Both the position numbers and the translations under genes were made by a program. 64,000 nt of DNA from Nitrosopumilus sp. (GTDB taxonomy: Archaea; Thermoproteota; Nitrososphaeria; Nitrososphaerales; Nitrosopumilaceae). The notes under the pieces are model-generated. The model searched no databases. It worked only from the letters and a program-made list of their open reading frames with translations, and was not told the origin of the DNA. This document shows, piece by piece, positions 1-64,000 of the stretch (position 1 is the stretch's first letter; each line of letters opens with the position of its first letter). The DNA is taken from assembly GCA_965207075.1 (NCBI GenBank), contig CBDBLO010000002.1, forward strand, positions 352,001 through 416,000, written 5' to 3'.

Positions 1-777
1 AGGTGGGCCGAGGCGCTCAGGGAGATGAGCGGCAGGCTCGAGGAGATGCCCGCCGAGGAGGGCTATCCGTCGTATCTGGCGTCCCGGCTTGCGGAGTTCT
101 ACGAGAGGGCAGGTCGCGTGAGGGCGGCCGGCAGCCCCGACAGGGACGGCTCGGTCACGCTGGTGGGCGCCGTCTCGCCGTCCGGCGGCGACTTTACGGA
201 GCCGGTCACGACCCACACCATGAGGTTCATAAAGACATTCTGGGCGCTCGACGCCAAGCTCGCCTACTCTAGGCACTATCCGTCCATCAACTGGATGAAC
301 AGTTACTCTGGGTATCTGGCCGACATCGCGAAATGGTGGGGACAGAACGTCAGCGAGGACTGGCTCGACCTCAGGTCCGACGCGTACGGCATACTGCAGC
401 GCGAGGACACACTCAAGGAGATCGTCCGGCTGCTCGGCCCCGAGGCCCTCCCAGACGAGGAGAAGCTAATCCTCGAGGTGGCCAGGATGATCAAGATCGG
501 ACTGCTGCAGCAGAACTCGTTTGACGACGTCGACACGTACTGCAGCCCCGACAAGCAGTACCGCCTGCTGAAGATGCTGGTGGAGTTCTACAAGAGGGGG
601 CAGACGGCGCTAAAGGAGGGCGCGGGGCTGGCCGACATCAGGGCCCTGCCGATTATAGGGTCGCTGCTAAAGGCCAGGATGGAGATAAAGGACGAGGAGA
701 CCCAGAAGCTTGACCAGCTCGGAGCACAGATGGCCGAGCAGTTCCAGGGAATAACGGGGGTAAAGGTTCCAAGTTGA
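1..777 (+). CDS. atpA: A/V-type ATP synthase subunit A, C-terminal part (5' truncated by window)
   Basis: [41 protein letters not shown] and HYPSINW motifs; frame open from position 1. Confidence 0.97.
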
Positions 778-2189
778 GCGGTTCTGAGGCGGCGGCTGCC
801 GCAGCCAACAAGGGCGGCGTCCAGTACAGCAAGATTGCCGAGATAAAGGGGCCCCTCGTCATCGTAGACGACGTGGAGAACGCCGCGTTCGACGAACTGG
901 TCGAGGTGGAGACCCGCGACGGCGAGAAGCGGCTGGGCAAGGTGCTCGAGGTGGGCAACGGCAAGGCCATAGTGCAGGTGTTTGAGGGGACCACTGGACT
1001 GTCCGTATCGGGGACCAACGCAAAGTTCGTGGGCAAGGTGATGGAGATGCCCGTCTCAAGGGAGGTGCTGGGCCGCGTCTTTGACGGGCTCGGGCGCCCA
1101 AAGGACGGCCTGCCGGACCCGATAGCGGACAGGTTCATCGACATCAACGGCGAGCCGATGAATCCGGAGCAGCGCGAATACCCCAAGGACTTCATACAGA
1201 CCGGCGTCTCGGTCATAGACGGCATGATCACCCTCGTACGGGGGCAGAAGCTTCCGATATTCTCGGGCTCCGGCATGTCGCACAACCTGCTTGCGGCCCA
1301 GATCGCGCGGCAGGCCGCGGTAATCGGCACGGACGACGAGTTTGCGGTGGTGTTTGCTGCCATCGGCGTCCAGTACAGCGAGGCCGAGTACTTCAAGCGC
1401 AGCCTAGAGGAGTCTGGCGCGCTGAAGAGGAGCGTGCTGTTCCTCAACCTAGCCGACGATCCGGCAATAGAGCGCATCATCACGCCGCGCGTGGCGCTCA
1501 CCGTGGCGGAGTACCTGGCATTCGATCTCGGGATGCACGTCCTGGTTATCCTTACCGACATGACGAACTACGCGGAGGCCCTCCGGGAGATCAGCGCGGC
1601 GCGGGAGGAGGTTCCCGGGCGCAAGGGATATCCCGGATACCTGTACACCGACCTGTCGACCATATACGAGAGGGCCGGCAAGCTGGTGGGCAAGAAGGGC
1701 AGCGTCACGCAGGTGCCCATCCTGTCCATGCCGTCTGATGACATTACGCACCCGATACCCGACCTGACCGGATACATCACGGAGGGGCAGATAGTGCTCG
1801 GCAGGGACCTGTTCAGGCAAGGCGTCTACCCGCCGGTCAATATACTGATGAGCCTCAGCCGCCTGATGAAAGACGGCATCGGCGAGGGCAGCACCCGCGA
1901 GGACCACGGCGAGATATCCAACCAGAACTACGACGCGTACTCTAGGGCGCAGGAGGTCAGGGCGCTTGCCGGCATAGTGGGCAAGGCCGGGCTTACCGAG
2001 ATCGACCTCAAGTATATGGGCGTGGGCGACACGTTTGAGAAGGAGTTCCTGTCCCAGTCCATAGACGAGAACCGCAACGTGGACGAGACGCTCTCAATCC
2101 TGTGGAAGGTGGTCTCGCAGCTGCCCAAAAACGAGCTTACGAAGGTAAAGGACAAGTACATGGACCAGTACTACCAGGGTACCGACTGA
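774..2189 (+). CDS. atpB: A/V-type ATP synthase subunit B
   Basis: [32 protein letters not shown] and [19 protein letters not shown] motifs. Confidence 0.97.
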
Positions 2190-2206
2190 GAAGAGGTGGC
2201 GCGCCC

Positions 2207-2839
2207 ATGTCCTTTGGCCAGAACGTCGCTGCAACCAAGATCGAGCTCCTAAAGTACAAGCGCTCAAGCCAGGTTGCCACCATGGTCCAGAAGATACTCG
2301 ATGACAAGCGCAAGGTGCTGCTCAAGAACATAGAGGAGATGATAGACGAGGCCTCCAAGGCGCGCGGCGGCATATGGGACCCGCTCCAGGACATCTACAG
2401 GTCCGTCAACGAGGCGTACCTGGCCCTCGGGACGTCCACGGTCGACACGGTTGCAGAGTCCACCCCGCCCATAATGCAGGTCGACGTGTCGGTGCGCCGC
2501 GTGGTGGACGTAAAGATACCGGCGCTCTCGGTCACCGAAAAGGACGACGCGGGCATGCCGTACGGGTTTGCCGACACCAACTCCTCGATAGACAGGGGCG
2601 CAAAGCAGATCAAGGAGCTGCTGCCGAGCATATGCAAGGCCGCAGAGTACGAGAACTCGATATTCAGCCTGGCAAAGGCGCTCGAGAAGACCCAAAAGCT
2701 GCTCAACGCCCTCGAGAACGTGATCATACCCCAGTACCAGCAGCGCATCAGGTTCATACTTGCGACGCTGGAGGAGCGTGAACGCGAAGAGTTCGCAAAG
2801 TTAAAAAAAGTCAAGGCGGCCATGGAGAGTAGAAAGTAG
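2207..2839 (+). CDS. atpD: A/V-type ATP synthase subunit D
   Basis: ATKIELLKYK..LDDKRKVL and LEKTQKLLNALENVIIP..LEEREREEF motifs; start set at ATG 2207 after the atpB stop. Confidence 0.93.
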   Translation: MSFGQNVAATKIELLKYKRSSQVATMVQKILDDKRKVLLKNIEEMIDEASKARGGIWDPLQDIYRSVNEAYLALGTSTVDTVAESTPPIMQVDVSVRRVVDVKIPALSVTEKDDAGMPYGFADTNSSIDRGAKQIKELLPSICKAAEYENSIFSLAKALEKTQKLLNALENVIIPQYQQRIRFILATLEEREREEFAKLKKVKAAMESRK

Positions 2840-2840
2840 C

Positions 2841-2978
2841 ATGCCAAGGGACGACATCAGGGATCTTGTAAAGGACTCCAAGAAATCGGTGGAGCAGGAC
2901 CGCAAAAAGTTCGCGGACTCTGTAAGGAAAGATCTAGAGTCGTTCAAGAAAAAGGCCCTCGAGGACATCAGCAGCTGA
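2841..2978 (+). CDS. 45-aa charged helical protein in the ATP synthase operon (not in ORF track)
   Basis: ATG 1 nt after the atpD stop; MPRDDIRDLVKDSKKSVEQDRKKFADSVRKDLESFKKKALEDISS*. Confidence 0.6.
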   Translation: MPRDDIRDLVKDSKKSVEQDRKKFADSVRKDLESFKKKALEDISS

Positions 2979-3068
2979 GCCTGCCGCCCGTCCGATCCGC
3001 GCACGCGTTGTTCCCGCCCTGCCTGCAAAGCAGCGCCGCCGCGCTTTTGCCCCAACTTGTTATCATGA

Positions 3069-3076
3069 TTTAAATA
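3069..3076 (+). promoter_or_regulatory. Archaeal TATA box for atpK
   Basis: TTTAAATA ending ~28 nt before ATG 3104, in an otherwise GC-rich context. Confidence 0.6.
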
Positions 3077-3103
3077 AGGACTTTCGAGAGGCCACAACAT
3101 AAC

Positions 3104-3415
3104 ATGAAGCCAATAACGCTGGTACTTTTTGCAATAGCGGCAATATCGGTTGTCGGCTCGACCGGCCTTGCATATGCTGCTGAGGACGGCGCATCATCGA
3201 CAGGCTCCGACTCTATGAAGATCCTCGGAGCCGGGCTGGCCTTTGGTCTTGCGGCCTTTGGTGCAGGAATCGGCCTCGGCCAGGTAGGAGCGGCAGGACT
3301 TGCTGTAATCAGTGAGAACCCGGCACTACAGTCAAAGGTGTTCATCTTTATAGGCATGGTAGAGTCGATCGCCATATACGGCATCGTCATGATGTTCATC
3401 ATCCTGGGACAGTAA
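3104..3415 (+). CDS. atpK: ATP synthase subunit c/K (proteolipid) with signal-peptide-like N-terminal extension
   Basis: GAGLAFGLAAFGAGIGLG hairpin; conserved Glu in MVESIAIYG. Confidence 0.95.
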   Translation: MKPITLVLFAIAAISVVGSTGLAYAAEDGASSTGSDSMKILGAGLAFGLAAFGAGIGLGQVGAAGLAVISENPALQSKVFIFIGMVESIAIYGIVMMFIILGQ

Positions 3416-3510
3416 GGCTCGCGGTACTTTCTTCCTATCCACAAATTTTTCTCTCTAGTGTTGTGCGGCCAGCCGCGCGGCCGGCCCCATGCGGCGCGCC
3501 CGCCGGGCTG

Positions 3511-3972
3511 CTAGTTGTACCTGAGCCTGTCCACGTCGAGGGTTCTCGAGCAGTACCTGCACCTGAGCACCCGCCCCTCCCTGTCTATCACGTCCATTAC
3601 GGACTCTATCTTTTCTGCGCTGTTGGTGACGCAGTCGGGGTTGCCGCACCTGAATATGCGGTCGATCTCGTTTGGCAGCGAGACGCGGCGCTTCTCGACG
3701 AGCCTGTATTCCTTTATCATGTTGATGGTGGCCTTGGGGGCTATGACCGCCAGCTTGTTGGTGTCGTCGTCCTTGAGGAACCTGCCCTCCACCTTTATGA
3801 TGTCCTTTTTCTTGAACTTGCCGCTCGGTACGTTGAGGGCTATGGTAATCAGGCTGCCGTCGCTGCCGTCTATCTGCAGGGCGTCAAGCACCTTGAGGCC
3901 CATCCCCTCGTCTATGTGGTCTATCACGGTGCCCTCCCTTATCCGCCTTACAAGCAGCTCGGACTGCTCCAT
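3511..3972 (-). CDS. pyrI: Aspartate carbamoyltransferase regulatory chain
   Basis: IREGTVIDHI, KKDIIKVE, CGNPDCVTN and CRYC zinc motifs. Confidence 0.96.
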   Translation of the reverse strand: MEQSELLVRRIREGTVIDHIDEGMGLKVLDALQIDGSDGSLITIALNVPSGKFKKKDIIKVEGRFLKDDDTNKLAVIAPKATINMIKEYRLVEKRRVSLPNEIDRIFRCGNPDCVTNSAEKIESVMDVIDREGRVLRCRYCSRTLDVDRLRYN

Positions 3973-4000
3973 CAAAATATTTTATACTCACCTCTATATA

Positions 4001-4957
4001 ATGCTGAAAGTGGACAAACACGACTCGGAAAACGGGTTCTACCGGCGCGACGTCATATCGGTAAAGGATCTCGACCGCGCGCAGTTTGAGACCCTGTTTG
4101 CCGCCACGGAGCGCGTCATGAGCATGACGCCCGAGCAGCGCAGGACGCTCTGCGCCGGCTCCACCCTGGGGTACCTCTTTTACGAGCCGAGCACGAGGAC
4201 GAGGCTGAGCTTTGACGCGGCGATGGCCTCCGTGGGCGGCAGCTCGCTTGGCATATCGGACGTCTCCTCGTCGTCCGCGCACAAGGGCGAGAGCCTTGCA
4301 GACACGGTGCGCATGATGTCGATCTATTCTGACGTGCTGGTGCTGCGGCACAAGCTGGACGGCTCCAGCAGGTTTGCATCCGAGGTGTCCTCAAAGCCCG
4401 TCATCAACGCGGGAAGCGGCACAGAGGAGCACCCGACACAGGCAATCCAGGACCTCTTCACCATCAGGCAGGAGAAGAGGAAGATAGACGGGCTGAAGAT
4501 AGGGATAATCGGGGACCTAAAGTACGGCCGCACCGTATACTCGCTGCTGTACGGCCTCGGTAACTATGACGTGGACGTGCGGCTGATCTCGCCAGAGCCC
4601 CTCAAGATCAGGTCGGACTCCACCTACGAGATCAGAAAGAGGCTCGAGTTTGTGGAATCCTCGGACATATCGGACCACATAGAGGAGCTTGACGTGCTGT
4701 ATGTCACCAGGATACAAAAGGAGAGGTTCCCGGACGCCGAGGAGTACCTCAAGGTAAAGGGGAGCTACGTGGTGGGGCTTGACATGCTGCGCCAGATGAA
4801 GAGGGACGCGATAATAATGCACCCGCTGCCGCGCGTCGACGAGATATCGCCGGACGTGGACGCGACTGACAATGCAAAATACTTTAGGCAGGCCGAGTAC
4901 GGAATGCACACGCGCGCGGCGCTACTGGCCGTCATGCTGAACGAGAAGGGCGTCTGA
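4001..4957 (+). CDS. pyrB: Aspartate carbamoyltransferase catalytic chain
   Basis: FYEPSTRTRLSF, HPTQ and MHPLPRVDEI motifs; start is ATG 4001 or GTG 4010. Confidence 0.96.
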   Translation: MLKVDKHDSENGFYRRDVISVKDLDRAQFETLFAATERVMSMTPEQRRTLCAGSTLGYLFYEPSTRTRLSFDAAMASVGGSSLGISDVSSSSAHKGESLADTVRMMSIYSDVLVLRHKLDGSSRFASEVSSKPVINAGSGTEEHPTQAIQDLFTIRQEKRKIDGLKIGIIGDLKYGRTVYSLLYGLGNYDVDVRLISPEPLKIRSDSTYEIRKRLEFVESSDISDHIEELDVLYVTRIQKERFPDAEEYLKVKGSYVVGLDMLRQMKRDAIIMHPLPRVDEISPDVDATDNAKYFRQAEYGMHTRAALLAVMLNEKGV

Positions 4958-5129
4958 GCGGCGCCGCGCCGGCCGTCGTACGATCTGCGCTTGTGCCCGC
5001 CCATGCTCTCGCCCCCGCCCCCACTGCCGTCATCAGGGCCACGTACCGTCTCCCGCTTCCCCCGCAATGACCCTCGGCATCGCCCCGGCTGCTTGATATA
5101 TACGCCTGAACTAGCGCCGTATCCTTGGC

Positions 5130-5849
5130 GTGCCGACAGAAAAGGTTATCCCGATATTCCCGCTTGACTTGGTGCTCTTCCCCCGGCAGGAGCTTCCGCT
5201 GCGCGTCTTTGAGCCGCGGTACAAGCAGCTTGTGGATGACTGCATGCTGGGGGACGGGCAGTTCGGGGCGTGTCTGGTAAGGGACGGCGGATCCGTGCTT
5301 GGATGGAGCATGCCGCACTCGGTCGGGACCATCGCCAAGATCATAAGGTGCAAGGACGTCGGGCTTGACGGGCTGCAGCTGCAGATAGAGACCGTCGGGC
5401 GTAACCCGTTTCGCATAAACGAGATTATAGAACCGTCCATACCACAGCCCCGGGACTATGACCCGCTGTCTGCAGAAGGGCACGAGATCGTATCCGAGAT
5501 GAACGACAAGATGGGCTCGGGCGGCAAGATGTACATCCGCGCCAAGGTTACGATGCTGCCTGAGATCGACGGCAGCATCCCGCTTGACTCGTGGGAGAAC
5601 CTGGTCTTTTTGTGGAAGAAGAACATAAAACACCAGGCGACGTCCGACGACGTCACGCCCGGCGCGCTTGACGAGATGCTGAGGCGCTTTTACCTCGCCA
5701 CGGACACCCCCACCGCGGAGTACGTGTACAGCCTGTGCGCGCTCGCGTCCACGGGCCCCGTCGATCTCCAGGACCTGCTGGAGGCCGAATCGGCCGGCGA
5801 CCTTCTGGGAAGGGCCGAGCGCCTGATGAGGCGCGGCTTGTCCGCCTAG
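5130..5849 (+). CDS. Stand-alone LON peptidase substrate-binding domain protein
   Basis: IPIFPLDLVLFPRQELPLRVFEPRYKQLVDDC signature. Confidence 0.85.
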   Translation: MPTEKVIPIFPLDLVLFPRQELPLRVFEPRYKQLVDDCMLGDGQFGACLVRDGGSVLGWSMPHSVGTIAKIIRCKDVGLDGLQLQIETVGRNPFRINEIIEPSIPQPRDYDPLSAEGHEIVSEMNDKMGSGGKMYIRAKVTMLPEIDGSIPLDSWENLVFLWKKNIKHQATSDDVTPGALDEMLRRFYLATDTPTAEYVYSLCALASTGPVDLQDLLEAESAGDLLGRAERLMRRGLSA

Positions 5850-6101
5850 GCCCCCCATAGCGGTGGTCTGGCCTGCCCGCAAGGGCCCGCGCGGCCGGCG
5901 TGTGCGGCAGACCGCGCGCTGGAAAATTAACTAGTTATACCTCAGAATACAGCACAAGGGCGAGAAGGTTTGGTTTGTGGGCATGACGGCGTTTTGCGTG
6001 TACGGCACGGTTCGGGCCGCGCCGCGGCAGCCCCCGAAGCCGGCAGCCCCCGCATGATTGCGCGCGGCCGCGTCGGGCGCGACAGGCATGGCAAGGGCGC
6101 C

Positions 6102-7625
6102 ATGCAGCTCTCGGGAACCGGCCGGATGCCGCCGACGCCTGCAGTGGTAGTGATGGCGGTCGCGGTAGCCGCACTGTTCGCGGTAGCCGCACCGCAGCCC
6201 CTTCCGGACGTGCCGCTCCCGCCACACGATGGCGCGCCGACCGCCCCCGGGTCGGTGCTGGGAGGCATTATACTGCCCCCGGCATACGGGCACGGACTGG
6301 GGCTTGACCGCATACCGTCAGTCGTGGCCGGGGACCAAAAGATCGTGATACACGTCGAGATGCCACAGGAGCTTGCGGACAATTCGGCCACGGAACGAAT
6401 CACCATCACTGCCACGGACGCCACGACACGCCAGCCTGCCGGGGGGGACATCATATACCGGCTTGGCGCATCGCACGGCGGCCAGACGGTATTCCGGGAC
6501 TACTTTCTTGCGCCTGACGGCGTGCTTGCGCTTGACGTGGAGGCCGCCCGCGGCGACAACCCGGTCATAGTCGGGGAGCGGGGCGGCGGCGGGCCCCTTC
6601 CTGACGCATGGCGCCCCGCCGGCGACAACCCGGTCAGGATAGACGGATCCGCCTTTGGCCACGGCGGGCTCTACACCTTTGATGTCGCAGTGCATGCCAT
6701 AGGGGGGGACGTGATTACAGAGTCCGACACGTATTATGCCGATCTGAGCATCATCGAGTCCGCAGCCCATGCTGGAACCGGCTCTGACGGAAGCCCGGTC
6801 GCATTCGGAACAAAATCCTACTTTGATCAGATTGAAAGCCTCGAGTACAACGCCGAGTCGGGCCTCATAACCATCGTAATGCCGTTTGACTGGAGCGAGG
6901 CCCGGATGTCGCACATACCGGTGGTTCACGTGGAGACGCACTTCCCAAAGGGCTTTCTAGAGTTCCACTCGCCGGGCTACGAGGGATACGCCAACGGCGT
7001 AAAGCTCTTCAGGGCGTCGGTCATCACGGACGACTACACGCTGGAGGACGAGAGGATAGTGCATTTCGTCCTCCTTCAGGATCACACAAGATTTATCAAG
7101 AACGAGATGAAGAAGACCGGCGAGCCGTTCCCGGACAGCATCACGTTCACGCTCGCCATGGCCGAGGAGCTGGAGTTCCCGCTGGTCGCATACACGATAA
7201 GCGAGGAGTTTCTCGTCAACCTGTCGTGGGATCCGCCTGAGATACTTCCCGGGGAGGAGACCACGTTCGTGTTTACCATACGCGACGGGCGGACCGGCGA
7301 GCCGCTCCGGAACTCGGATTACACGTTTGTGATAGAGCAGGGCGGAGACGAGATACACCGCACGTCGGGCCAGGCGCGAATCGGGGGGCAGTTTGTAAAG
7401 TTCACCTTTGCCGAGGATCAGACGGGGCCCACCACGATAAAGTTCGAGGATATACGCGGTACCGGGCAGGAGACCGAGTTTGGCATTCTGGTGGTGCCCG
7501 AGTTTGGGGCGGTCGCGGCAGCGATGCTTGCAGCGGCCGGCGCCACTGCCGTCGCAATGTATGCCGCGTCAAGATATAACGTGCGCGCGAAACGCGCAGA
7601 ACCGGCGCTGCTGCCTGCCGCGTAA
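6102..7625 (+). CDS. Secreted PEFG-CTERM sorting-domain protein (paralog 1 of the YFD/MPFxW/VHxE family)
   Basis: Hydrophobic N-terminus, AYG|HGLG, C-terminal VVPEFG + TM + basic tail; start uncertain (5970-6126). Confidence 0.85.
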   Translation: MQLSGTGRMPPTPAVVVMAVAVAALFAVAAPQPLPDVPLPPHDGAPTAPGSVLGGIILPPAYGHGLGLDRIPSVVAGDQKIVIHVEMPQELADNSATERITITATDATTRQPAGGDIIYRLGASHGGQTVFRDYFLAPDGVLALDVEAARGDNPVIVGERGGGGPLPDAWRPAGDNPVRIDGSAFGHGGLYTFDVAVHAIGGDVITESDTYYADLSIIESAAHAGTGSDGSPVAFGTKSYFDQIESLEYNAESGLITIVMPFDWSEARMSHIPVVHVETHFPKGFLEFHSPGYEGYANGVKLFRASVITDDYTLEDERIVHFVLLQDHTRFIKNEMKKTGEPFPDSITFTLAMAEELEFPLVAYTISEEFLVNLSWDPPEILPGEETTFVFTIRDGRTGEPLRNSDYTFVIEQGGDEIHRTSGQARIGGQFVKFTFAEDQTGPTTIKFEDIRGTGQETEFGILVVPEFGAVAAAMLAAAGATAVAMYAASRYNVRAKRAEPALLPAA

Positions 7626-7655
7626 CCGGCGCCTCCCGTATTGCCGCCGGCCCCT

Positions 7656-8039
7656 TCAGAACGCGACTATCTTCACCGTGTCCATGTACCTGTTTGTGGT
7701 GTACTTGGCCGTCATCTCGGTGATCAGCTTTGCGTTACCCCTCAGCACGAAGAGCTCCATGCACTTTTTGCCGTCTATCTTGCTGTGCATGCGGGTTGTT
7801 ATCATGTCCTCGTAGTCCTTGCTGAGGTCCGACGCGACATTGTCAAAGTCGTCGTCGTGCAGCACGAGCAGTATCGAGTTTATGTCGCCGCTCATCTCTG
7901 CCTTTTGCTTCTCCTCGGAGATGAATGACCTGATCCCCGCCCTGATTATCTCCGAGCGTCCAGAAAAGCCCAGCGCTTCCCTGTACGCGTCAATCTCAGA
8001 GAGGATCTGATCGTTCAGGGAGATCGAGATGATCGACAT
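7656..8039 (-). CDS. NikR-like ribbon-helix-helix/ACT metal-responsive regulator
   Basis: IISISLN..GFSGRSEIIRAGIR RHH domain plus MHSKIDGKKCMELFVLRG NikR C-terminal-like motif. Confidence 0.88.
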   Translation of the reverse strand: MSIISISLNDQILSEIDAYREALGFSGRSEIIRAGIRSFISEEKQKAEMSGDINSILLVLHDDDFDNVASDLSKDYEDMITTRMHSKIDGKKCMELFVLRGNAKLITEMTAKYTTNRYMDTVKIVAF

Positions 8040-8064
8040 ATGTCATATTATTAACATTAATCTT

Positions 8065-8102
8065 ATAAGTTTTTACTATTTATTATTAAGTTAAAAACTT
8101 AT
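8065..8102. promoter_or_regulatory. 11-bp perfect inverted repeat overlapping the divergent TATA/BRE elements of the regulator and znuA
   Basis: ATAAGTTTTTA-N16-TAAAAACTTAT. Confidence 0.6.
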
Positions 8103-8127
8103 TAATAACTACTTATGGCCGTTAAAT

Positions 8128-9417
8128 ATGCTGTCCAAGGCGGTCTACGCGGGTATCGCGATCGCAGTGGTAATTCCGCTTGCCATATTTGCCGTATACA
8201 GCACCACTATAGAGCCGGAACCGGCAGATGTGCAAGATGTGGCTCCGGCAGAGGAGCCGAAGATACTCGTATTATCATCGTTTTATCCAATTGAGCAGTT
8301 TGTAAGTAATGTTGGCGGGGACAGGATCGAGTCGGAACTGGTCCTGCCGCCGGGCGCCGAGCCGCATGACTGGGAGCCCACCGTCAGGGACGTCCAGGAC
8401 ATGAGGAGAGCGGACGTTGTCGTGATTAACGGAGGCGGGTTTGAGACGTGGGTGGAGAGCCTGCACGACGTCGGATTCGAGGGCGTCTTGGTTGATACTA
8501 GTAAAGGAATAGAGTTGATGGAAGCAGTGGAGGGCGCGCATGACCACGGCCATGGCGATGATGACGACCACGGCATGGAGGCCAAGGAGGACGACCACGA
8601 TGACGATGACGACCACGGCATGGAGGCCAAGGAGGACGACCACGATGACGATGACGACCACGGCATGGAGGCCAAGGAGGACGACCACGATGACGATGAC
8701 GACCACGGCATGGAGGCCAAGGAGGACGACCACGATGACGATGACGACCACGGCATGGAGGCCAAGGAGGACGACCACGATGACGATGACGACCACGGCA
8801 TGGAGGCCAAGGAGGACGACCACGATGACGATGACGACCACGGCATGGAGGCCAAGGAGGACGACCACGATGACGATGACGACCACCACGACGATGAGTT
8901 GTTCGGCGATCCGCACATCTGGCTGAACCCGGTTCTCGTCCAGATACAGGTACAGCATATCGCCGACGGGCTCTCAGAGGCCGATCCCAAGAACGCTGAC
9001 TACTATCAGGCAAACGCCGACAGGTACATCGCAGAGCTGCAGCAGCTGGACTCTGACATCAGGACCGGATTGGAGTCGTGTTCGCGTGAGTTTGTAGCGT
9101 TCCACCAGGCGTTTACCTATTTTACATTGGAATATGACCTAGTCCAGCACACCATACTAAAGGCGGCGACCCCTCACAGTGATGTCGCCCCGGGAACACT
9201 CAGGGACGTGATTGAGACTGCCAGGGCGCAGGGCATAGACATCATATTCACCGAAGAGGCAGTCGATCCCAGGACCGCACAGGTTGTTGCAGACGAGATA
9301 GGCGGGCGCGTTATGGTCCTGTCACCGCTCGAGATTGGAGAGCCCGGCGAGACATACATATCCAAAATGTACCAAAACCTTGAGAACCTTCAGGTGGCAT
9401 TATGTCAAGACCAATAG
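8128..9417 (+). CDS. znuA: Zn/Mn ABC transporter substrate-binding protein (copy 1)
   Basis: GAEPHDWEP, DPHIWLNP and FHQAF ligand motifs; His/Asp-rich loop. Confidence 0.92.
   Translation: MLSKAVYAGIAIAVVIPLAIFAVYSTTIEPEPADVQDVAPAEEPKILVLSSFYPIEQFVSNVGGDRIESELVLPPGAEPHDWEPTVRDVQDMRRADVVVINGGGFETWVESLHDVGFEGVLVDTSKGIELMEAVEGAHDHGHGDDDDHGMEAKEDDHDDDDDHGMEAKEDDHDDDDDHGMEAKEDDHDDDDDHGMEAKEDDHDDDDDHGMEAKEDDHDDDDDHGMEAKEDDHDDDDDHGMEAKEDDHDDDDDHHDDELFGDPHIWLNPVLVQIQVQHIADGLSEADPKNADYYQANADRYIAELQQLDSDIRTGLESCSREFVAFHQAFTYFTLEYDLVQHTILKAATPHSDVAPGTLRDVIETARAQGIDIIFTEEAVDPRTAQVVADEIGGRVMVLSPLEIGEPGETYISKMYQNLENLQVALCQDQ
8569..8883 (+). repeat. 45-bp tandem repeat x7 encoding HGMEAKEDDHDDDDD
   Basis: Identical units read directly from the sequence. 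Confidence 0.95.
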
Positions 9418-10169
9418 AGGTATCCAACCTGAGCGCGGGCTATGCCGGAGTGCAGGCCCTTGAGGGCGTGTCATTTGGCGTGGACCAGGGCGAGTTTCTT
9501 GGCATAATAGGGCCCAACGGGGCGGGCAAGTCCACGCTCTTTGCATGCATGCTTGGGCTCAACACACAGTATACCGGCACGATACGGGTATTCGGGCAGA
9601 ACATACACAGGTCCAAGGGTCCGCTAAAAAAGATCGGGTACGTGCCGCAGATGATGCACTTTGAGCGAAACTTTCCCGTTACGGTCCGGGAGGTGATACA
9701 GCTGGGAATGTGGCACGGAGTCCAAGAGGAGCGCGTAGACGAGGTAATGCGCGAGCTGTGGATACATGAGCTTGCAGACCGGCGGATCGGGGAGCTCTCG
9801 GGGGGGCAACAGCAGCGCGTCTTTATTGCAAAGGCCATAGTAAATGATCCCAAGATGCTCATCCTAGACGAGCCCGTCACGGGCATAGACCAGGCCAGCA
9901 TGAGCCTGTTTTATGGAATACTGAAGGACCTCAACTTAAACCACGGAATAACCATCATGTGGTCATCGCACGACCTCGACGCCATAAAATTGATGTCAAG
10001 CCATGTGGCATGCCTGAACCGCACACTGTACTTTCACGGCGCCGCCAAGGAGTTCTTCGCTGACGAGAAGCTGGCGCAGATCATGTGCCAGTGCACCGAC
10101 CCCTCCGAGTGCATGGAGCACAACCCCGGCATCGCCGAACCCCAGCCCATAAGAAACGAAGCCTCGTGA
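9402..10169 (+). CDS. znuC: Metal ABC transporter ATP-binding protein
   Basis: GPNGAGKST, LSGGQQQRV, LILDEP and SHD motifs. Confidence 0.92.
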   Translation: MSRPIEVSNLSAGYAGVQALEGVSFGVDQGEFLGIIGPNGAGKSTLFACMLGLNTQYTGTIRVFGQNIHRSKGPLKKIGYVPQMMHFERNFPVTVREVIQLGMWHGVQEERVDEVMRELWIHELADRRIGELSGGQQQRVFIAKAIVNDPKMLILDEPVTGIDQASMSLFYGILKDLNLNHGITIMWSSHDLDAIKLMSSHVACLNRTLYFHGAAKEFFADEKLAQIMCQCTDPSECMEHNPGIAEPQPIRNEAS

Positions 10170-10238
10170 CACTGGTGGGCGGTTGCAGGTGACGATGGCC
10201 ATGACAGCGACAGGCAGCAGCGCGTGTGGGGGAACGTA

Positions 10239-11057
10239 ATGGTCCTTGAGGTGCTCGCGTACGACTTTATGCAACGGGCGCTCTTGTCCGGCGCCACCAT
10301 CGCCGTGCTGTGCTCCGTAGTCGGGATATTTCTCGTGCTGAGGCGCTTCTCGCTGTTCGGTGACGCCCTGGCCCACTCCTCGTTTGGCGGCGTGGCGCTG
10401 GGACTTTTCATGGGCATCTATCCTCTGTGGATGGCGTACGTGATATCCATAATCAGCGCCGTACTGATCACGCGGATCCGGGAAAAGTACGACGTGTCCG
10501 GGGACGCGGCAATCGCGGTGCTGCTGTCGTCCGGGATCGCGGTGGGGCTGGTCATAATAGGGCTGTCCGGGGGGTTCTCAGTTGACATATTCAGCTTTCT
10601 GTTTGGAAGCATACTGCTTGTAAGCGTAGATGACACCATACTGATACTGGCAATGACCGGCACCATCCTGCTTGTCATACTGGCGCTCTTCAGGCAGATA
10701 CTGTACACTACGTTTGACGAAAAGCAGGCAAAGGTGAGCGGAATACGCGTGGAGCGGATAACCTACATGCTAGTGTTCATGGCGGGGCTGACCGTGGTCA
10801 CCGCGATACAGCTCGTCGGGGTGCTGCTCATCTCAGCGCTCTTTGTCATACCAAACGTCACTGCCATGATGCTGGGGCGCGGGTTTCAGAGCACGGTCAT
10901 CCTATCGATAGGGATCTCCGTATCGACCGTAATCGCGGGTATATTTCTGTCGTATGTACTGAATATCGCCCCTGCCGGAAGCATAGTTGTCTTGGCAATA
11001 TGCGTGCTTGGGGCCACGATGGCGGCAAAGTCCGCCGGACTGTTGGCCCGTCGTTAG
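10239..11057 (+). CDS. znuB: Metal ABC transporter permease
   Basis: LRRFSLFGDALAHSSFGG and FLFGSIL motifs; multiple TM segments. Confidence 0.92.
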   Translation: MVLEVLAYDFMQRALLSGATIAVLCSVVGIFLVLRRFSLFGDALAHSSFGGVALGLFMGIYPLWMAYVISIISAVLITRIREKYDVSGDAAIAVLLSSGIAVGLVIIGLSGGFSVDIFSFLFGSILLVSVDDTILILAMTGTILLVILALFRQILYTTFDEKQAKVSGIRVERITYMLVFMAGLTVVTAIQLVGVLLISALFVIPNVTAMMLGRGFQSTVILSIGISVSTVIAGIFLSYVLNIAPAGSIVVLAICVLGATMAAKSAGLLARR

Positions 11058-11460
11058 GCCCACCGTCATGCCGTTCGACCCCCCTTCTGCTTCCAGTCGC
11101 GTATGGCCCTTGGGCGGGTCGGCGGGCGGCCGTCACGCCCGCCGCTTCCAAGACGAGGCGATGCAGTCGGCGGATTGCCTTCCCCCCGTATGACGGGATA
11201 CTGCGTTTATCCTCTTTCCTTCCACCCACCTCTCCCACGGCGGCCCTGCTCCTCTAATCGGAGACGGGCATCCCGGTCCCAGCCCCCTGCCGTCCCGGAT
11301 CTGCCAAGGGGCCATGGAGGATCCACGACGCTGGTCAAGCTCGCATGTGTCCGGCCGTCGGGGCCGCCGGATGCGGCCATAGTTGTTATATTTCAATAAA
11401 ATTTTGATATTTATTATTATATTCTCAAGATTTATTAATAGCTACCTGCGAGCACCGCAC

Positions 11461-12816
11461 ATGGTATCCAAGGCGGTCTACGCGGGCATCGCAATTGCGG
11501 TGGTGATCCCGCTTGCAATCTTTGCCGTATACAGCACCACGATAGAGCCGGAACCGGCAGGTGTGGAGGACGCTGCCGTTGCAGAGGAGCCACGGATACT
11601 GGTGCTGTCGTCGTTTTATCCAATCTGGCAGTTTGTAAACGCCGTGGGCGGGGACAGGATCGAGTCGGAACTGGTCCTGCCGCCGGGCGCCGAGCCGCAT
11701 GACTGGGAGCCCACCGTCAGGGACGCCCAGCGCATGCAGAATGCAGACGCCATAGCGATTAATGGAATCGGATTTGAGACGTGGCTGGATAGTCTGGAGG
11801 ACATCAACTTTGAGGGCGTCTTGATTGACACCAGCAAGGGAGTAGAGGTGATGGAGGCAGCGGAAGGGACGCACGGCCACGATCATGGCCACGGCCACGA
11901 GGAAGAAAGTGACGACCACGGCGATGATGACCACGGCATGGAGGCCAAGGACGACCACGGCGATGATGACCACGGCATGGAGGCCAAGGACGACCACGGC
12001 GATGATGACCACGGCATGGAGGCCAAGGACGACCACGGCGATGATGACCACGGCATGGAGGCCAAGGACGACCACGGCGATGATGACCACGGCATGGAGG
12101 CCAAGGACGACCACGGCGATGATGACCACGGCATGGAGGCCAAGGACGACCACGGCGATGATGACCACGGCATGGAGGCCAAGGACGACCACGGCGATGA
12201 TGACCACGGCATGGAGGCCAAGGACGACCACGGCGATGATGACCACGGCATGGAGGCCAAGGACGACCACGGCGATGACCACGATGACGACGACCACGTA
12301 GACAAGTTTGTCGGAGATCCGCACATCTGGCTGAACCCGGTTCTCGCCCAGATACAGGTACAGAATATCGCCGATGGGCTCTCAGAGGCCGATCCCAAGA
12401 ACGCCGACTATTATCAGGAAAACGCCGACAGGTACATCGCAGAGCTGCAGCAGCTGGACTCTGACATCAGGACCGGGCTGGAGTCGTGCTCACGTGAGTT
12501 TGTGGCGTACCACTTTGCGTTTGCCTACTTTTCAGAAGAATATGACCTGGTCCAGCACGTCATACTAAGGTCGCTGACCCCGTACGGCGAGATCGCCCCG
12601 AGGACGCTCCATGACGTGATTGAGACTGCCAGGGCGCAGGGCCTGGACATCATATTCACCGACGAGGCGGCCGATCCCAAGACGGCGCAGGTCGTTGCAG
12701 ACGAGATAGGCGGGCGGGTCCTGACCTTGTCACCGCTTGAGATTGTACCGACCGACGAGACATACATGTCCAAGATGTACCAAAACCTTGAGAACCTCCA
12801 GGCGGCGCTGTGCTGA
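11461..12816 (+). CDS. znuA: Zn/Mn ABC transporter substrate-binding protein (copy 2)
   Basis: Close paralog of 8128..9417 (MVSKAVYAG start); PHDWEP, DPHIWL and YHFAF motifs. Confidence 0.92.
   Translation: MVSKAVYAGIAIAVVIPLAIFAVYSTTIEPEPAGVEDAAVAEEPRILVLSSFYPIWQFVNAVGGDRIESELVLPPGAEPHDWEPTVRDAQRMQNADAIAINGIGFETWLDSLEDINFEGVLIDTSKGVEVMEAAEGTHGHDHGHGHEEESDDHGDDDHGMEAKDDHGDDDHGMEAKDDHGDDDHGMEAKDDHGDDDHGMEAKDDHGDDDHGMEAKDDHGDDDHGMEAKDDHGDDDHGMEAKDDHGDDDHGMEAKDDHGDDDHGMEAKDDHGDDHDDDDHVDKFVGDPHIWLNPVLAQIQVQNIADGLSEADPKNADYYQENADRYIAELQQLDSDIRTGLESCSREFVAYHFAFAYFSEEYDLVQHVILRSLTPYGEIAPRTLHDVIETARAQGLDIIFTDEAADPKTAQVVADEIGGRVLTLSPLEIVPTDETYMSKMYQNLENLQAALC
11911..12261 (+). repeat. 39-bp tandem repeat x9 encoding DDHGDDDHGMEAK
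   Basis: Identical units read directly from the sequence. Confidence 0.95.
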
Positions 12817-12939
12817 GATCAAATAGGGACTGCGCGGAAAGGCGGCGCCCGTTATTCAAGCTTGGCTGTTGCCCGTGCCGGAGCCCCGTAGTGTCCGGCC
12901 GCTGCCATGGCGGCCGGCGCCCCCACGATGGCGGCAGAG

Positions 12940-15900
12940 TCAGCTAGGCCGCTCGCCGGACGGTATGTTCATCATCATGCCGTCAAGCCTCCTCCTGTCG
13001 CGCACGGCCCTCACATAGAACAGCGAGGCGGAAAGCGCGCCGAGAGCCATGAGTGGCGAGACGAGGTCCGCGTACCTGACTTCGTATGCTAGCGGATCGG
13101 CCTCCTGCAGGTCTGGTGCGCTGTACGTGCTGGGCCTCTCTGAGATGGATATAGCGCCTACCTTGCCGCCCCTCTGCTCTGCAAACCATATGTTTCCGTC
13201 GCCGTCGGACTCTAGAAACTGCACAAACGACGTCGCCGTCGGGACCTCCACCTCGGCCATGTTTCCACTGCGCGGGTCTATGACGCCTATGACGTCTACC
13301 GTGTGCTGCGCAAACCAGACGTTGCCGTACCTGTCAAAGGCCATTCCAAACGGCAGCGCGTCGGCGTCCCGTACCTCGTACCTTGCCAGGGTGTCCAGCG
13401 CGGGATCATACCTCACAACTGCAAAGCCCGTGTGCTCCGTGATCCAGAGGCCTCCACCCTCCGACTCGTCCTCAAAGAGGAGGGCCTCCGGCGCCTCGAG
13501 CGGCCGGTCGGGGCCGATTACCTGCGTCAGGCTGCCGTCACCGGGATCAATGTACCCGACGGTCCCGGTTCCCGTGGCAGTATACCACATCATGCCGTCG
13601 GGCCCCTCTGCCAGCGCAAACGGGAACGAGTCGCGGCCCGGAACGTGGTACTCCTCGAACTCCTCTGACTGCACGTCATACCTTGCTATCAGCCCCTTGT
13701 TTATCACGGTCAGCCACACGTCGCCGTTTCTGTCCGACTCTATGAAAAAGGGCATGGCCTTTTCGCCCGCCGGATCTGACTGGGGCTGCCTCGACTCGAA
13801 CTCCGGGGTCTTTATGGTGGTTATGACATAACTGTCGCTATCCTGCCTCGCATGCCCGATCTGGCCGCCCCTGCTGTCCGTAAACCATATGCCTCGATCC
13901 TTCTCGTTGTACGTGACAAACGACGACGAGACTCCCTCAAACTCGTGCGGGGTGGCCTGGCCCGTCTCCGTGTCGACCTGCCACAGGCGCGGCGCAGACG
14001 CGTCTGTGAACCAGACGCTCCCCGCGTGGTCGTACGCGGCGTGGAGCGGGCTCGTGTCGTTGGCGGGAAGATCGTACTCCGCAAGCGTGGTGTCCATGTC
14101 CGCCAGGTTCGGCCTTGCAAATATGTCGAGGCGCACCGCCTCGTTTGCGTTCTGCAGGCGCTGGGCCTCAATCTCTACGAGCCACTGGCCTGAGAATGCG
14201 AGGGTCAGGACTCCTTGGTATGTGACGGAGCCTGTTGCCGTCGCATCTCCCCTGTCCCGTGTCACGTCCTGCAGGTCAAGCTCGATGGGGGGAATGCCCC
14301 TGGCCGGGTTCGACGCCTTTGCCTTTATCCTATCCAAGTCGCCTAGGTCCGTCCCGTCTGCCCCTGATACCGTTATGGCAATGCCGTTCTCCCCCGTGGC
14401 AAACGGTGTTATCTCGATGTCGAACCTTATGTTCTCGGAGAACTCGGTCGCGGCGAGCCCGACAAACTGCTGCTGCGCCTCGACGCTCCGTATCTCGCCC
14501 GCGGGTAGGGTCCCGTTGGTGAGGATGGCCACTACCACCAGCAGGGCTATCCCGAGCGCCGCATCAACCTTGAGCGTCTTGCTGAGCCTGCCGTGGACAT
14601 GGGGCTTTTTTGATGAGGCGATGTCGGACTCTGCCCTCTTTTGTATGGTGTACTGGACAAGCCCGCCCATGCCCACCATGACTGACGCGATTGCAACCTT
14701 TAGTATAATCAGCTTACCGAATACCGACTCTGTAATCATGCCCACGTCGCTTTCCAGGGTCCACAGCAGGGTGGGGCCGGTCACTATGACGATCCCCACC
14801 GACACTATGAATATTGCAGAGAACCTCGGGATTGCGGCCAGGCTGAGCCGCTCCTTGACGTCGGGAAACCTTGAGAGTACCGGCAGGAGCCCGAACACGA
14901 CGTATATTATCCCGCCTATCCAGACTCCGGCCACTATATTGTGGATATAGTCAAGAAGTATTGCCTCGACAGTCTCCGTCGCCGCGCCATGCCCCGACAT
15001 GCTTGACGTCAGCATGAGGGCCAGCGCGACGGCCAGCATGGCCGCATGCATCGTCTTTGGCCTTGACCTGCCGGCCTTGTTGGCGGCAAACCACGCGCCA
15101 AACAGAACCATGGTGATCGCCATTCTTGCAAGCCATATCATGCCAAACTGTGTCTGGATGGTCTCCACAAGCCCGGACTCCAGTCTTGCCATCTGCAGTG
15201 CAATCACCATCATGTCCGACGCCAGTACGAGCAGCAGTCCCGCCCCCGTAAGCTGCATGAATCTTTTGTGGTGCTCCTGCTCCATTACCAATGATGACGA
15301 CGATGACTCGGTGCGGCCGTGCCGCATGCCCCTGTGGGACTCCCAGACTGCAATTGAGGCCACTGCCGCCCCGACTATGATGGTCTGGCCCACTATGCCC
15401 GGGAGCTCGGCGCCGGCCTCGGGCAGGAACAGCAGTTCTGTCTGCTTCTCCTGGGACAGCAGCTCGGGATCTATTGTTGCCTCCCCTACGCCGAACAGAA
15501 AGACGCCGGGGACCAGGTGGCCGTCCACCTTTGATAGCACCTTTGTAGAGACCGTGTAGACGCCGTCCTCAAGGGGGGGCGTTGAGACGGCCAGCGCCAC
15601 GTCCTCGTGGTGATACCTGAGGTCTCTGTTGTCGACGCGCTCTCCCTTGTCGTTTATGACCTTGATCTCGCTGAACTCTATGTCCACTGATTCTGAAAAG
15701 TATACCAGCACCTCGCTTGTCCCCGCGGGCGCGTTCTGGGCCGTGCTTGGAGTGGTCTCCTCTATGTACGGATGAGCCGATGCAAGTGGGATTGCCGGCG
15801 ACGCCAGCATGAGAGGGACTGCCAGAACTGTCAGCAGAACCATGGCTCGTGAGGCTTTGGCGATGTTGGTGGCCGATGACAATGATAACGGGTGCAATGC

Positions 15901-16035
15901 TGAGTTTGTCGCTGTCCTACTCCCTTTTGTGGCTTGCCCGGGGAACGGCACGGTTCGCATTTGCCTGTATTCGTGCGGTGCCACAAATAAACGCACTTTG
16001 CTCCGGCCACACTCGGGAGTAGCGCCTGCCTGCAT
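12940..16035 (-). CDS. CopC-CopD copper uptake/resistance protein fused to an Ig-like domain and a Vgb/NHL-type beta-propeller
   Basis: ASA|HPY..VLSKVDGH (CopC); SGHGAA, DYIH..GVWIGG (CopD); repeated DxxGNVWF propeller blades; C-terminal TM. True start may be 15960 or 15843. Confidence 0.88.
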   Translation of the reverse strand: MQAGATPECGRSKVRLFVAPHEYRQMRTVPFPGQATKGSRTATNSALHPLSLSSATNIAKASRAMVLLTVLAVPLMLASPAIPLASAHPYIEETTPSTAQNAPAGTSEVLVYFSESVDIEFSEIKVINDKGERVDNRDLRYHHEDVALAVSTPPLEDGVYTVSTKVLSKVDGHLVPGVFLFGVGEATIDPELLSQEKQTELLFLPEAGAELPGIVGQTIIVGAAVASIAVWESHRGMRHGRTESSSSSLVMEQEHHKRFMQLTGAGLLLVLASDMMVIALQMARLESGLVETIQTQFGMIWLARMAITMVLFGAWFAANKAGRSRPKTMHAAMLAVALALMLTSSMSGHGAATETVEAILLDYIHNIVAGVWIGGIIYVVFGLLPVLSRFPDVKERLSLAAIPRFSAIFIVSVGIVIVTGPTLLWTLESDVGMITESVFGKLIILKVAIASVMVGMGGLVQYTIQKRAESDIASSKKPHVHGRLSKTLKVDAALGIALLVVVAILTNGTLPAGEIRSVEAQQQFVGLAATEFSENIRFDIEITPFATGENGIAITVSGADGTDLGDLDRIKAKASNPARGIPPIELDLQDVTRDRGDATATGSVTYQGVLTLAFSGQWLVEIEAQRLQNANEAVRLDIFARPNLADMDTTLAEYDLPANDTSPLHAAYDHAGSVWFTDASAPRLWQVDTETGQATPHEFEGVSSSFVTYNEKDRGIWFTDSRGGQIGHARQDSDSYVITTIKTPEFESRQPQSDPAGEKAMPFFIESDRNGDVWLTVINKGLIARYDVQSEEFEEYHVPGRDSFPFALAEGPDGMMWYTATGTGTVGYIDPGDGSLTQVIGPDRPLEAPEALLFEDESEGGGLWITEHTGFAVVRYDPALDTLARYEVRDADALPFGMAFDRYGNVWFAQHTVDVIGVIDPRSGNMAEVEVPTATSFVQFLESDGDGNIWFAEQRGGKVGAISISERPSTYSAPDLQEADPLAYEVRYADLVSPLMALGALSASLFYVRAVRDRRRLDGMMMNIPSGERPS

Positions 16036-16175
16036 CGTAATTTATGCAAGCTGTCGTTTTTAGGCCTCGGGTGACTGCTGTTTCGTGATGCTTTCTGGAA
16101 TTGACTGAATTTCTGAAAATCGTGCCGGCGGCGAACATCCGCGTAAATATAATAACCCATCGTGACTGAAACGAT

Positions 16176-16922
16176 GTGATGGTCGCAGGTACGCCAACAA
16201 CGAGGCTGGTGGTGCCAAAGACGGCCGGACCAAGGATGCTGGCACTGTCCGCATGCGCACTGGCCGTGTTCTTTGTTTTGTCGGCCGGGCTTGCCGCGCC
16301 TTCTTTTGCCCACACCACCATCTCAGTCGACAAGTATGATATTGAGGCCGGATGGGACGTGGAGCCGCCCATAGTGGGACTGAGAAACTCGGTCATACTG
16401 TCGGTAGTCGAGCGCGGTGAAGTAGAGGGCCAGTCCATCGGCGTCACGCATGTCTTTCGGGGCGTGGAGGCGACGATAATGTTCGGCGGCGAGTCAAAGG
16501 TGGCCGCCTTCAACCCCGACAACCTGCCGGGACACTACCTGTCCCCGATAATTCCGACCAGAACCGGGACGTACCTGCTTCAGGTGCAGGGCGATATTCG
16601 CGGCACGCCTGTGGATATCGTGATCCCAATTGAGGACGTGGAGCACACGGCGGCGCTGGACTTTCCGCCTGTCACGGGCGGAGGCAATGGCGGCGGCGGA
16701 GCGGACGCGGCCGATACTGTCGCAATGAAAAAGGCGATATCCTCCCTGCAGCAGGACGTCTCGAGACTGAAATCTGGTGAGGACATGGTACCGTCTGGCA
16801 ACAGTAACAGCAATAGTGATGCGGGCGGCCTGTCTTACAACTTTGCCGTCATGGGACTCTCCATGTCTGCAGTCGCCATTGTCATGGGCGTGATATCCCT
16901 GACTCGAAGGCCTGCTGCCTGA
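16176..16922 (+). CDS. Secreted membrane-anchored protein with predicted mature N-terminal His
   Basis: Signal peptide PSFA|HTTI, GWDVEPP, PTRTGTY, short coiled coil, C-terminal TM + RR. Confidence 0.8.
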   Translation: MMVAGTPTTRLVVPKTAGPRMLALSACALAVFFVLSAGLAAPSFAHTTISVDKYDIEAGWDVEPPIVGLRNSVILSVVERGEVEGQSIGVTHVFRGVEATIMFGGESKVAAFNPDNLPGHYLSPIIPTRTGTYLLQVQGDIRGTPVDIVIPIEDVEHTAALDFPPVTGGGNGGGGADAADTVAMKKAISSLQQDVSRLKSGEDMVPSGNSNSNSDAGGLSYNFAVMGLSMSAVAIVMGVISLTRRPAA

Positions 16923-17085
16923 TGCGTGGCATTGCTTGAGGATCGTCTTCGATCTCAAGTTCACGCTTCGTCCTTTTTGCCGTGCGGTGTCTTGTGCATG
17001 TAGCTTGGCTCGAATGAAGGGCGCTCTGTTTTAATTATGAAAGTTAAAAATATGTAGACAATGTAATTTACTGTTGCCAGTTACA

Positions 17086-18210
17086 TTATCTGTTTTGGGG
17101 ATTTTCCGTGTGAAGTCTTGCCCGTACCAGTTTGGTGCATTTCAGGATTGCAAATGCTGGAATTCCAACATACATTCCCAGGTTCAGCAGGACAACGGAT
17201 ATGCCGTATCCGAGCATCTCCGTCTCAGTGTCGATGTCTGCATGGTTTAGCAGCGAGAGTGTGGAGAGCATTGGGGTCAGTGCCACCTTGACTGCCTCCC
17301 TGAACGCCGGGTTCTCTCTTTCGAGATCTGCCACCGCCGGGGAGAACGTGTAGTATATGCTGTTGAATCCGGACATAAATGCCGTGCCGGACTCTGTGGC
17401 AAGTACCGTGTTGTCTCTCAGTTCTCTAAGTTGCTGAACTTGTGGCGCAAGCTCGGAGCCAAATGCCGCAGTTGCAATAAGGCAACCACCAGTCTCCTCG
17501 TCTGCCTCTGTCGTCTCGTCCATCATGGCCTCGTCGTCCATCATGGCCTCGTCGTCCATCATGGCCTCGTCGTCCATCATGGCCTCGTCGTCCATCATGG
17601 CCTCGTCGTCCATCATGGCCTCGTCGTCCATCATGGCCTCGTCGTCCATCATGGCCTCGTCGTCCATCATGGCCTCGTCGTCCATCATGGCCTCGTCGTC
17701 CATCATGGCCTCGTCGTCCATCATGGCCTCGTCGTCCATCATGGCCTCGTCGTCCATCATGGCCTCGTCGTCCATCATAGCCTCGTCGTCCATCATAGCT
17801 GCTTCCTCACCGTGTGCTGCATCAACTATGATCTGGCCGATCATCCATGGGTGAACAAGGCAGTAGTGGTTGTATTCTCCTTCTTCATCTATCGTGAACT
17901 CGTACGTGGCCCCGACCATTACCAAACCGCTGTCAAACACGCCGGTCGGTCCGTCTGCTGGAGAGCCGGATGTCAGCGTGTGCGCTGCATTGTCTGTGTT
18001 TGAGAACGTTATGGTAGTTCCCGGAGCTACTGTCAGTATGGGTATGTTGTAACAGCCCTCGTCGGTATCCTGACATCCTGCAGTGGCCGACCCCGGAAGG
18101 GGCTCAAGCACTACATTCGGATGATCTGCAGATGCTGAGGGGGTAGTTGCAATCATTCCCGCTACGAGTACAGACAGTAAAAAGAATGAACTGACTGTTC
18201 TAGTCTTCAT
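17086..18210 (-). CDS. Blue (type 1) copper protein with Met-rich stalk and CFI-box-CTERM
   Basis: Signal peptide; AAHT and YCLVHPWM type-1 Cu ligands; GGCLIATAAFGSELAPQVQQLRELRD. Confidence 0.92.
   Translation of the reverse strand: MKTRTVSSFFLLSVLVAGMIATTPSASADHPNVVLEPLPGSATAGCQDTDEGCYNIPILTVAPGTTITFSNTDNAAHTLTSGSPADGPTGVFDSGLVMVGATYEFTIDEEGEYNHYCLVHPWMIGQIIVDAAHGEEAAMMDDEAMMDDEAMMDDEAMMDDEAMMDDEAMMDDEAMMDDEAMMDDEAMMDDEAMMDDEAMMDDEAMMDDEAMMDDEAMMDDEAMMDDEAMMDETTEADEETGGCLIATAAFGSELAPQVQQLRELRDNTVLATESGTAFMSGFNSIYYTFSPAVADLERENPAFREAVKVALTPMLSTLSLLNHADIDTETEMLGYGISVVLLNLGMYVGIPAFAILKCTKLVRARLHTENPQNR
17515..17800 (-). repeat. 18-bp tandem repeat x~16 encoding (E)AMMDD
   Basis: CATCATGGCCTCGTCGTC units on the + strand. 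Confidence 0.95.
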
Positions 18211-18275
18211 TGTATGATTTGACTCGCTGGGTTTTAAAAATTTTTATCTGATTGTTCACATATGTGGCCAGCTGC

Positions 18276-20270
18276 TCATGGTTCGTCACGCTGCCGTCTT
18301 TCTGCCGTGTATGTGCTCGCATATGGCAGTCTCCTGCCGCCTGTTCGCCTCTTTAGCCCCGCGTACGCCATGGCAACGGCTGCAGCGGGGCATGCCACGT
18401 AGATTGCCACGTTCAGCGCGATGATGAGGATGCCGTATGCCAGCATGTCGTGCTCAGTCCCTATGCTGACGCCGTCAAGCAGCGTGAGTGATGCCAGCAT
18501 GGGCGTCAGTGTGATCTTGGTTGCGTCGCGCAGCATTTGGTGCTCCCTCTGGAGGTCGGCCACTGTTGGGGAGAACGTGTAGTATATGGAGTTGAATCCT
18601 GACATGAATGCCGTGCCGTACGAGGTTCTCAGTATGGTATGATCCCTCAGCTCTCTGAGCTGCTGCACCTGTGGAGCAAGCTCAGAGCCGTATGCGGCGG
18701 TCGCAATGAGGCAGCCGCCGCCATTACCGCCACCACCACCACTATCGGCTGCCCCTCCCGCCCCGTTCGCACCTGCCGCTATGCCTATCGTGCCATCGTC
18801 TATGATGGCGCTGCCTGACACTCTGTCTATTACGATAGGCATGGATGTTCTGGCGCGCTCGTTGCCCTGCAGTCTCTCAAAGTTGAGGTATGCTATCCCA
18901 GAGACGTCCTGGGGTATCTCAAACTCGGCCACGTTTGTGGGGTCGTCCCTCGAGTCCGTGCTGACGCCTGACTGCTCAAAGATGGTACTGCCGTCATTCG
19001 TTGTCACAGAGAAATGGTACTCTGCTGCAATGGGCGCGCCCTTCAAAAAGACGTCTGTTACCTCGAAGATTATCCTGGCGTTCTGGCCGGATCTCAGATC
19101 CTCTGGTTCCCACGAGGCGAATATCCGGAACTGGCCGTTCTCCGTCACTGACGCTATGCGCGTATGGTCGGTGTCGGGCCTGATTACAAAGTTCATGATG
19201 CCGTCCTCCCGGCCGCCGCTGTCCCGTATGCTGTAGAGCTGCTCCTGAGGTACGATAAAGTGTACTATCCTCTCACCAGTGAAAAAGTCGTCAATCAGGA
19301 CCGTCTCCTCTGGCAGCCTTACGCCGTTTATGTAGAGCTCGAATCCCGACAGCAGGAGATCCCCGTACGTGTCCGGAATCGAGAGCTCCTCGTGCACCAC
19401 GTATGACTGGTCTATGTTGGAGTCGCTCCACTCAAACGGCATGGAGTACCTGATCTCCCTCGCCTCGGAGTCGTACTCAAAGTCGGTTATCTTGTCGTAG
19501 TATGTAATGGCCCTAATATACTGGTCCCCAAAGTTGGGATCCTTTACGCCGTACGTGGTTATCATCGGGATGGATATCCCAGAGTCGTACTCTATCGGTG
19601 TGTCCATGCGCTCTGAATAGTCGCCTGCCGTAGTTATGGCAATGCCAAATTTGTAGAGCCCGCCGTCTGCAAGGCTTGGCCCCGCCACGCGTATGCTCCT
19701 GCTCTCGACTCCGAGCAAGTACGAGACAATGTCATACTGATCGTCTCCCTCCCCCCCGTCGAGGACTGTTATCTCGTCGCCCGCGCTGTCGTCTGATGCA
19801 AAATTGAAGACGAGAAACCCGTTGTCGGCCCTGAATTCCTGCTCAAAGAGGAATTTGTCCCCAAGCTCGGCCCTGATGTGGAACGTCACGTCGCGGAGCG
19901 TGACTTTCGAGTCAAAGTCGACGAGGGCTATCCCTATCTGCAGGTCTTCGCCCGGCGCGATTCCGGCCGGCGGCCGCCCCGTCGTCTCCGGAGGCGGGGG
20001 GGCAGATGACGATATCTCTAGGGCAACCTGCTGCCCGTTCAATTCTACCGGGGGAAACGTCTCACTCGATGTGCCGTGGCCTGCGGCAGGCTGTACGCCG
20101 GCTGCGGCCATCGTCGCAGCGCATACTGCCATCAGGACAAGAACTGCGGCAAGGTATCCGCGTGACGGCTGTGGTTGTTGCTGTCGGGCCGGACGTCGCC
20201 ATCGTAACCATCCATTTGTCGCGGGCATCGATCCTACCGTTGTCGCAGTCATGGCCGTCATGCTTGCCAT
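18276..20270 (-). CDS. Secreted CFI-box-CTERM protein (paralog 2)
   Basis: PAAG|HGTS, TYYD..MPFEW..VVHEE..IVHF, GGCLIATAAYG. Confidence 0.88.
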   Translation of the reverse strand: MASMTAMTATTVGSMPATNGWLRWRRPARQQQPQPSRGYLAAVLVLMAVCAATMAAAGVQPAAGHGTSSETFPPVELNGQQVALEISSSAPPPPETTGRPPAGIAPGEDLQIGIALVDFDSKVTLRDVTFHIRAELGDKFLFEQEFRADNGFLVFNFASDDSAGDEITVLDGGEGDDQYDIVSYLLGVESRSIRVAGPSLADGGLYKFGIAITTAGDYSERMDTPIEYDSGISIPMITTYGVKDPNFGDQYIRAITYYDKITDFEYDSEAREIRYSMPFEWSDSNIDQSYVVHEELSIPDTYGDLLLSGFELYINGVRLPEETVLIDDFFTGERIVHFIVPQEQLYSIRDSGGREDGIMNFVIRPDTDHTRIASVTENGQFRIFASWEPEDLRSGQNARIIFEVTDVFLKGAPIAAEYHFSVTTNDGSTIFEQSGVSTDSRDDPTNVAEFEIPQDVSGIAYLNFERLQGNERARTSMPIVIDRVSGSAIIDDGTIGIAAGANGAGGAADSGGGGGNGGGCLIATAAYGSELAPQVQQLRELRDHTILRTSYGTAFMSGFNSIYYTFSPTVADLQREHQMLRDATKITLTPMLASLTLLDGVSIGTEHDMLAYGILIIALNVAIYVACPAAAVAMAYAGLKRRTGGRRLPYASTYTAERRQRDEP

Positions 20271-20273
20271 CAG

Positions 20274-20480
20274 TCATGTCCACTTGTCAGGACTCTTTCT
20301 TCTGATATGCTTTCCGTCAATCGATATGAGATCGTCGTGCTCAAAGACCGTGTGCCACTTGCCGTTGTCGGGGAATATCCTGTCCATCTCCCGTACCCTG
20401 TCCTTGGTCGGCGGCCTGTTTGTCAGGGCTCCCCACTTCATGTTGTCGATCTTTGGCATTATCTCGTTTATGTCCCTCAT
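20274..20480 (-). CDS. Small hypothetical protein (68 aa)
   Basis: MRDINEIMPKIDNMKWGAL..; tightly packed between two paralogs on the same strand, with protein-like composition. Confidence 0.7.
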   Translation of the reverse strand: MRDINEIMPKIDNMKWGALTNRPPTKDRVREMDRIFPDNGKWHTVFEHDDLISIDGKHIRRKSPDKWT

Positions 20481-20532
20481 TGCCGTCACTCTCGTCTTCC
20501 GTGTTAAAGCTTATCGCATACAGCCACTGCCG

Positions 20533-22293
20533 TCAAGTCACGCGTATTATTCCTTCTTTTATCAGGTACTGCAGGCCCGACACAAAGGACCCGTCGTCTA
20601 TCGCGCCCTCGGCCCACCAGCCCGCGTTGGTCTTTATCCACGACGGTATCTCCGCCGCTGTCTCACCGTCCGCAGCGCCGTCCTGTCCCGGGTCGTTGCT
20701 GCCGGCTGCTGGCACCACGAGTATCCCGCTCTGTATCAGGTACTGTATACCGGTCACAAACGTGGCATCGTCTATCAGGCCCTCGGCCCACCAGCCCGCG
20801 TTGGTCTTTATCCACGACGGTATCTCCGCCGCCTCCGTGCTTGGCGCCGGCCCGTCCACGTCGCCGGGGGGATTGCCGCCCGCAGGCGCCCCGGGCCCGA
20901 TCTCTATGAGTCCTGACCCGATTCCAGAGTACGTGGGGTCGTAGTCAAGGCCGGTCCCGTATACTATCACGTCCACCCTGATCAGTCCCTCAGACGGTAT
21001 CCTGATGTCCTGCACGTCTATGCCCTCCGGCGAGGCTATGCCCGTATTGAGCGGGTCGCTTCCGGAGAACCTTGCTATCTCGTTGCCCGACTCGTCGCTC
21101 ACTATGTACCCGTACCAGACGTCCTTGATCAGCTTGTTGTCCCGGTCCAGAAACGTGAACTCGAACGGGATCTCGTCGCCCGCGCCGTACTGTCCTTCCC
21201 ACTCTATGGTTACGGTGGTAGGAGCCCTCTCCTGCATGGTCTCAAGGTCCACCAAATAGAACTCCACGGAGCTGACCTCCGCCTCCTCGACTGGAACGAG
21301 CTTCAGGTTCATGTTCTTGCTCTCGAACCTGTCGTCCTTCATATTCTCGCTGATCTTTTGCAGCTCGCTGTTGGTTATCAGAAAGTGTACCACGTTCGTG
21401 TCTTCGTACGAGTACGGATCATTTAGCAGGGCGCGCTGGTCCACCTCCACCCCGTTTACGTATCCCCTGAACTGCTTGCCTTCCGCATACGGCACAAAGT
21501 CCTTGGGGATCCTGACCTCCTCGTGCACCACCTCCACTAGGTCGACATAATCCGGCGTCCAGTCAAACGCCATGTCGAACGTGATGGAGTTGTCCGACGG
21601 TTCGAATGCAAAATTCTCCACCTCATCATAGTACGTCTTGATTATTACGGGAATCTCCTCGGCGTGGGCTGTCTGTATTGCAAAGTTCTGCTCTTGGGCC
21701 ACGCTGACAAACGTGTCATAGCTCAGCCTCTCTGCAAGCTGCACCCTGGGGCTGGTCGCGCCCTCGATGTCGACGCGTACGTGGTACAGTCCGCCCTTTT
21801 CGAATATGGGCCCTGTTATGGTGGGCCTTGCGCATATGTCGTAGTTGTCGTCGTTGCACGGCTCCCCGTACACGAACAGGGCGCCGGGCGAGCTTATGTC
21901 TTCCGATCCGCCGTATACGCTGCATCTCCACAGTTCCGCACTGTCGCAGTCCGCATTGGGGCGTATCTCCACGTCGAGTCTTCCGTCGGGATCGTAAAAC
22001 AGGTTTCTTGCCAGCAGCTCCCCACTGCGCCACATCTCTATCCTGTATGTGACCTTTTCAAGCGTGGTGTCCGTCAGCGTGTCAAAGAACCTAATCTTCA
22101 TGTTGACGTCGTCTATGTCCCCTATCGTGATGTCCGACGGCGTGAGGTCCGTGCGGACGGTCACTTCCATCCCCGAAAAGCTGATGGGCGGCGCTTGGTC
22201 GCCTCCGAGTCCGTGCCCCGAGACCGACTGGGCGGCAGCCGGGATTACGACAATGGCGGCCATGGCCGCTAGCAGTGCAAGCCTGTTATACAA
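20533..22293 (-). CDS. Secreted protein (paralog 3) with two C-terminal [15 protein letters not shown] repeats
   Basis: SVSG|HGLGGD, TYYD..MAFDW..VVHEE..VVHF; TTG start chosen ~25 nt after TTTAAA. Confidence 0.85.
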
Positions 22294-22420
22294 TATTGTA
22301 AATAATTTCACACTATATTTAAAGATCAAAGAGACGCGTGCGTGTGTCCCTCGTTCATGCGCGGTTACGCCCGCCGTCGAGCCATGCGTTGGAACGTTTT
22401 TTATCTGTGTAACACGTATC

Positions 22421-23191
22421 ATGTCTATGAAGGCAGTCTTGGTTGCTCTGGTGCTTGTTGCCGCATGTGTGCTTGCCGCCGGGCACCAGGCGCATGCAGA
22501 GACCCAGACCGAGACCCAGACCCTGCCCACCGAGCAGGGAACCATAGACGTTCATCTCGAGTATGACGCCGTGATAATGCCGGGCGAGGAGACAAAGATC
22601 AAGGTGGACTTTCTGAATCCCGTAACCGGCCAGATTCAGGTGCACATAGACTATACGATTACGATCACCAGGGATGGGGAGCAGGTGTTCGGGCCCACCG
22701 ACCTCATACATACGTCTCCCGGCACCATAACGATCTCCCCCTTGCTCTTCAAGAGCGAGGGGATCCACACGATAAATTTTACGGTGGAGGGGATACTCTT
22801 CCAGCCTATTCCAGCCGAGGCCGTATCCTTTGAGATACCGGTGGGGGAGGATGCGTCGGCACCCCTAGAGCCAGACATGGCGGTGATCCCGCCGTGGGTC
22901 AAGAGCAACGCCGGGTGGTGGGCCGACGGCCTGATAGACGACGCCACGTTCGTATCCGGAATCGAGTACCTGATACAGAGCGGCATACTGGTCGTTCCCG
23001 CCGCCGACGCTGCCAGTGACCCGGGGAGTGATGCGGACGGCGTCGGAGGGGGAGGAGAGGACGCGCCGGGGCCGCAGATCCCGCCGTGGGTCAAGAGCAA
23101 CGCCGGGTGGTGGGCCGACGGCCTGATAGACGACGCCACGTTCGTGGGCGCCCTGCAGTTTCTGATTACGGCCGGAATCATACAGGTCTGA
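22421..23191 (+). CDS. Secreted Ig-like protein with two [15 protein letters not shown] repeats
   Basis: Signal peptide AHA|E; duplicated thaumarchaeal C-terminal module. Confidence 0.85.
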
Positions 23192-23322
23192 GTCTTACGG
23201 TACGGCGCGCCTTCCGTGCGGGCTCCTGGCTCCTACTTTTTGACGCGGCATCGCAGGCCGCTGCGCCTGCAGACTGGCGTTTGAACCACGCGTCTTAAAT
23301 TAGGACAAGGCCTACTCTGTAT

Positions 23323-23718
23323 ATGGTAGCATACGTCCAGTCGCTACGCTCCAGCTTGGCCAACCTGTTTCTGGTTGCGGTTCTGGGCATCGCGCTGACG
23401 TTCTTGGTTCCGATGGCGTTTCCGCACCTCATGCACGGATTCCACGCGGCCCACATACTGCTTCACACGGGCGGCATGATACTCGCGCTCTTCATCACGA
23501 CGCTGGCCGTCGTCTCGTACCGCACGCTGCGCTCAAGACGCCTGCTACTGACCACAATTGCATTTGCGAACTTTGTGTTTACAGAGGCCCTGCTGCTTGC
23601 CTACGTGCTGGATCTCTTGATTATCAACCTGGGGGACGTGCACATATACGAGGTGGGACATCTGCTGATGTTTGTCACGCTGGGACTGCTGGCTCTGGGG
23701 GCGCTGCGAAGTGACTGA
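23323..23718 (+). CDS. 4-TM membrane protein with His cluster
   Basis: Hydrophobic helices; PHLMHGFHAAHILLH and HIYEVGH. Confidence 0.75.
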   Translation: MVAYVQSLRSSLANLFLVAVLGIALTFLVPMAFPHLMHGFHAAHILLHTGGMILALFITTLAVVSYRTLRSRRLLLTTIAFANFVFTEALLLAYVLDLLIINLGDVHIYEVGHLLMFVTLGLLALGALRSD

Positions 23719-24235
23719 CAAGTCCGATGTAATACTAGGGGCCATAGAGTCAAACCCCGGCATACACTTTAGGGGAATCATGCGCAAGACCGGGCTCATG
23801 AACGGCGTGCTGTCGCACCATCTTGCCAAGCTGGAGCGCAACAACCTGATAATTGCAAGGCGCCGGCCGCGCACCGTCCGGTTCTATTCCGTGCGGATAC
23901 CAAAGTCGGATCATGCCATAATCAAGGCACTGCGCAGGCCCACCCCCCGCGCGCTGCTGATCACGCTTTTGCACGAGGAACCCGAAAACACGAACGGGCT
24001 CTCGTTTGCAGAGCTGGTGGAGAGGGTGAAAAAATCCCCCTCTACTGTGTCCCTGTATCTGTCGCAGCTGGTAAGGGAGAGCTTGGTGGACGTGCGTCTG
24101 GCCGAGATCAAAAAGCGCTATCGGCTCCGGGATCGGGAGCGCGTAGACCGCCTGCTTGAGGATCACGGTCCAAGCTTGGTTGGCATGTACGCCTCGAACT
24201 TTGAGGACATGATAAACCCACTGGGCTCCCCCTAG
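23711..24235 (+). CDS. Double winged-helix (ArsR/MarR-like) transcription regulator
   Basis: NPGIHFRGIMRKTGLMNGVLSHHLAKLE and second HTH SPSTVSLYLSQL; GTG start overlaps the upstream gene. Confidence 0.85.
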   Translation: MTDKSDVILGAIESNPGIHFRGIMRKTGLMNGVLSHHLAKLERNNLIIARRRPRTVRFYSVRIPKSDHAIIKALRRPTPRALLITLLHEEPENTNGLSFAELVERVKKSPSTVSLYLSQLVRESLVDVRLAEIKKRYRLRDRERVDRLLEDHGPSLVGMYASNFEDMINPLGSP

Positions 24236-24274
24236 CACGGTTGTGCGGGGCGTGGCGGGGGACGCAGCTCGGGG

Positions 24275-25240
24275 TCATGCGACAATCCTGTACCTTCCAT
24301 ATATGGTGTACATGGCCGACGCCAGTAGCGCGAGGGACGACGCGACAAACCAGTCACTGACGCTCTGGTATCCCACCTCCCTCCCAAGCGCGGCGCCTAT
24401 CTCGGCGAGCGTGCCCCCAAGCGCCTGCTCGTCAAGGGACTTTGAGAATCTGCCGCCCGTCGCGTTTGCAATGTATGCGAGCGTCTCCTCGTCAAGCTCT
24501 GCATACTGCGGCTGGCCGAACACGTCATTCTTGACAAAGGCCGGCTCCGCCGATCCTATTCCTACGGTGTGGACCTGCACGCCGGCCCTCTGCGCGTACT
24601 CGACGGCCTCCTGCGGGGTGATCTGCCCCGAGTTGTGCACGCCGTCGCTGAGCAGTATCACCACCCCCCGCCTGTCGGGTATGGAGATCGCCATGTCGAC
24701 TCCGAGCGCAAGCCCGTCCCCGATGGCCGTGGCCCCGCCGCTCTGGCCTATGGACATTACGGCCTCAGACGCCTTTTGCTTGTTGTCTGTCAGGTAGGAT
24801 GCCGTGGTGGCGCCCGTCTCAAAGAGTATCACGCCGACATAGTCCCGGGGATCCGACCCCTGAATCAGCCTTGTTATCGACTGTTTTGCCGCGTCCAGTC
24901 TGCTTGGCGCGTAGTCCGTGGCTGACATGCTCTCAGAGATGTCAAGAACTATGCTGATGCTCCTGCCGTTCCTCGTATCCGGTGACACGTCTGCTGCGAC
25001 GACTGGAACCTGCAGGTCGGCCATTGCGACCGCGGCCATTGCGACCGCGGCGGCCATCAGCGCGAACGGCAGGTGCCTGCGCCACGCGCCCTGCCTTCCT
25101 GCCACCGCCCTTGTAACCGTCTCGATGGAGCTGAACCTCAGGACGGACTCCTTTCTTCCCGCGTTATACCTCAAATACAGGATATACAGGCCCGGCAGTG
25201 CAAAAAGCAGCAACAGCATGTGTGCGTGTTCGAACTGCAC
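24275..25240 (-). CDS. BatA-like von Willebrand factor A domain membrane protein
   Basis: LDISESM MIDAS, TAIGDGL, ILLSDG; N- and C-terminal TM segments. Confidence 0.9.
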   Translation of the reverse strand: MQFEHAHMLLLLFALPGLYILYLRYNAGRKESVLRFSSIETVTRAVAGRQGAWRRHLPFALMAAAVAMAAVAMADLQVPVVAADVSPDTRNGRSISIVLDISESMSATDYAPSRLDAAKQSITRLIQGSDPRDYVGVILFETGATTASYLTDNKQKASEAVMSIGQSGGATAIGDGLALGVDMAISIPDRRGVVILLSDGVHNSGQITPQEAVEYAQRAGVQVHTVGIGSAEPAFVKNDVFGQPQYAELDEETLAYIANATGGRFSKSLDEQALGGTLAEIGAALGREVGYQSVSDWFVASSLALLASAMYTIYGRYRIVA

Positions 25241-25245
25241 GTCAG

Positions 25246-26253
25246 TTATCGCCTCCTCCTTCTTGCCGCACTTCTCGATGCGCCCGCCGTCATAGCCGTT
25301 GCCACCGCAACCGTCCCCGCGTACCTGTTGAACGCCGCGTCAAACGGTTCGCCTGTTGCAATGTCGATATATGCGGCGCCCGCCCTGAGCGCCTCCTCCC
25401 TTGCACGCTCGGCCACCCGCCGCGCCGCGCCGCGGTACGCGTCCCTGACCTCCGTGCTTGACGTGTTGACCAGAACCTGTCCGCCCGTCTCCATGTCCTC
25501 CAGATACGCGTATCCGATGTCCGGCAGCGTGCGCTCGTGCGGGTCGTGCACGCGGATCATTACGACCTCGTGCTTGGCGCATGCGCCCCGCAGTGCCTCG
25601 GCAAGGGGCTCGCCCGTCTCAAGGTCCGATATTACAAACATGACGCTCCTGCGCCCCGCCGCACGCGCAAGACGCGACATTGATCTTGCAATGCCGGTTT
25701 TGCCCTGCCGGTACGACTCGGAGAGCCCATCAAGTACCATCTTTCTTATCATTCCCATTGCGTGCCGCCTGCCCCTTCTTGCCCCTGTGAACGACTCTAA
25801 CGACTCTGCAAACAGCGCCATGCCGATCCTGCCGCCGTCCCTGCCGTTTAGCGCGGAGAGTATGACGGACGCTGCAATCTCGACCATGACGTCCCTCTTG
25901 CTTTTGGGGCCGCTTCCAAACGAGGTGCTGCCCGAATAGTCGACTGCCACGTATATGTCAAGGTCGCTCTCCTCGACAAACTCCTTTACGAACAGCCCGC
26001 CGTGCCTGGCAGAGACGTTCCAGTCTATGCGGCGCGGATCGTCGCCGGCCGCGTATTCTCGGACCTCTGAGAACTCTATCCCCCCGCCCGGCCGTCGCCG
26101 GCCGCGGTCCCCCGGCGTGTAGCTTGGCCGCGACCACGCGCCTATGTCTAGCTTTTTTGCGCCTGCAACCACGTCGCGAAACCTCTTCTCCGCCTCTTCC
26201 TCTCCTGTGGATGTCGCCGCCGCCTGATCTGTCCCCGACATCAGTTTTTCCAC
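25246..26253 (-). CDS. DUF58 family protein
   Basis: EFSEVREYAAGDDPRRIDWNVSAR..VKEFVEE signature. Confidence 0.92.
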   Translation of the reverse strand: MEKLMSGTDQAAATSTGEEEAEKRFRDVVAGAKKLDIGAWSRPSYTPGDRGRRRPGGGIEFSEVREYAAGDDPRRIDWNVSARHGGLFVKEFVEESDLDIYVAVDYSGSTSFGSGPKSKRDVMVEIAASVILSALNGRDGGRIGMALFAESLESFTGARRGRRHAMGMIRKMVLDGLSESYRQGKTGIARSMSRLARAAGRRSVMFVISDLETGEPLAEALRGACAKHEVVMIRVHDPHERTLPDIGYAYLEDMETGGQVLVNTSSTEVRDAYRGAARRVAERAREEALRAGAAYIDIATGEPFDAAFNRYAGTVAVATAMTAGASRSAARRRRR

Positions 26254-26283
26254 CCGCTATACCATCGACTGCAGCCTGCGGCG

Positions 26284-27333
26284 TTATGGCGGACTGATGC
26301 CTTCCAGTATGCCGCTTATCACCGCATCCGGCGTGATCCCCTTCTCCTCTGCCTCAAACGTCGGTATTATCCTGTGCCGCAACACGTCGTGCGCCATCTC
26401 CTTTACGTCCTCTGGCGTCACAAATCCCCTGCCGTTTACCAGCGCGCGGCCCCTTGCCGTCCTGACAAGCCATATCGAGGCCCTCGGAGAGGCGCCAAGC
26501 TCCACAGTTCCAGACATGCCCTTGATGCCGTACTCGTCGGGATCTCTGGTCGCCCGTACCACGTCGGTCACGTACTCTGAGACCAGATCGTCGACGTAAA
26601 TGCCCTCGCAGAACCCCTGCATCTCTGCAGCCTCTTCTGGGCTTGATATGGCCGGGGCGTCTCCCGGGCTGCCCGCCGCATTCTTGCTTATGATCTCCAT
26701 CTCCTCCTCCTTGGTGGGGTACGTCATTGCCAGCTTCATCGCGAACCTGTCTATCTGCGCCTCGGGAAGCCTGTAGGTTCCCTCGTTCTCTATGGGATTC
26801 TGCGTTGCAAACACCAGGAACGGCTTGCCAAGCTCGTACGTGTCCCCGTGTATGCTCACCTGCCTCTCCTGCATGGCTTCCAGCAGGGCAGACTGGACCT
26901 TTGGGGGCGCCCTGTTTATCTCGTCGGCCAGCACAAAGCTGTGGAATATGGGGCCTTTTTCGGTTACAAACGGACTGCCGGCGGCCGTCCCTCCCGCGCC
27001 GTCTCCTCTCCTCCCGGCATAAATCTTGGTCCCTATGATGTCAGCGGGCAGCAGGTCGGGCGTGAACTGTATCCTCACGCTGTCGGCGCCAAATATCTGG
27101 GACATCGTCTTTACCATGAGCGTCTTTGCAAGGCCCGGGACGCTCTCGACTAGCACGTGTCCGTCTGTTATGACCCCGATCAGCATGCGCTCCAGCGCGT
27201 GGTGCTGCCCCGTTATCCTCTTGTGGGACTCGTCAAGTATGCTGCGCAGTGTGCCGCCGTACTTTTGGGCGCGCTCATTGAGCTCGATCATTCTGTCGTC
27301 CGACATGGAATATCTTACCTCGGCATCCTGCAT
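26284..27333 (-). CDS. moxR: MoxR family AAA+ ATPase
   Basis: VPGLAKT, RIQFTPDLLPADIIG, DEINRAPPKVQSALLEAM and ATQNPIE motifs. Confidence 0.95.
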   Translation of the reverse strand: MQDAEVRYSMSDDRMIELNERAQKYGGTLRSILDESHKRITGQHHALERMLIGVITDGHVLVESVPGLAKTLMVKTMSQIFGADSVRIQFTPDLLPADIIGTKIYAGRRGDGAGGTAAGSPFVTEKGPIFHSFVLADEINRAPPKVQSALLEAMQERQVSIHGDTYELGKPFLVFATQNPIENEGTYRLPEAQIDRFAMKLAMTYPTKEEEMEIISKNAAGSPGDAPAISSPEEAAEMQGFCEGIYVDDLVSEYVTDVVRATRDPDEYGIKGMSGTVELGASPRASIWLVRTARGRALVNGRGFVTPEDVKEMAHDVLRHRIIPTFEAEEKGITPDAVISGILEGISPP

Positions 27334-27722
27334 TGCCCTGCTGCAGGGCCAGCCCTTAATTAATACCGTCGCCGATTCTCAAAATGTACCAACGGTGACA
27401 GTCACGTACAAAAAGCCGGACCCTCTAATTTTTTTGCGTTGCTTTATTTTGCTTTATTCTGCTTTGCCTTTCTTTGACAGACAATCGGCGCGTTATCGTG
27501 TACTGACCGGCGCGCCTGTTGCGCAGGTGTGGGCCGCCGCACCTGTTTTTTGCAAAACTCACTGCTACCAAGCTCGTACTGGCGCGCAGTGGCGGCCGGC
27601 GCCTGTGGCCGCAGCGGGGCGGCGCTGCGCCGCGACGCATGGCGCGCGACGGCGCAGTTAAAAGACGGCGACATGTATATTCATACGTGCCCTGCACGCC
27701 CGCGCAGTTTAATCTGAAGCGC

Positions 27723-29234
27723 ATGCGCCTGCCCGTTGCAACTGCAACGGCCACCGTGCTTTTAGTTGTCGCCGCCACCATGATCTCGGTTGTACACGCG
27801 CAGGCCGATGACCTTGTAGTCCGCTGGTCGGTAGAGGGGCAGCCGCACCCACAGACGGAGTCGGGCGCCGTGGGGGGCGAAGGGGGTGACAGTGGCGACG
27901 TGACAGTGGTAGTCGAGAGGTATACCGGTGATGATGATGCGGATGCTGGAGCCGACGGCGGCCCCGCATATGACGATTCCCGAGCCGCGTCGCCGCCGGG
28001 ACTGGAACGGGAATTCAGATACGACAGGTTTGTCACTGGCAACCAGTACTCTGTGGGCGACTACAGGATATCAATATTCTCTGAGGAGGGGCAGCTGCTC
28101 AACCAGATCATAATAGACCAGCAGGAGCTGCAGGCCGAGAGCTTTCGCCACAAGATCAAATACTATGACAGGTTCTCCGACGGCTATGTGGAGATTGCCG
28201 AAGCCCTGCTGGATCCTATCAGCAAGCAGATGTACCTCATAGCGGGATCCGCATACGACTATCCTGTAAACTCCAACCTGGAGGTCTTTGTGCTGGAGCG
28301 CGGCTACTCGCTAGACAACCTGCAGGCCATACCGAACGACATCTTCTCGCCGATGGAGTTTACGTTCGGACGCGAACTGCTCGGGGAGTCGGCCCTGACG
28401 GGGAAGGGGGCAGGCGACCTGCGCGCGTATTCCCCAAACCATATGGTATTTGACGAGCCCCAGCTGGAATCCCGGATGATAGAGTCCCTCTCGGGGCAGG
28501 CGTCTGGCATAATAGGGCAGGTCCTCCTTGCCCCGGACAAACCGGAACCGGAGCCCGAGCTGTACAGCCTGTCGAGTCCGGAACCATTACTGCCCGACAC
28601 GGACGAGTCGCAGCAGTCTGCCGTTCCGATAATAAGCGACCTGTTTGGCGACAGGCCGCGGCCCAGCTTTGAGGATGCGGGGCGCGTCCGTGCAGGCCTG
28701 GAAAACCTCGATGCAAAAACGCCGGCGTTTCCCGCGCAGGAGCGGGACGGGAATGTCCAGCTTGCCATTATCTTGGCTGCATCCGCAGCCGCTGGACTGG
28801 CCGCCGCCGGCTATGCCGCGTGGAGAATGCGCCAAAAAAGGCATGCCGAGCCCGAGGAACCGTTGCTGGTAGCGGCCGGTGAGGCAGAACCCGAAACCTC
28901 ATACGACTATAGGGGGCTGGCGGGTCGGATGCTGTCGCATGCGCGCGACCTTTATGACGCGGGGCGGCGCAAAGAGGCCCACGAGACGCTCGGGCATGCG
29001 ATCCGGCTCTTCTACGCACACCGTACGGGACTGCGGGGGCGGCCCACAAACGAGGAGCTGCTCGCGCGCATGCGGCAGAAGCTTGGCTCCTCCAGTGTAG
29101 AGTACGAGACGGTCAGGAAGTGGCTTGTGGCGTGCGGCAGCGTCGAGTATGCGCGATACAGGCCGGATTCCAAAAGGTTTGCCGACGTTGTGGATGAGTT
29201 CTCCGGCGTACTGGCAGGGTCGGCAGAGGATTAG
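27723..29234 (+). CDS. Secreted/single-TM protein with cytoplasmic helical C-terminal domain (DUF4129-like)
   Basis: Signal peptide, TM AIILAASAAAGLAAAGYAAW, PTNEELL..VEYARY. Confidence 0.7.
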   Translation: MRLPVATATATVLLVVAATMISVVHAQADDLVVRWSVEGQPHPQTESGAVGGEGGDSGDVTVVVERYTGDDDADAGADGGPAYDDSRAASPPGLEREFRYDRFVTGNQYSVGDYRISIFSEEGQLLNQIIIDQQELQAESFRHKIKYYDRFSDGYVEIAEALLDPISKQMYLIAGSAYDYPVNSNLEVFVLERGYSLDNLQAIPNDIFSPMEFTFGRELLGESALTGKGAGDLRAYSPNHMVFDEPQLESRMIESLSGQASGIIGQVLLAPDKPEPEPELYSLSSPEPLLPDTDESQQSAVPIISDLFGDRPRPSFEDAGRVRAGLENLDAKTPAFPAQERDGNVQLAIILAASAAAGLAAAGYAAWRMRQKRHAEPEEPLLVAAGEAEPETSYDYRGLAGRMLSHARDLYDAGRRKEAHETLGHAIRLFYAHRTGLRGRPTNEELLARMRQKLGSSSVEYETVRKWLVACGSVEYARYRPDSKRFADVVDEFSGVLAGSAED

Positions 29235-29309
29235 CGCATATCCTGCGTGTCCCGCCCGCCGGCGACGGGGGGGGGGGGGTGGAGTGGAGAGGACAGGAGG
29301 CCCTGAACC

Positions 29310-30713
29310 CTACGGTGTCTTGCAAAGGGCAAAGTTCCCGTCCCATTTTACGTGTCCGTAAAACCGCTTTGTCTCAAACTCGCCCAGGTCTGCAAACGAT
29401 ATCGACGTCCTGCCTGTGATGTTTTCGTCCCAGTCCACGAATACTATGTCCACATCGGTTATGTTTCGAGGAATTTCGTCGTTAGTGTACGCGCCCGTGA
29501 TCGTTATGGTGCCAAAGTCGTCACGCGAGCAGAAAAGCTCCGACATCCCGTATCTGGGAGATGTTTCTGGATCCGTCTGTTGCTGCTGGCCCGTGGCCGC
29601 AACAACGTCGTCCCCTGCATCCTCCCCGGTGTCCGCAACGTCCGCGCTCGGCTTGCTTTGGGTTGGGGTTCCAGCATCATCATGCACCAGGGGATTTTCT
29701 TGCAGCGCGCGGACGAGCATGCCCGCAGAATATGAGTCGTTGCCGCTTATGGCAAATATCTTTCTGATTATTCCATCCATGATGTTCGTGGTGGGTTCCG
29801 TCCTGTCAATCTCGATGTCCGGCGCCCTGTACAGGTAATGCTCACCGTACGCGTCAAATATGACGGCCTGTATTATCAGGTCGTTGTACGCGCAGGTGGT
29901 GACCGCCCCTTCGTCTGAATATCCAAAGATGCATTCGATGCCGTCTGATACGCGCCCCGTCATATGCGCCGATTCAAAAAGAGACTGTATGGTCTGGTTT
30001 GTGTAATCGGCCCAATAGTCGTAGGCGCCTGTCTGGCCGGAGAGTCGCGTAATGCTCATGTACATGGTGGGAATCTTGTACTTGTTGAATACGGGATCGT
30101 ATGTCCTGCTAATGTCCCTCATCAGGACCCTGACAGAATCCGCCGCCCCCTCCGTCTTGTCAAATCCCTCCTCCGTGGAAACAAACCTCCATTTTGACAC
30201 CTTTGTTATCCTGTCTACCTCGCGCTCTGTCAGGAGAAGGCTCGTTAGGGGCATCTCCTCCAATGCCTGACGCGCTTCCGCCTCTATGTCAAATTCCATG
30301 CCTTGCATGCCGTCCCGGCTGAGATATCCTGCCTTGCCAAAGTGATGTACGGCGCTCACAAACTGCCCGTCGGTGATCTTCCCATCCAACCACCATGCCG
30401 TCCTAGTTTCGATCCACTCGATCACCCGCGGCGTGAGAGGGGCCGCCATAGAGGCCGTGCCTGCTTCCGTAGCCGGAACGTTCATGGAGCCAGGCACGTC
30501 ATCCCTTGCCAGTTCGGACCTAGACAGTATGGTGAGCGCGTCCCAGAAATCACCGTCGGCAATCTCGCCCTCAAGCCACCTCTCGGCCGCCTCCCTGGCC
30601 CAGTCCAGAATTTCAGCATTGTGTTCTTCCTGCGCCACAACGACGGACGCTTGTGCTGCCAGCATGACGGCAAGCGTTACTACGGCCATCATTACCATAA
30701 CGAGCCCTAGCAT
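29310..30713 (-). CDS. Secreted hypothetical protein with N-terminal degenerate WW-G-I-D repeats
   Basis: Signal peptide; WLEGEIADGDF and WWLDGKITDGQFV; C-terminal beta-sandwich-like segment. Confidence 0.75.
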   Translation of the reverse strand: MLGLVMVMMAVVTLAVMLAAQASVVVAQEEHNAEILDWAREAAERWLEGEIADGDFWDALTILSRSELARDDVPGSMNVPATEAGTASMAAPLTPRVIEWIETRTAWWLDGKITDGQFVSAVHHFGKAGYLSRDGMQGMEFDIEAEARQALEEMPLTSLLLTEREVDRITKVSKWRFVSTEEGFDKTEGAADSVRVLMRDISRTYDPVFNKYKIPTMYMSITRLSGQTGAYDYWADYTNQTIQSLFESAHMTGRVSDGIECIFGYSDEGAVTTCAYNDLIIQAVIFDAYGEHYLYRAPDIEIDRTEPTTNIMDGIIRKIFAISGNDSYSAGMLVRALQENPLVHDDAGTPTQSKPSADVADTGEDAGDDVVAATGQQQQTDPETSPRYGMSELFCSRDDFGTITITGAYTNDEIPRNITDVDIVFVDWDENITGRTSISFADLGEFETKRFYGHVKWDGNFALCKTP

Positions 30714-30816
30714 CAGCTAGTGCATGATCAATATATGTGTCCTCTGGCTATGACTGAATTGGTACATATTTCAAATACGCGCCTTATTTTTTATAGGCAA
30801 ATCCGCTATGTGATAT

Positions 30817-32583
30817 ATGGCAGGTCTGCAGGACAAAACAATTCTGGCCGGTACTATGATAATATTGATTATAGGCGCCGCTGCGATCGCCCCAGCGCTG
30901 TTGCAGTCTGCATCAGCTGAGACAGGTTTTACAATTGTAAAAAAGACTGCCGGAATCATAATGAAATTCTGTACAAACGAGGCGTTCACCCTGCAGGACT
31001 GCAACGAAAGGTATGAGGGGCTCGGATGGACGGATCGAATAAACGTCCTGATATATGCGCCGGGCTGGAACGACGACTCTGACAAGATAGACGTTATCGG
31101 CACGCCAGAGAATCCAATCAAGGTGTATACTGGCCCGCAGAGAGTCACGGAGGTGGACTTTTCGGAGACCGGATTTGATACTGGAATATTCATGGGCGTC
31201 GTCAAGATGACCGGGGCGCCTAACTATCTCGTGCACGATTCGTTTCACACTAGTATATCTACCCATGGCGTGACCGGTTCCACCGAAAACGGGCCTCCCA
31301 CTCATGGCGGGGGGCATTCAGGCGGCCATGGCGGCATGACCGCGCCACAGCACGGCGGAGGCCATGGCATGACCGCGCCCGACATGACCGCGCCACAGCA
31401 CGGCGGAGGCCATGGCATGACCGCGCCCGACATGACCGCGCCACAGCACGGCGGAGGCCATGGCATGACCGCGCCCGACATGACCGCGCCACAGCACGGC
31501 GGAGGCCATGGCATGACCGCGCCCGACATGACCGCGCCCGACATGACCGCGCCACAGCATGACCGCGGCGCCGAGATCTCATCTCATGACCGCGCCGTCC
31601 TGATAGCAACAGAACCGCAAGACGGACGGATTACCGTATCCTGGGAACCAAACGAGGACACGATCATACAAAAATCTGCGACATACGAATGGGAGATTGG
31701 AGAGGTTCAATTCCACAAACCAGTATATGACGTCAACGAAAAGGTCACGTTCTTCTTGCGCGACAAGGATCTGTGGATACACCACGCCGAATTCCACACC
31801 AATTATGTCCGTGTATATTCTGATACTGATCTTACCGGAATTCATGTGGGTGTACAATTTACTCCATTTATGGAGCACGCCACCGTCCAAGACGGGTTCA
31901 GTGACAGACACCTTACGGAGCCTGCCGCAAGCTCGCTTACGAAATATACGGAAGACGGCAGGTGGAAGGTCTACTTTTGGTGGGAGCCTGGGGGGCTGCT
32001 CGGAGTCGGCCAGGACTATGTCATCAACCTCATGGCGCACGACGGCATGACCGACGTGCACGAGATGGGCCTGACATATACGATGGAGATATACCTCAAC
32101 GGCGAGCTTGTCGAGACCCGTGTCGACCGCTCATTTGCGGACGGACAGGGCCTCGAACCAATCCGGTTTGACGAGCGAGGATCCGTCCGTATCGTAATAA
32201 AGGACATCTTTGATGACGCGTCACAGCAGGTCAACTTTTCATTCCAAGTGGCTCCGGAGGCAGTAATCAAGGAGGTTGTGCCCAGACACGGCTCGTTTGA
32301 GGAGGGAAACGTGCCTGACTACCTCGAAGGATATGATCACCCCCACCACTACAACTATCTGGAGGGCGAGTTCATCATGACCACTACGGATCGCTCCGAC
32401 AGTCAGGACAGGCTGCGCGTGTCAGACGGCGACACCATCTACATCGAATATGAGGATCTTACCCTCCCAGATCCGTATACGACTGCCGACTCGCTGGATA
32501 TCGTTGCACGGGCGCTGGTGCTGGACACGGGCACCTCTGCGGGCGACGACGGTTCTGAGATATTCGTGGAGATCCCGTCATAA
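30817..32583 (+). CDS. Secreted protein with His/Met-rich repeat insert
   Basis: Signal peptide ASA|E; ETGFDTGIFMG; beta-rich domains. Confidence 0.85.
   Translation: MAGLQDKTILAGTMIILIIGAAAIAPALLQSASAETGFTIVKKTAGIIMKFCTNEAFTLQDCNERYEGLGWTDRINVLIYAPGWNDDSDKIDVIGTPENPIKVYTGPQRVTEVDFSETGFDTGIFMGVVKMTGAPNYLVHDSFHTSISTHGVTGSTENGPPTHGGGHSGGHGGMTAPQHGGGHGMTAPDMTAPQHGGGHGMTAPDMTAPQHGGGHGMTAPDMTAPQHGGGHGMTAPDMTAPDMTAPQHDRGAEISSHDRAVLIATEPQDGRITVSWEPNEDTIIQKSATYEWEIGEVQFHKPVYDVNEKVTFFLRDKDLWIHHAEFHTNYVRVYSDTDLTGIHVGVQFTPFMEHATVQDGFSDRHLTEPAASSLTKYTEDGRWKVYFWWEPGGLLGVGQDYVINLMAHDGMTDVHEMGLTYTMEIYLNGELVETRVDRSFADGQGLEPIRFDERGSVRIVIKDIFDDASQQVNFSFQVAPEAVIKEVVPRHGSFEEGNVPDYLEGYDHPHHYNYLEGEFIMTTTDRSDSQDRLRVSDGDTIYIEYEDLTLPDPYTTADSLDIVARALVLDTGTSAGDDGSEIFVEIPS
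31336..31560 (+). repeat. 48-bp tandem repeat x4 (+ partials) encoding MTAPQHGGGHGMTAPD
   Basis: Read directly from the sequence. Confidence 0.93.
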
Positions 32584-32599
32584 CGGAGGCTTGATTGGT

Positions 32600-35080
32600 A
32601 TGAGCGCTGCGATTGACAGTTATACTGCGTCCGTTCCATATGGTACTGTGTTGCAACGGCATGGGTCTGGACATATTGCACTGTCGTTCATGCTTGTGGT
32701 GACGCTTGTGTCGGCATCCGCACTCTTTGCGTATGACGGCATGTTTGAGGAGGCTTATGCGGGAAGCTCCGGTTCAGCTGACAGTGAACTCTTGCTGATA
32801 AACGGCGACTACCACATGCTTGAGATCTCGACCGACCCCGCAATATTGAGCGGGGACGAGGAACATGTCGCGATGACCATATCCTTGGTGAATGTGGACG
32901 CGGAGCCTGCCATCCAGGTGTCCGGCGTAGAGTACGGCCTGACGTTTGTCGATGGCAGTGACAGGGACATCTTGCTTGCATCCCTCGACGCGTACTCGCC
33001 TGGTGAAAGCCTGCGTATACTGATACAACCTTCCACGGATGCACCCGTCGAGGTATCCGGCGAGAGCGCCAAGGAGGGATCTTGGCTGGCATTCGACGAC
33101 TCCCCGGCCACGTTGAAGGCCCCTGTATTTCTGGAGGGAGGCATAGTCTACATACATGCGACAGTCAAATCAATTGACTCGCAGCCCGTGTCCGCGGGCG
33201 AAGATTCCACCTTCGAGGTGATGTTCAGCATGGGCCAGTATGTTCCGTTTACAGTCGAGATTGATGGCATGCCGTCGGATATCACATTTGCCACTTATTT
33301 TGACAGGGTTGACAAATTTTCATACGACGAACAGGCCAGGAGTGTCTCAGTAGAGATGCCGTTTGTCTGGACCGAGGAGTACATCGAGGCGGCATCGTTC
33401 ATCCACGCCGAATTCTTTATCCCAAAGTCAATTGATCTCTTTGAGAACCATGACATACTGCTTGCAGTAAACGGAATGGACTATTTCGGCACGGTGGACC
33501 GCTCCGGCAGCGACGAGACGGTGGTGCACTACCTGTTGTCCTCTGGCAAGCTGCTTGAGATGATGCAAAATCTGGAACCCGAGTATCTTGACAGGATGGT
33601 GTTTGAGATGAGGGCCGGCGCCGAGCGCCAGAATCAGATAAGCGGCGACGCGTCAATCGAGGCGGGGGACGCGGTAATAACGAGGTCGACTGGGGGCGCC
33701 GACGGGAACTATGACGTGCGCGTGTCGGCCGAGCCTGCGGGCATGCTGCATCCCGGAAACGAGCTGACGCTGTCACTTGAGATCCGTCATGAGGGCTCTG
33801 ACGACCATATTCCGGGGGCCACGTACGACGTGAGACTGTCACTGGGCGGCGATGTCGTGCTGTCTGAGGCCGGACGCGAGGCGCCCGAGGGGGGTGACCG
33901 CATTACGGCCACGTTTGATGAGACGGGGATTGCAGCGCTCGAGGTGGCAAATATAGAGGGAACCTCCTCGTCGGCCGAGATCTCCTTTGTGATCAGCGAG
34001 CCACACGACATGTCCGGCATGGACCACGGCGGCATGATGATGGGCGGCGACGGCGACGGCGACGGCATGGACCACGGCGGCATGATGATGGGCGGCGACG
34101 GCGACGGCGACGGCATGGACCACGGCGGCATGATGATGGGCGGCGACGGCGACGGCGACGGCATGGACCACGGCGGCATGATGATGGGCGGCGACACGGA
34201 ACAAGACGAGATGGCTGCCATGAACGACGAGATGAAGGCCATGATGAAGGAGCACGAGGCCATGATGAAGGAGCACGAGGCCATGATGAAGGAGCACGAG
34301 GCCATGATGAAGGAGCACGAGGCCATGATGAGCGACGACAGCGATCCCATGGACATTGATGCGCACATGGGGATGATCAGGGACCATGAGGCGAAGATAT
34401 CAGGGCATGGAGAGATGGTCGAGGCCCACGAGGCGATCATGCGGCAGCACATGCAGGTAATGGACAGGCACGGTACGGGCATGGGTGACGACGGTATGAT
34501 GATGATGGCGCAGATGCACGATGAAATGATGAGCCTGCACGAGGCTATGATGAAGGATCACAAGGCAATGAGTGACGACCACGACATGATGCGGGCCGAC
34601 CACGAGACGATGAGGCAGAAACACGCAACTATGATGGATGACGCTGTCGAGATTCCCGCAGACGAAGGCGGCGGTTGCCTTATCGCGACTGCCGCATTCG
34701 GTTCCGAGCTTGCGCCCCAAGTCCAGCAGCTCAGGGAGCTGAGGGACAACACCGTACTTGCAACCTCATCCGGAACCGCATTCATGTCGGGCTTCAATTC
34801 CATATACTATACGTTCTCCCCGTCTGTGGCAGACATTCAGAGGGAGAACCCGGCAATCAGGGAAGCAACCAAGGTTCTGCTGACGCCAATGCTGTCGTCA
34901 CTCTCGCTGTTGGAGCATGCGGACATCGACACGGAAGCGGAGATGCTGGGGTACGGCGTGTCGATAATACTACTGAACCTTGGAATGTATGTGGGCATTC
35001 CCGCGTTTGCGGCCGTGGGGTGCGCGCGGCTGGCACGGGCCCGGCTGCTCCCCCGTGCCGAGACCCGGCCCGGACGATAG
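32600..35080 (+). CDS. Secreted CFI-box-CTERM protein (paralog 4) with Met/His-rich region
   Basis: TYFD..MPFVW..IHAE..VVHY; His heptad helices; GGCLIATAAFG. Confidence 0.88.
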   Translation: MSAAIDSYTASVPYGTVLQRHGSGHIALSFMLVVTLVSASALFAYDGMFEEAYAGSSGSADSELLLINGDYHMLEISTDPAILSGDEEHVAMTISLVNVDAEPAIQVSGVEYGLTFVDGSDRDILLASLDAYSPGESLRILIQPSTDAPVEVSGESAKEGSWLAFDDSPATLKAPVFLEGGIVYIHATVKSIDSQPVSAGEDSTFEVMFSMGQYVPFTVEIDGMPSDITFATYFDRVDKFSYDEQARSVSVEMPFVWTEEYIEAASFIHAEFFIPKSIDLFENHDILLAVNGMDYFGTVDRSGSDETVVHYLLSSGKLLEMMQNLEPEYLDRMVFEMRAGAERQNQISGDASIEAGDAVITRSTGGADGNYDVRVSAEPAGMLHPGNELTLSLEIRHEGSDDHIPGATYDVRLSLGGDVVLSEAGREAPEGGDRITATFDETGIAALEVANIEGTSSSAEISFVISEPHDMSGMDHGGMMMGGDGDGDGMDHGGMMMGGDGDGDGMDHGGMMMGGDGDGDGMDHGGMMMGGDTEQDEMAAMNDEMKAMMKEHEAMMKEHEAMMKEHEAMMKEHEAMMSDDSDPMDIDAHMGMIRDHEAKISGHGEMVEAHEAIMRQHMQVMDRHGTGMGDDGMMMMAQMHDEMMSLHEAMMKDHKAMSDDHDMMRADHETMRQKHATMMDDAVEIPADEGGGCLIATAAFGSELAPQVQQLRELRDNTVLATSSGTAFMSGFNSIYYTFSPSVADIQRENPAIREATKVLLTPMLSSLSLLEHADIDTEAEMLGYGVSIILLNLGMYVGIPAFAAVGCARLARARLLPRAETRPGR
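34016..34330 (+). repeat. 48-bp repeat x~3.7 (GMDHGGMMMGGDGDGD) followed by 21-bp repeat x4 (MMKEHEA)
   Basis: Read directly from the sequence. Confidence 0.92.
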
Positions 35081-35184
35081 GCCGCGCGGCAGTTTCTCAA
35101 ATTACGGATACGAAGCGGGCCTGCCCGCGGCCCGCCCTAGTTTGACAAATCTTATTTAGTCAATTTCCCTCCAACAGCTTTGAC

Positions 35185-35955
35185 ATGATCCCGCTAAAGG
35201 ACGAGAACCCGCACCCGCCGGGATTCCGGCCCGTCATGACGATCATACTGATAATTGCAAACTCCGTCGTCTTCGTGTTTGAGGTGCTGTATACGGGCCA
35301 GTTCTTTGACTTTACAAACCGCAACGCGTTTGCGATGTTCTACAGCTGGGGGGCCGTGCCCAACTGCGTCACGGGCGCCAGCGAGTCGCTGATAAACTTC
35401 GGGGCGGGCGCCGTGTCGATACCGTGCCCCGACATGCAGTATACGTCGCTGCTCAGCTCCATATTCATGCACGGCGGACTCTTGCACTTTGGCGGCAACA
35501 TGCTGTTCCTGTGGGTCTTTGGGGACAACATAGAGCAAAAGTTCGGCAAGTTCAAGTTTCTGGGCATATACCTGATGTGGGGGGTCGTGGCGGGGCTGGT
35601 CCACATATACGGCGACGCCACGAGCCCGATCCCGGCAGTCGGCGCGTCGGGCGCCATATCGGGCATAATGGGGGCGTACCTGGTGCTGTTCCCGAGGGTC
35701 CGCATCCTCACGTTTGTGGGCTATTTCATGCTGCACATACAGGCAAAGTGGTTCATGCCGTTCTGGCTCATCATGCAGAACCTGCTCCCGTACCTGGTGG
35801 GGGGGTTCGGCGTGGCAGGCGGCGGCGTAGCCTACCTTGCGCACATCGGGGGGTTTGTAATCGGGCTGATCACGGCGTACGCGTACAGGAGGGCGTTCGA
35901 TCCGCCCCCGCTGTACGGGACCAGATACGGGTACAGGCCGGACTATTACGAATAA
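35185..35955 (+). CDS. Rhomboid family intramembrane serine protease
   Basis: HGGLLHFGGNMLFL, GASGAISG and AHIGG motifs. Confidence 0.95.
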   Translation: MIPLKDENPHPPGFRPVMTIILIIANSVVFVFEVLYTGQFFDFTNRNAFAMFYSWGAVPNCVTGASESLINFGAGAVSIPCPDMQYTSLLSSIFMHGGLLHFGGNMLFLWVFGDNIEQKFGKFKFLGIYLMWGVVAGLVHIYGDATSPIPAVGASGAISGIMGAYLVLFPRVRILTFVGYFMLHIQAKWFMPFWLIMQNLLPYLVGGFGVAGGGVAYLAHIGGFVIGLITAYAYRRAFDPPPLYGTRYGYRPDYYE

Positions 35956-35979
35956 ATCCCGCGTGCGCAAACCGCGGCC

Positions 35980-36156
35980 ATGCCACTGGTTACGGTCTCG
36001 ATGTACCCCGGCAGGACGCAGGAGCAGAAGGACGAGTTTGCAAGGGCCCTGACTGAATCCGCCGTGGAGATACTGGGCACGAAAAAGGAACACGTCATCG
36101 TGGTGTTTGAAGAGAACCCAAAGGAGAACTGGTTCCTTGCCGGAAAGCAGCTCTGA
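35980..36156 (+). CDS. 4-oxalocrotonate tautomerase family protein (58 aa, not in ORF track)
   Basis: MPLVTVSMYPGRTQEQKDEFARALT..VIVVFEENPKENWFLAG; catalytic Pro1. Confidence 0.9.
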   Translation: MPLVTVSMYPGRTQEQKDEFARALTESAVEILGTKKEHVIVVFEENPKENWFLAGKQL

Positions 36157-36211
36157 GTGAAACCCCGGAACCGTTTTTTTGATTAAACCTTTATTGCGCG
36201 GCGCGCGCCAC

Positions 36212-37024
36212 GTGGCGTTGAAGGCTGCCATAGTCCAGTTCAAGGCATCCGCGTCAAAGCAGAAGAACCTCGGCCGCATACTCTCGTACGTCGAGAGGGC
36301 GGCAGGCCGGGGGGCCTCCCTGTGCGCATTTCCAGAGTTCATGATGCTGTACACGAGCGCATCGCAGACCCCCGAGCAGCTTGCGTCGGAAGCCGAGCCG
36401 GTTACGGGCGAGTTTGTCTCCAGTATAGCGGAGGCGGCCCGGAAGAACGGCATACAGGTCGTCGGCTCCATATACGAGACGAGTCCGCGGCCCGACCGCG
36501 TGTATGACACGCTGTTCGTATCCGACAAGAGGGGGAGGATAATCTCCACGTACAGAAAGATCCACCTGTACGACGCGCTCGGGTTCAAGGAGTCCGACAA
36601 GATGGCGCCCGGCTCCGGCATGGCAAAGCCGGTCAGGACAGCGATAGGGAGAATCGGCATGATGGTCTGCTACGACCTGAGGTTCCCGGAGATGTCGCGC
36701 TCGCTTGCCGCGGCCGGATCCGAGGTACTGGTCGCGCCCTCTGCATGGGTCGGGGGGTACATGAAAAAGGAGCACTGGCGCACGCTGAACCGCACGCGCG
36801 CAATAGAGAACGGGTGCTACGTGATCGCGCCCGACCAGGTGGGCCACGTATACTGCGGGCACAGCATGGCAGTGGATCCGTACGGCAAGGTGCTCCTTGA
36901 CATGAAGCAGAGGGAGGGGATAGGATACGTGGACGTTGACATATCAAAGGTGAGGGAGACGCGCAAGGCACTCCCCCTCTTGAAGAACCGCAGGACCGAC
37001 ATCTATCCGTCCTTGCGCGCCTGA
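36212..37024 (+). CDS. Carbon-nitrogen hydrolase (nitrilase/Nit1-like)
   Basis: FPE, YRKIHLYD and VCYDLRFPE catalytic triad motifs. Confidence 0.93.
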   Translation: MALKAAIVQFKASASKQKNLGRILSYVERAAGRGASLCAFPEFMMLYTSASQTPEQLASEAEPVTGEFVSSIAEAARKNGIQVVGSIYETSPRPDRVYDTLFVSDKRGRIISTYRKIHLYDALGFKESDKMAPGSGMAKPVRTAIGRIGMMVCYDLRFPEMSRSLAAAGSEVLVAPSAWVGGYMKKEHWRTLNRTRAIENGCYVIAPDQVGHVYCGHSMAVDPYGKVLLDMKQREGIGYVDVDISKVRETRKALPLLKNRRTDIYPSLRA

Positions 37025-37602
37025 CCCCTCGTGGGGCACGCGATGTTGGAGCACTGCCTCGTCCATTTCTGCTTTGAGGAGTAGCGGAATATCACCTCTG
37101 GCCACGCGCACGTTCCGCACGCCTTCTTCGTGGCGCGCAGCCGCGCCCTCTGCAGAAGCGGCGACGAGGCGTCGCACCCGCCGTAAAAGTTGGAGCACCC
37201 CATAAAGCGCTTGCCGGTCCTTGGCGACTTTATTACGAGCAGCTGGCCTATGCCGCAGTCGGGGCACGGGACCAGCCCGCCCTCCGTGGAACTCGTCCCG
37301 AGTATCATGTACTGGCGCTTTTTTGCGGACCACGAGACGTACCCGCCGGAGTCCATATACTGCACGAGCTGCCTTCTGAGCGTCTCGGCCTCCGGCTTTG
37401 TGGCGCGAACCGAGTGCCTGTCTGCGTGACGCCGCCCCCGTCCTGCCGCCGCGGATCCGGCGCTGGCCTTGGCGCGCCTCTTTCTGCCTGCCTGCCCGGA
37501 TCCCTTCTTTGCTGCCGCCGCCCTTCTTGTGATCTTGGTACCAGTGCCGCCGCCCTTCTTGCCACTTGCAGGCCCGGCGCGGCGCTTGTCGGCTTCTTTC
37601 AT
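37003..37602 (-). CDS. Protein with topoisomerase I-type C4 zinc ribbons and basic N-terminus
   Basis: CPDCG..FMGCSNFYGGC and CGTC..CSNIAC. Confidence 0.8.
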   Translation of the reverse strand: MKEADKRRAGPASGKKGGGTGTKITRRAAAAKKGSGQAGRKRRAKASAGSAAAGRGRRHADRHSVRATKPEAETLRRQLVQYMDSGGYVSWSAKKRQYMILGTSSTEGGLVPCPDCGIGQLLVIKSPRTGKRFMGCSNFYGGCDASSPLLQRARLRATKKACGTCAWPEVIFRYSSKQKWTRQCSNIACPTRGQARKDG

Positions 37603-37651
37603 GAGATATGTTGCTATTACGATTTTTATAGGGATTCTGATTACGCGCCGC

Positions 37652-38809
37652 ATGGAGAAGGTCTGCGTCCTTGGAGCAGGAAGCACAAAGTATGGAAACC
37701 TGGCCAATGACAGCATTGTGGACATTACCACACAGGCCTCCGTTGCGGCAATCGAGGATGCGGGCGTGGACCCCAAGGAGGTAAAGGCCGCCTACATCTC
37801 AAACGTGTTCGGCGTGGCGGACAAGCAGGTGCACATAGGCCCCGTCCTGATGAGCAACCTGGGAATATCAGACCGCCCGTCCCTGTCAATAGAGTCGGCG
37901 TGCGGCAGCGGATCAGTCTCGTTCCGGGAGGCGTATGCAAACGTGGCCGCCGGATTCTACGACTGCCTTGTGGTCACGGGAGTCGAAAAGGTGACGCATA
38001 CCGGCACCGAGTGGACCACGACCTACTTTGCGTACTGTTCTGACTTCTTCTACGAGGGCCAGGCCGGCGCGTCGTTTCCGGGGCTGTTTGCGTCCATGGC
38101 GCGCGCGTACCTGACCGAGTTTGGCGCGACCGAGGAGGACTTTGCCAGGGTCGCCGTCAAGAACCACGAAAACGGGTTCTTGAACCCAAAGGCGCACCTC
38201 AAAAAGCGCATTACGGTCGACGACGTGATGGGTTCCCCCGTGATCGCAAGCCCGCTAAAGCTGTTTGACTGCTGCCCGTTCTCTGACGGCGCCAGCTCTG
38301 TAATCCTGTGCTCTGAAAAGTTTGCCAAGGAGCACGGGGGCGACTATGTAGAGGTTTCAGGCTCGGGCCGGGGCGGCTCGCCCGCAGCGCTGCAGGGCCG
38401 GGAGCACCTCACCACGATCCCCAGCACCAAGATAGCCGCGGACGCGGCATACAAGATGGCCGGCATAACCCCAAAGGACGTGGACTTTGCCGAGGTGCAC
38501 GACTGCTTTACGATAGCGGAGGTGGTTGACACGGAGGACCTGGGATTCTTCAAAAAGGGGGAGGGCGTACAGGCGGTGCGCGAGGGAAGGACGAGCCTCA
38601 ACTCTGAAATTTCGATAAACCCGTCCGGAGGGCTAAAGTCCAAGGGCCACCCGATTGGCGCCACCGGCGTCGGGCAGGTGGTCGAGGTGTACGACCAGCT
38701 GACGGGGCGCGCAGGGGAGCGCACCGTGAAGGACGCCCACATAGGACTCACGCACAACTTTGGCGCCACGGGAGCCAGCTGCGCAGTCCACATATTCCAA
38801 GGCGTGTAA
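37652..38809 (+). CDS. Archaeal acetyl-CoA acetyltransferase (thiolase)
   Basis: ESACGSG, EVHDCF and NPSGGLKSKGHPIGATG motifs. Confidence 0.93.
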   Translation: MEKVCVLGAGSTKYGNLANDSIVDITTQASVAAIEDAGVDPKEVKAAYISNVFGVADKQVHIGPVLMSNLGISDRPSLSIESACGSGSVSFREAYANVAAGFYDCLVVTGVEKVTHTGTEWTTTYFAYCSDFFYEGQAGASFPGLFASMARAYLTEFGATEEDFARVAVKNHENGFLNPKAHLKKRITVDDVMGSPVIASPLKLFDCCPFSDGASSVILCSEKFAKEHGGDYVEVSGSGRGGSPAALQGREHLTTIPSTKIAADAAYKMAGITPKDVDFAEVHDCFTIAEVVDTEDLGFFKKGEGVQAVREGRTSLNSEISINPSGGLKSKGHPIGATGVGQVVEVYDQLTGRAGERTVKDAHIGLTHNFGATGASCAVHIFQGV

Positions 38810-38815
38810 GAAGAG

Positions 38816-39193
38816 ATGTCTGCAAAGGAACAGATGATAAATTATGCCAGAGAGGGCAAGGTGCTTACGCACAAGTGCACCGCGTGCGGGCGCCTGCACC
38901 TGAGCACGGTCTACTTTTGCCAGAGTTGCGGGGCAAAGGACTTTGAACCCGTCGTGCTGGAAGGGCGCGGCAGCGTTGCCACGTACACTATAATTACCGT
39001 CCCCCCCGCGGGATTCGAAGGGTACACCCCGTACGCGTTTGTCGTGCTGCGCCTCGACGACTCCGAGCTCCGCATATCGGGGTTCATGGCGGACATTGCG
39101 ACTCCGGCCGACCTGCCCGTCGGCACCAGGGCCAAGATTACCGGCTTCGATGAGCGCGGCATAGTAATCTCAAAGGACGACGGCGCTTCCTGA
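38816..39193 (+). CDS. DUF35 Zn-ribbon/OB-fold thiolase partner
   Basis: CTAC..CQSC, G.V.TYT..PY; immediately after the thiolase. Confidence 0.92.
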   Translation: MSAKEQMINYAREGKVLTHKCTACGRLHLSTVYFCQSCGAKDFEPVVLEGRGSVATYTIITVPPAGFEGYTPYAFVVLRLDDSELRISGFMADIATPADLPVGTRAKITGFDERGIVISKDDGAS

Positions 39194-39245
39194 ACGGTCC
39201 GCCGCGCGACAACAATTTTATTTTGCGCCCTCCAACCGGTGTATC

Positions 39246-39407
39246 ATGTCTGTGAATGTGGTATGCGGCAAGTGCGGCGAAAAGATCACAAACATGAAGA
39301 TGCTAAAGTCCCTCAAAGACGCGATGGCCTCGAACAACGGCAAGTGCCCCGCATGCGGCGAAAAGCTGTCGTCTTCCGAGTTTGAGCTCGACGCCAGGGA
39401 AAAGTGA
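39246..39407 (+). CDS. 53-aa zinc-ribbon protein (not in ORF track)
   Basis: MSVNVVCGKCGEKI..NNGKCPACGEKL; TTTTATTT about 25 nt upstream. Confidence 0.8.
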   Translation: MSVNVVCGKCGEKITNMKMLKSLKDAMASNNGKCPACGEKLSSSEFELDAREK

Positions 39408-39744
39408 CCCGCGCCAGGAGCGGCGGCGGGCGCGACATGCAGGACGACGGCCTGCCCCAAGCAAGAACTGTCCTGGGCGCAACGTAGTGGCCTGGGAAAA
39501 GCGGCGCTCCTGCCTGAAGCCCGCCATCCATGCCTGCAGCGGCTGTCGCCGTTGACGTTGCCCAGCGCGCGTGAATCCACCGTATCCGCAGTGGTCGGTT
39601 TTTAAACGGCCGTCAGTCCTGTCTGCCGCCCGCGGGCTCTTCGACAACAGCGCAAAAGATCTGCAGCTCTGGCATGTGATCATCCGCTGTTTGGCATGCG
39701 ACACGTCATAATTCTTATTTACTCCGGTTTGGAGCATATTCTGG

Positions 39745-41874
39745 ATGGAGTTAAAAAAAACAGTTACGCCGTCCCGGCCCGTGAAAAAAAACCACACCAA
39801 GGCCACTGAAAAACGCATGAGCTCCATATTCCGGTCCATGTCCAACATAAGCCGGCTCGAAATACTAAAGGTGCTGTACTCGAAGGGATCTACCTCGTAC
39901 ACCGACCTAAAGGCCCTCGCGGGGTTTGGATCCAAAAAGGAGAGCGGCAAGTTTGCATACCATTTGCGCGACTTGACGGCCCTGGCGCTCGTAGAGCGCA
40001 ACAAGTCCGAGCGCCGTTACAACATTACAAACCAGGGCAAGCTCGTGCTGGAGCTTGCCGGAAAGATAGAGGAGAACGCGTTCATGGAGAGCGGAAAACT
40101 GCAGGTGCGCTCGTCGTCCGCGTCCATTGACGAGTTCAAAAAGCACCGCATCGTCCAGTCGCTGGTCAAGGAGGGGAACATGCCCCATGAGCTGGCGGAG
40201 AAGATAACAAAAGAGGTGGAGAACAAGATCCACAAGTACGAGATATCGTACATCACGGGCTCTCTGATCAGGGACATGGTGAACTCCGTCTTGTTGGAGA
40301 CAAACAACGAAGAGTACCGCAACAAGCTGGTCCGCCTCGGCATGCCGCTGCACGACGTGCAGCAGATGCTGTATAATCTGGACGAGGTGGACGGCGGCAT
40401 GGAGAGCCTGATCAGCAGGGCCGGCCGCAACGTCTTCGTTGAGAATACCATGTTCGGCTCGCTGCAGAAGGACGTCGCCGACAGGCACATGGCAGGCACC
40501 ATCCACATATCAAATGTCGGCACGTGGTTTGCCCTGCCCGACGTGATATTTGTCAACATAAAGGATCTTCTTGACGGCGGCATGAACATCGGTGGCAAGC
40601 ACGCGTCGGCATCCCGCATTCAGAGGTTCGGCGGGCCGTCAGATGCAATGGCCTCCGTATGCATCATGCTGCACCTGCTATCCAGGGAGGCGTCCGAGGA
40701 GGTCGTCGTGTCGGGCCTGCCCCGGCTGCTTGCAAAGAGGTGCCCCGATGCAGGCGATGCCGAGATGGAGGCGGGACTGCTGTGGATGTTTGCCGTCTCC
40801 TCCGTCGTGCCCGCCCACACCAAGGAGGGTGGCAACATCACGTCCATACGGCTCAACATGGGGCACGACGACGCCCGGCTGGTAGACTGCATCATAAACG
40901 CCTACTCTAGGTACGTGAGGCTGACTCCCAGGCCCCGCATAGGGCTCATCATAGGCTATGACAAGGGCAGCATAGAGTCCGTCTCCAGCCGCCTGGCCGA
41001 CATCGTAATCGCCGGAGGGCGCGTACTGCTCACAAAGTCGCAGCAGGTCTCAAGCAGGGGCGTCTCAGGCGGCAGCCTCAACAAGACCGACTCCAAGATG
41101 TCGATGGCGCTCCAGTCGGTGTCCGTCAATCTGGCGGGACTGGCCTACGAGGTGGGCAGGGGCGACGCCGAGTACTTTATGGCCAGGCTGGTGCTGCTAC
41201 TAAAGCCCGTGGTGGACGCCATAATAACGCGCAAAAAGGAGCTGTTTGAGAACACGCGCCGCGGCCTCAACCCGCTCATTGCAAGAAACACGCAGTACAT
41301 GCAGTACGGCTATGCGTCGCTTACCATAAACCTGGTGGGCCTCCGCGAGGCGGTCTTTGAAGGCCTGGGGTTCGAGTACAACCGCAAGGGCAGGGAGACA
41401 GTCCAGAAGATAATCACGCATGCAGTTGATGCCGGAGCAAACGGGGCAAGGGAGGCCGGCGAGCGGGTGACCATATGCATCGCGGACGCGCCGGAGGCCG
41501 GCGAGCGCTTTGCCAGGCTCGACGGCAAAAAGTACGGCAAGCATGTCACGGGCCCGGGCCAGACGAGGCCCTACACGCAAGGGCTGGTGTTTGAGGTATC
41601 CGACATTGAAAAGTACACGAACAAGAGCCCCCCCATTACGCTGTCCAACAGGATGAGCCGCTCCCTCAACGCGGGACTCCAGGTCGTGCTGCGCATACCG
41701 GAGACGGAGACTAATCCCGACGTGGTACGGGAGGCGATCGAGAAGATGGCCACCCTGGTTCCGACGTTCTCCCCCTCAAAGGAGGTTATCGTGTGCGCCG
41801 AGTGCGGCTTCAAGGACAGGCCGTTTGACTCGAAGTGCCCCAAGTGCCAGACGCCGCGCCGCGTCCCGGTCTGA
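39745..41874 (+). CDS. ArsR-type HTH + ATP-cone + degenerate class III ribonucleotide reductase (NrdD-like) domain; probably non-catalytic
   Basis: SRLEILKVL..KFAYHLRDL; EFKKHRIVQSL ATP-cone; HMAGTIHI, SVNL, LVGLREA, RFARLD; CxxC..CPKC; no glycyl-radical loop. Confidence 0.8.
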   Translation: MELKKTVTPSRPVKKNHTKATEKRMSSIFRSMSNISRLEILKVLYSKGSTSYTDLKALAGFGSKKESGKFAYHLRDLTALALVERNKSERRYNITNQGKLVLELAGKIEENAFMESGKLQVRSSSASIDEFKKHRIVQSLVKEGNMPHELAEKITKEVENKIHKYEISYITGSLIRDMVNSVLLETNNEEYRNKLVRLGMPLHDVQQMLYNLDEVDGGMESLISRAGRNVFVENTMFGSLQKDVADRHMAGTIHISNVGTWFALPDVIFVNIKDLLDGGMNIGGKHASASRIQRFGGPSDAMASVCIMLHLLSREASEEVVVSGLPRLLAKRCPDAGDAEMEAGLLWMFAVSSVVPAHTKEGGNITSIRLNMGHDDARLVDCIINAYSRYVRLTPRPRIGLIIGYDKGSIESVSSRLADIVIAGGRVLLTKSQQVSSRGVSGGSLNKTDSKMSMALQSVSVNLAGLAYEVGRGDAEYFMARLVLLLKPVVDAIITRKKELFENTRRGLNPLIARNTQYMQYGYASLTINLVGLREAVFEGLGFEYNRKGRETVQKIITHAVDAGANGAREAGERVTICIADAPEAGERFARLDGKKYGKHVTGPGQTRPYTQGLVFEVSDIEKYTNKSPPITLSNRMSRSLNAGLQVVLRIPETETNPDVVREAIEKMATLVPTFSPSKEVIVCAECGFKDRPFDSKCPKCQTPRRVPV

Positions 41875-42168
41875 CGCCTCTCGGTATGCCGCCGCCCGAT
41901 CTCCCGTACACGCCATGGTCCATCCTGCCTGAAAAACGGCCGGCCGGCCAATATGCAGTGCCGCTTGCGTGCCGTGTTGCGATTATCGCAACACGCGGTC
42001 CGGCCTGCCCGATCCTGCCCGGGTTTGTTATATACAAACAGCCCCCTGTCCCTGCAATAATGTATCCATATTATGATATTCGCAGTCCGGCATGGCGCGA
42101 TCCGCGGTTGGCGCGATATTTTTGGCCAAACATTGTGGGGATTTTTGCCTAGACAATTAATATAGCAT

Positions 42169-44892
42169 ATGTTTTCAACCCTTTCGGGGAGTAGCAGTTT
42201 GGATAATTCACAAGTGGGTACCGGTATCAGTGTCATACGCAAGCGCAACGGGGAGATCACGGACTTTGACCAGAACAAGATCGCGAACGCCATATACATG
42301 GCGCTCGCCGCGACCTCGAAGCCGGACCGCGATCTTGCCGCCGCCCTGTCCGGGCACGTCGTCACAAAGCTGGCAGAGCAGGGCTTTACCAACGCCATGC
42401 CGCCCTCCGTGGAGGACATCCAGGACATGGTCGAGTCGACCCTGATCGACAAGGGATACAGCGAGATCGCAAAGGCGTACATCGTGTACCGGCACGAGAG
42501 GCGCAAGGTGCGCAACGAGAAGATGAAGGTGCTGAACCTAAAGACCCTTGATCCCGTCTCAAAGGATTTCGACATCAGCTGCCTGAGGGTGCTGGCGTCG
42601 CGCTATCTGTTTCGCAACAACAAAAACGAGATTGTCGAGACGCCCACGCAGATGTTCGAGCGGGTGGCCATCCTGGTCGGGCTCGGGGACATGCTGTATG
42701 ACTCGGAGCTGTTTGACAGGGCGGGCAGCTCGCACCAGGACGTGGCAGAGGCCGAGTCGTACCTGGACAAGCTGGACGCCTTTGACTGCAAGTTCAGGAT
42801 CGGGCAGTTCCATCTCAACAGGTGGCACTTTCGGGCTCTCATAAACCACTACGTGCACCTGGCAAGGAAGAACCAGATGAAGGCCAGCTTCAAGGAGCTG
42901 CTGACTATGCTGGCCGGCAAGAGGCTTGACGCGTACGCGGACAAGATCCAAGAGTACTACAACCTGATGGTGTCGCAGGACTTTCTGCCAAACTCGCCCA
43001 CCATGATGAACGCCGGCGGCCGGCTCGGGCAGCTGTCGGCGTGCTTTGTCCTTGGGATGGACGACGACATGGAGAACATAATGAAGTCGACGTCGGACGC
43101 CGCCATGATATTCAAGTCCGGCGGGGGCGTGGGCATAAACTACTCGGACCTGCGCCAGGAGGGCGACATAGTGGCGTCCACGTCCGGCGTGGCGTCCGGC
43201 CCCGTGTCCTTTATGAACATAATAAACACAGTAACGGAGGTGGTAAAGCAGGGCGGCAAGCGCCGCGGGGCCAACATGGGCATAATGGAGGTGTGGCATC
43301 CGGACATTGAGAAGTTCATCACAAACAAGACCGAGCCCGGCGTGCTGGAGAACTTCAACGTGTCAGTCGGGATATGGGAGGACTTTTGGGAGGCGCTGGT
43401 GAACGACTCGGAGGAGGGCGGGGCCGGCGGCGCCTACATGCTGCGCAGCCCCAAGACCAAAAAGCCCGTAAAGGAGGTGAGGGCGCACAACCTCATAGAT
43501 ATGATAGCCATGTCGGCGTGGAGGAGCGCCGAGCCGGGGCTGATATTCTTTGACCAGATAAACAAGTACAACGTGTTTGCAAAGGCGCGACAGGGGCCCC
43601 TGCGGGCGACGAACCCGTGCGGCGAGCAGAGCCTGTACCCGTACGAGTCGTGCAACTTGGGATCAATAAACCTGGCCAACCTGGTCAAAAAGCAGGCCGA
43701 CGGCTCGTACGAGTTTGACTGGCAGCGGTACGAGGAGGTGATCCGGAAGACCACCCGCTTCCTTGACAACGTGATTGACGTGAACCTGTATCCGGTGCCC
43801 GAGATCGACGAGGCCTCCAAGGAGTCTAGGCGCATCGGGCTCGGCGTGATGGGCGTGGCCGACCTGCTTTACAAGCTGCGCATACCGTACAACTCGCAGG
43901 AGGGATACGAGATGCAGTCTAGGCTGTCGGAGGCCCTCACGTACTATTCGATGGACGAGAGCGTGGCGCTTGCAAGGTCAAGGGGCGAGTTCCCGCTCTG
44001 CTCAAAGTCCGAGTATCCGGAGGGCCGGATACCCGTCGCCGCATATTATGAGATGCCCACGGGCCGTCACTCCTGCGAGTGGGACGCGCTCGTATCGAAC
44101 ATCAGGCAGTACGGCATACGCAACGTGCTGACCACCACGGTGGCTCCCACCGGCACGCTGTCGATGATTGCAAACTGCTCAAACGGCATGGAGCCCGCGT
44201 TCGCGCTGGTCTTTGAGAAGCGGGTGACGGTGGGCAAGTTCTTTTACACCAACGAGATTGTAAAGCGGGCCCTCATGGAGGAAGGGCTGTACTCTGACGA
44301 GATTATCGAGAAGATTGCCGACAATTACGGGTCGCTGCGCGGAATTCCGGAAATTCCACAGTGGATGCAGGACGTGTTTGTCACGGCGATGGACATACAC
44401 TGGGCCGACCACCTGATGGCTCAGTCCGTGTGGCAGAACTGGATCGGCAACGCGATCGCAAAGACGATAAACATGCCGTACGACGTCACCGCCGATGACG
44501 TAAAGGCCGCCTACCTGCTTGCGCACGAGATGGGACTCAAGGGAATCACCGTGTACAGGGACGGCTCGAGGCAAAAACAGGTGCTGCACATGACAAGCGA
44601 GAATGCGGAAAAGACCTTTGAGGTGAGGCCGAGTCGGTGGGTGATGGACTTTGTGCGCTCCAGTATAACCAACCGGTACATATCGGGACAGATCGACGCA
44701 GCGCTCGCGATAAAGCCACACGACCAGGAGATCGTCGCGTCTGGATCCGACCAAGACTCCGCCCAGCAGGCGCCCGGACACGGGGACATACCCGAGGAGC
44801 GGCTCTGTCCAACTTGCAAGAACGGGCTCGTGTTTGTAGAGGGGTGCTGCATCTGCATAGAATGCGGGTACAGCGGCTGCACGTCGGGTTGA
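42169..44892 (+). CDS. nrdJ: Class II (B12-dependent) ribonucleotide reductase with N-terminal ATP-cone
   Basis: VIRKRNG, PNSPT, LSACFV, KRRGANM, TNPCGEQ, APTGT, GITVYRDGSR; C-terminal Cys cluster. Confidence 0.95.
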   Translation: MFSTLSGSSSLDNSQVGTGISVIRKRNGEITDFDQNKIANAIYMALAATSKPDRDLAAALSGHVVTKLAEQGFTNAMPPSVEDIQDMVESTLIDKGYSEIAKAYIVYRHERRKVRNEKMKVLNLKTLDPVSKDFDISCLRVLASRYLFRNNKNEIVETPTQMFERVAILVGLGDMLYDSELFDRAGSSHQDVAEAESYLDKLDAFDCKFRIGQFHLNRWHFRALINHYVHLARKNQMKASFKELLTMLAGKRLDAYADKIQEYYNLMVSQDFLPNSPTMMNAGGRLGQLSACFVLGMDDDMENIMKSTSDAAMIFKSGGGVGINYSDLRQEGDIVASTSGVASGPVSFMNIINTVTEVVKQGGKRRGANMGIMEVWHPDIEKFITNKTEPGVLENFNVSVGIWEDFWEALVNDSEEGGAGGAYMLRSPKTKKPVKEVRAHNLIDMIAMSAWRSAEPGLIFFDQINKYNVFAKARQGPLRATNPCGEQSLYPYESCNLGSINLANLVKKQADGSYEFDWQRYEEVIRKTTRFLDNVIDVNLYPVPEIDEASKESRRIGLGVMGVADLLYKLRIPYNSQEGYEMQSRLSEALTYYSMDESVALARSRGEFPLCSKSEYPEGRIPVAAYYEMPTGRHSCEWDALVSNIRQYGIRNVLTTTVAPTGTLSMIANCSNGMEPAFALVFEKRVTVGKFFYTNEIVKRALMEEGLYSDEIIEKIADNYGSLRGIPEIPQWMQDVFVTAMDIHWADHLMAQSVWQNWIGNAIAKTINMPYDVTADDVKAAYLLAHEMGLKGITVYRDGSRQKQVLHMTSENAEKTFEVRPSRWVMDFVRSSITNRYISGQIDAALAIKPHDQEIVASGSDQDSAQQAPGHGDIPEERLCPTCKNGLVFVEGCCICIECGYSGCTSG

Positions 44893-45019
44893 ACACATAC
44901 GTCTGGCCGCCGCGGCTGCCGCAAGCGGCAGGAACATTTTCACTAGAGGCCGCCGCGGCTGCCGCCGGCATGCCGAGCGGCAACGGCGCTGCCTGCGCCG
45001 TTGCACGGGGGACGGCCGC

Positions 45020-45835
45020 ATGATATCGCTGGTTATTGCAGAATCGGCCTTGGAGATGGTGCCCCCTGACCTGTACGGGCACCCGGCAGTCAGGGCGCAT
45101 GCGCGCCGAACGCGCGGCGGGAAACGCCAGCACATGCTGCTTGACAACTCCTGGCACTATGCCGCCATGAAAGACATGCCGGATGCTGCAAGACGCGGCA
45201 GGCCCGACCTAGTGCATCTGGCGCTGGTTACGGCTACGTCGGCTCCCCTGTACCGACTGCGCCGCGCCCTCGAGGTGTACGTGCATACCGCGGATGGCTG
45301 CATGATCAGCCTAGGTCCGGGCGTGCGCATTCCAAAGTCATACCACAGGTTTGCCGGATTGGTCGAGACTCTGTATGAGACCGGCGTGATAGAGGCGACG
45401 ACTCGCGATAGTCATGCCAGCGGCGGTTCCAAAGACGCGAGTTGCCGTACCGACTGTGATGGTGACGATGACGACAGCAACGACACTGTGCATCACAGCG
45501 GCAAAGACGGAGCACCTGCACGGGAGGAGACCGTGCTGATGCGTCTTGAGCACAATCGCACCTTTGCCGATCTGGTGCGCGCCAAAAAGTTCTCAAAAGT
45601 GGTGGGGCTCTCCTCCCTCGGGACGCTTCCCGACTCGCCCCGCCCCTACGAGTACGTGGCGCAGAGCGTCCCGGACGCCGCCGCCATCGTGATAGGCGGT
45701 TTCCAAAAGGGGCATTTCTCAGACGGGGTAAGCGGGCACCTTGACGAGGTGTATGCAGTCGACACGTCGCCGCTAGAGGCCCATGTGGTGATCGCGCGCA
45801 TCCTGTACGAGTATGAAAAAAAGCCATTTATGTAA
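45020..45835 (+). CDS. nep1: 16S rRNA pseudouridine methyltransferase Nep1/Emg1
   Basis: RRGRPDLVH, RIPKSYHRFAGL and IGGFQKGHF motifs. Confidence 0.92.
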   Translation: MISLVIAESALEMVPPDLYGHPAVRAHARRTRGGKRQHMLLDNSWHYAAMKDMPDAARRGRPDLVHLALVTATSAPLYRLRRALEVYVHTADGCMISLGPGVRIPKSYHRFAGLVETLYETGVIEATTRDSHASGGSKDASCRTDCDGDDDDSNDTVHHSGKDGAPAREETVLMRLEHNRTFADLVRAKKFSKVVGLSSLGTLPDSPRPYEYVAQSVPDAAAIVIGGFQKGHFSDGVSGHLDEVYAVDTSPLEAHVVIARILYEYEKKPFM

Positions 45836-45857
45836 GACGACTGCCTGCCTGCATGTC

Positions 45858-45934
45858 GCAGTCATCGTATAGCCTGGTTAGTATTCGGGGTTTCCAACCC
45901 CGTAACGCGGGTTCGAATCCCGCTGACTGCACCA
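45858..45934 (+). tRNA. tRNA-Gly(TCC), CCA encoded
   Basis: Acceptor GCAGTCA/TGACTGC; anticodon arm CGGGG-TTTCCAA-CCCCG; T-loop GGTTCGAATCC. Confidence 0.96.
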
Positions 45935-46160
45935 CTTGTAGATCCCAATGCCTCGTTTCCACGCTGGCATCCGATGGCATGCAGATTGGGAGTAACTTGC
46001 GTCCTGCCTGCCTGATGGCCTGCTTGGACATCTCCCATGACGACCCTGAATTACAGACGCCCTGTGCCTGTAGCGGGTCGGCTGCAGTGCGGCACCATGC
46101 GCCGGAGGGTTCGGCCACTGCAGGCGCAAAGAATTTTTTGCGGCCGTACTTTGCACCGTC

Positions 46161-46490
46161 ATGGGCCGGAAAAACACGGTGCGCCGCAGGGCAGTCGTAT
46201 TGGAGCGCATGGAGATACTGATGGCAAGCGCCTCGTCAATAGCCGGCACTAACCCCGCCCTTGCATACAGGCAGGCGTCGGTCGCGCGCAGGCTGTGCTC
46301 GAGGCACCGCGTCCGCATGCCGTATCATCTCCGCATGATGTTCTGCCGCAGATGCAAGTCGCTTATCGTGCCCGGTGTCTCGTCGCGCGTAAGGATAGGG
46401 GGCTCTAACATTCGCTCCATAAGGACGACGTGCGGCTTCTGCGGGTTTGTATACCGCAAGATGCTGCCGTCCCCGCCGTCGTCATCCTGA
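46161..46490 (+). CDS. rnp4: RNase P protein subunit Rpp21
   Basis: ERMEIL, FCRRCKSLIVPG..RVRI..TCGFCG. Confidence 0.9.
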   Translation: MGRKNTVRRRAVVLERMEILMASASSIAGTNPALAYRQASVARRLCSRHRVRMPYHLRMMFCRRCKSLIVPGVSSRVRIGGSNIRSIRTTCGFCGFVYRKMLPSPPSSS

Positions 46491-46597
46491 CCCAGCCGCA
46501 GTCGCGCGGAAATGCCCCTCCACCACGTCCCGCCCGTGGTCCGGCCGGGCATGCTGGCTTCAAGGGTTTATAAAACGACACCCAAGCTTTCTTCAAC

Positions 46598-47050
46598 ATG
46601 GCCAAGGTGTACGACGTGCCCGCCGACGTGTTGGTTGAGAGGCTCACTGAGATACTCCGAAAGGAGGGCGTCGAGGCGCCCGCATGGGTTCCGTTCGTAA
46701 AGACAGGCGCGCATGCCGACAAGCCCCCGCAGAACCGAGATTGGTGGCACGTCAGGTGCGCGTCCATACTGCGCAAGGTATACCTTCACGGCCCCATAGG
46801 GATTAACGGACTGCGTAGCGAGTACGGGGGAGGCAAGCCGTCCGGATACGGCGCGGCACATCACCGCTATGCAGGAGGTGCGATTATACGAAACGCGGTA
46901 CACGAGCTTGAAAAGCTTGGATACGTCCAAAAGTCGGGACGGCACGGCAGGGTTGTGTCAAAGACCGGCATGAAGAAGCTTGACGTGCTTGCAACGGAGA
47001 TACTGCACGAAATGTCGAAACAGGCGCCTCATCTAAAGATATATGCCTAG
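46598..47050 (+). CDS. rps19e: 30S ribosomal protein S19e
   Basis: [30 protein letters not shown]. Confidence 0.97.
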
Positions 47051-47070
47051 ATCATGCCAGCGGATCTGAA

Positions 47071-47397
47071 ATGGGCTTTAGGGAACCTGACGAATTTGGC
47101 GGTGGGAATCCAAGCGGCAGCGCCGATGACAGCCGGGGCGCCGGCGCACCCGATGCCGGGGCCGAAATTGCAGCGCAGAAGGAGCAGCTGCTCAGGCAGA
47201 TACTGATGCCCGAGGCCAGGATGAGGCTCAACAACATCAGGATGGTAAAGCCGGAGCTTGCAGGCATGGTGGAGCAGCAGCTCATCGCCCTGGCCACCCA
47301 GGGACGCATACAGTCCAGACTCACCGACGAGCAGCTCCGGCAGATGCTCTCGTCAATACAGCAGCCCCGGCGTGATTTCAAGATAAACCGGATCTGA
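47071..47397 (+). CDS. PDCD5-family DNA-binding protein
   Basis: [30 protein letters not shown]; follows rps19e. Confidence 0.93.
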
Positions 47398-47734
47398 CAT
47401 ACCCGTCTCCACCGCCGTTTTGCATGCGTGTTGAGTACGGATCCGGCCCCCGCCCGTGGGATCCGGGGATCAGGCCGCCATGGATGAGTTCTCAGGAGGC
47501 TGATCCACGCCATTGTACATGCCCGGGTTTGATGCCGCATGCGCAAAAGCCCGAGATCCGGCAGTTCTGGACATAGCCGCAGCCGGCCCGTGCATTCGTG
47601 TTAATAGTGCGGGCTCTGGCCCATTGAAAGGCATGCCTGCCGTCCTGCATCCTCGGATTCCGCAGGCAGGAGGCCCTCTAGTATGATATTAATATTTATG
47701 AATATTTATATTCAAACCTCTTGGCCCCCTGTAT

Positions 47735-49306
47735 ATGGGAATCTTTGAGCAGCGCACCAAAGTTCTCCAGATATCACTCATATCGATATTCTCGGCGTTC
47801 GTAGTCGAGCTCGTATTCGGGATAATCTCAAACAGCCTGGCCCTGATTACAGACAGCATCCACGCGCTCATGGACTCAGCCACCACCATAATCCTGCTGA
47901 TCGCCGCCCGGATCGCAATGAGGCCCGCCAACGTAGGGCACACATACGGGTACGGCAAGATGGAGCCGCTGGGCGGCTTTGTGGGCGGCATAGCGATACT
48001 GCTGCTTGCCTGCTTTTTCATATACGAGTCGGCCATACATCTGACAGGCCCCGCACCGGATGTACTGCCGAGCCTGATAGGGCTTGTCGGGGGACTGTAC
48101 ACGATCGGCATCGACTTTTTACGCATTGCGATACTGAGAAAGGCACTGCGGGGACTTGGGGGGCACACCCTGAGGGCCGACCTGTACCACGCCTTTATGG
48201 ATGCGGGTTCCACCATGGTGGCCATAATAGGAATCGTCTTGGCGTCCCTTGGTTTCTACCATATGGACTTTGTGGCGGCTCTCGTATTGGGCGTGTTGCT
48301 GGTGATAATCAGTGTGAAACTGATACACAAGACTGCGCTCGACCTGACGGACGCCATACCTCCAAAGCTCGTGTCGGACATCACGGAGATCGTGTTGGCA
48401 GTTCCGGGCGTGCTCCGGGTGGGCTATGTGTTCTTGCGCCGCTCAGGCGACACGCTGTTTGCCGACGTGCTTATCTCTGTGCGCGGCGACGCCAACTTTG
48501 ACTCGGTCTCCAGAATCAATCGCAGCGTTGAGACTGCAATAAAGGACCACGTTGTTGACAAGCCTGAGGACAGCGAGCACGACCATGAGCACGACCATGA
48601 GCACGACCATGAGCACGACCATGAGCACGACCATGAGCACGACCATGAGCACGACCATGAGCACGAGCACGACCATGGCCATGGCCACGACCATGAGCAC
48701 GAGCACAAGCACGGCATCCTGAGCTTTTTCGTGCACGACCATGATCACGGGAACGACCACATCAAGGACGCCCAGATAACAATACATGTCGAGCCCGACT
48801 GGGAGAACGTTCCCATTGACAACAGGCTCGTCGATATTGCAAACACGGTCGAGGGGGTAAAGGCAGCGCACAGCCCAAGCACGCACAAGATGGGCAAGAG
48901 TCTCTATGCGGACCTGCACGTCATGATAGACGGGAACCTAAAACTGAGAAACAGCTACAAGATCTCAAGGGCGATCAAGAAAAAGATCTCCGAGGAACTG
49001 CCGAGCGTCAAGGACGTGACGGCCAGACTCGAACCATTTGAGGAAGGCAAGTCTGACGATGCCGGGGAAAAGTCCATGGATGAGGAGGATCTAATCAGGG
49101 ACATCCTATTCCGTCACGATGCTGTCAAGGGCGTCGGCCGTATACTGTCCCTAAAGTTTGGCAACGTCTCAAAGATTGACATCGAATGCTCCTTTGACGG
49201 CAAGCTTACCATCGCAGAGTCGCACGATCTTCTCATCGACATAGAACACTCCGTTAGGAAGAAGATCAAGAACGCCATCGTGACCATACATCCGATTCCG
49301 GACTAG
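47735..49306 (+). CDS. Cation diffusion facilitator with His-rich insert and three C-terminal dimerisation-type domains
   Basis: SLALITDSIHALMD, HTYGYGKME, LRADLYHAFMD; ITIHVEP, VTARLEP and VTIHPIP domain ends. Confidence 0.92.
   Translation: MGIFEQRTKVLQISLISIFSAFVVELVFGIISNSLALITDSIHALMDSATTIILLIAARIAMRPANVGHTYGYGKMEPLGGFVGGIAILLLACFFIYESAIHLTGPAPDVLPSLIGLVGGLYTIGIDFLRIAILRKALRGLGGHTLRADLYHAFMDAGSTMVAIIGIVLASLGFYHMDFVAALVLGVLLVIISVKLIHKTALDLTDAIPPKLVSDITEIVLAVPGVLRVGYVFLRRSGDTLFADVLISVRGDANFDSVSRINRSVETAIKDHVVDKPEDSEHDHEHDHEHDHEHDHEHDHEHDHEHDHEHEHDHGHGHDHEHEHKHGILSFFVHDHDHGNDHIKDAQITIHVEPDWENVPIDNRLVDIANTVEGVKAAHSPSTHKMGKSLYADLHVMIDGNLKLRNSYKISRAIKKKISEELPSVKDVTARLEPFEEGKSDDAGEKSMDEEDLIRDILFRHDAVKGVGRILSLKFGNVSKIDIECSFDGKLTIAESHDLLIDIEHSVRKKIKNAIVTIHPIPD
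48575..48712 (+). repeat. 12-bp repeat x7 (EHDH) plus degenerate His dipeptides
   Basis: GAGCACGACCAT units. Confidence 0.93.
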
Positions 49307-49669
49307 ACTGCTGGCGTGGGGGCCCGTCCAATGGGCAACGTCAAGACGGCATGCGGCAGCAGGGTGCTCGTCTGGCACGCAGTCGGCCGCATCTATGAAA
49401 GGTGCTTGGCCGGCACACCTGCAGGATCAGATCACAATCCTTCCTTTTCCATCCTCTCTGCACCATGCGTATGGCAGGCTCAGAGGTAAGGATCCTACGC
49501 AGGGATCTCGGGGCTGAGTCGGATGAGAGTCATGGGGCATCAGGTGTAGGACTGCAACGGGCGACTAAGGAGTTCAGGGAAAATGGCGGGAACGCTCAGG
49601 CCACAACTCGCATGCGTGGCCCGTGCTCGACAGATAAACTATATTTATGGGATTTTTGCCGGTGTCGTT

Positions 49670-50746
49670 ATGAAGGCTGTGGTGTACGAGGAGTACGCAC
49701 CTGACGACAACTATGCCCGTATACTGCAGGTCAAGGATATTGACGATCCAAAGCCAAAGTCCAACGAGGTCGTGTTTGAGGTAAAGGCGGCAGCCCTGAA
49801 CTACAACGACATCTGGGGCATGAGGGGCCAGCCCGTGGCAGTCCCGCTGCCGCACGTGTCGGGCTCTGACGCGGCCGGTGACGTGATCGCTGTGGGCGAC
49901 GACGTCCGGGACATAAAGGTGGGCGACAGGGTCGTATCCCACTCCAACATGGCCTGCAGGGTCTGCACAGCGTGCACCGACGGGCGCGAGTTTGACTGTA
50001 CGAGGCGCACCATATGGGGCTTCCAGACGGGGCCCACGTGGGGCGCATACCAGGAGGTGACGCACCTGCCGGAGGTCAACGTCTCGAAGATACCAGAGTC
50101 CGTGTCGTACGACGAGGCGGCCGCGTCATCCATGACGCTCCTGACGTCGTGGCACATGCTGGTGGGCAGGGCGAAGATAACGCCGGGGCAGACCGTGCTG
50201 ATAATGGGTGGCGGCTCCGGAGTCGGGAGCTTTGGGATTCAGATTGCAAAACTGTACAACTGCGATGTCATCGCGACCGCGAGCCCCGACAAGCTCGACA
50301 AGTGCCGTGAGCTCGGGGCCGACTATGCGGTGGACCACCGCAAGGAGGACTGGCACAAGGAGGTTCGCGCAATTTCCAAGGAGATCGCAAAGAGAAAGGG
50401 CGAGGCGCCGGGCATCGACATTTCATTCGATCACATAGGCCAGACGCACTGGAACAAGCAGCTTACCCTGCTAAAGTACGGGGCGACGCTGGTCTCGTGC
50501 GGCGCCACCACCGGGTATGACGCCCATACCGACCTGCGACACATATTCTTCAAGGGCACCAACATACTGGGCTCCACGCAGGGCACAAAGGCCGAGTTTG
50601 ACCAGGGCCTTTACTGGATGGGCCAGGGCAAGATCAAGTCCCAGATCGACTCCGTATACTCATACGAGCAGGCGGCCGAGGCACACACAAAGATGCTCAC
50701 CGGCAAGGGGCTCTTTGGAAAGATACTCCTAAAGTCGCAGGGCTGA
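49670..50746 (+). CDS. Zinc-binding medium-chain dehydrogenase/reductase (possible acryloyl-CoA reductase of the 3HP/4HB cycle)
   Basis: PHVSGSDAAG, CRVCTAC..C structural Zn site, GGGSGVG; the specific function is inference. Confidence 0.85.
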   Translation: MKAVVYEEYAPDDNYARILQVKDIDDPKPKSNEVVFEVKAAALNYNDIWGMRGQPVAVPLPHVSGSDAAGDVIAVGDDVRDIKVGDRVVSHSNMACRVCTACTDGREFDCTRRTIWGFQTGPTWGAYQEVTHLPEVNVSKIPESVSYDEAAASSMTLLTSWHMLVGRAKITPGQTVLIMGGGSGVGSFGIQIAKLYNCDVIATASPDKLDKCRELGADYAVDHRKEDWHKEVRAISKEIAKRKGEAPGIDISFDHIGQTHWNKQLTLLKYGATLVSCGATTGYDAHTDLRHIFFKGTNILGSTQGTKAEFDQGLYWMGQGKIKSQIDSVYSYEQAAEAHTKMLTGKGLFGKILLKSQG

Positions 50747-50752
50747 TCGCAG

Positions 50753-51640
50753 TTGCCGCCGCGGCTATTCCGCAGTCTCTGCTTTGTTCCTGGAAACAAC
50801 CCAAGGTTTATTGAAAAGGCAAAGAGCCTGAGGGCCGACATCGTCTGCTTTGATCTAGAGGACTCGGTCCCGGACGTCCAGAAAAGGGAGGCCCGGCAGA
50901 TGATACGGCAGGCGCTCCGCGACCGCGGCTCGTACGCGGCCGGCGCAGTGTACGTGCGGACAAACTCGCCCGCCTCCGGGCTCATACCGTCGGACCTGGG
51001 GGAGGTGGTTCGCCGCGGGATAGACGGCGTGGTGATCCCAAAGCTGGACAACAAGGCCCAGCTCAAGAGAATAGTAAAGGTGCTGGAGGACTTGGAGCGC
51101 CGCCGCCACCTGGGGCCGGTCGGCGTGATGCCGTCAATCGAGTCGGCCGAGGGCGTGGTGAAGGCGTACGAGATTGCCTCGTCCGGTGGCAGCAGCAGGC
51201 ATTCCAGGATAGACTGCGTGATATTCGGGGTCTTTGACCTGCTTGCCGACATGGGGATAGAGTATACGGCGCAGTCGGACGCCGCCCGGTACGCGCGTGC
51301 AAGGGTGGCGCTTGACGCGAGGGCGGCAGGCGTGCCCGCGATCGACGGCATATGGCAGAACCTCAAGGACGCCAAGGGGCTTGAGCGCGACTGCATGCTT
51401 GGCAGGTCGCTTGGATTCGCCGGCAAGAGCGTGATCCATCCGGATCAGATCGACACGGTGCACAGGGTGTTCCACCCCACTAGGTCGGAGGTGGACTGGG
51501 CGCGCAAGGTCGCCGACGCGTACGCAAAGTCTGCAGCAAAGGGCAGGGGGGCCACCGCGGTGGAGGGGCAGATGATCGACGAGGTCCACTACAAGCAGGC
51601 CAAGGCGGTCCTCGACCTGGCCGCGGATCCCGCCGGCTGA
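50753..51640 (+). CDS. CitE/HpcH-family CoA-ester lyase
   Basis: RSLCFVPG, DLEDSV, GFAGKSVIHP and GQMIDE motifs. Confidence 0.9.
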   Translation: MPPRLFRSLCFVPGNNPRFIEKAKSLRADIVCFDLEDSVPDVQKREARQMIRQALRDRGSYAAGAVYVRTNSPASGLIPSDLGEVVRRGIDGVVIPKLDNKAQLKRIVKVLEDLERRRHLGPVGVMPSIESAEGVVKAYEIASSGGSSRHSRIDCVIFGVFDLLADMGIEYTAQSDAARYARARVALDARAAGVPAIDGIWQNLKDAKGLERDCMLGRSLGFAGKSVIHPDQIDTVHRVFHPTRSEVDWARKVADAYAKSAAKGRGATAVEGQMIDEVHYKQAKAVLDLAADPAG

Positions 51641-51747
51641 GCATGCGCCTTTTCGCCATCGTCGTTACATGGGCGGCGTCACGGGCGGTTGGACGATATA
51701 CGTCGCCAACAACAACATGTTAATTTGACACGCCCCTTGTATGACAG

Positions 51748-52464
51748 ATGGTAAACCTGCTCGACCCCTCAAACGTGATAAGGTCCATGTTTGACGCGGG
51801 CCGGTACGAGAAGATGCACGACTATTGCAAGCAGATGCTCGCAAGAGACCCGGATGACATGACCGCCCTGCAGAACATCGCGCTCGCGCTCATATGCATG
51901 GGGCGCCACGGGGAGGCCCTGCCGTACTGTGACAGGGTGCTAAAGCTGAGGCCGTACGACGAGTACGCGCTCAGGAACAGGCTGTCCGCGCTCGAGGCCC
52001 TTGACATGCACGATGAGGCGATCGACACGTGCAAGCAGATGCTGCAGTCAAACCCCGGCGACGTGACGGCGCTTACGGGAGTCGCGCTAGCACTCACCCG
52101 GACGGGCCGGCACGCAGAGTCCCTCCCGTACTATGACAGGGCCCTTGAGGCGTCGCCGGACGACGTGACGGCCCTGCTCAACAAGGCGCTCTCTATGACG
52201 TACCTTGGCAGGTACGTGGACGCCCTGCGGCTGTATGACGCGGCAGGGGGAAGGGTGGACAAGCAGGTTGCAAGGGACGTCTCTGCCGCCCGCTCCCGGA
52301 TCTTTTCCAAGCTGGGAAGGGACGACGAGGCGTTTCTGGCGGCCCAGGGCGTGCGGGACGGGGACATGGCGCGTATAATATCTGACGCAAAGGACAGCAA
52401 CTGCTCCGTGTTCCACCAGTTCTGCGACAAAGAGTACTCTGAGATGACGTCAGGCGACACCTGA
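51748..52464 (+). CDS. Tetratricopeptide repeat protein
   Basis: Repeated PDDxxAL..G.AL..LG..EAL..YD. Confidence 0.88.
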   Translation: MVNLLDPSNVIRSMFDAGRYEKMHDYCKQMLARDPDDMTALQNIALALICMGRHGEALPYCDRVLKLRPYDEYALRNRLSALEALDMHDEAIDTCKQMLQSNPGDVTALTGVALALTRTGRHAESLPYYDRALEASPDDVTALLNKALSMTYLGRYVDALRLYDAAGGRVDKQVARDVSAARSRIFSKLGRDDEAFLAAQGVRDGDMARIISDAKDSNCSVFHQFCDKEYSEMTSGDT

Positions 52465-52547
52465 CGGCGTGACGACGTCACAAGACGCTTCGCGTGCGCC
52501 GGCGTCACTTTGATTATATTTGCCCCCGCCGCATACACGTCACCAAA

Positions 52548-53132
52548 ATGTTCACTGGAATCATAGAGAATACCGGTCTGGTCAAGAGCATCACCACGAG
52601 CACGTCCGGCCGGAGCGCGGCCAAGCTCGTGGTGGACCTGCAGAAGAAACCCAGGGGACTGAAAGAGGGGCAGAGCGTAGCGCTCAACGGCGTGTGCCTC
52701 ACGGCCGTGGCCATAGACGGCTCCGAGTGCACCTTTGAGCTTGTAGAGGAGACGATCAAGAAGACCAGCCTCGGGGGCCTGAAGGCGGGCAGCATCATAA
52801 ACGTGGAGCGCAGCCTCAAGGTGGGCGACAGGCTCGAGGGGCACTTCGTACTCGGGCACGTCGACGGCAGGGCCACCATCACCAAGATGCAGGAGAAGCC
52901 CGGCGAGGTGCGCATGTGGTTCCGCATACCAAAGCGCCTTGCCAAGTACGTGGTGAAGAAGGGCTCCGTCGCGCTTGACGGCATAAGCCTGACCATAGTG
53001 TCAGTCAGGGACCGCACCGCCTCGGTCTCGCTCATACCGCATACGGTGCAGGTGACAAACCTGTCTGCCAAGAAGGCGGGTGACAAGCTAAATATCGAGA
53101 CTGACGTGCTGGGCAAGTACATACTGGACTGA
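52548..53132 (+). CDS. ribE: Riboflavin synthase (bacterial/alpha type)
   Basis: MFTGII N-terminus, GVCLT, GHFVLGHVD, KGSVALDGISLT, NIETD. Confidence 0.95.
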   Translation: MFTGIIENTGLVKSITTSTSGRSAAKLVVDLQKKPRGLKEGQSVALNGVCLTAVAIDGSECTFELVEETIKKTSLGGLKAGSIINVERSLKVGDRLEGHFVLGHVDGRATITKMQEKPGEVRMWFRIPKRLAKYVVKKGSVALDGISLTIVSVRDRTASVSLIPHTVQVTNLSAKKAGDKLNIETDVLGKYILD

Positions 53133-53206
53133 CCGGTCATAACCCACATGTGGGTAATTACCAATATGTTGGTAAGCTTTATAGTCGGATCATGCGGATT
53201 CCCCGC

Positions 53207-53881
53207 ATGGCATCCCTTGATGACGCGCTCGCATCCCTGAGGCGCGGCGAGTTCGTACTGCTGCACGACTCGGAGGGCAGGGAGGACGAGGTCGACATGG
53301 TGGCGTACGCCGGGACGGCAAGCCCGGAGCACGTGGCAAGGATGCGGCAGCGCGCCGGCGGACTGCTGTGCGTTGCAGTGGACTACGAGTTTGCCCGCTC
53401 AGTCGGGATACGGTACATGCACGACATATTGGCCGATTCGGGGGCCGCCGCATGCGACAAGTCCATGATAATGGGACTCGCCCCGTACGGGGACCGCTCC
53501 ACGTTCTCGATATCGGTAAACTCCAGGCGCACGTACACCGGCATAACCGACAGGGACCGCTCCGCCACCATATCGGACCTTGCGCGCGTGTATGATGCCG
53601 ACGACATGGCTGGGGCGTTTGCAAAGTCGTTCCGGACGCCGGGGCACGTCCCGCTGCTTATCGCGTCAAAGAACCTGCTGGAGGAGCGCCAGGGGCACAC
53701 CGAGATGTCTATCTATCTGGCAAAGGCCGCCGGACTCCGGCCCGTCATGGCAATGTGCGAGATGATGGACGCGCAGACGTACGCGGCGCTGTCAGTTGAC
53801 AAGGCATCCAGGTTCGCCGCGCAGCACGGCATGCCGCTTGTCGACGGCAGGGAATTGGCCGAATATGCTAGGGTGCACTGA
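53207..53881 (+). CDS. ribB: 3,4-dihydroxy-2-butanone-4-phosphate synthase
   Basis: DSEGREDEVDM, TGITDRDR, PGHV, RQGHTE and CEMM motifs. Confidence 0.94.
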   Translation: MASLDDALASLRRGEFVLLHDSEGREDEVDMVAYAGTASPEHVARMRQRAGGLLCVAVDYEFARSVGIRYMHDILADSGAAACDKSMIMGLAPYGDRSTFSISVNSRRTYTGITDRDRSATISDLARVYDADDMAGAFAKSFRTPGHVPLLIASKNLLEERQGHTEMSIYLAKAAGLRPVMAMCEMMDAQTYAALSVDKASRFAAQHGMPLVDGRELAEYARVH

Positions 53882-53883
53882 AA

Positions 53884-54300
53884 TTGAGGATATCAATCGT
53901 AGTGGCCGAGTTCAACTATGACGTGACGTCGCGGATGTACGAGGTGGCAAAGGAGAGGGCCGCTGCCCTGAACCTTGAGATAGTGCACACCGCCTGGGTG
54001 CCGGGCGTGTTTGACATGCCCGTGGTGGCCGACGCGCTGCTGCGCCGGGACGACGTGGACGGGGTGGCGGCGATTGGGGCCGTAATAAAGGGGCAGACCA
54101 AGCATGATGAGGTCATAGCCCACTCCACTACGCGCGCCCTTGCAGACCTCTCCGTGAAGCACGGCAAGCCCGTGTCGCTCGGCGTGACGGGGCCCGGCAT
54201 GCAGGAGAGGCACGCGTTTGCGCGGATCAGGCCCGTCGCGGAACGCGCCGTGGAGGCGCTGCTGAAGATAGACGGGGAGCTTGCAAAGATACGCATGTGA
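53884..54300 (+). CDS. ribH: 6,7-dimethyl-8-ribityllumazine synthase
   Basis: IVVAEFN, VPGVFDMP, GAVIKGQTKHD. Confidence 0.95.
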   Translation: MRISIVVAEFNYDVTSRMYEVAKERAAALNLEIVHTAWVPGVFDMPVVADALLRRDDVDGVAAIGAVIKGQTKHDEVIAHSTTRALADLSVKHGKPVSLGVTGPGMQERHAFARIRPVAERAVEALLKIDGELAKIRM

Positions 54301-54385
54301 CTGGTGCGACTATGATGACAGTTATGATGACGGTTACGATGACGGTTACGATGACGGCGGCAGCAACTACGAGGGGTGCGACAAG

Positions 54386-55231
54386 ATGGTACAGCTGAGC
54401 GTCCTGAAGATCGAGGAGTACGGGCCGTGGACGCTCACGCTTGGGAGCGACAGGGAGCACGAGCTGCAGATGCTCCAGTCGAGGCTTTACGACAGGGTCC
54501 AGGGTCTGTTTTCCGAGCGCGACTGCCTTGTGTTTGCAAACCGTGCCGACGAGCTGTTCGCCCTCAGTTCCGGGCTTGGCGTGGACGGGCACGTAGCAAT
54601 ACAGGATGCGCTGGCAGCAGAGTTTGCCGACATCCGCGTGCGAATGTCGATTGGGAGCGGCCGGACGCCGGCCGCCGCCGACGCGGCCGCCGACGGCGCA
54701 ACGCGCGCGGCCGATACGCGCAACGCGGGCGACAACGGCGGCGGCAACCACGAACGCGCCGGCATGATATTCGGTGGGGATGCCGCGGCACAATCAGATT
54801 CAGGCGACAACGTAAGCATAATGCACATGGACATAGACGGACTGAGCGGCCGCCGCCGACGCGGCGCAAGCCCGTACGAGATCTCTCTTCTGATGTTCGG
54901 GCTGTACCACAAGATGTCCGAATACTTTTACCGCGAATACGAGTCGCTTGCGTTCTTCATGGGCGGGGACAACTTTATGATTGTATGCTCAGACGAGGCC
55001 AGGGAGTCTGGCGGCCGAGGGTTCGTGGACGCGGTGGAGCGGCAGGACGGCATACGCCTGAACTGCGGGATAGGCAGCGGCAGGAACGGACGGGAGGCTG
55101 CCATGCGCGCGACCGAGTCGCTTGACATGATAAGAAGGATGCGCGATGAGAGTGGCAGCAGCAGCAACAGCGCAGGATCGGAGGGAGAGTGGCCGCGCGT
55201 GTACGAGCATGCGACCGGGCGGCGCCTCTGA
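54386..55231 (+). CDS. gch3: GTP cyclohydrolase IIa/III (ArfA)
   Basis: YGPWTLTLGSDREHELQMLQS, HMDID and FMGGDNF motifs. Confidence 0.92.
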   Translation: MVQLSVLKIEEYGPWTLTLGSDREHELQMLQSRLYDRVQGLFSERDCLVFANRADELFALSSGLGVDGHVAIQDALAAEFADIRVRMSIGSGRTPAAADAAADGATRAADTRNAGDNGGGNHERAGMIFGGDAAAQSDSGDNVSIMHMDIDGLSGRRRRGASPYEISLLMFGLYHKMSEYFYREYESLAFFMGGDNFMIVCSDEARESGGRGFVDAVERQDGIRLNCGIGSGRNGREAAMRATESLDMIRRMRDESGSSSNSAGSEGEWPRVYEHATGRRL

Positions 55232-55290
55232 CCCGTGGGTATCTGATTATGATGACGGTGACGACGACGGTGACGACGACGGTGATGTGA

Positions 55291-56541
55291 ATGGCGCGCA
55301 TCCGTCTGTTCAAGAACGCGTCGGTCTTGGCGGGCCCCGAGCTCAGGTACGTGCGGGACGCCGACATTGCAGTCTCAAATGACACGTTTGAATACGTGGG
55401 GCCTTCCGGCAGCAGGCCGCGGCCGGCCCCGGGCCGCGATGCCGGCGACGCAGATGCGGCTCCCTCGACCCATGACTGCACCGGGCTTCTTGTAATCCCG
55501 GGACTGGTGAACTGCCACACCCACGTCGGCGACTCCGTGGGAAAGGATGCCCGGCTCGAGGGGACGGTGGACTACAAGATACACCCCGTGTTCGGGCTAA
55601 AATCCAAGATACTCTCGGAGACCCCCCCTGGCGTACTAGTGGATTTCATGGCAAACTCGTGCTCCTCGATGGTTCGGAGCGGGACAACAACCTTTGTGGA
55701 CTTTAGGGAGGGCGGCGTTGAGGGAGTCGCGTTACTCAGAAGGGCCCTCTCAAGGGTTCCCATACGCTGCGTCATAATGGGCCGCACTAACCATTACAGC
55801 GACGAGGACGGCATACGCCGCAACGCACCGCTCTCGGTATCAGGCGAGGACGAGCTGGACGATGTCATGCGGCGCTGCGACGGGCTGGGCGTCAGCGGGG
55901 CAAACGAGAACAGCGATGCCATGCTTGAACGCTACTCCAGGTGCGACGCGCTGCGCGCCATACACGCGTCAGAAACCGCGGAGAGCGTATCCCGCTCAGA
56001 GCAGATGACCGGCGTCTCTGAGACCGTCAGGGCCCTGGGGCTCCGGCCCCATTTTCTGGTGCACATGACCCATGCGTCAAAGGGCGATCTAGCGGCAGTC
56101 GCAGGCTCCCCCGGCGTGAGGGGCATTGTGGTGTGCCCGAGGGCCAACGCCGCCCTGGCAGAGGGGATGCCGGACATCACGTCCATGAGGCGCCTGTCGA
56201 ACCGCAGGCTGGCGCTCGGCACCGACAACGTCATGGTCAATATGCCTGACATGTTCAGGGAGATGGACTACACGTGGAAGGCGGCCATGGGTATGGATAG
56301 GGCGCGGGTGGATCCTGCCGAGATACTGCGGATGGCGACCGTGAACGCCGGCATGATACTGGGCAGAAAGATAGGGCAGGTCGCGCCCGGCATGCTCGCC
56401 GACTGCGTCTTTCTGGACAAGCACGCAATCGATCTGGAGCCGGTGCACAATCCCTATGCGGCGGTGGTCCACAGGGCGTCGGCATCGTCAATAAGGGCCG
56501 TGATGATAGGGGGTAGGATGGTGCATGGCTCGCTTGACTAG
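55291..56541 (+). CDS. Metal-dependent amidohydrolase (deaminase-like) in the riboflavin operon
   Basis: PGLVNCHTH, IHASE, LVHMTH, CPRAN and LGTDN motifs. Confidence 0.9.
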   Translation: MARIRLFKNASVLAGPELRYVRDADIAVSNDTFEYVGPSGSRPRPAPGRDAGDADAAPSTHDCTGLLVIPGLVNCHTHVGDSVGKDARLEGTVDYKIHPVFGLKSKILSETPPGVLVDFMANSCSSMVRSGTTTFVDFREGGVEGVALLRRALSRVPIRCVIMGRTNHYSDEDGIRRNAPLSVSGEDELDDVMRRCDGLGVSGANENSDAMLERYSRCDALRAIHASETAESVSRSEQMTGVSETVRALGLRPHFLVHMTHASKGDLAAVAGSPGVRGIVVCPRANAALAEGMPDITSMRRLSNRRLALGTDNVMVNMPDMFREMDYTWKAAMGMDRARVDPAEILRMATVNAGMILGRKIGQVAPGMLADCVFLDKHAIDLEPVHNPYAAVVHRASASSIRAVMIGGRMVHGSLD

Positions 56542-56587
56542 GCGCGACAAAAACAACAATAACAACAACAACAGCAACCGCCCGGCC

Positions 56588-57370
56588 ATGCCACGCGTCA
56601 TCATCAGCGCGGCCGTATCGGTGGACGGCAAGATCTCGCTTGCAGGGGGCCGCCGCGGCCCGCGTTCTCGCGCCCGCGCGCCTGCCAGGCTCTCCTCCGA
56701 ATCTGACGTGTCAAGGGTGCATAGGCTCAGGGCCAAATGCGACGCAATACTGGTGGGGGTCAACACGGTCCTCTCCGACGATCCGCTGCTTACCGTGCGG
56801 CATGCTCGCGCGGGGCGCAAGAGGGGCGGAAGCGGCGCCGCCACCGGCAGTCAGCCCGTCCGGGTCGTACTGGACTCGATGGCGAGAACCCCGCCCGCCT
56901 CGAAGGTGGCAGCGACAAGCCCCGGGACCAGAACGATAATCGCGGTGTCCGGGACGGCGCCCGAGCGGCGCATCCTGGCGCTGCGGCGGACGGGCGCGGA
57001 GGTTGTGACGGTGGGGCGAAAGGCAGTCGACGTGCGGCGGCTCTTGAGCCGTCTGGCAAAAGACGGGATCAGATCCGTTCTGGTGGAGGGCGGCGGCACC
57101 ACCAACTGGGAGTTTCTCCGCAGGAACCTAGTCGACGAGATTGTAGTGGCCGTATCACCCTACGTGCTGGGGGGCGGGCTGCGCGGCGCCGTCTCGTTCG
57201 TGGAGGGATCCGGGTTCCCAAGCGTGTCAGGCTCGCCCAAGCTTTCGCTGAGGTCTGCAAGGCGCCTTGGCGATCACGTCATATTGTCCTATGACGTTGG
57301 AGCGGGGGATGGTGGCAATGGCAACGGCGACGGCATTAGGAGGCCGCGTCGCGCAGGCTCTCGTACCTGA
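56588..57370 (+). CDS. Pyrimidine reductase (RibD C-terminal / Rib7 / ArfC type), no deaminase domain
   Basis: SVDGKI, VHRLRAKCDAILVGVNTVLSDDPLLTVR, VLVEGGG. Confidence 0.92.
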   Translation: MPRVIISAAVSVDGKISLAGGRRGPRSRARAPARLSSESDVSRVHRLRAKCDAILVGVNTVLSDDPLLTVRHARAGRKRGGSGAATGSQPVRVVLDSMARTPPASKVAATSPGTRTIIAVSGTAPERRILALRRTGAEVVTVGRKAVDVRRLLSRLAKDGIRSVLVEGGGTTNWEFLRRNLVDEIVVAVSPYVLGGGLRGAVSFVEGSGFPSVSGSPKLSLRSARRLGDHVILSYDVGAGDGGNGNGDGIRRPRRAGSRT

Positions 57371-57439
57371 CTGCCGTCCGGTTGCGGCACCGTGTGGCCG
57401 TGAAGAGATATAACCCCTGCACACTGCGTCCGTCCGTAC

Positions 57440-58000
57440 ATGCCGACTGCGTCGCTGCGCCGAGACCACGACCTCATCGAAAAGGTGACAAAGGCCATGG
57501 GCACCACCATAGAGGTGCTGCAGGGTGGCAAGCAGGTTCCCGAGTCCGTCCTGATGCAGGTGGTCGACTTTACGAAGAACTTTACTGACGTGTGCCACCA
57601 CACAAAGGAGGAAAAGTCGTTGTTTCCCGCCCTTGCAGACGCCGGCATGCCGACCAACATGGGGCCCATTGCCGTAATGCTGGCAGACCACCAGCGCTCG
57701 CGGGAGATCGGGCAGAGCATGGAGGCGTCTGCCCGCGCGTATCTGGAGTCCGGCGACCCGTCCGGGCTGGTACGTGACATGAAGGAGTACGTGGAGCACA
57801 TCACGGAGCACCTGTGGAAGGAGAACAACAGGCTGTTTGTCATGGCCGACGCACGCCTGCAGTACGTCTCTGAAAAGGTAGACGGCGAGCTTGGCCGCAT
57901 AGAGGGCGAGCAGCTGGACGCGTTAGGCAAGGACAGGCTCCACTATGAGAGGCTGGCCGACGATCTAGAGCTGGACGCCTCCGGACGCAGCCATCAGTGA
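57440..58000 (+). CDS. Hemerythrin/HHE cation-binding protein
   Basis: DH, CHHTKEEKSLFP, MLADH and EHLWKENNRLF motifs. Confidence 0.9.
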   Translation: MPTASLRRDHDLIEKVTKAMGTTIEVLQGGKQVPESVLMQVVDFTKNFTDVCHHTKEEKSLFPALADAGMPTNMGPIAVMLADHQRSREIGQSMEASARAYLESGDPSGLVRDMKEYVEHITEHLWKENNRLFVMADARLQYVSEKVDGELGRIEGEQLDALGKDRLHYERLADDLELDASGRSHQ

Positions 58001-58090
58001 CTGTCGCCGCGCGCCGGCAGACGCGCCAAAGGCGGCCGCGCAAATACTTTACGGATCTGGATCGAAGATGCCGGGGCCCTGCTTACCGGG

Positions 58091-59512
58091 TCACTCTACG
58101 TAATGCTGCTGCGTCAGGTTGTCGTAAAACCTGACTGACTTTACGTTTACAAACTCGAGCATCCCGTACCTGGAGAGCTCCCGCCCAAAACCGCTGTGCT
58201 TTATGCCGCCAAACGGCACGCGCGGGTCGGACACCACCACGTTGTTGACGCTCACTATTCCCGACTCGATCCTGTGGGAGATCTTTTCTGCCTTTGAGAG
58301 GTCCCTGGTCCATATGCTGGCGCCAAGCCCGTACTCGGAGTCGTTTGCCAGCCTGACCGCCTCGCCCTCGTTCTCCACTATGGTGATGGGCGCAACTGGG
58401 CCGAACGTCTCCTCCCTTGCGATCATCATGTCCTGGGTGACGCCGGATATCACGGTCGGCTTGTAAAAGTACCCGCCGCCCGATTCATCGTCAGCAGCGT
58501 CGCCGCATGTTTCGCCCCCGAGCAGTATGTTTGCCCCCTTTGCCTTGGCGTCCTCCACCATCTCCGATATCGACTCCAGCCCTGCCTTGCTTGAGACGGG
58601 GCCCAGGTCGGTGTCCATGTTCATGGGATCGCCCACCACGAGCTTCGATGCCATGCTCAGGAACTTTTCTATAAACTCCTCTGCCACCCCCTTCTGGACG
58701 AAGAACCTCTTTGAGGCCACGCAGCTCTGGCCGCAGTTGATGAACCTGCCCTTTACGGCCCCCTGCGCCGCGTCGTCGATCATCGCGTCGTCAAGCACTA
58801 CAAACGGGTCGCTTCCGCCCAGCTCGAGTACGCACTTTTTGAGTCCGGCGGCCGCCCTCTGCCCCACCTTGGCGCCCGCGACCGCGCTCCCGGTGAACGT
58901 GACGGCGTTGACGCCCTCCGAATCTATCAGGTGGTTTGCCGTCTCCGTGCTTCCTATCACGCACTGGAACACGCCGTCGGGCACGCCCGACTCCCTGAAC
59001 GCGGTCTCTATCTCTATGCCGGACTGCGGCGTGATGCTTGCCGGCTTCATTACGATGACGTTTCCGGCCATCAGGCAGGGGGCGGCGAACCTGAGCGCCT
59101 GCCAGTACGGAAAGTTCCACGGCATTATGGAGCCGATGGTCCCGAGCGGCTCGAACGTGACAAAGCTCTTTCTGGCGTCCGTGGTGAGCACCTCGTTGGA
59201 AAGGAAGCTGTCTCCGTGGTCCGCGTAAAACTCGAGGACCCACGCGCACTTTTCAATCTCCCCTATGGACTCCTTTATGACCTTGCCCATCTCGGCCGTG
59301 GCCACCCTTGCCAGCTTCTCCTTGTGGCTCCTCAGGTACTCGACCAGATTGTATATGTACCCGCGCCTCCTCTCGTAGTCCCTCTTCCATTCGGGAAAGA
59401 CACGCTGCGCCCTGTCCACTATCTCCGCGACCTGCGGCCCCGTCATCGCGGCATAGGTGTCTATGGCCCTGCCGGTGGCGGGGTTGGTGGTGCTGAATTC
59501 GGCGCCCTGCAT
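58091..59512 (-). CDS. NAD(P)-dependent aldehyde dehydrogenase (succinate-semialdehyde dehydrogenase-like)
   Basis: PWNFP, FTGS, LELGGSDP, GQSC, EETFGP and PFGGIKHSGFGRE motifs. Confidence 0.93.
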   Translation of the reverse strand: MQGAEFSTTNPATGRAIDTYAAMTGPQVAEIVDRAQRVFPEWKRDYERRRGYIYNLVEYLRSHKEKLARVATAEMGKVIKESIGEIEKCAWVLEFYADHGDSFLSNEVLTTDARKSFVTFEPLGTIGSIMPWNFPYWQALRFAAPCLMAGNVIVMKPASITPQSGIEIETAFRESGVPDGVFQCVIGSTETANHLIDSEGVNAVTFTGSAVAGAKVGQRAAAGLKKCVLELGGSDPFVVLDDAMIDDAAQGAVKGRFINCGQSCVASKRFFVQKGVAEEFIEKFLSMASKLVVGDPMNMDTDLGPVSSKAGLESISEMVEDAKAKGANILLGGETCGDAADDESGGGYFYKPTVISGVTQDMMIAREETFGPVAPITIVENEGEAVRLANDSEYGLGASIWTRDLSKAEKISHRIESGIVSVNNVVVSDPRVPFGGIKHSGFGRELSRYGMLEFVNVKSVRFYDNLTQQHYVE

Positions 59513-59514
59513 CT

Positions 59515-60006
59515 TCAGGCTCCCCTGTAGTTAGACTGTGATGCCGGTGATGATGATGCCGGCGCACCTGGCGCCGCATCTGACGCGGGCCCGTAGGCTG
59601 CCGCCCACCACGTGGCGCCCCTCAGGGCCTCGGAGTATGCGCCTATCATGGAGTGCATGTACCTGTCAAACGCCTTCATGCCCTGCGAGCGGGCCTTTGC
59701 GTACCACTGCAGGATGTCGCCGTATCCGTCAAGCTGCGCCAGCACGTGGTCCGTCGTCCTGTCCGCTGAGCGCCCGAACCTGTCCAGAAAGCCCGGGTCG
59801 GCGCCGCCCGCCATCCTGTCTAGGAGCTCCCGCTCTGAGAGCAAAAGCATGCCGAACACGTTGTCCAGCATGTGCAGGTACTCTTTGTACATGTCTGAGT
59901 ATATCTGAAAGTGGGTCGGCGACTGGAGTTCCATCTCCCTGAGCATCCTCGATGTGTTCTCCTTTATTATGTCCGTAAATGATACGGTGCCGGCGCCCTG
60001 TGACAT
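59515..60006 (-). CDS. Hypothetical alpha-helical protein
   Basis: ORF upstream of the ALDH; the ORF-track start (60057) lies inside the IS end, so ATG 60006 after ATAAATA is preferred. Confidence 0.7.
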   Translation of the reverse strand: MSQGAGTVSFTDIIKENTSRMLREMELQSPTHFQIYSDMYKEYLHMLDNVFGMLLLSERELLDRMAGGADPGFLDRFGRSADRTTDHVLAQLDGYGDILQWYAKARSQGMKAFDRYMHSMIGAYSEALRGATWWAAAYGPASDAAPGAPASSSPASQSNYRGA

Positions 60007-60050
60007 TTCATGGTGCGTTTGTGCTTTGTATTTATGCGTATGGCGTGCCT

Positions 60051-61433
60051 CAGTCAACCCAACAGCGTCCCCAAACGGCTGGTTAGGGCGGCGGCTTCGG
60101 CGGCGGCTTCGGCGGCCTTGGAGGCAGCGTGCGGGCTAGGATGCGCAGCAGAATGTACGTGGTCATCTCGTCCTGCGTTACCACGGGCGTCCCGTCCCAG
60201 TCCGGATGATCCTGCGCGTTCTGGGCCGCGTGCAGTATGTTGAACATCACCCACGCGTTGAACAGCATGATCCCGTAAAGGAAGCAGAACGCGCGCAGCT
60301 CCGCGTTCTTGGACCGGGTCTTTGGCCTCGCGTGCTCGATCATCCTGTACCCCGTCTCGACGCCCCAGCGCCGGGAGTATTCCTCGACGTCGAGGTCGGG
60401 GTTGTTCGTAGCAAACATGATGTAGCGCTCGTGCGGCGGCAGGTCAGGATCGTCGTAATCCGCGCCGCCGCCGGCGCGCCTCTTGCGCACTGCAATGACT
60501 CCCGTGTACCGGACGCAGTTGTATCCGTCCGATATGACGACCTCCGACCTGGACCCGCGCATGCCGGCTGCAAACCTGTTGATCTCCTCCACGACGGTCG
60601 TGGTGTTCCTGCACGGTATGATGTAGTCGATGTTTTCGTCGGCCAGCACCCTCATCACGGACGTGTCAAAGAACTCCCTGTCGGCCATCAGGACTCCGAT
60701 CCCGACCCCGTGCCCCCTGCATATTGTGACCAGTTTTCGTAGGTAATCCGCGCTGTCCTCCAGCGCCGGCATCGGAAGCGCCCCGAGCGTCAGCCTGGCC
60801 CCCGGGGTCACCGACTGGATCGTAAAGTAGCGCTCAAACCACTGCGTCCCGTCCTTCCACCTGGACCTGTGGAGCTCGGGCCCGCGCTCCTTGTCGTACC
60901 TCGGTATGAGGTGCATGTCTATTGCCACGTCGAGCCTGCCCGGCAGGAGCCCCCGGTCGCGGAGCAGGTCCAGGTTCGCGTCGAGCTCCTCCCGAAACGC
61001 CGCAAGCGCCGTGCCGGGCCTGATCCTCGCGAGGTGCTTTCGCTGCCACTCGCCGCAGGGCATGGCCGCCTCCGCCTCCGCGAGCCTCCTCCCTATGATC
61101 CTGTTGTGCGCTCTCCTTGCAGAGTCCGCGCGCCCGGACGAGGACGAGCTGAATACCCCGCCCAGCAGCAGCCCGTCGTTCAGGTGCCCCTCCGTGAACA
61201 CGGCGTTCGGGGCATGCGAGACGGGCAGCATGCGCGCCACTATCCCCTCCATGGTCCCGACGACACTTTCATAAACGTCGATCCGTGACGTCATATCGCG
61301 TTCCAGTGGTCCTGTTGTCACGAAGAGTTCCGTTGGAACGCCCTCTTATAGATCTATACGCGCAGATACTTTTGACATGCGCTGAAGCCGGTGCCAAAAA
61401 CCAGTTAGTCTGGCCTAACTATTGGCTTGACTG
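60051..61433 (-). mobile_element. ISH3-like (IS4-superfamily) insertion sequence, 1383 bp
   Basis: TIRs CAGTCAACCCAACAG / CAGTCAAGCCAATAG (13/15 match); TSD TGCCT at 60046-60050 and 61434-61438. Confidence 0.92.
60083..61321 (-). CDS. DDE transposase
   Basis: AIDMHLIPRY, MADREF and YSRRWGVETGYR (YREK-like) motifs. Confidence 0.92.
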   Translation of the reverse strand: MTTGPLERDMTSRIDVYESVVGTMEGIVARMLPVSHAPNAVFTEGHLNDGLLLGGVFSSSSSGRADSARRAHNRIIGRRLAEAEAAMPCGEWQRKHLARIRPGTALAAFREELDANLDLLRDRGLLPGRLDVAIDMHLIPRYDKERGPELHRSRWKDGTQWFERYFTIQSVTPGARLTLGALPMPALEDSADYLRKLVTICRGHGVGIGVLMADREFFDTSVMRVLADENIDYIIPCRNTTTVVEEINRFAAGMRGSRSEVVISDGYNCVRYTGVIAVRKRRAGGGADYDDPDLPPHERYIMFATNNPDLDVEEYSRRWGVETGYRMIEHARPKTRSKNAELRAFCFLYGIMLFNAWVMFNILHAAQNAQDHPDWDGTPVVTQDEMTTYILLRILARTLPPRPPKPPPKPPP

Positions 61434-61540
61434 TGCCTTGGAGCCATGCCTAGCGGCAGCCTGGCCCGCGCCCCATGTCTGGCAGTATTGTCCGCGTTTT
61501 TTTGTAGCGGCAGTGGCGGCGACGACGACGGTGGCGGCGC

Positions 61541-62056
61541 CTAGAAGACCTGCTGCATGTCGTTCTTTATCTCGTCTATCTTTTTGGCGTACGCCTTTTT
61601 CGGCCTGTCGTTGTTCTTAAAGTTCAGTATGCTCCCGCACGACGGGCACTTGAACATGCCGTCGAGCGCGTCCTCGAACGTCACCCGGAGGCACTCGTCG
61701 TTGCCGCAGTGGTAGAACTCTGACGCGTTCTCGTACTCGAGCCTCTGCTGCAGGCGCTCGGTTATCTTCTTCTTCTGCTTTTCGATGAACTGCTCCACCT
61801 CCTCGCGCCTGGTCCTCCACCTGTATACGAACCACCCCTTGCGCTCGTCCTTTACCTTTATCCCGGTTATCAGCGACTTGCCAAAGAGGTCGTAGAGCAC
61901 CTTGCGCACCATGTTTATCCTCAGTCCGGTGGAGCTTGCAATCTCCTCGTCGGTGGCGTCCTCGGACTTTAGCAGGGATATCGCGACCTTGAGGTACTCG
62001 TCGCCTCCAAGTATGGCCGCGATCTTTACAAACGGATCCTCGTACTTTTCTGCCAC
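61541..62056 (-). CDS. tfe: Transcription factor E alpha
   Basis: TDEEIASSTGLRINMVRKVLYDL, GWFVYRW, FKCPSCG. Confidence 0.95.
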   Translation of the reverse strand: MAEKYEDPFVKIAAILGGDEYLKVAISLLKSEDATDEEIASSTGLRINMVRKVLYDLFGKSLITGIKVKDERKGWFVYRWRTRREEVEQFIEKQKKKITERLQQRLEYENASEFYHCGNDECLRVTFEDALDGMFKCPSCGSILNFKNNDRPKKAYAKKIDEIKNDMQQVF

Positions 62057-62092
62057 CGTGCGCGGTCAGTTATGTGGCTATTAATCTGTTGT

Positions 62093-62725
62093 TTACTGCG
62101 CCTTGTGCGCCCCGGGCTGATCGTCGTCGCGATTGCCATCATCACCGTCATCATCATCACCACCACCACCACCACCGTACGCGCGTGACTCAACCCGCTT
62201 GCCGTGACGGGACGGGACTATGCGCCGCCTTGCCCCCCCGAACCGCTCCTGCCCGAGCTGGGAGCCCTGGTATATGCGGTCAAGCAGGACTGCCAGGGCC
62301 GCAATCTCCGAGTGAGGCTGCCCCCCCACGCTTACGTTGTAGTCTGCCGCGTCGTACACCTCCCTTGGCACCTTTTTGGCGCCTACTACGACAAGCATCC
62401 TGGCCGCGCCGTCCGCGGCGCGCCGCCGCAGCTCGCCCTGTACGTCGTTTATGGACTCGCCGTACATCGACAGGTGCACGACCGTATAGCCCTGCCGCGC
62501 CTTTTCGCGCAGGACGGGCCTCCACCCGTCCACGTACTCGACTTCGAATTTGCCCCCCCACGTCTCGTTTATTGCGCGTACGCCCTGCCTGATCTCGGGG
62601 TTCGCCTCAGTCATGTATATCCTGGACGCCCCAAAGGCCCTGGCCACCAGGGCCGCATGCGTGGTGACCCTGTCGTCCCTGACGGGGCGCTGGCCGATCC
62701 GGAGCACCTCTATGGTCGCGGTCAT
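62093..62725 (-). CDS. trm56: tRNA (cytidine56-2'-O)-methyltransferase
   Basis: [25 protein letters not shown] and [14 protein letters not shown] motifs. Confidence 0.93.
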
Positions 62726-63939
62726 GCGCGGCCGTCCGCCCCCTCGCGTGCTGCCGCAGTTTCCGTCGCTGCCGCGACGGCCTCTGGGACGCGGGTACCC
62801 TTCTTGTCCCGGCGTCCGGGACGCCACGCGCCGCCCGCGGCCGGGCCGAAGGCCATCTCGGCTATCATGTCATTCAGCCCGTCGATGTTAGCGCCAGTCT
62901 TGGCCGATACGGCGACCCACCTCCCCGTGCCGTCATCGTCGTCGTCCGCGCCCGCAATTCCCAGCCGCTCGGCCCTCCTCCTCGCGACATCGGCGCCCGG
63001 CGCGACCATGTCGGCCTTGTTGAGCGCGTATATGACGCGCTCCTCCCTCACTCCAAGCTCGCCTAGCGCGGCGTGGCAGCTGGCAATCTTTCTCCTTGCC
63101 GCCTGCACGGGATCGGCAAAGTCCACGACCAGCACTATCACGTCCGCGTGCCCGAGCTCCTCCAACGTGGAGCGGAACGCCTCTATCATATACGCGGGCA
63201 GCTTGCTGATGAACCCGACCGTGTCTGAGACCAGCACCGGCTCCGCGGCCCTGCCGCCGACCTGGGCGCGCCTCGTGGTGGTGGAGAGAGTGGTGAACAG
63301 CTCGTCGCCCTTCTCGTTGCTCTCCCCCGTCATTGCGTTGAACAGCGTGGTCTTGCCTGCCGACGTGTACCCCGCAAGCGAGACTGTCTTGAACCCCGCC
63401 CGCCTGCGCGCACTCCTGTGTAGTTCGCGCTGCCTTCCGGACTTTTCGAGCTTCGCCCTAGTCGAGTTCATCCGGTTCCGTATGTCGTTGTAGTACACGT
63501 CGACCCCGAACTTGCCGATCCCCCTAAACCCCGGCTGCTCGCCCATGCTCGCGAGCCTGACCCTCTCCTTTGCCCTGGCCATCTCGTACCTGAGCTGCGC
63601 CAACCTCACCTGCAGTCTAGACTCGGCGCTCGACGCGCGCCTCTCGAATATCTCCAGTATGAGGGTCTCCCTGTCGAGTATCTCCATGTGCACGGCCGAC
63701 GCCAAATTATAGTTCTGGCTCGGCTTTAGGATCTCGTCGTATACCACCACGTCGGGGCCCGTCTCCTCTACGATCTCCTGCAGCTTTTCGAGCGCCCCGC
63801 GCCCTATCCCGTACCTGGGGTGCCCCAGATAGCGTTGCCTCATCACGCGTACGGGCTCGTACCCGGCCGCGTCGCAGAGGCCCAGCGCCTCGCCCACGGC
63901 GTCCTCCCCGTTGCGCGTGATCAGGACCGCGGCCTTCAT
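62722..63939 (-). CDS. hflX: GTPase HflX
   Basis: [38 protein letters not shown] and SAK motifs. Confidence 0.95.
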
Positions 63940-64000
63940 CTTCCCGCCCTCTCCTTGCCTGTCATTGTAACACACCGCCGCGGCTTGGCAGTCATAATAT

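Follow-up and report, generated by a model that had tools for sequence, protein, structure and literature searches.

The gene directly upstream of nrdJ in a Nitrosopumilus sp. contig encodes a protein that is a class III ribonucleotide reductase (RNR) by fold, from which every catalytic feature we tested is gone, and it is not an RNR. This gene, called gene A below, lies in the window, i.e. the whole stretch of 64,000 nucleotides that was analysed. Its product starts with an ArsR-type winged helix-turn-helix (wHTH), and we favour, with moderate confidence, the reading that it descends from an enzyme and acts as a one-component transcription regulator of genes for nucleotide precursors, in this case chiefly of the adjacent nrdJ. 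To our knowledge, the control of RNR genes in archaea is essentially unknown, and the gene A family, found in nearly every ammonia-oxidising archaeon (AOA) examined, provides a concrete candidate RNR regulator. AOA are among the most abundant microbes of the ocean (PMC6593220). If correct, this reading would offer a clear case of an enzyme fold recycled, together with its allosteric apparatus, as a transcription factor. The analysis also corrects a widespread misannotation, which attributes to aerobic ammonia oxidisers an unworkable "anaerobic ribonucleoside-triphosphate reductase". In our literature search, run outside subscription journals and supplements, none of the matches listed was on the gene A family and nothing was found on DUF7347; the words HTH, inactive and Thaumarchaeota do not occur in PMC9669993. 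The longer paralogues of other Thermoproteota, described below, are likewise undescribed as far as the literature searches reach.

Domain composition and lost catalytic residues

Both open reading frames were found where the original prediction had placed them, on the forward strand: gene A at 39745..41874 (709 aa, stop codon included) and nrdJ at 42169..44892 (907 aa). The motifs it had quoted are all present in the gene A translation (HMAGTIHIS, SVSVNLAGL, NLVGLREAV, ERFARLDGKKYG and CAECGF...KCPKC). From its N-terminus the protein comprises a wHTH (residues about 20-110; 39802..40074), a non-canonical ATP-cone-like domain (about 118-200; 40096..40344), an NrdD-type alpha/beta-barrel body (about 215-680; 40387..41784) and a Zn ribbon formed by Cys684, 687, 698 and 701 (41794..41847), all encoded on the same strand. 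Pfam searches matched DUF7347, a wHTH family, at residues 27-103 (34.5 bits vs a cut-off of 27.6), ATP-cone at residues 120-191 (31.5 vs 25.8 bits) and NRDD at residues 423-703 (77.3 bits, profile positions 262-529 of 562).

The relationship of the body to NrdD is visible in both structure and profile comparisons. An AF2 model built from a 99-row alignment reached a mean pLDDT of 91.3 and a pTM of 0.83, replacing a poor run from 21 close homologues (pLDDT 62.5), which was discarded; in this model the body is predicted to form the ten-stranded alpha/beta barrel typical of NrdD. VIA-align superposed model residues 215-691 on 1h7b with Z 29.0 and rmsd 3.1 over 448 residues, and its best 21 rows were NrdD throughout, with Z 25-29 against solved class III RNRs. 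Class III chains also filled the best ranks of the Foldseek search (best E 8.5e-20), where class I RNRs appeared from rank 37. The ATP-cone is also matched to the NrdD cone in structural alignments with model ranges beginning at 113-129. A single-sequence phmmer search of the PDB with the gene A protein recovered no NrdD, and a profile was required. Profile-profile hhalign of 21 orthologues against eight genuine NrdDs gave a probability of 99.1% and E 1.1e-18, aligning residues 120-706 of the query with residues 3-665 of 704 in NrdD. The four Zn-ribbon cysteines, invariant in 21/21 orthologues, fall on the NrdD ribbon in the same alignment, and they are the only invariant cysteines of the gene A family.

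Alignment and structure prediction against NrdD bore out the claim that this class III RNR is catalytically dead. NrdD Cys174 (PYCVGW), the second active-site cysteine, corresponds to Val267 in hhalign, and none of 91 family members has an equivalent. In the 99-row MAFFT alignment the thiyl motif MCCR (NrdD Cys379/Cys380) stands opposite Ser436-Ser437-Arg438, and in hhalign it falls opposite a gap of the gene A protein; a cysteine occupies the Ser436/Ser437 columns in only 3/91 members. The finger-loop thiyl cysteine is the catalytically essential radical site in all biochemically characterised RNRs, as stated in excerpts of PMC9531940. The HxHD motif, which takes part in binding the substrate triphosphate in NrdD (PMC11226230, in part), reads H254-I-S-N257, vs HIHD or HIHN in genuine NrdDs. 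The chain stops eight residues past Cys701 and the glycyl-radical loop (RxxGY) is absent; genuine NrdDs carry 44-47 further residues, including SRVVGY (tail VYSRVVGYLRPVDQWNDGKQ). Against TIGR02487, the NCBIfam equivalog model of NrdD, the protein scored 61.6 bits vs a cut-off of 326.35. The absence of the NrdG activase, noted at first for the window, holds throughout a genome of 2.23 Mb that is 95.4% complete, where the best TIGR02495 match reached 35.8 bits vs a cut-off of 131.15, and where no NRDD match or true NrdD was found besides gene A.

The predicted ATP-cone held as a domain, by its Pfam score and by its alignment to NrdD cones, but not as a canonical one, for the Lys-Arg(-Asp-Gly) lid is replaced. 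The lid reads VRSS instead of (R)KRDG, and Ser123-Ser124 align with NrdD Lys6-Arg7 in hhalign. In PcNrdD the triphosphate is contacted by Lys7, Arg8, Arg87 and Arg91, according to part of PMC11226230; of basic residues of this type the gene A protein aligns one only, Arg192.

The wHTH had been predicted to be ArsR-like, and the comparisons agree. In the model, residues 17-94 fold as three helices followed by two strands, with pLDDT 93-98 over residues 21-100, and the putative recognition helix is ESGKFAYHLRDL. All 33 of the N-terminal domains compared keep its motif G-(K/R)-F-x-Y-H-L without change, and the helix is almost unchanged between AOA families. When the profile of these 33 domains was compared with solved structures, 26 chains were matched at E<=1, the listed names being mostly regulators of the ArsR/SmtB type (HlyU 0.0017, ArsR 0.0023, CadC 0.0055). 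Relatives also match HTH_20 and HTH_5.

Selection, descent and gene neighbourhood

Gene A is under strong purifying selection in all its domains. The median dN/dS was 0.076 (379 of 406 pairs among 29 orthologues), with 0.08-0.10 in the body, 0.032 in the cone and 0.009 in the wHTH, the most constrained part; these values rule out that the gene is a pseudogene or relic. Homologues were found in 178/201 Nitrososphaeria genomes and in 159/161 of the high-quality ones, a tally in which one genome (G132) is unpublished; no conclusion rests on it. In a quick tree, 91 paralogues formed a single clade apart from eight genuine NrdDs (SH-aLRT 100), within which the short form (the gene A type) is derived, its clade having a long branch (length 1.27, SH-aLRT 100). 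The family clearly derives from NrdD by duplication. Two metatranscriptome studies provide contigs, with 95-99% identity to the window, that span parts of gene A and nrdJ. As DNA can occur in such libraries, they are weak support for transcription. They do not cover 39335-39868, 40670-40936 or 44942-46000, nor do they bridge the spacer between the two genes, which is uninformative on transcript boundaries.

The downstream gene encodes a complete class II (adenosylcobalamin) RNR, as predicted, with an N-terminal ATP-cone and a Cys-rich C-terminal tail (TIGR02504 735.9 bits vs a cut-off of 399.95, Ribonuc_red_lgC 488.9, ATP-cone 75.5), and is the presumed target. The expected pairing was conserved: an RNR gene adjoins gene A in 44/49 loci examined. 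In the same genus nrdJ lies immediately 3′ of gene A on the same strand in 27/29 loci, and among 20 diverse loci 17 have an RNR neighbour, 14 of them co-directional, one divergent (L041) and two convergent (L053, L058). The pairing cannot all be counted as independent evidence, however. Across AOA the genes thiolase-OB-fold-A-nrdJ-Nep1 keep their order as one block, and therefore the adjacency is there partly inherited synteny.

Outside Nitrososphaeria the family is represented by long-form Thermoproteota paralogues (for example P0157, P0165; loci L074-L093, L107-L110). These lie directly 5′ of class II RNR genes in 3/20 loci, the class II neighbour outside AOA being found in family f15; L107 lies 5′ of a genuine NrdD gene and L108 5′ of another NrdD-like gene. 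Among 16 Pfam-scanned loci, seven have pyrB and/or pyrI as neighbours vs three with RNR genes, and 13/24 long-form loci examined have neither.

ATP-cones are confined in this genome to two NrdJ proteins and the gene A protein, and therefore it contains no NrdR, which leaves a place for a regulator of the kind proposed here. NrdR is described as "rare in archaea" in excerpts of PMC9110341, and the abundance of RNR in Nitrosopumilus responds to H2O2 (PMC6593220, in part).

Candidate regulatory elements and proposed role

Two TATA-like elements may serve as promoters. The block GTCATAATTCTTATTTACTCC (39705..39725, forward strand) lies 20-40 nt 5′ of the gene A ATG and matches a block aligned in relatives' upstream regions, GTCAcAAgTCTTATTTACTCC. 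The other element, GTTATATA, lies inside the palindrome GTTTGTTATATACAAAC (42023..42039) and resembles a GTTATAT element of relatives.

The spacer between gene A and nrdJ (41875..42168, 294 nt; mostly 200-330 nt in relatives) contains five CGAT boxes, at 41897, 41980, 42010, 42098 and 42114, where 1.08 are expected. It also contains a perfect 11+1+11 palindrome of 23 bp, CGTGTTGCGAT-T-ATCGCAACACG (41973..41995), which lies about 100 nt past the gene A stop codon and is a candidate operator or RNA hairpin. A genome search with GTTGCGATNATCGCAAC, allowing up to two mismatches, found one additional site, within an ORF, so that the palindrome is unique in intergenic DNA. Its core, CGAT-N-ATCG, is present in 20/27 same-genus spacers vs 0/29 regions upstream of gene A in these relatives, and CGATCATCG occurs just 1-4 times per genome of 1.6-1.8 Mb. 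No CGAT-N-ATCG was found upstream of the genome's second nrdJ in the stretch examined. GATC is enriched in same-genus spacers (101 vs 19.1 expected) and upstream of gene A (124 vs 11.5), compared with 113 vs 98 expected in 108 control intergenic segments; among the 20 diverse loci the excess is small (15 vs 9.0 and 19 vs 10.2 expected).

A candidate operator is present in the window and in genus-level relatives, but across AOA families the operator signal is not kept as the recognition helix is: no palindrome is common to 13 lineage representatives, in which the best 4+N(0-8)+4 palindrome reached 4/13, a number also reached by shuffles. Moreover, the candidate sites lie 5′ of the TATA-like element, and therefore the simple repressor geometry of NrdR does not fit. 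We also considered GCGATNATCGC as a regulon motif; it has three exact sites in the genome, compared with one when the control was reversed. Two of the three lie within coding sequence (one in the second nrdJ) and, like the additional GTTGCGATNATCGCAAC site, were treated as chance. A sigma-70/terminator scan gave nothing above shuffles, with models ill-suited to archaea.

We propose that promoter DNA is bound by the ArsR-type wHTH of the gene A protein. The bound form would probably be a dimer, since NrdD bodies form dimers and the operators of ArsR-type regulators are inverted repeats, to which such regulators bind as dimers. Within the 294-nt spacer before nrdJ, the 23-bp palindrome is a candidate binding site, as are the CGAT(C) boxes. 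Nucleotides may bind to the ATP-cone-like domain and/or to the pockets in which the barrel, now dead, once took up effectors and substrate, and such binding would alter the DNA affinity or the oligomeric state of the protein. Transcription of nrdJ would then track the (d)NTP pool, and the sign could be either way, repression or activation. A bolder version, which we put forward tentatively and think rather unlikely, is that the dead barrel retains, as a ligand sensor, the allosteric specificity site of an RNR, its substrate pocket or both, reads the balance of several (d)NTPs and sets the transcription of RNR and pyrBI genes, as an ancient master regulator of DNA-precursor supply across archaea, spanning Thermoproteota. 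Its sensor range would then exceed ATP/dATP, and pyrimidine-synthesis (pyrBI) genes would be targets in other archaea; the allosteric machinery of an enzyme would have been recycled, and the regulator would have outlived the enzyme when ammonia oxidisers became aerobic.

Other readings of the protein and of its putative operator have to be weighed against this proposal. Databases label the protein an anaerobic ribonucleoside-triphosphate reductase, and conserved patches of the barrel (Asn462 of the INLPR motif in 91/91 rows; Arg588, Asp593 and Tyr610 in 90% or more of the 99 rows) could be taken to mean that it is still an enzyme, performing non-radical or differently initiated nucleotide chemistry. 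We consider this very improbable, given the serines in place of the essential thiyl cysteine, the missing glycyl loop and activase, the lost HxHD and the NCBIfam score far below the cut-off. Somewhat less improbable is that the protein plays no part in transcription and is instead a partner of NrdJ, whether as allosteric modulator, scaffold or nucleotide buffer, using its wHTH for protein contacts or localisation. RNR bodies are dimerisation modules, this one is kept under purifying selection, and gene A adjoins nrdJ. The wHTH, however, is the most constrained part of the protein and has DNA-binding ArsR/SmtB regulators as its closest solved relatives, and many relatives lie by pyrB/pyrI instead of an RNR gene. 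A heterodimer with NrdJ is also not expected, since the dimer interfaces of class II and class III RNRs differ (PMC9531940, in part).

It is also conceivable, though unlikely, that gene A encodes a DNA-binding regulator for which nrdJ is not the specific target, with a broader role in nucleotide metabolism, replication or the cell cycle and an nrdJ adjacency that is simply inherited order. The conservation of the whole block is consistent with this, as are the recurrence of the thiolase-OB-fold-A order in another Thermoproteota family (L086), the more frequent pyrB/pyrI neighbours of the long forms and the lack of an operator common to lineages; the GATC clusters in both promoters could mark methylation or cell-cycle control. 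Yet the RNR neighbour is retained even in L041, where only gene A is inverted, and in L053 and L058, where the two genes converge. Outside AOA the neighbour is a class II RNR in f15, and in L107 the same position is taken by another RNR class, a genuine class III enzyme. The palindrome core, moreover, is specific to the nrdJ spacer. These points speak against the broader reading. As for the 23-bp palindrome itself, there is a real, if minor, chance that it acts as an RNA hairpin, at the 3′ end of the gene A transcript (a terminator) or as a 5′ element of the nrdJ mRNA, and not as an operator; this bears on the cis-element only. As RNA it folds at -30 kcal/mol (z -3.66), unmatched by 200 shuffles, its outer arms are complementary both in the window and in L012 even though their sequences are not the same, and it lies about 100 nt past the gene A stop codon. 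Against this, the core is conserved as sequence, beyond mere pairing, the outer arms are non-complementary in most relatives as we read the alignment, and an Rfam scan of 39150-42300 gave no match at E<=1. Archaeal termination, moreover, generally takes place at oligo-T tracts and not at hairpins.

Comparison with known systems

The ArsR/SmtB regulators HlyU (3jth), ArsR (6j05), CadC (1u2w) and SmtB (1r22) are the best solved relatives of the wHTH (E 0.0017-0.6), and the FxYHL of the gene A protein aligns with their recognition helix (..QHL..L). The similarity is weak, however: the metalloregulator profile HTH_metalloreg (NF033788) gave 18.6 bits vs a cut-off of 55, which does not place the protein in that subfamily, and four residues are inserted before the recognition helix. 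The sensor we propose also differs, being the fused enzyme-derived body and not a wHTH dimer.

With the NrdD proteins of T4 (1h7b), T. maritima (4coi), P. copri (8p2s) and S. thermophilus (9d3x) the gene A protein shares the barrel fold (Z 25-29), the order ATP-cone, body and Zn ribbon, and the motifs (I/V)NLP and RLA..D. It differs from them by the extra N-terminal wHTH and by the loss of the thiyl cysteine, the second active-site cysteine, HxHD, the glycyl-radical domain and an activase in the genome. The long-form paralogues share with it the combination of wHTH, ATP-cone and NrdD-like body, the lack of a Cys174 equivalent, membership of the one clade and RNR or pyrB/pyrI neighbours. Unlike gene A, they cover the whole of the NRDD profile and retain a vestigial tail of 17-56 residues (YGRxxxxYxPLxxW), mostly with another residue in place of the radical Gly, and a genuine NrdD is often found in the same genomes.

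NrdR is the bacterial RNR-specific repressor, of about 150 aa, composed of an N-terminal Zn ribbon and an ATP-cone (PMC9110341 and PMC12176259, excerpts). In NrdR as in the gene A protein, a DNA-binding domain (a putative one in the latter) is coupled to an ATP-cone, and both are tied to RNR genes in the genome; the logic we propose, from nucleotide state to RNR transcription, would be the same. The gene A protein is about five times larger and includes a whole dead NrdD barrel; its N-terminus is an ArsR-type wHTH, its sole Zn ribbon is C-terminal and derived from NrdD, and its cone lacks the canonical Lys-Arg lid. Its candidate sites lie 5′ of a TATA-like element, whereas NrdR boxes lie upstream of and overlap the transcription start. 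The sequence relationship of the two proteins is limited to the cone, and the gene A protein is at most a functional analogue of NrdR, not a member of its family.

Fold and lost chemistry of the gene A protein

The reading frame under study (gene A, 39745-41874, + strand, 709 aa) lies in a window of 55-65% G+C and is co-directional with a 907-aa reading frame, nrdJ (42169-44892, + strand), from which it is separated by a 294-nt spacer (41875-42168). The original prediction had placed a complete class II ribonucleotide reductase (RNR) directly downstream, and indeed the 907-aa product proved to be a complete, adenosylcobalamin-dependent enzyme of this class with a strong ATP-cone of its own (TIGR02504, 735.9 bits). 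All the motifs quoted in that prediction were found in the gene A translation, in which Pfam recognised three domains: a DUF7347 winged HTH (wHTH, residues 27-103), an ATP-cone (residues 120-191; 31.5 bits, slightly above the cut-off of 25.8) and NRDD (residues 423-703; 77.3 bits). The OB-fold gene and gene A flank a 53-aa zinc-ribbon reading frame (MSVNVVCGKCGEK...CPACGEK...; 39246-39407, + strand), which is below the 60-aa threshold of the ORF listing and is conserved in position among the aligned same-genus relatives. The window also encodes an EMG1/Nep1 methyltransferase homologue (45020-45835, + strand), matched by Pfam in two stretches and containing an Asp/Ser/Gly-rich stretch (…CDGDDDDSNDT…), and a 523-aa membrane protein with a long His/Asp/Glu repeat (…HDHEHDHEHDHEHDHEH…; 47735-49306, + strand), which, judged from its translation, is a candidate CDF-type cation-efflux transporter, the loop of which would bind metal.

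By descent and fold the gene A protein is a class III RNR. A profile built from 21 orthologues reached solved NrdDs (9d3x, E 1.4e-6; 4coi, E 6e-4), and profile-profile comparison with eight genuine NrdDs from other Thermoproteota genomes gave 99.1% probability (E 1.1e-18), with an alignment extending through ATP-cone, body and Zn ribbon. A shallow alignment gave a poor AlphaFold2 model (pLDDT 62.5); a model from 99 diverse rows reached pLDDT 91.3 and pTM 0.83. With the latter, Foldseek ranked only class III RNR chains at the top (best E 8.5e-20), class I RNRs appearing from rank 37, and VIA-align superposed it on T4 NrdD with Z 29.0 (rmsd 3.1 over 448 residues) and on the T. maritima, P. copri and S. 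thermophilus enzymes with Z 25-29.

Database entries bear the name 'helix-turn-helix domain-containing protein' or 'anaerobic ribonucleoside-triphosphate reductase'. The NCBIfam NrdD model gives 61.6 bits, where 326.35 is the cut-off. The original prediction held that the catalytic cysteines and the glycyl-radical loop are missing and that the window has no NrdG activase, and each of these points was confirmed. Cys174 of genuine NrdD (PYCVGW) is replaced by Val267, and no cysteine occupies this column in any of 91 family members. The finger-loop MCCR, whose cysteine is, according to PMC9531940, the thiyl-radical site and essential to catalysis in every biochemically characterised RNR, corresponds to Ser436-Ser437-Arg438, or to a gap in hhalign, with cysteine at the thiyl columns in 3 of the 91; the only invariant cysteines of the family are the four of the ribbon. 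The HxHD motif, described in PcNrdD, the P. copri enzyme, as holding the substrate triphosphate (PMC11226230), reads H-I-S-N, and the chain stops eight residues past the last ribbon cysteine, where genuine NrdDs run 44-47 residues further and include SRVVGY. In the 95.4%-complete genome there was no second NRDD match and no NrdG above noise (best 35.8 bits vs 131). Together, the lost Cys174, thiyl cysteine and HxHD, the missing tail and the lack of NrdG rule out a working reductase; the gene A protein cannot be one.

Distribution, relatives and neighbourhood

Among 201 Nitrososphaeria genomes, 178 carry a gene A homologue; for those of high quality the count is 159 of 161, and for one family, f7, it is 0 of 14. 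The tally takes in an unpublished genome, G132, on which no result hinges. The conservation of the pairing with an RNR gene was checked as well. Within the genus, gene A is followed directly by a co-directional nrdJ at 27 of 29 loci, the two exceptions being one locus at a contig edge and one without nrdJ inside the 1.5-kb flank. Across diverse loci an RNR gene adjoins gene A in 17 of 20 (14 co-directional, one of them a weaker, 33%-identical RNR, one divergent and two convergent), and at the other three none was found within 5 kb. This adjacency has to be read with the caveat that thiolase-OB-fold-A-nrdJ-Nep1 is syntenic as a whole block in ammonia-oxidising archaea (AOA). At one locus (L041, genome G012) gene A alone is inverted inside the otherwise conserved block, so that gene A and nrdJ have a divergent intergenic region of ~770 nt in common. 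The order of thiolase, OB-fold (DUF35/ChsH2-like) and gene A in the window (37469-41874) recurs at L086 (genome G284, 2806-6695), in a different Thermoproteota family, and also at L080 and L093; this order is old, without obvious functional link.

An exhaustive representative search returned 903 relatives at E<=1e-3, many of them 740-780-aa long forms with the same wHTH and cone. The NRDD match of the long forms spans the entire profile; their tail persists as a vestige, YGRxxxxYxPLxxW, mostly with another residue in place of the radical glycine. Genuine NrdD scored above cut-off in 60 of 121 sampled Thermoproteota genomes, many of which also carry a sub-cut-off paralogue. In a quick ML tree of body columns (99 rows), whose root rests on only the eight closely related genuine NrdDs, all 91 paralogues formed one clade (SH-aLRT 100); its earliest branch comprises forms with two ATP-cones and no HTH, and the short AOA-type proteins group as a derived clade whose branch is long (length 1.27, support 100).

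We examined 24 long-form loci outside Nitrososphaeria, to which the AOA synteny does not apply. Three, all of family f15, have a class II RNR gene immediately downstream, one lies upstream of a genuine NrdD (L107) and one upstream of another NrdD-like gene (L108); pyrB and/or pyrI stand beside the long form in 7 of the 16 Pfam-scanned loci and the remaining 13 loci have unrelated neighbours. The scan covered 62 of 78 neighbour ORFs; the 16 from L087, L089, L090 and L092 were left out on account of apparent synteny of these loci with L080 and L086. At L088 (genome G227, 1124-4576) the long-form paralogue adjoins an MCM-like gene and a phage-type integrase, and this copy may lie in or beside an integrated element.

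Selection, winged HTH and candidate control sites

Purifying selection was evident among orthologues from 29 same-genus loci. By the Nei-Gojobori method (379 of 406 pairs, kept at 0.2 < dS < 1.5) the median dN/dS was 0.076 overall, with 0.009 for the wHTH, 0.032 for the ATP-cone, 0.08-0.10 for the body and 0.034 for the Zn ribbon; judged by these ratios, gene A is functional. The ArsR-like character of the wHTH also stood: its profile reached 26 solved chains at E<=1, the names listed being mostly ArsR/SmtB-type regulators, and the motif G-(K/R)-F-x-Y-H-L, invariant in all 33 N-terminal domains compared from AOA and long-form relatives, falls where the ArsR/SmtB recognition helix aligns. Sponge metatranscriptome contigs from two studies (runs X1 and X2; window 38000-44881), at 95-99% identity, cover parts of gene A and nrdJ and are weak evidence of expression. 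Genomic runs carry the locus at 99% or more identity, and with these contigs the organism or a close strain appears to be sponge-associated.

The spacer holds a candidate operator, a perfect 11+1+11 palindrome (CGTGTTGCGAT-T-ATCGCAACACG, 41973-41995), for which only one other genomic match at <=2 mismatches was found, inside an ORF. CGAT boxes occur five times in the spacer (1.08 expected). The aligned spacers of AT-rich same-genus relatives show conserved blocks; 20 of 27 contain CGAT-N-ATCG, against none of 29 gene-A upstream regions, and 19 of 27 contain TGAA-N-TTCA. The sequence CGATCATCG has 1-4 copies per genome, one of them in the spacer in three of five genomes checked, and a TATA-like block immediately 5′ of the gene A ATG is common to the window and relatives. 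Several observations count against a settled operator. As RNA, the palindrome would form a strong hairpin (-30 kcal/mol, z -3.66); there were no Rfam matches; 13 lineage representatives shared no palindrome beyond shuffles, despite the near-invariant AOA recognition helix; and the stretch examined upstream of the second nrdJ copy has no CGAT-N-ATCG. This second class II RNR with an ATP-cone, encoded outside the window (G000:C2:1257296-1258804, - strand, loci L003/L005; Ribonuc_red_lgC, 481 bits), is preceded by Cys-rich small reading frames, and an exact GCGATCATCGC inside its coding sequence is probably there by chance.

In the same-genus relatives (L011-L039) GATC is over-represented 5- to 11-fold in both promoter regions, on either side of gene A, with 101 observed vs 19.1 expected in the spacers and 124 vs 11.5 in the 170 nt that precede gene A. 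CATG, GTAC, TCGA and ACGT lack such enrichment there, and 108 control intergenic segments show none for GATC (113 vs 98). The clusters could mark methylation-dependent or cell-cycle control, besides an operator; across 20 diverse loci the enrichment is weak, which again speaks against a settled operator.

Possible nucleotide sensing and relation to NrdR and NrdD

The cone keeps its fold and reads V-R-S-S at the (R)-K-R-D-G of genuine NrdD. In PcNrdD, Lys7, Arg8, Arg87 and Arg91 are described as the basic side chains coordinating or neutralising triphosphates (PMC11226230). Arg192 alone aligns with one of these, so canonical ATP/dATP binding by the cone is not assured; Lys118 and Arg122, near the cone motif, are invariant. 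The former effector or substrate sites of the barrel would be equally plausible as putative sensors.

The gene A product is thus a real paralogue of NrdD, conserved yet catalytically dead, with a predicted DNA-binding domain fused to it, and on balance we favour a putative nucleotide-metabolism transcription regulator acting on nrdJ. A literature search of sources outside subscription journals and supplements did not come across any account of this family. Apart from the gene A product, the only ATP-cone proteins in the 95.4%-complete genome are the two NrdJ proteins, and NrdR, the bacterial RNR repressor, is therefore absent from it. Of the proposed analogy to NrdR, a functional likeness is at best what stands: the gene A protein may work like NrdR and is not a member, since the two differ in DNA-binding domain, in size and in site geometry, and the cone here is non-canonical. 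From NrdD it is descended, yet of seven NrdD features tested it lacks five.
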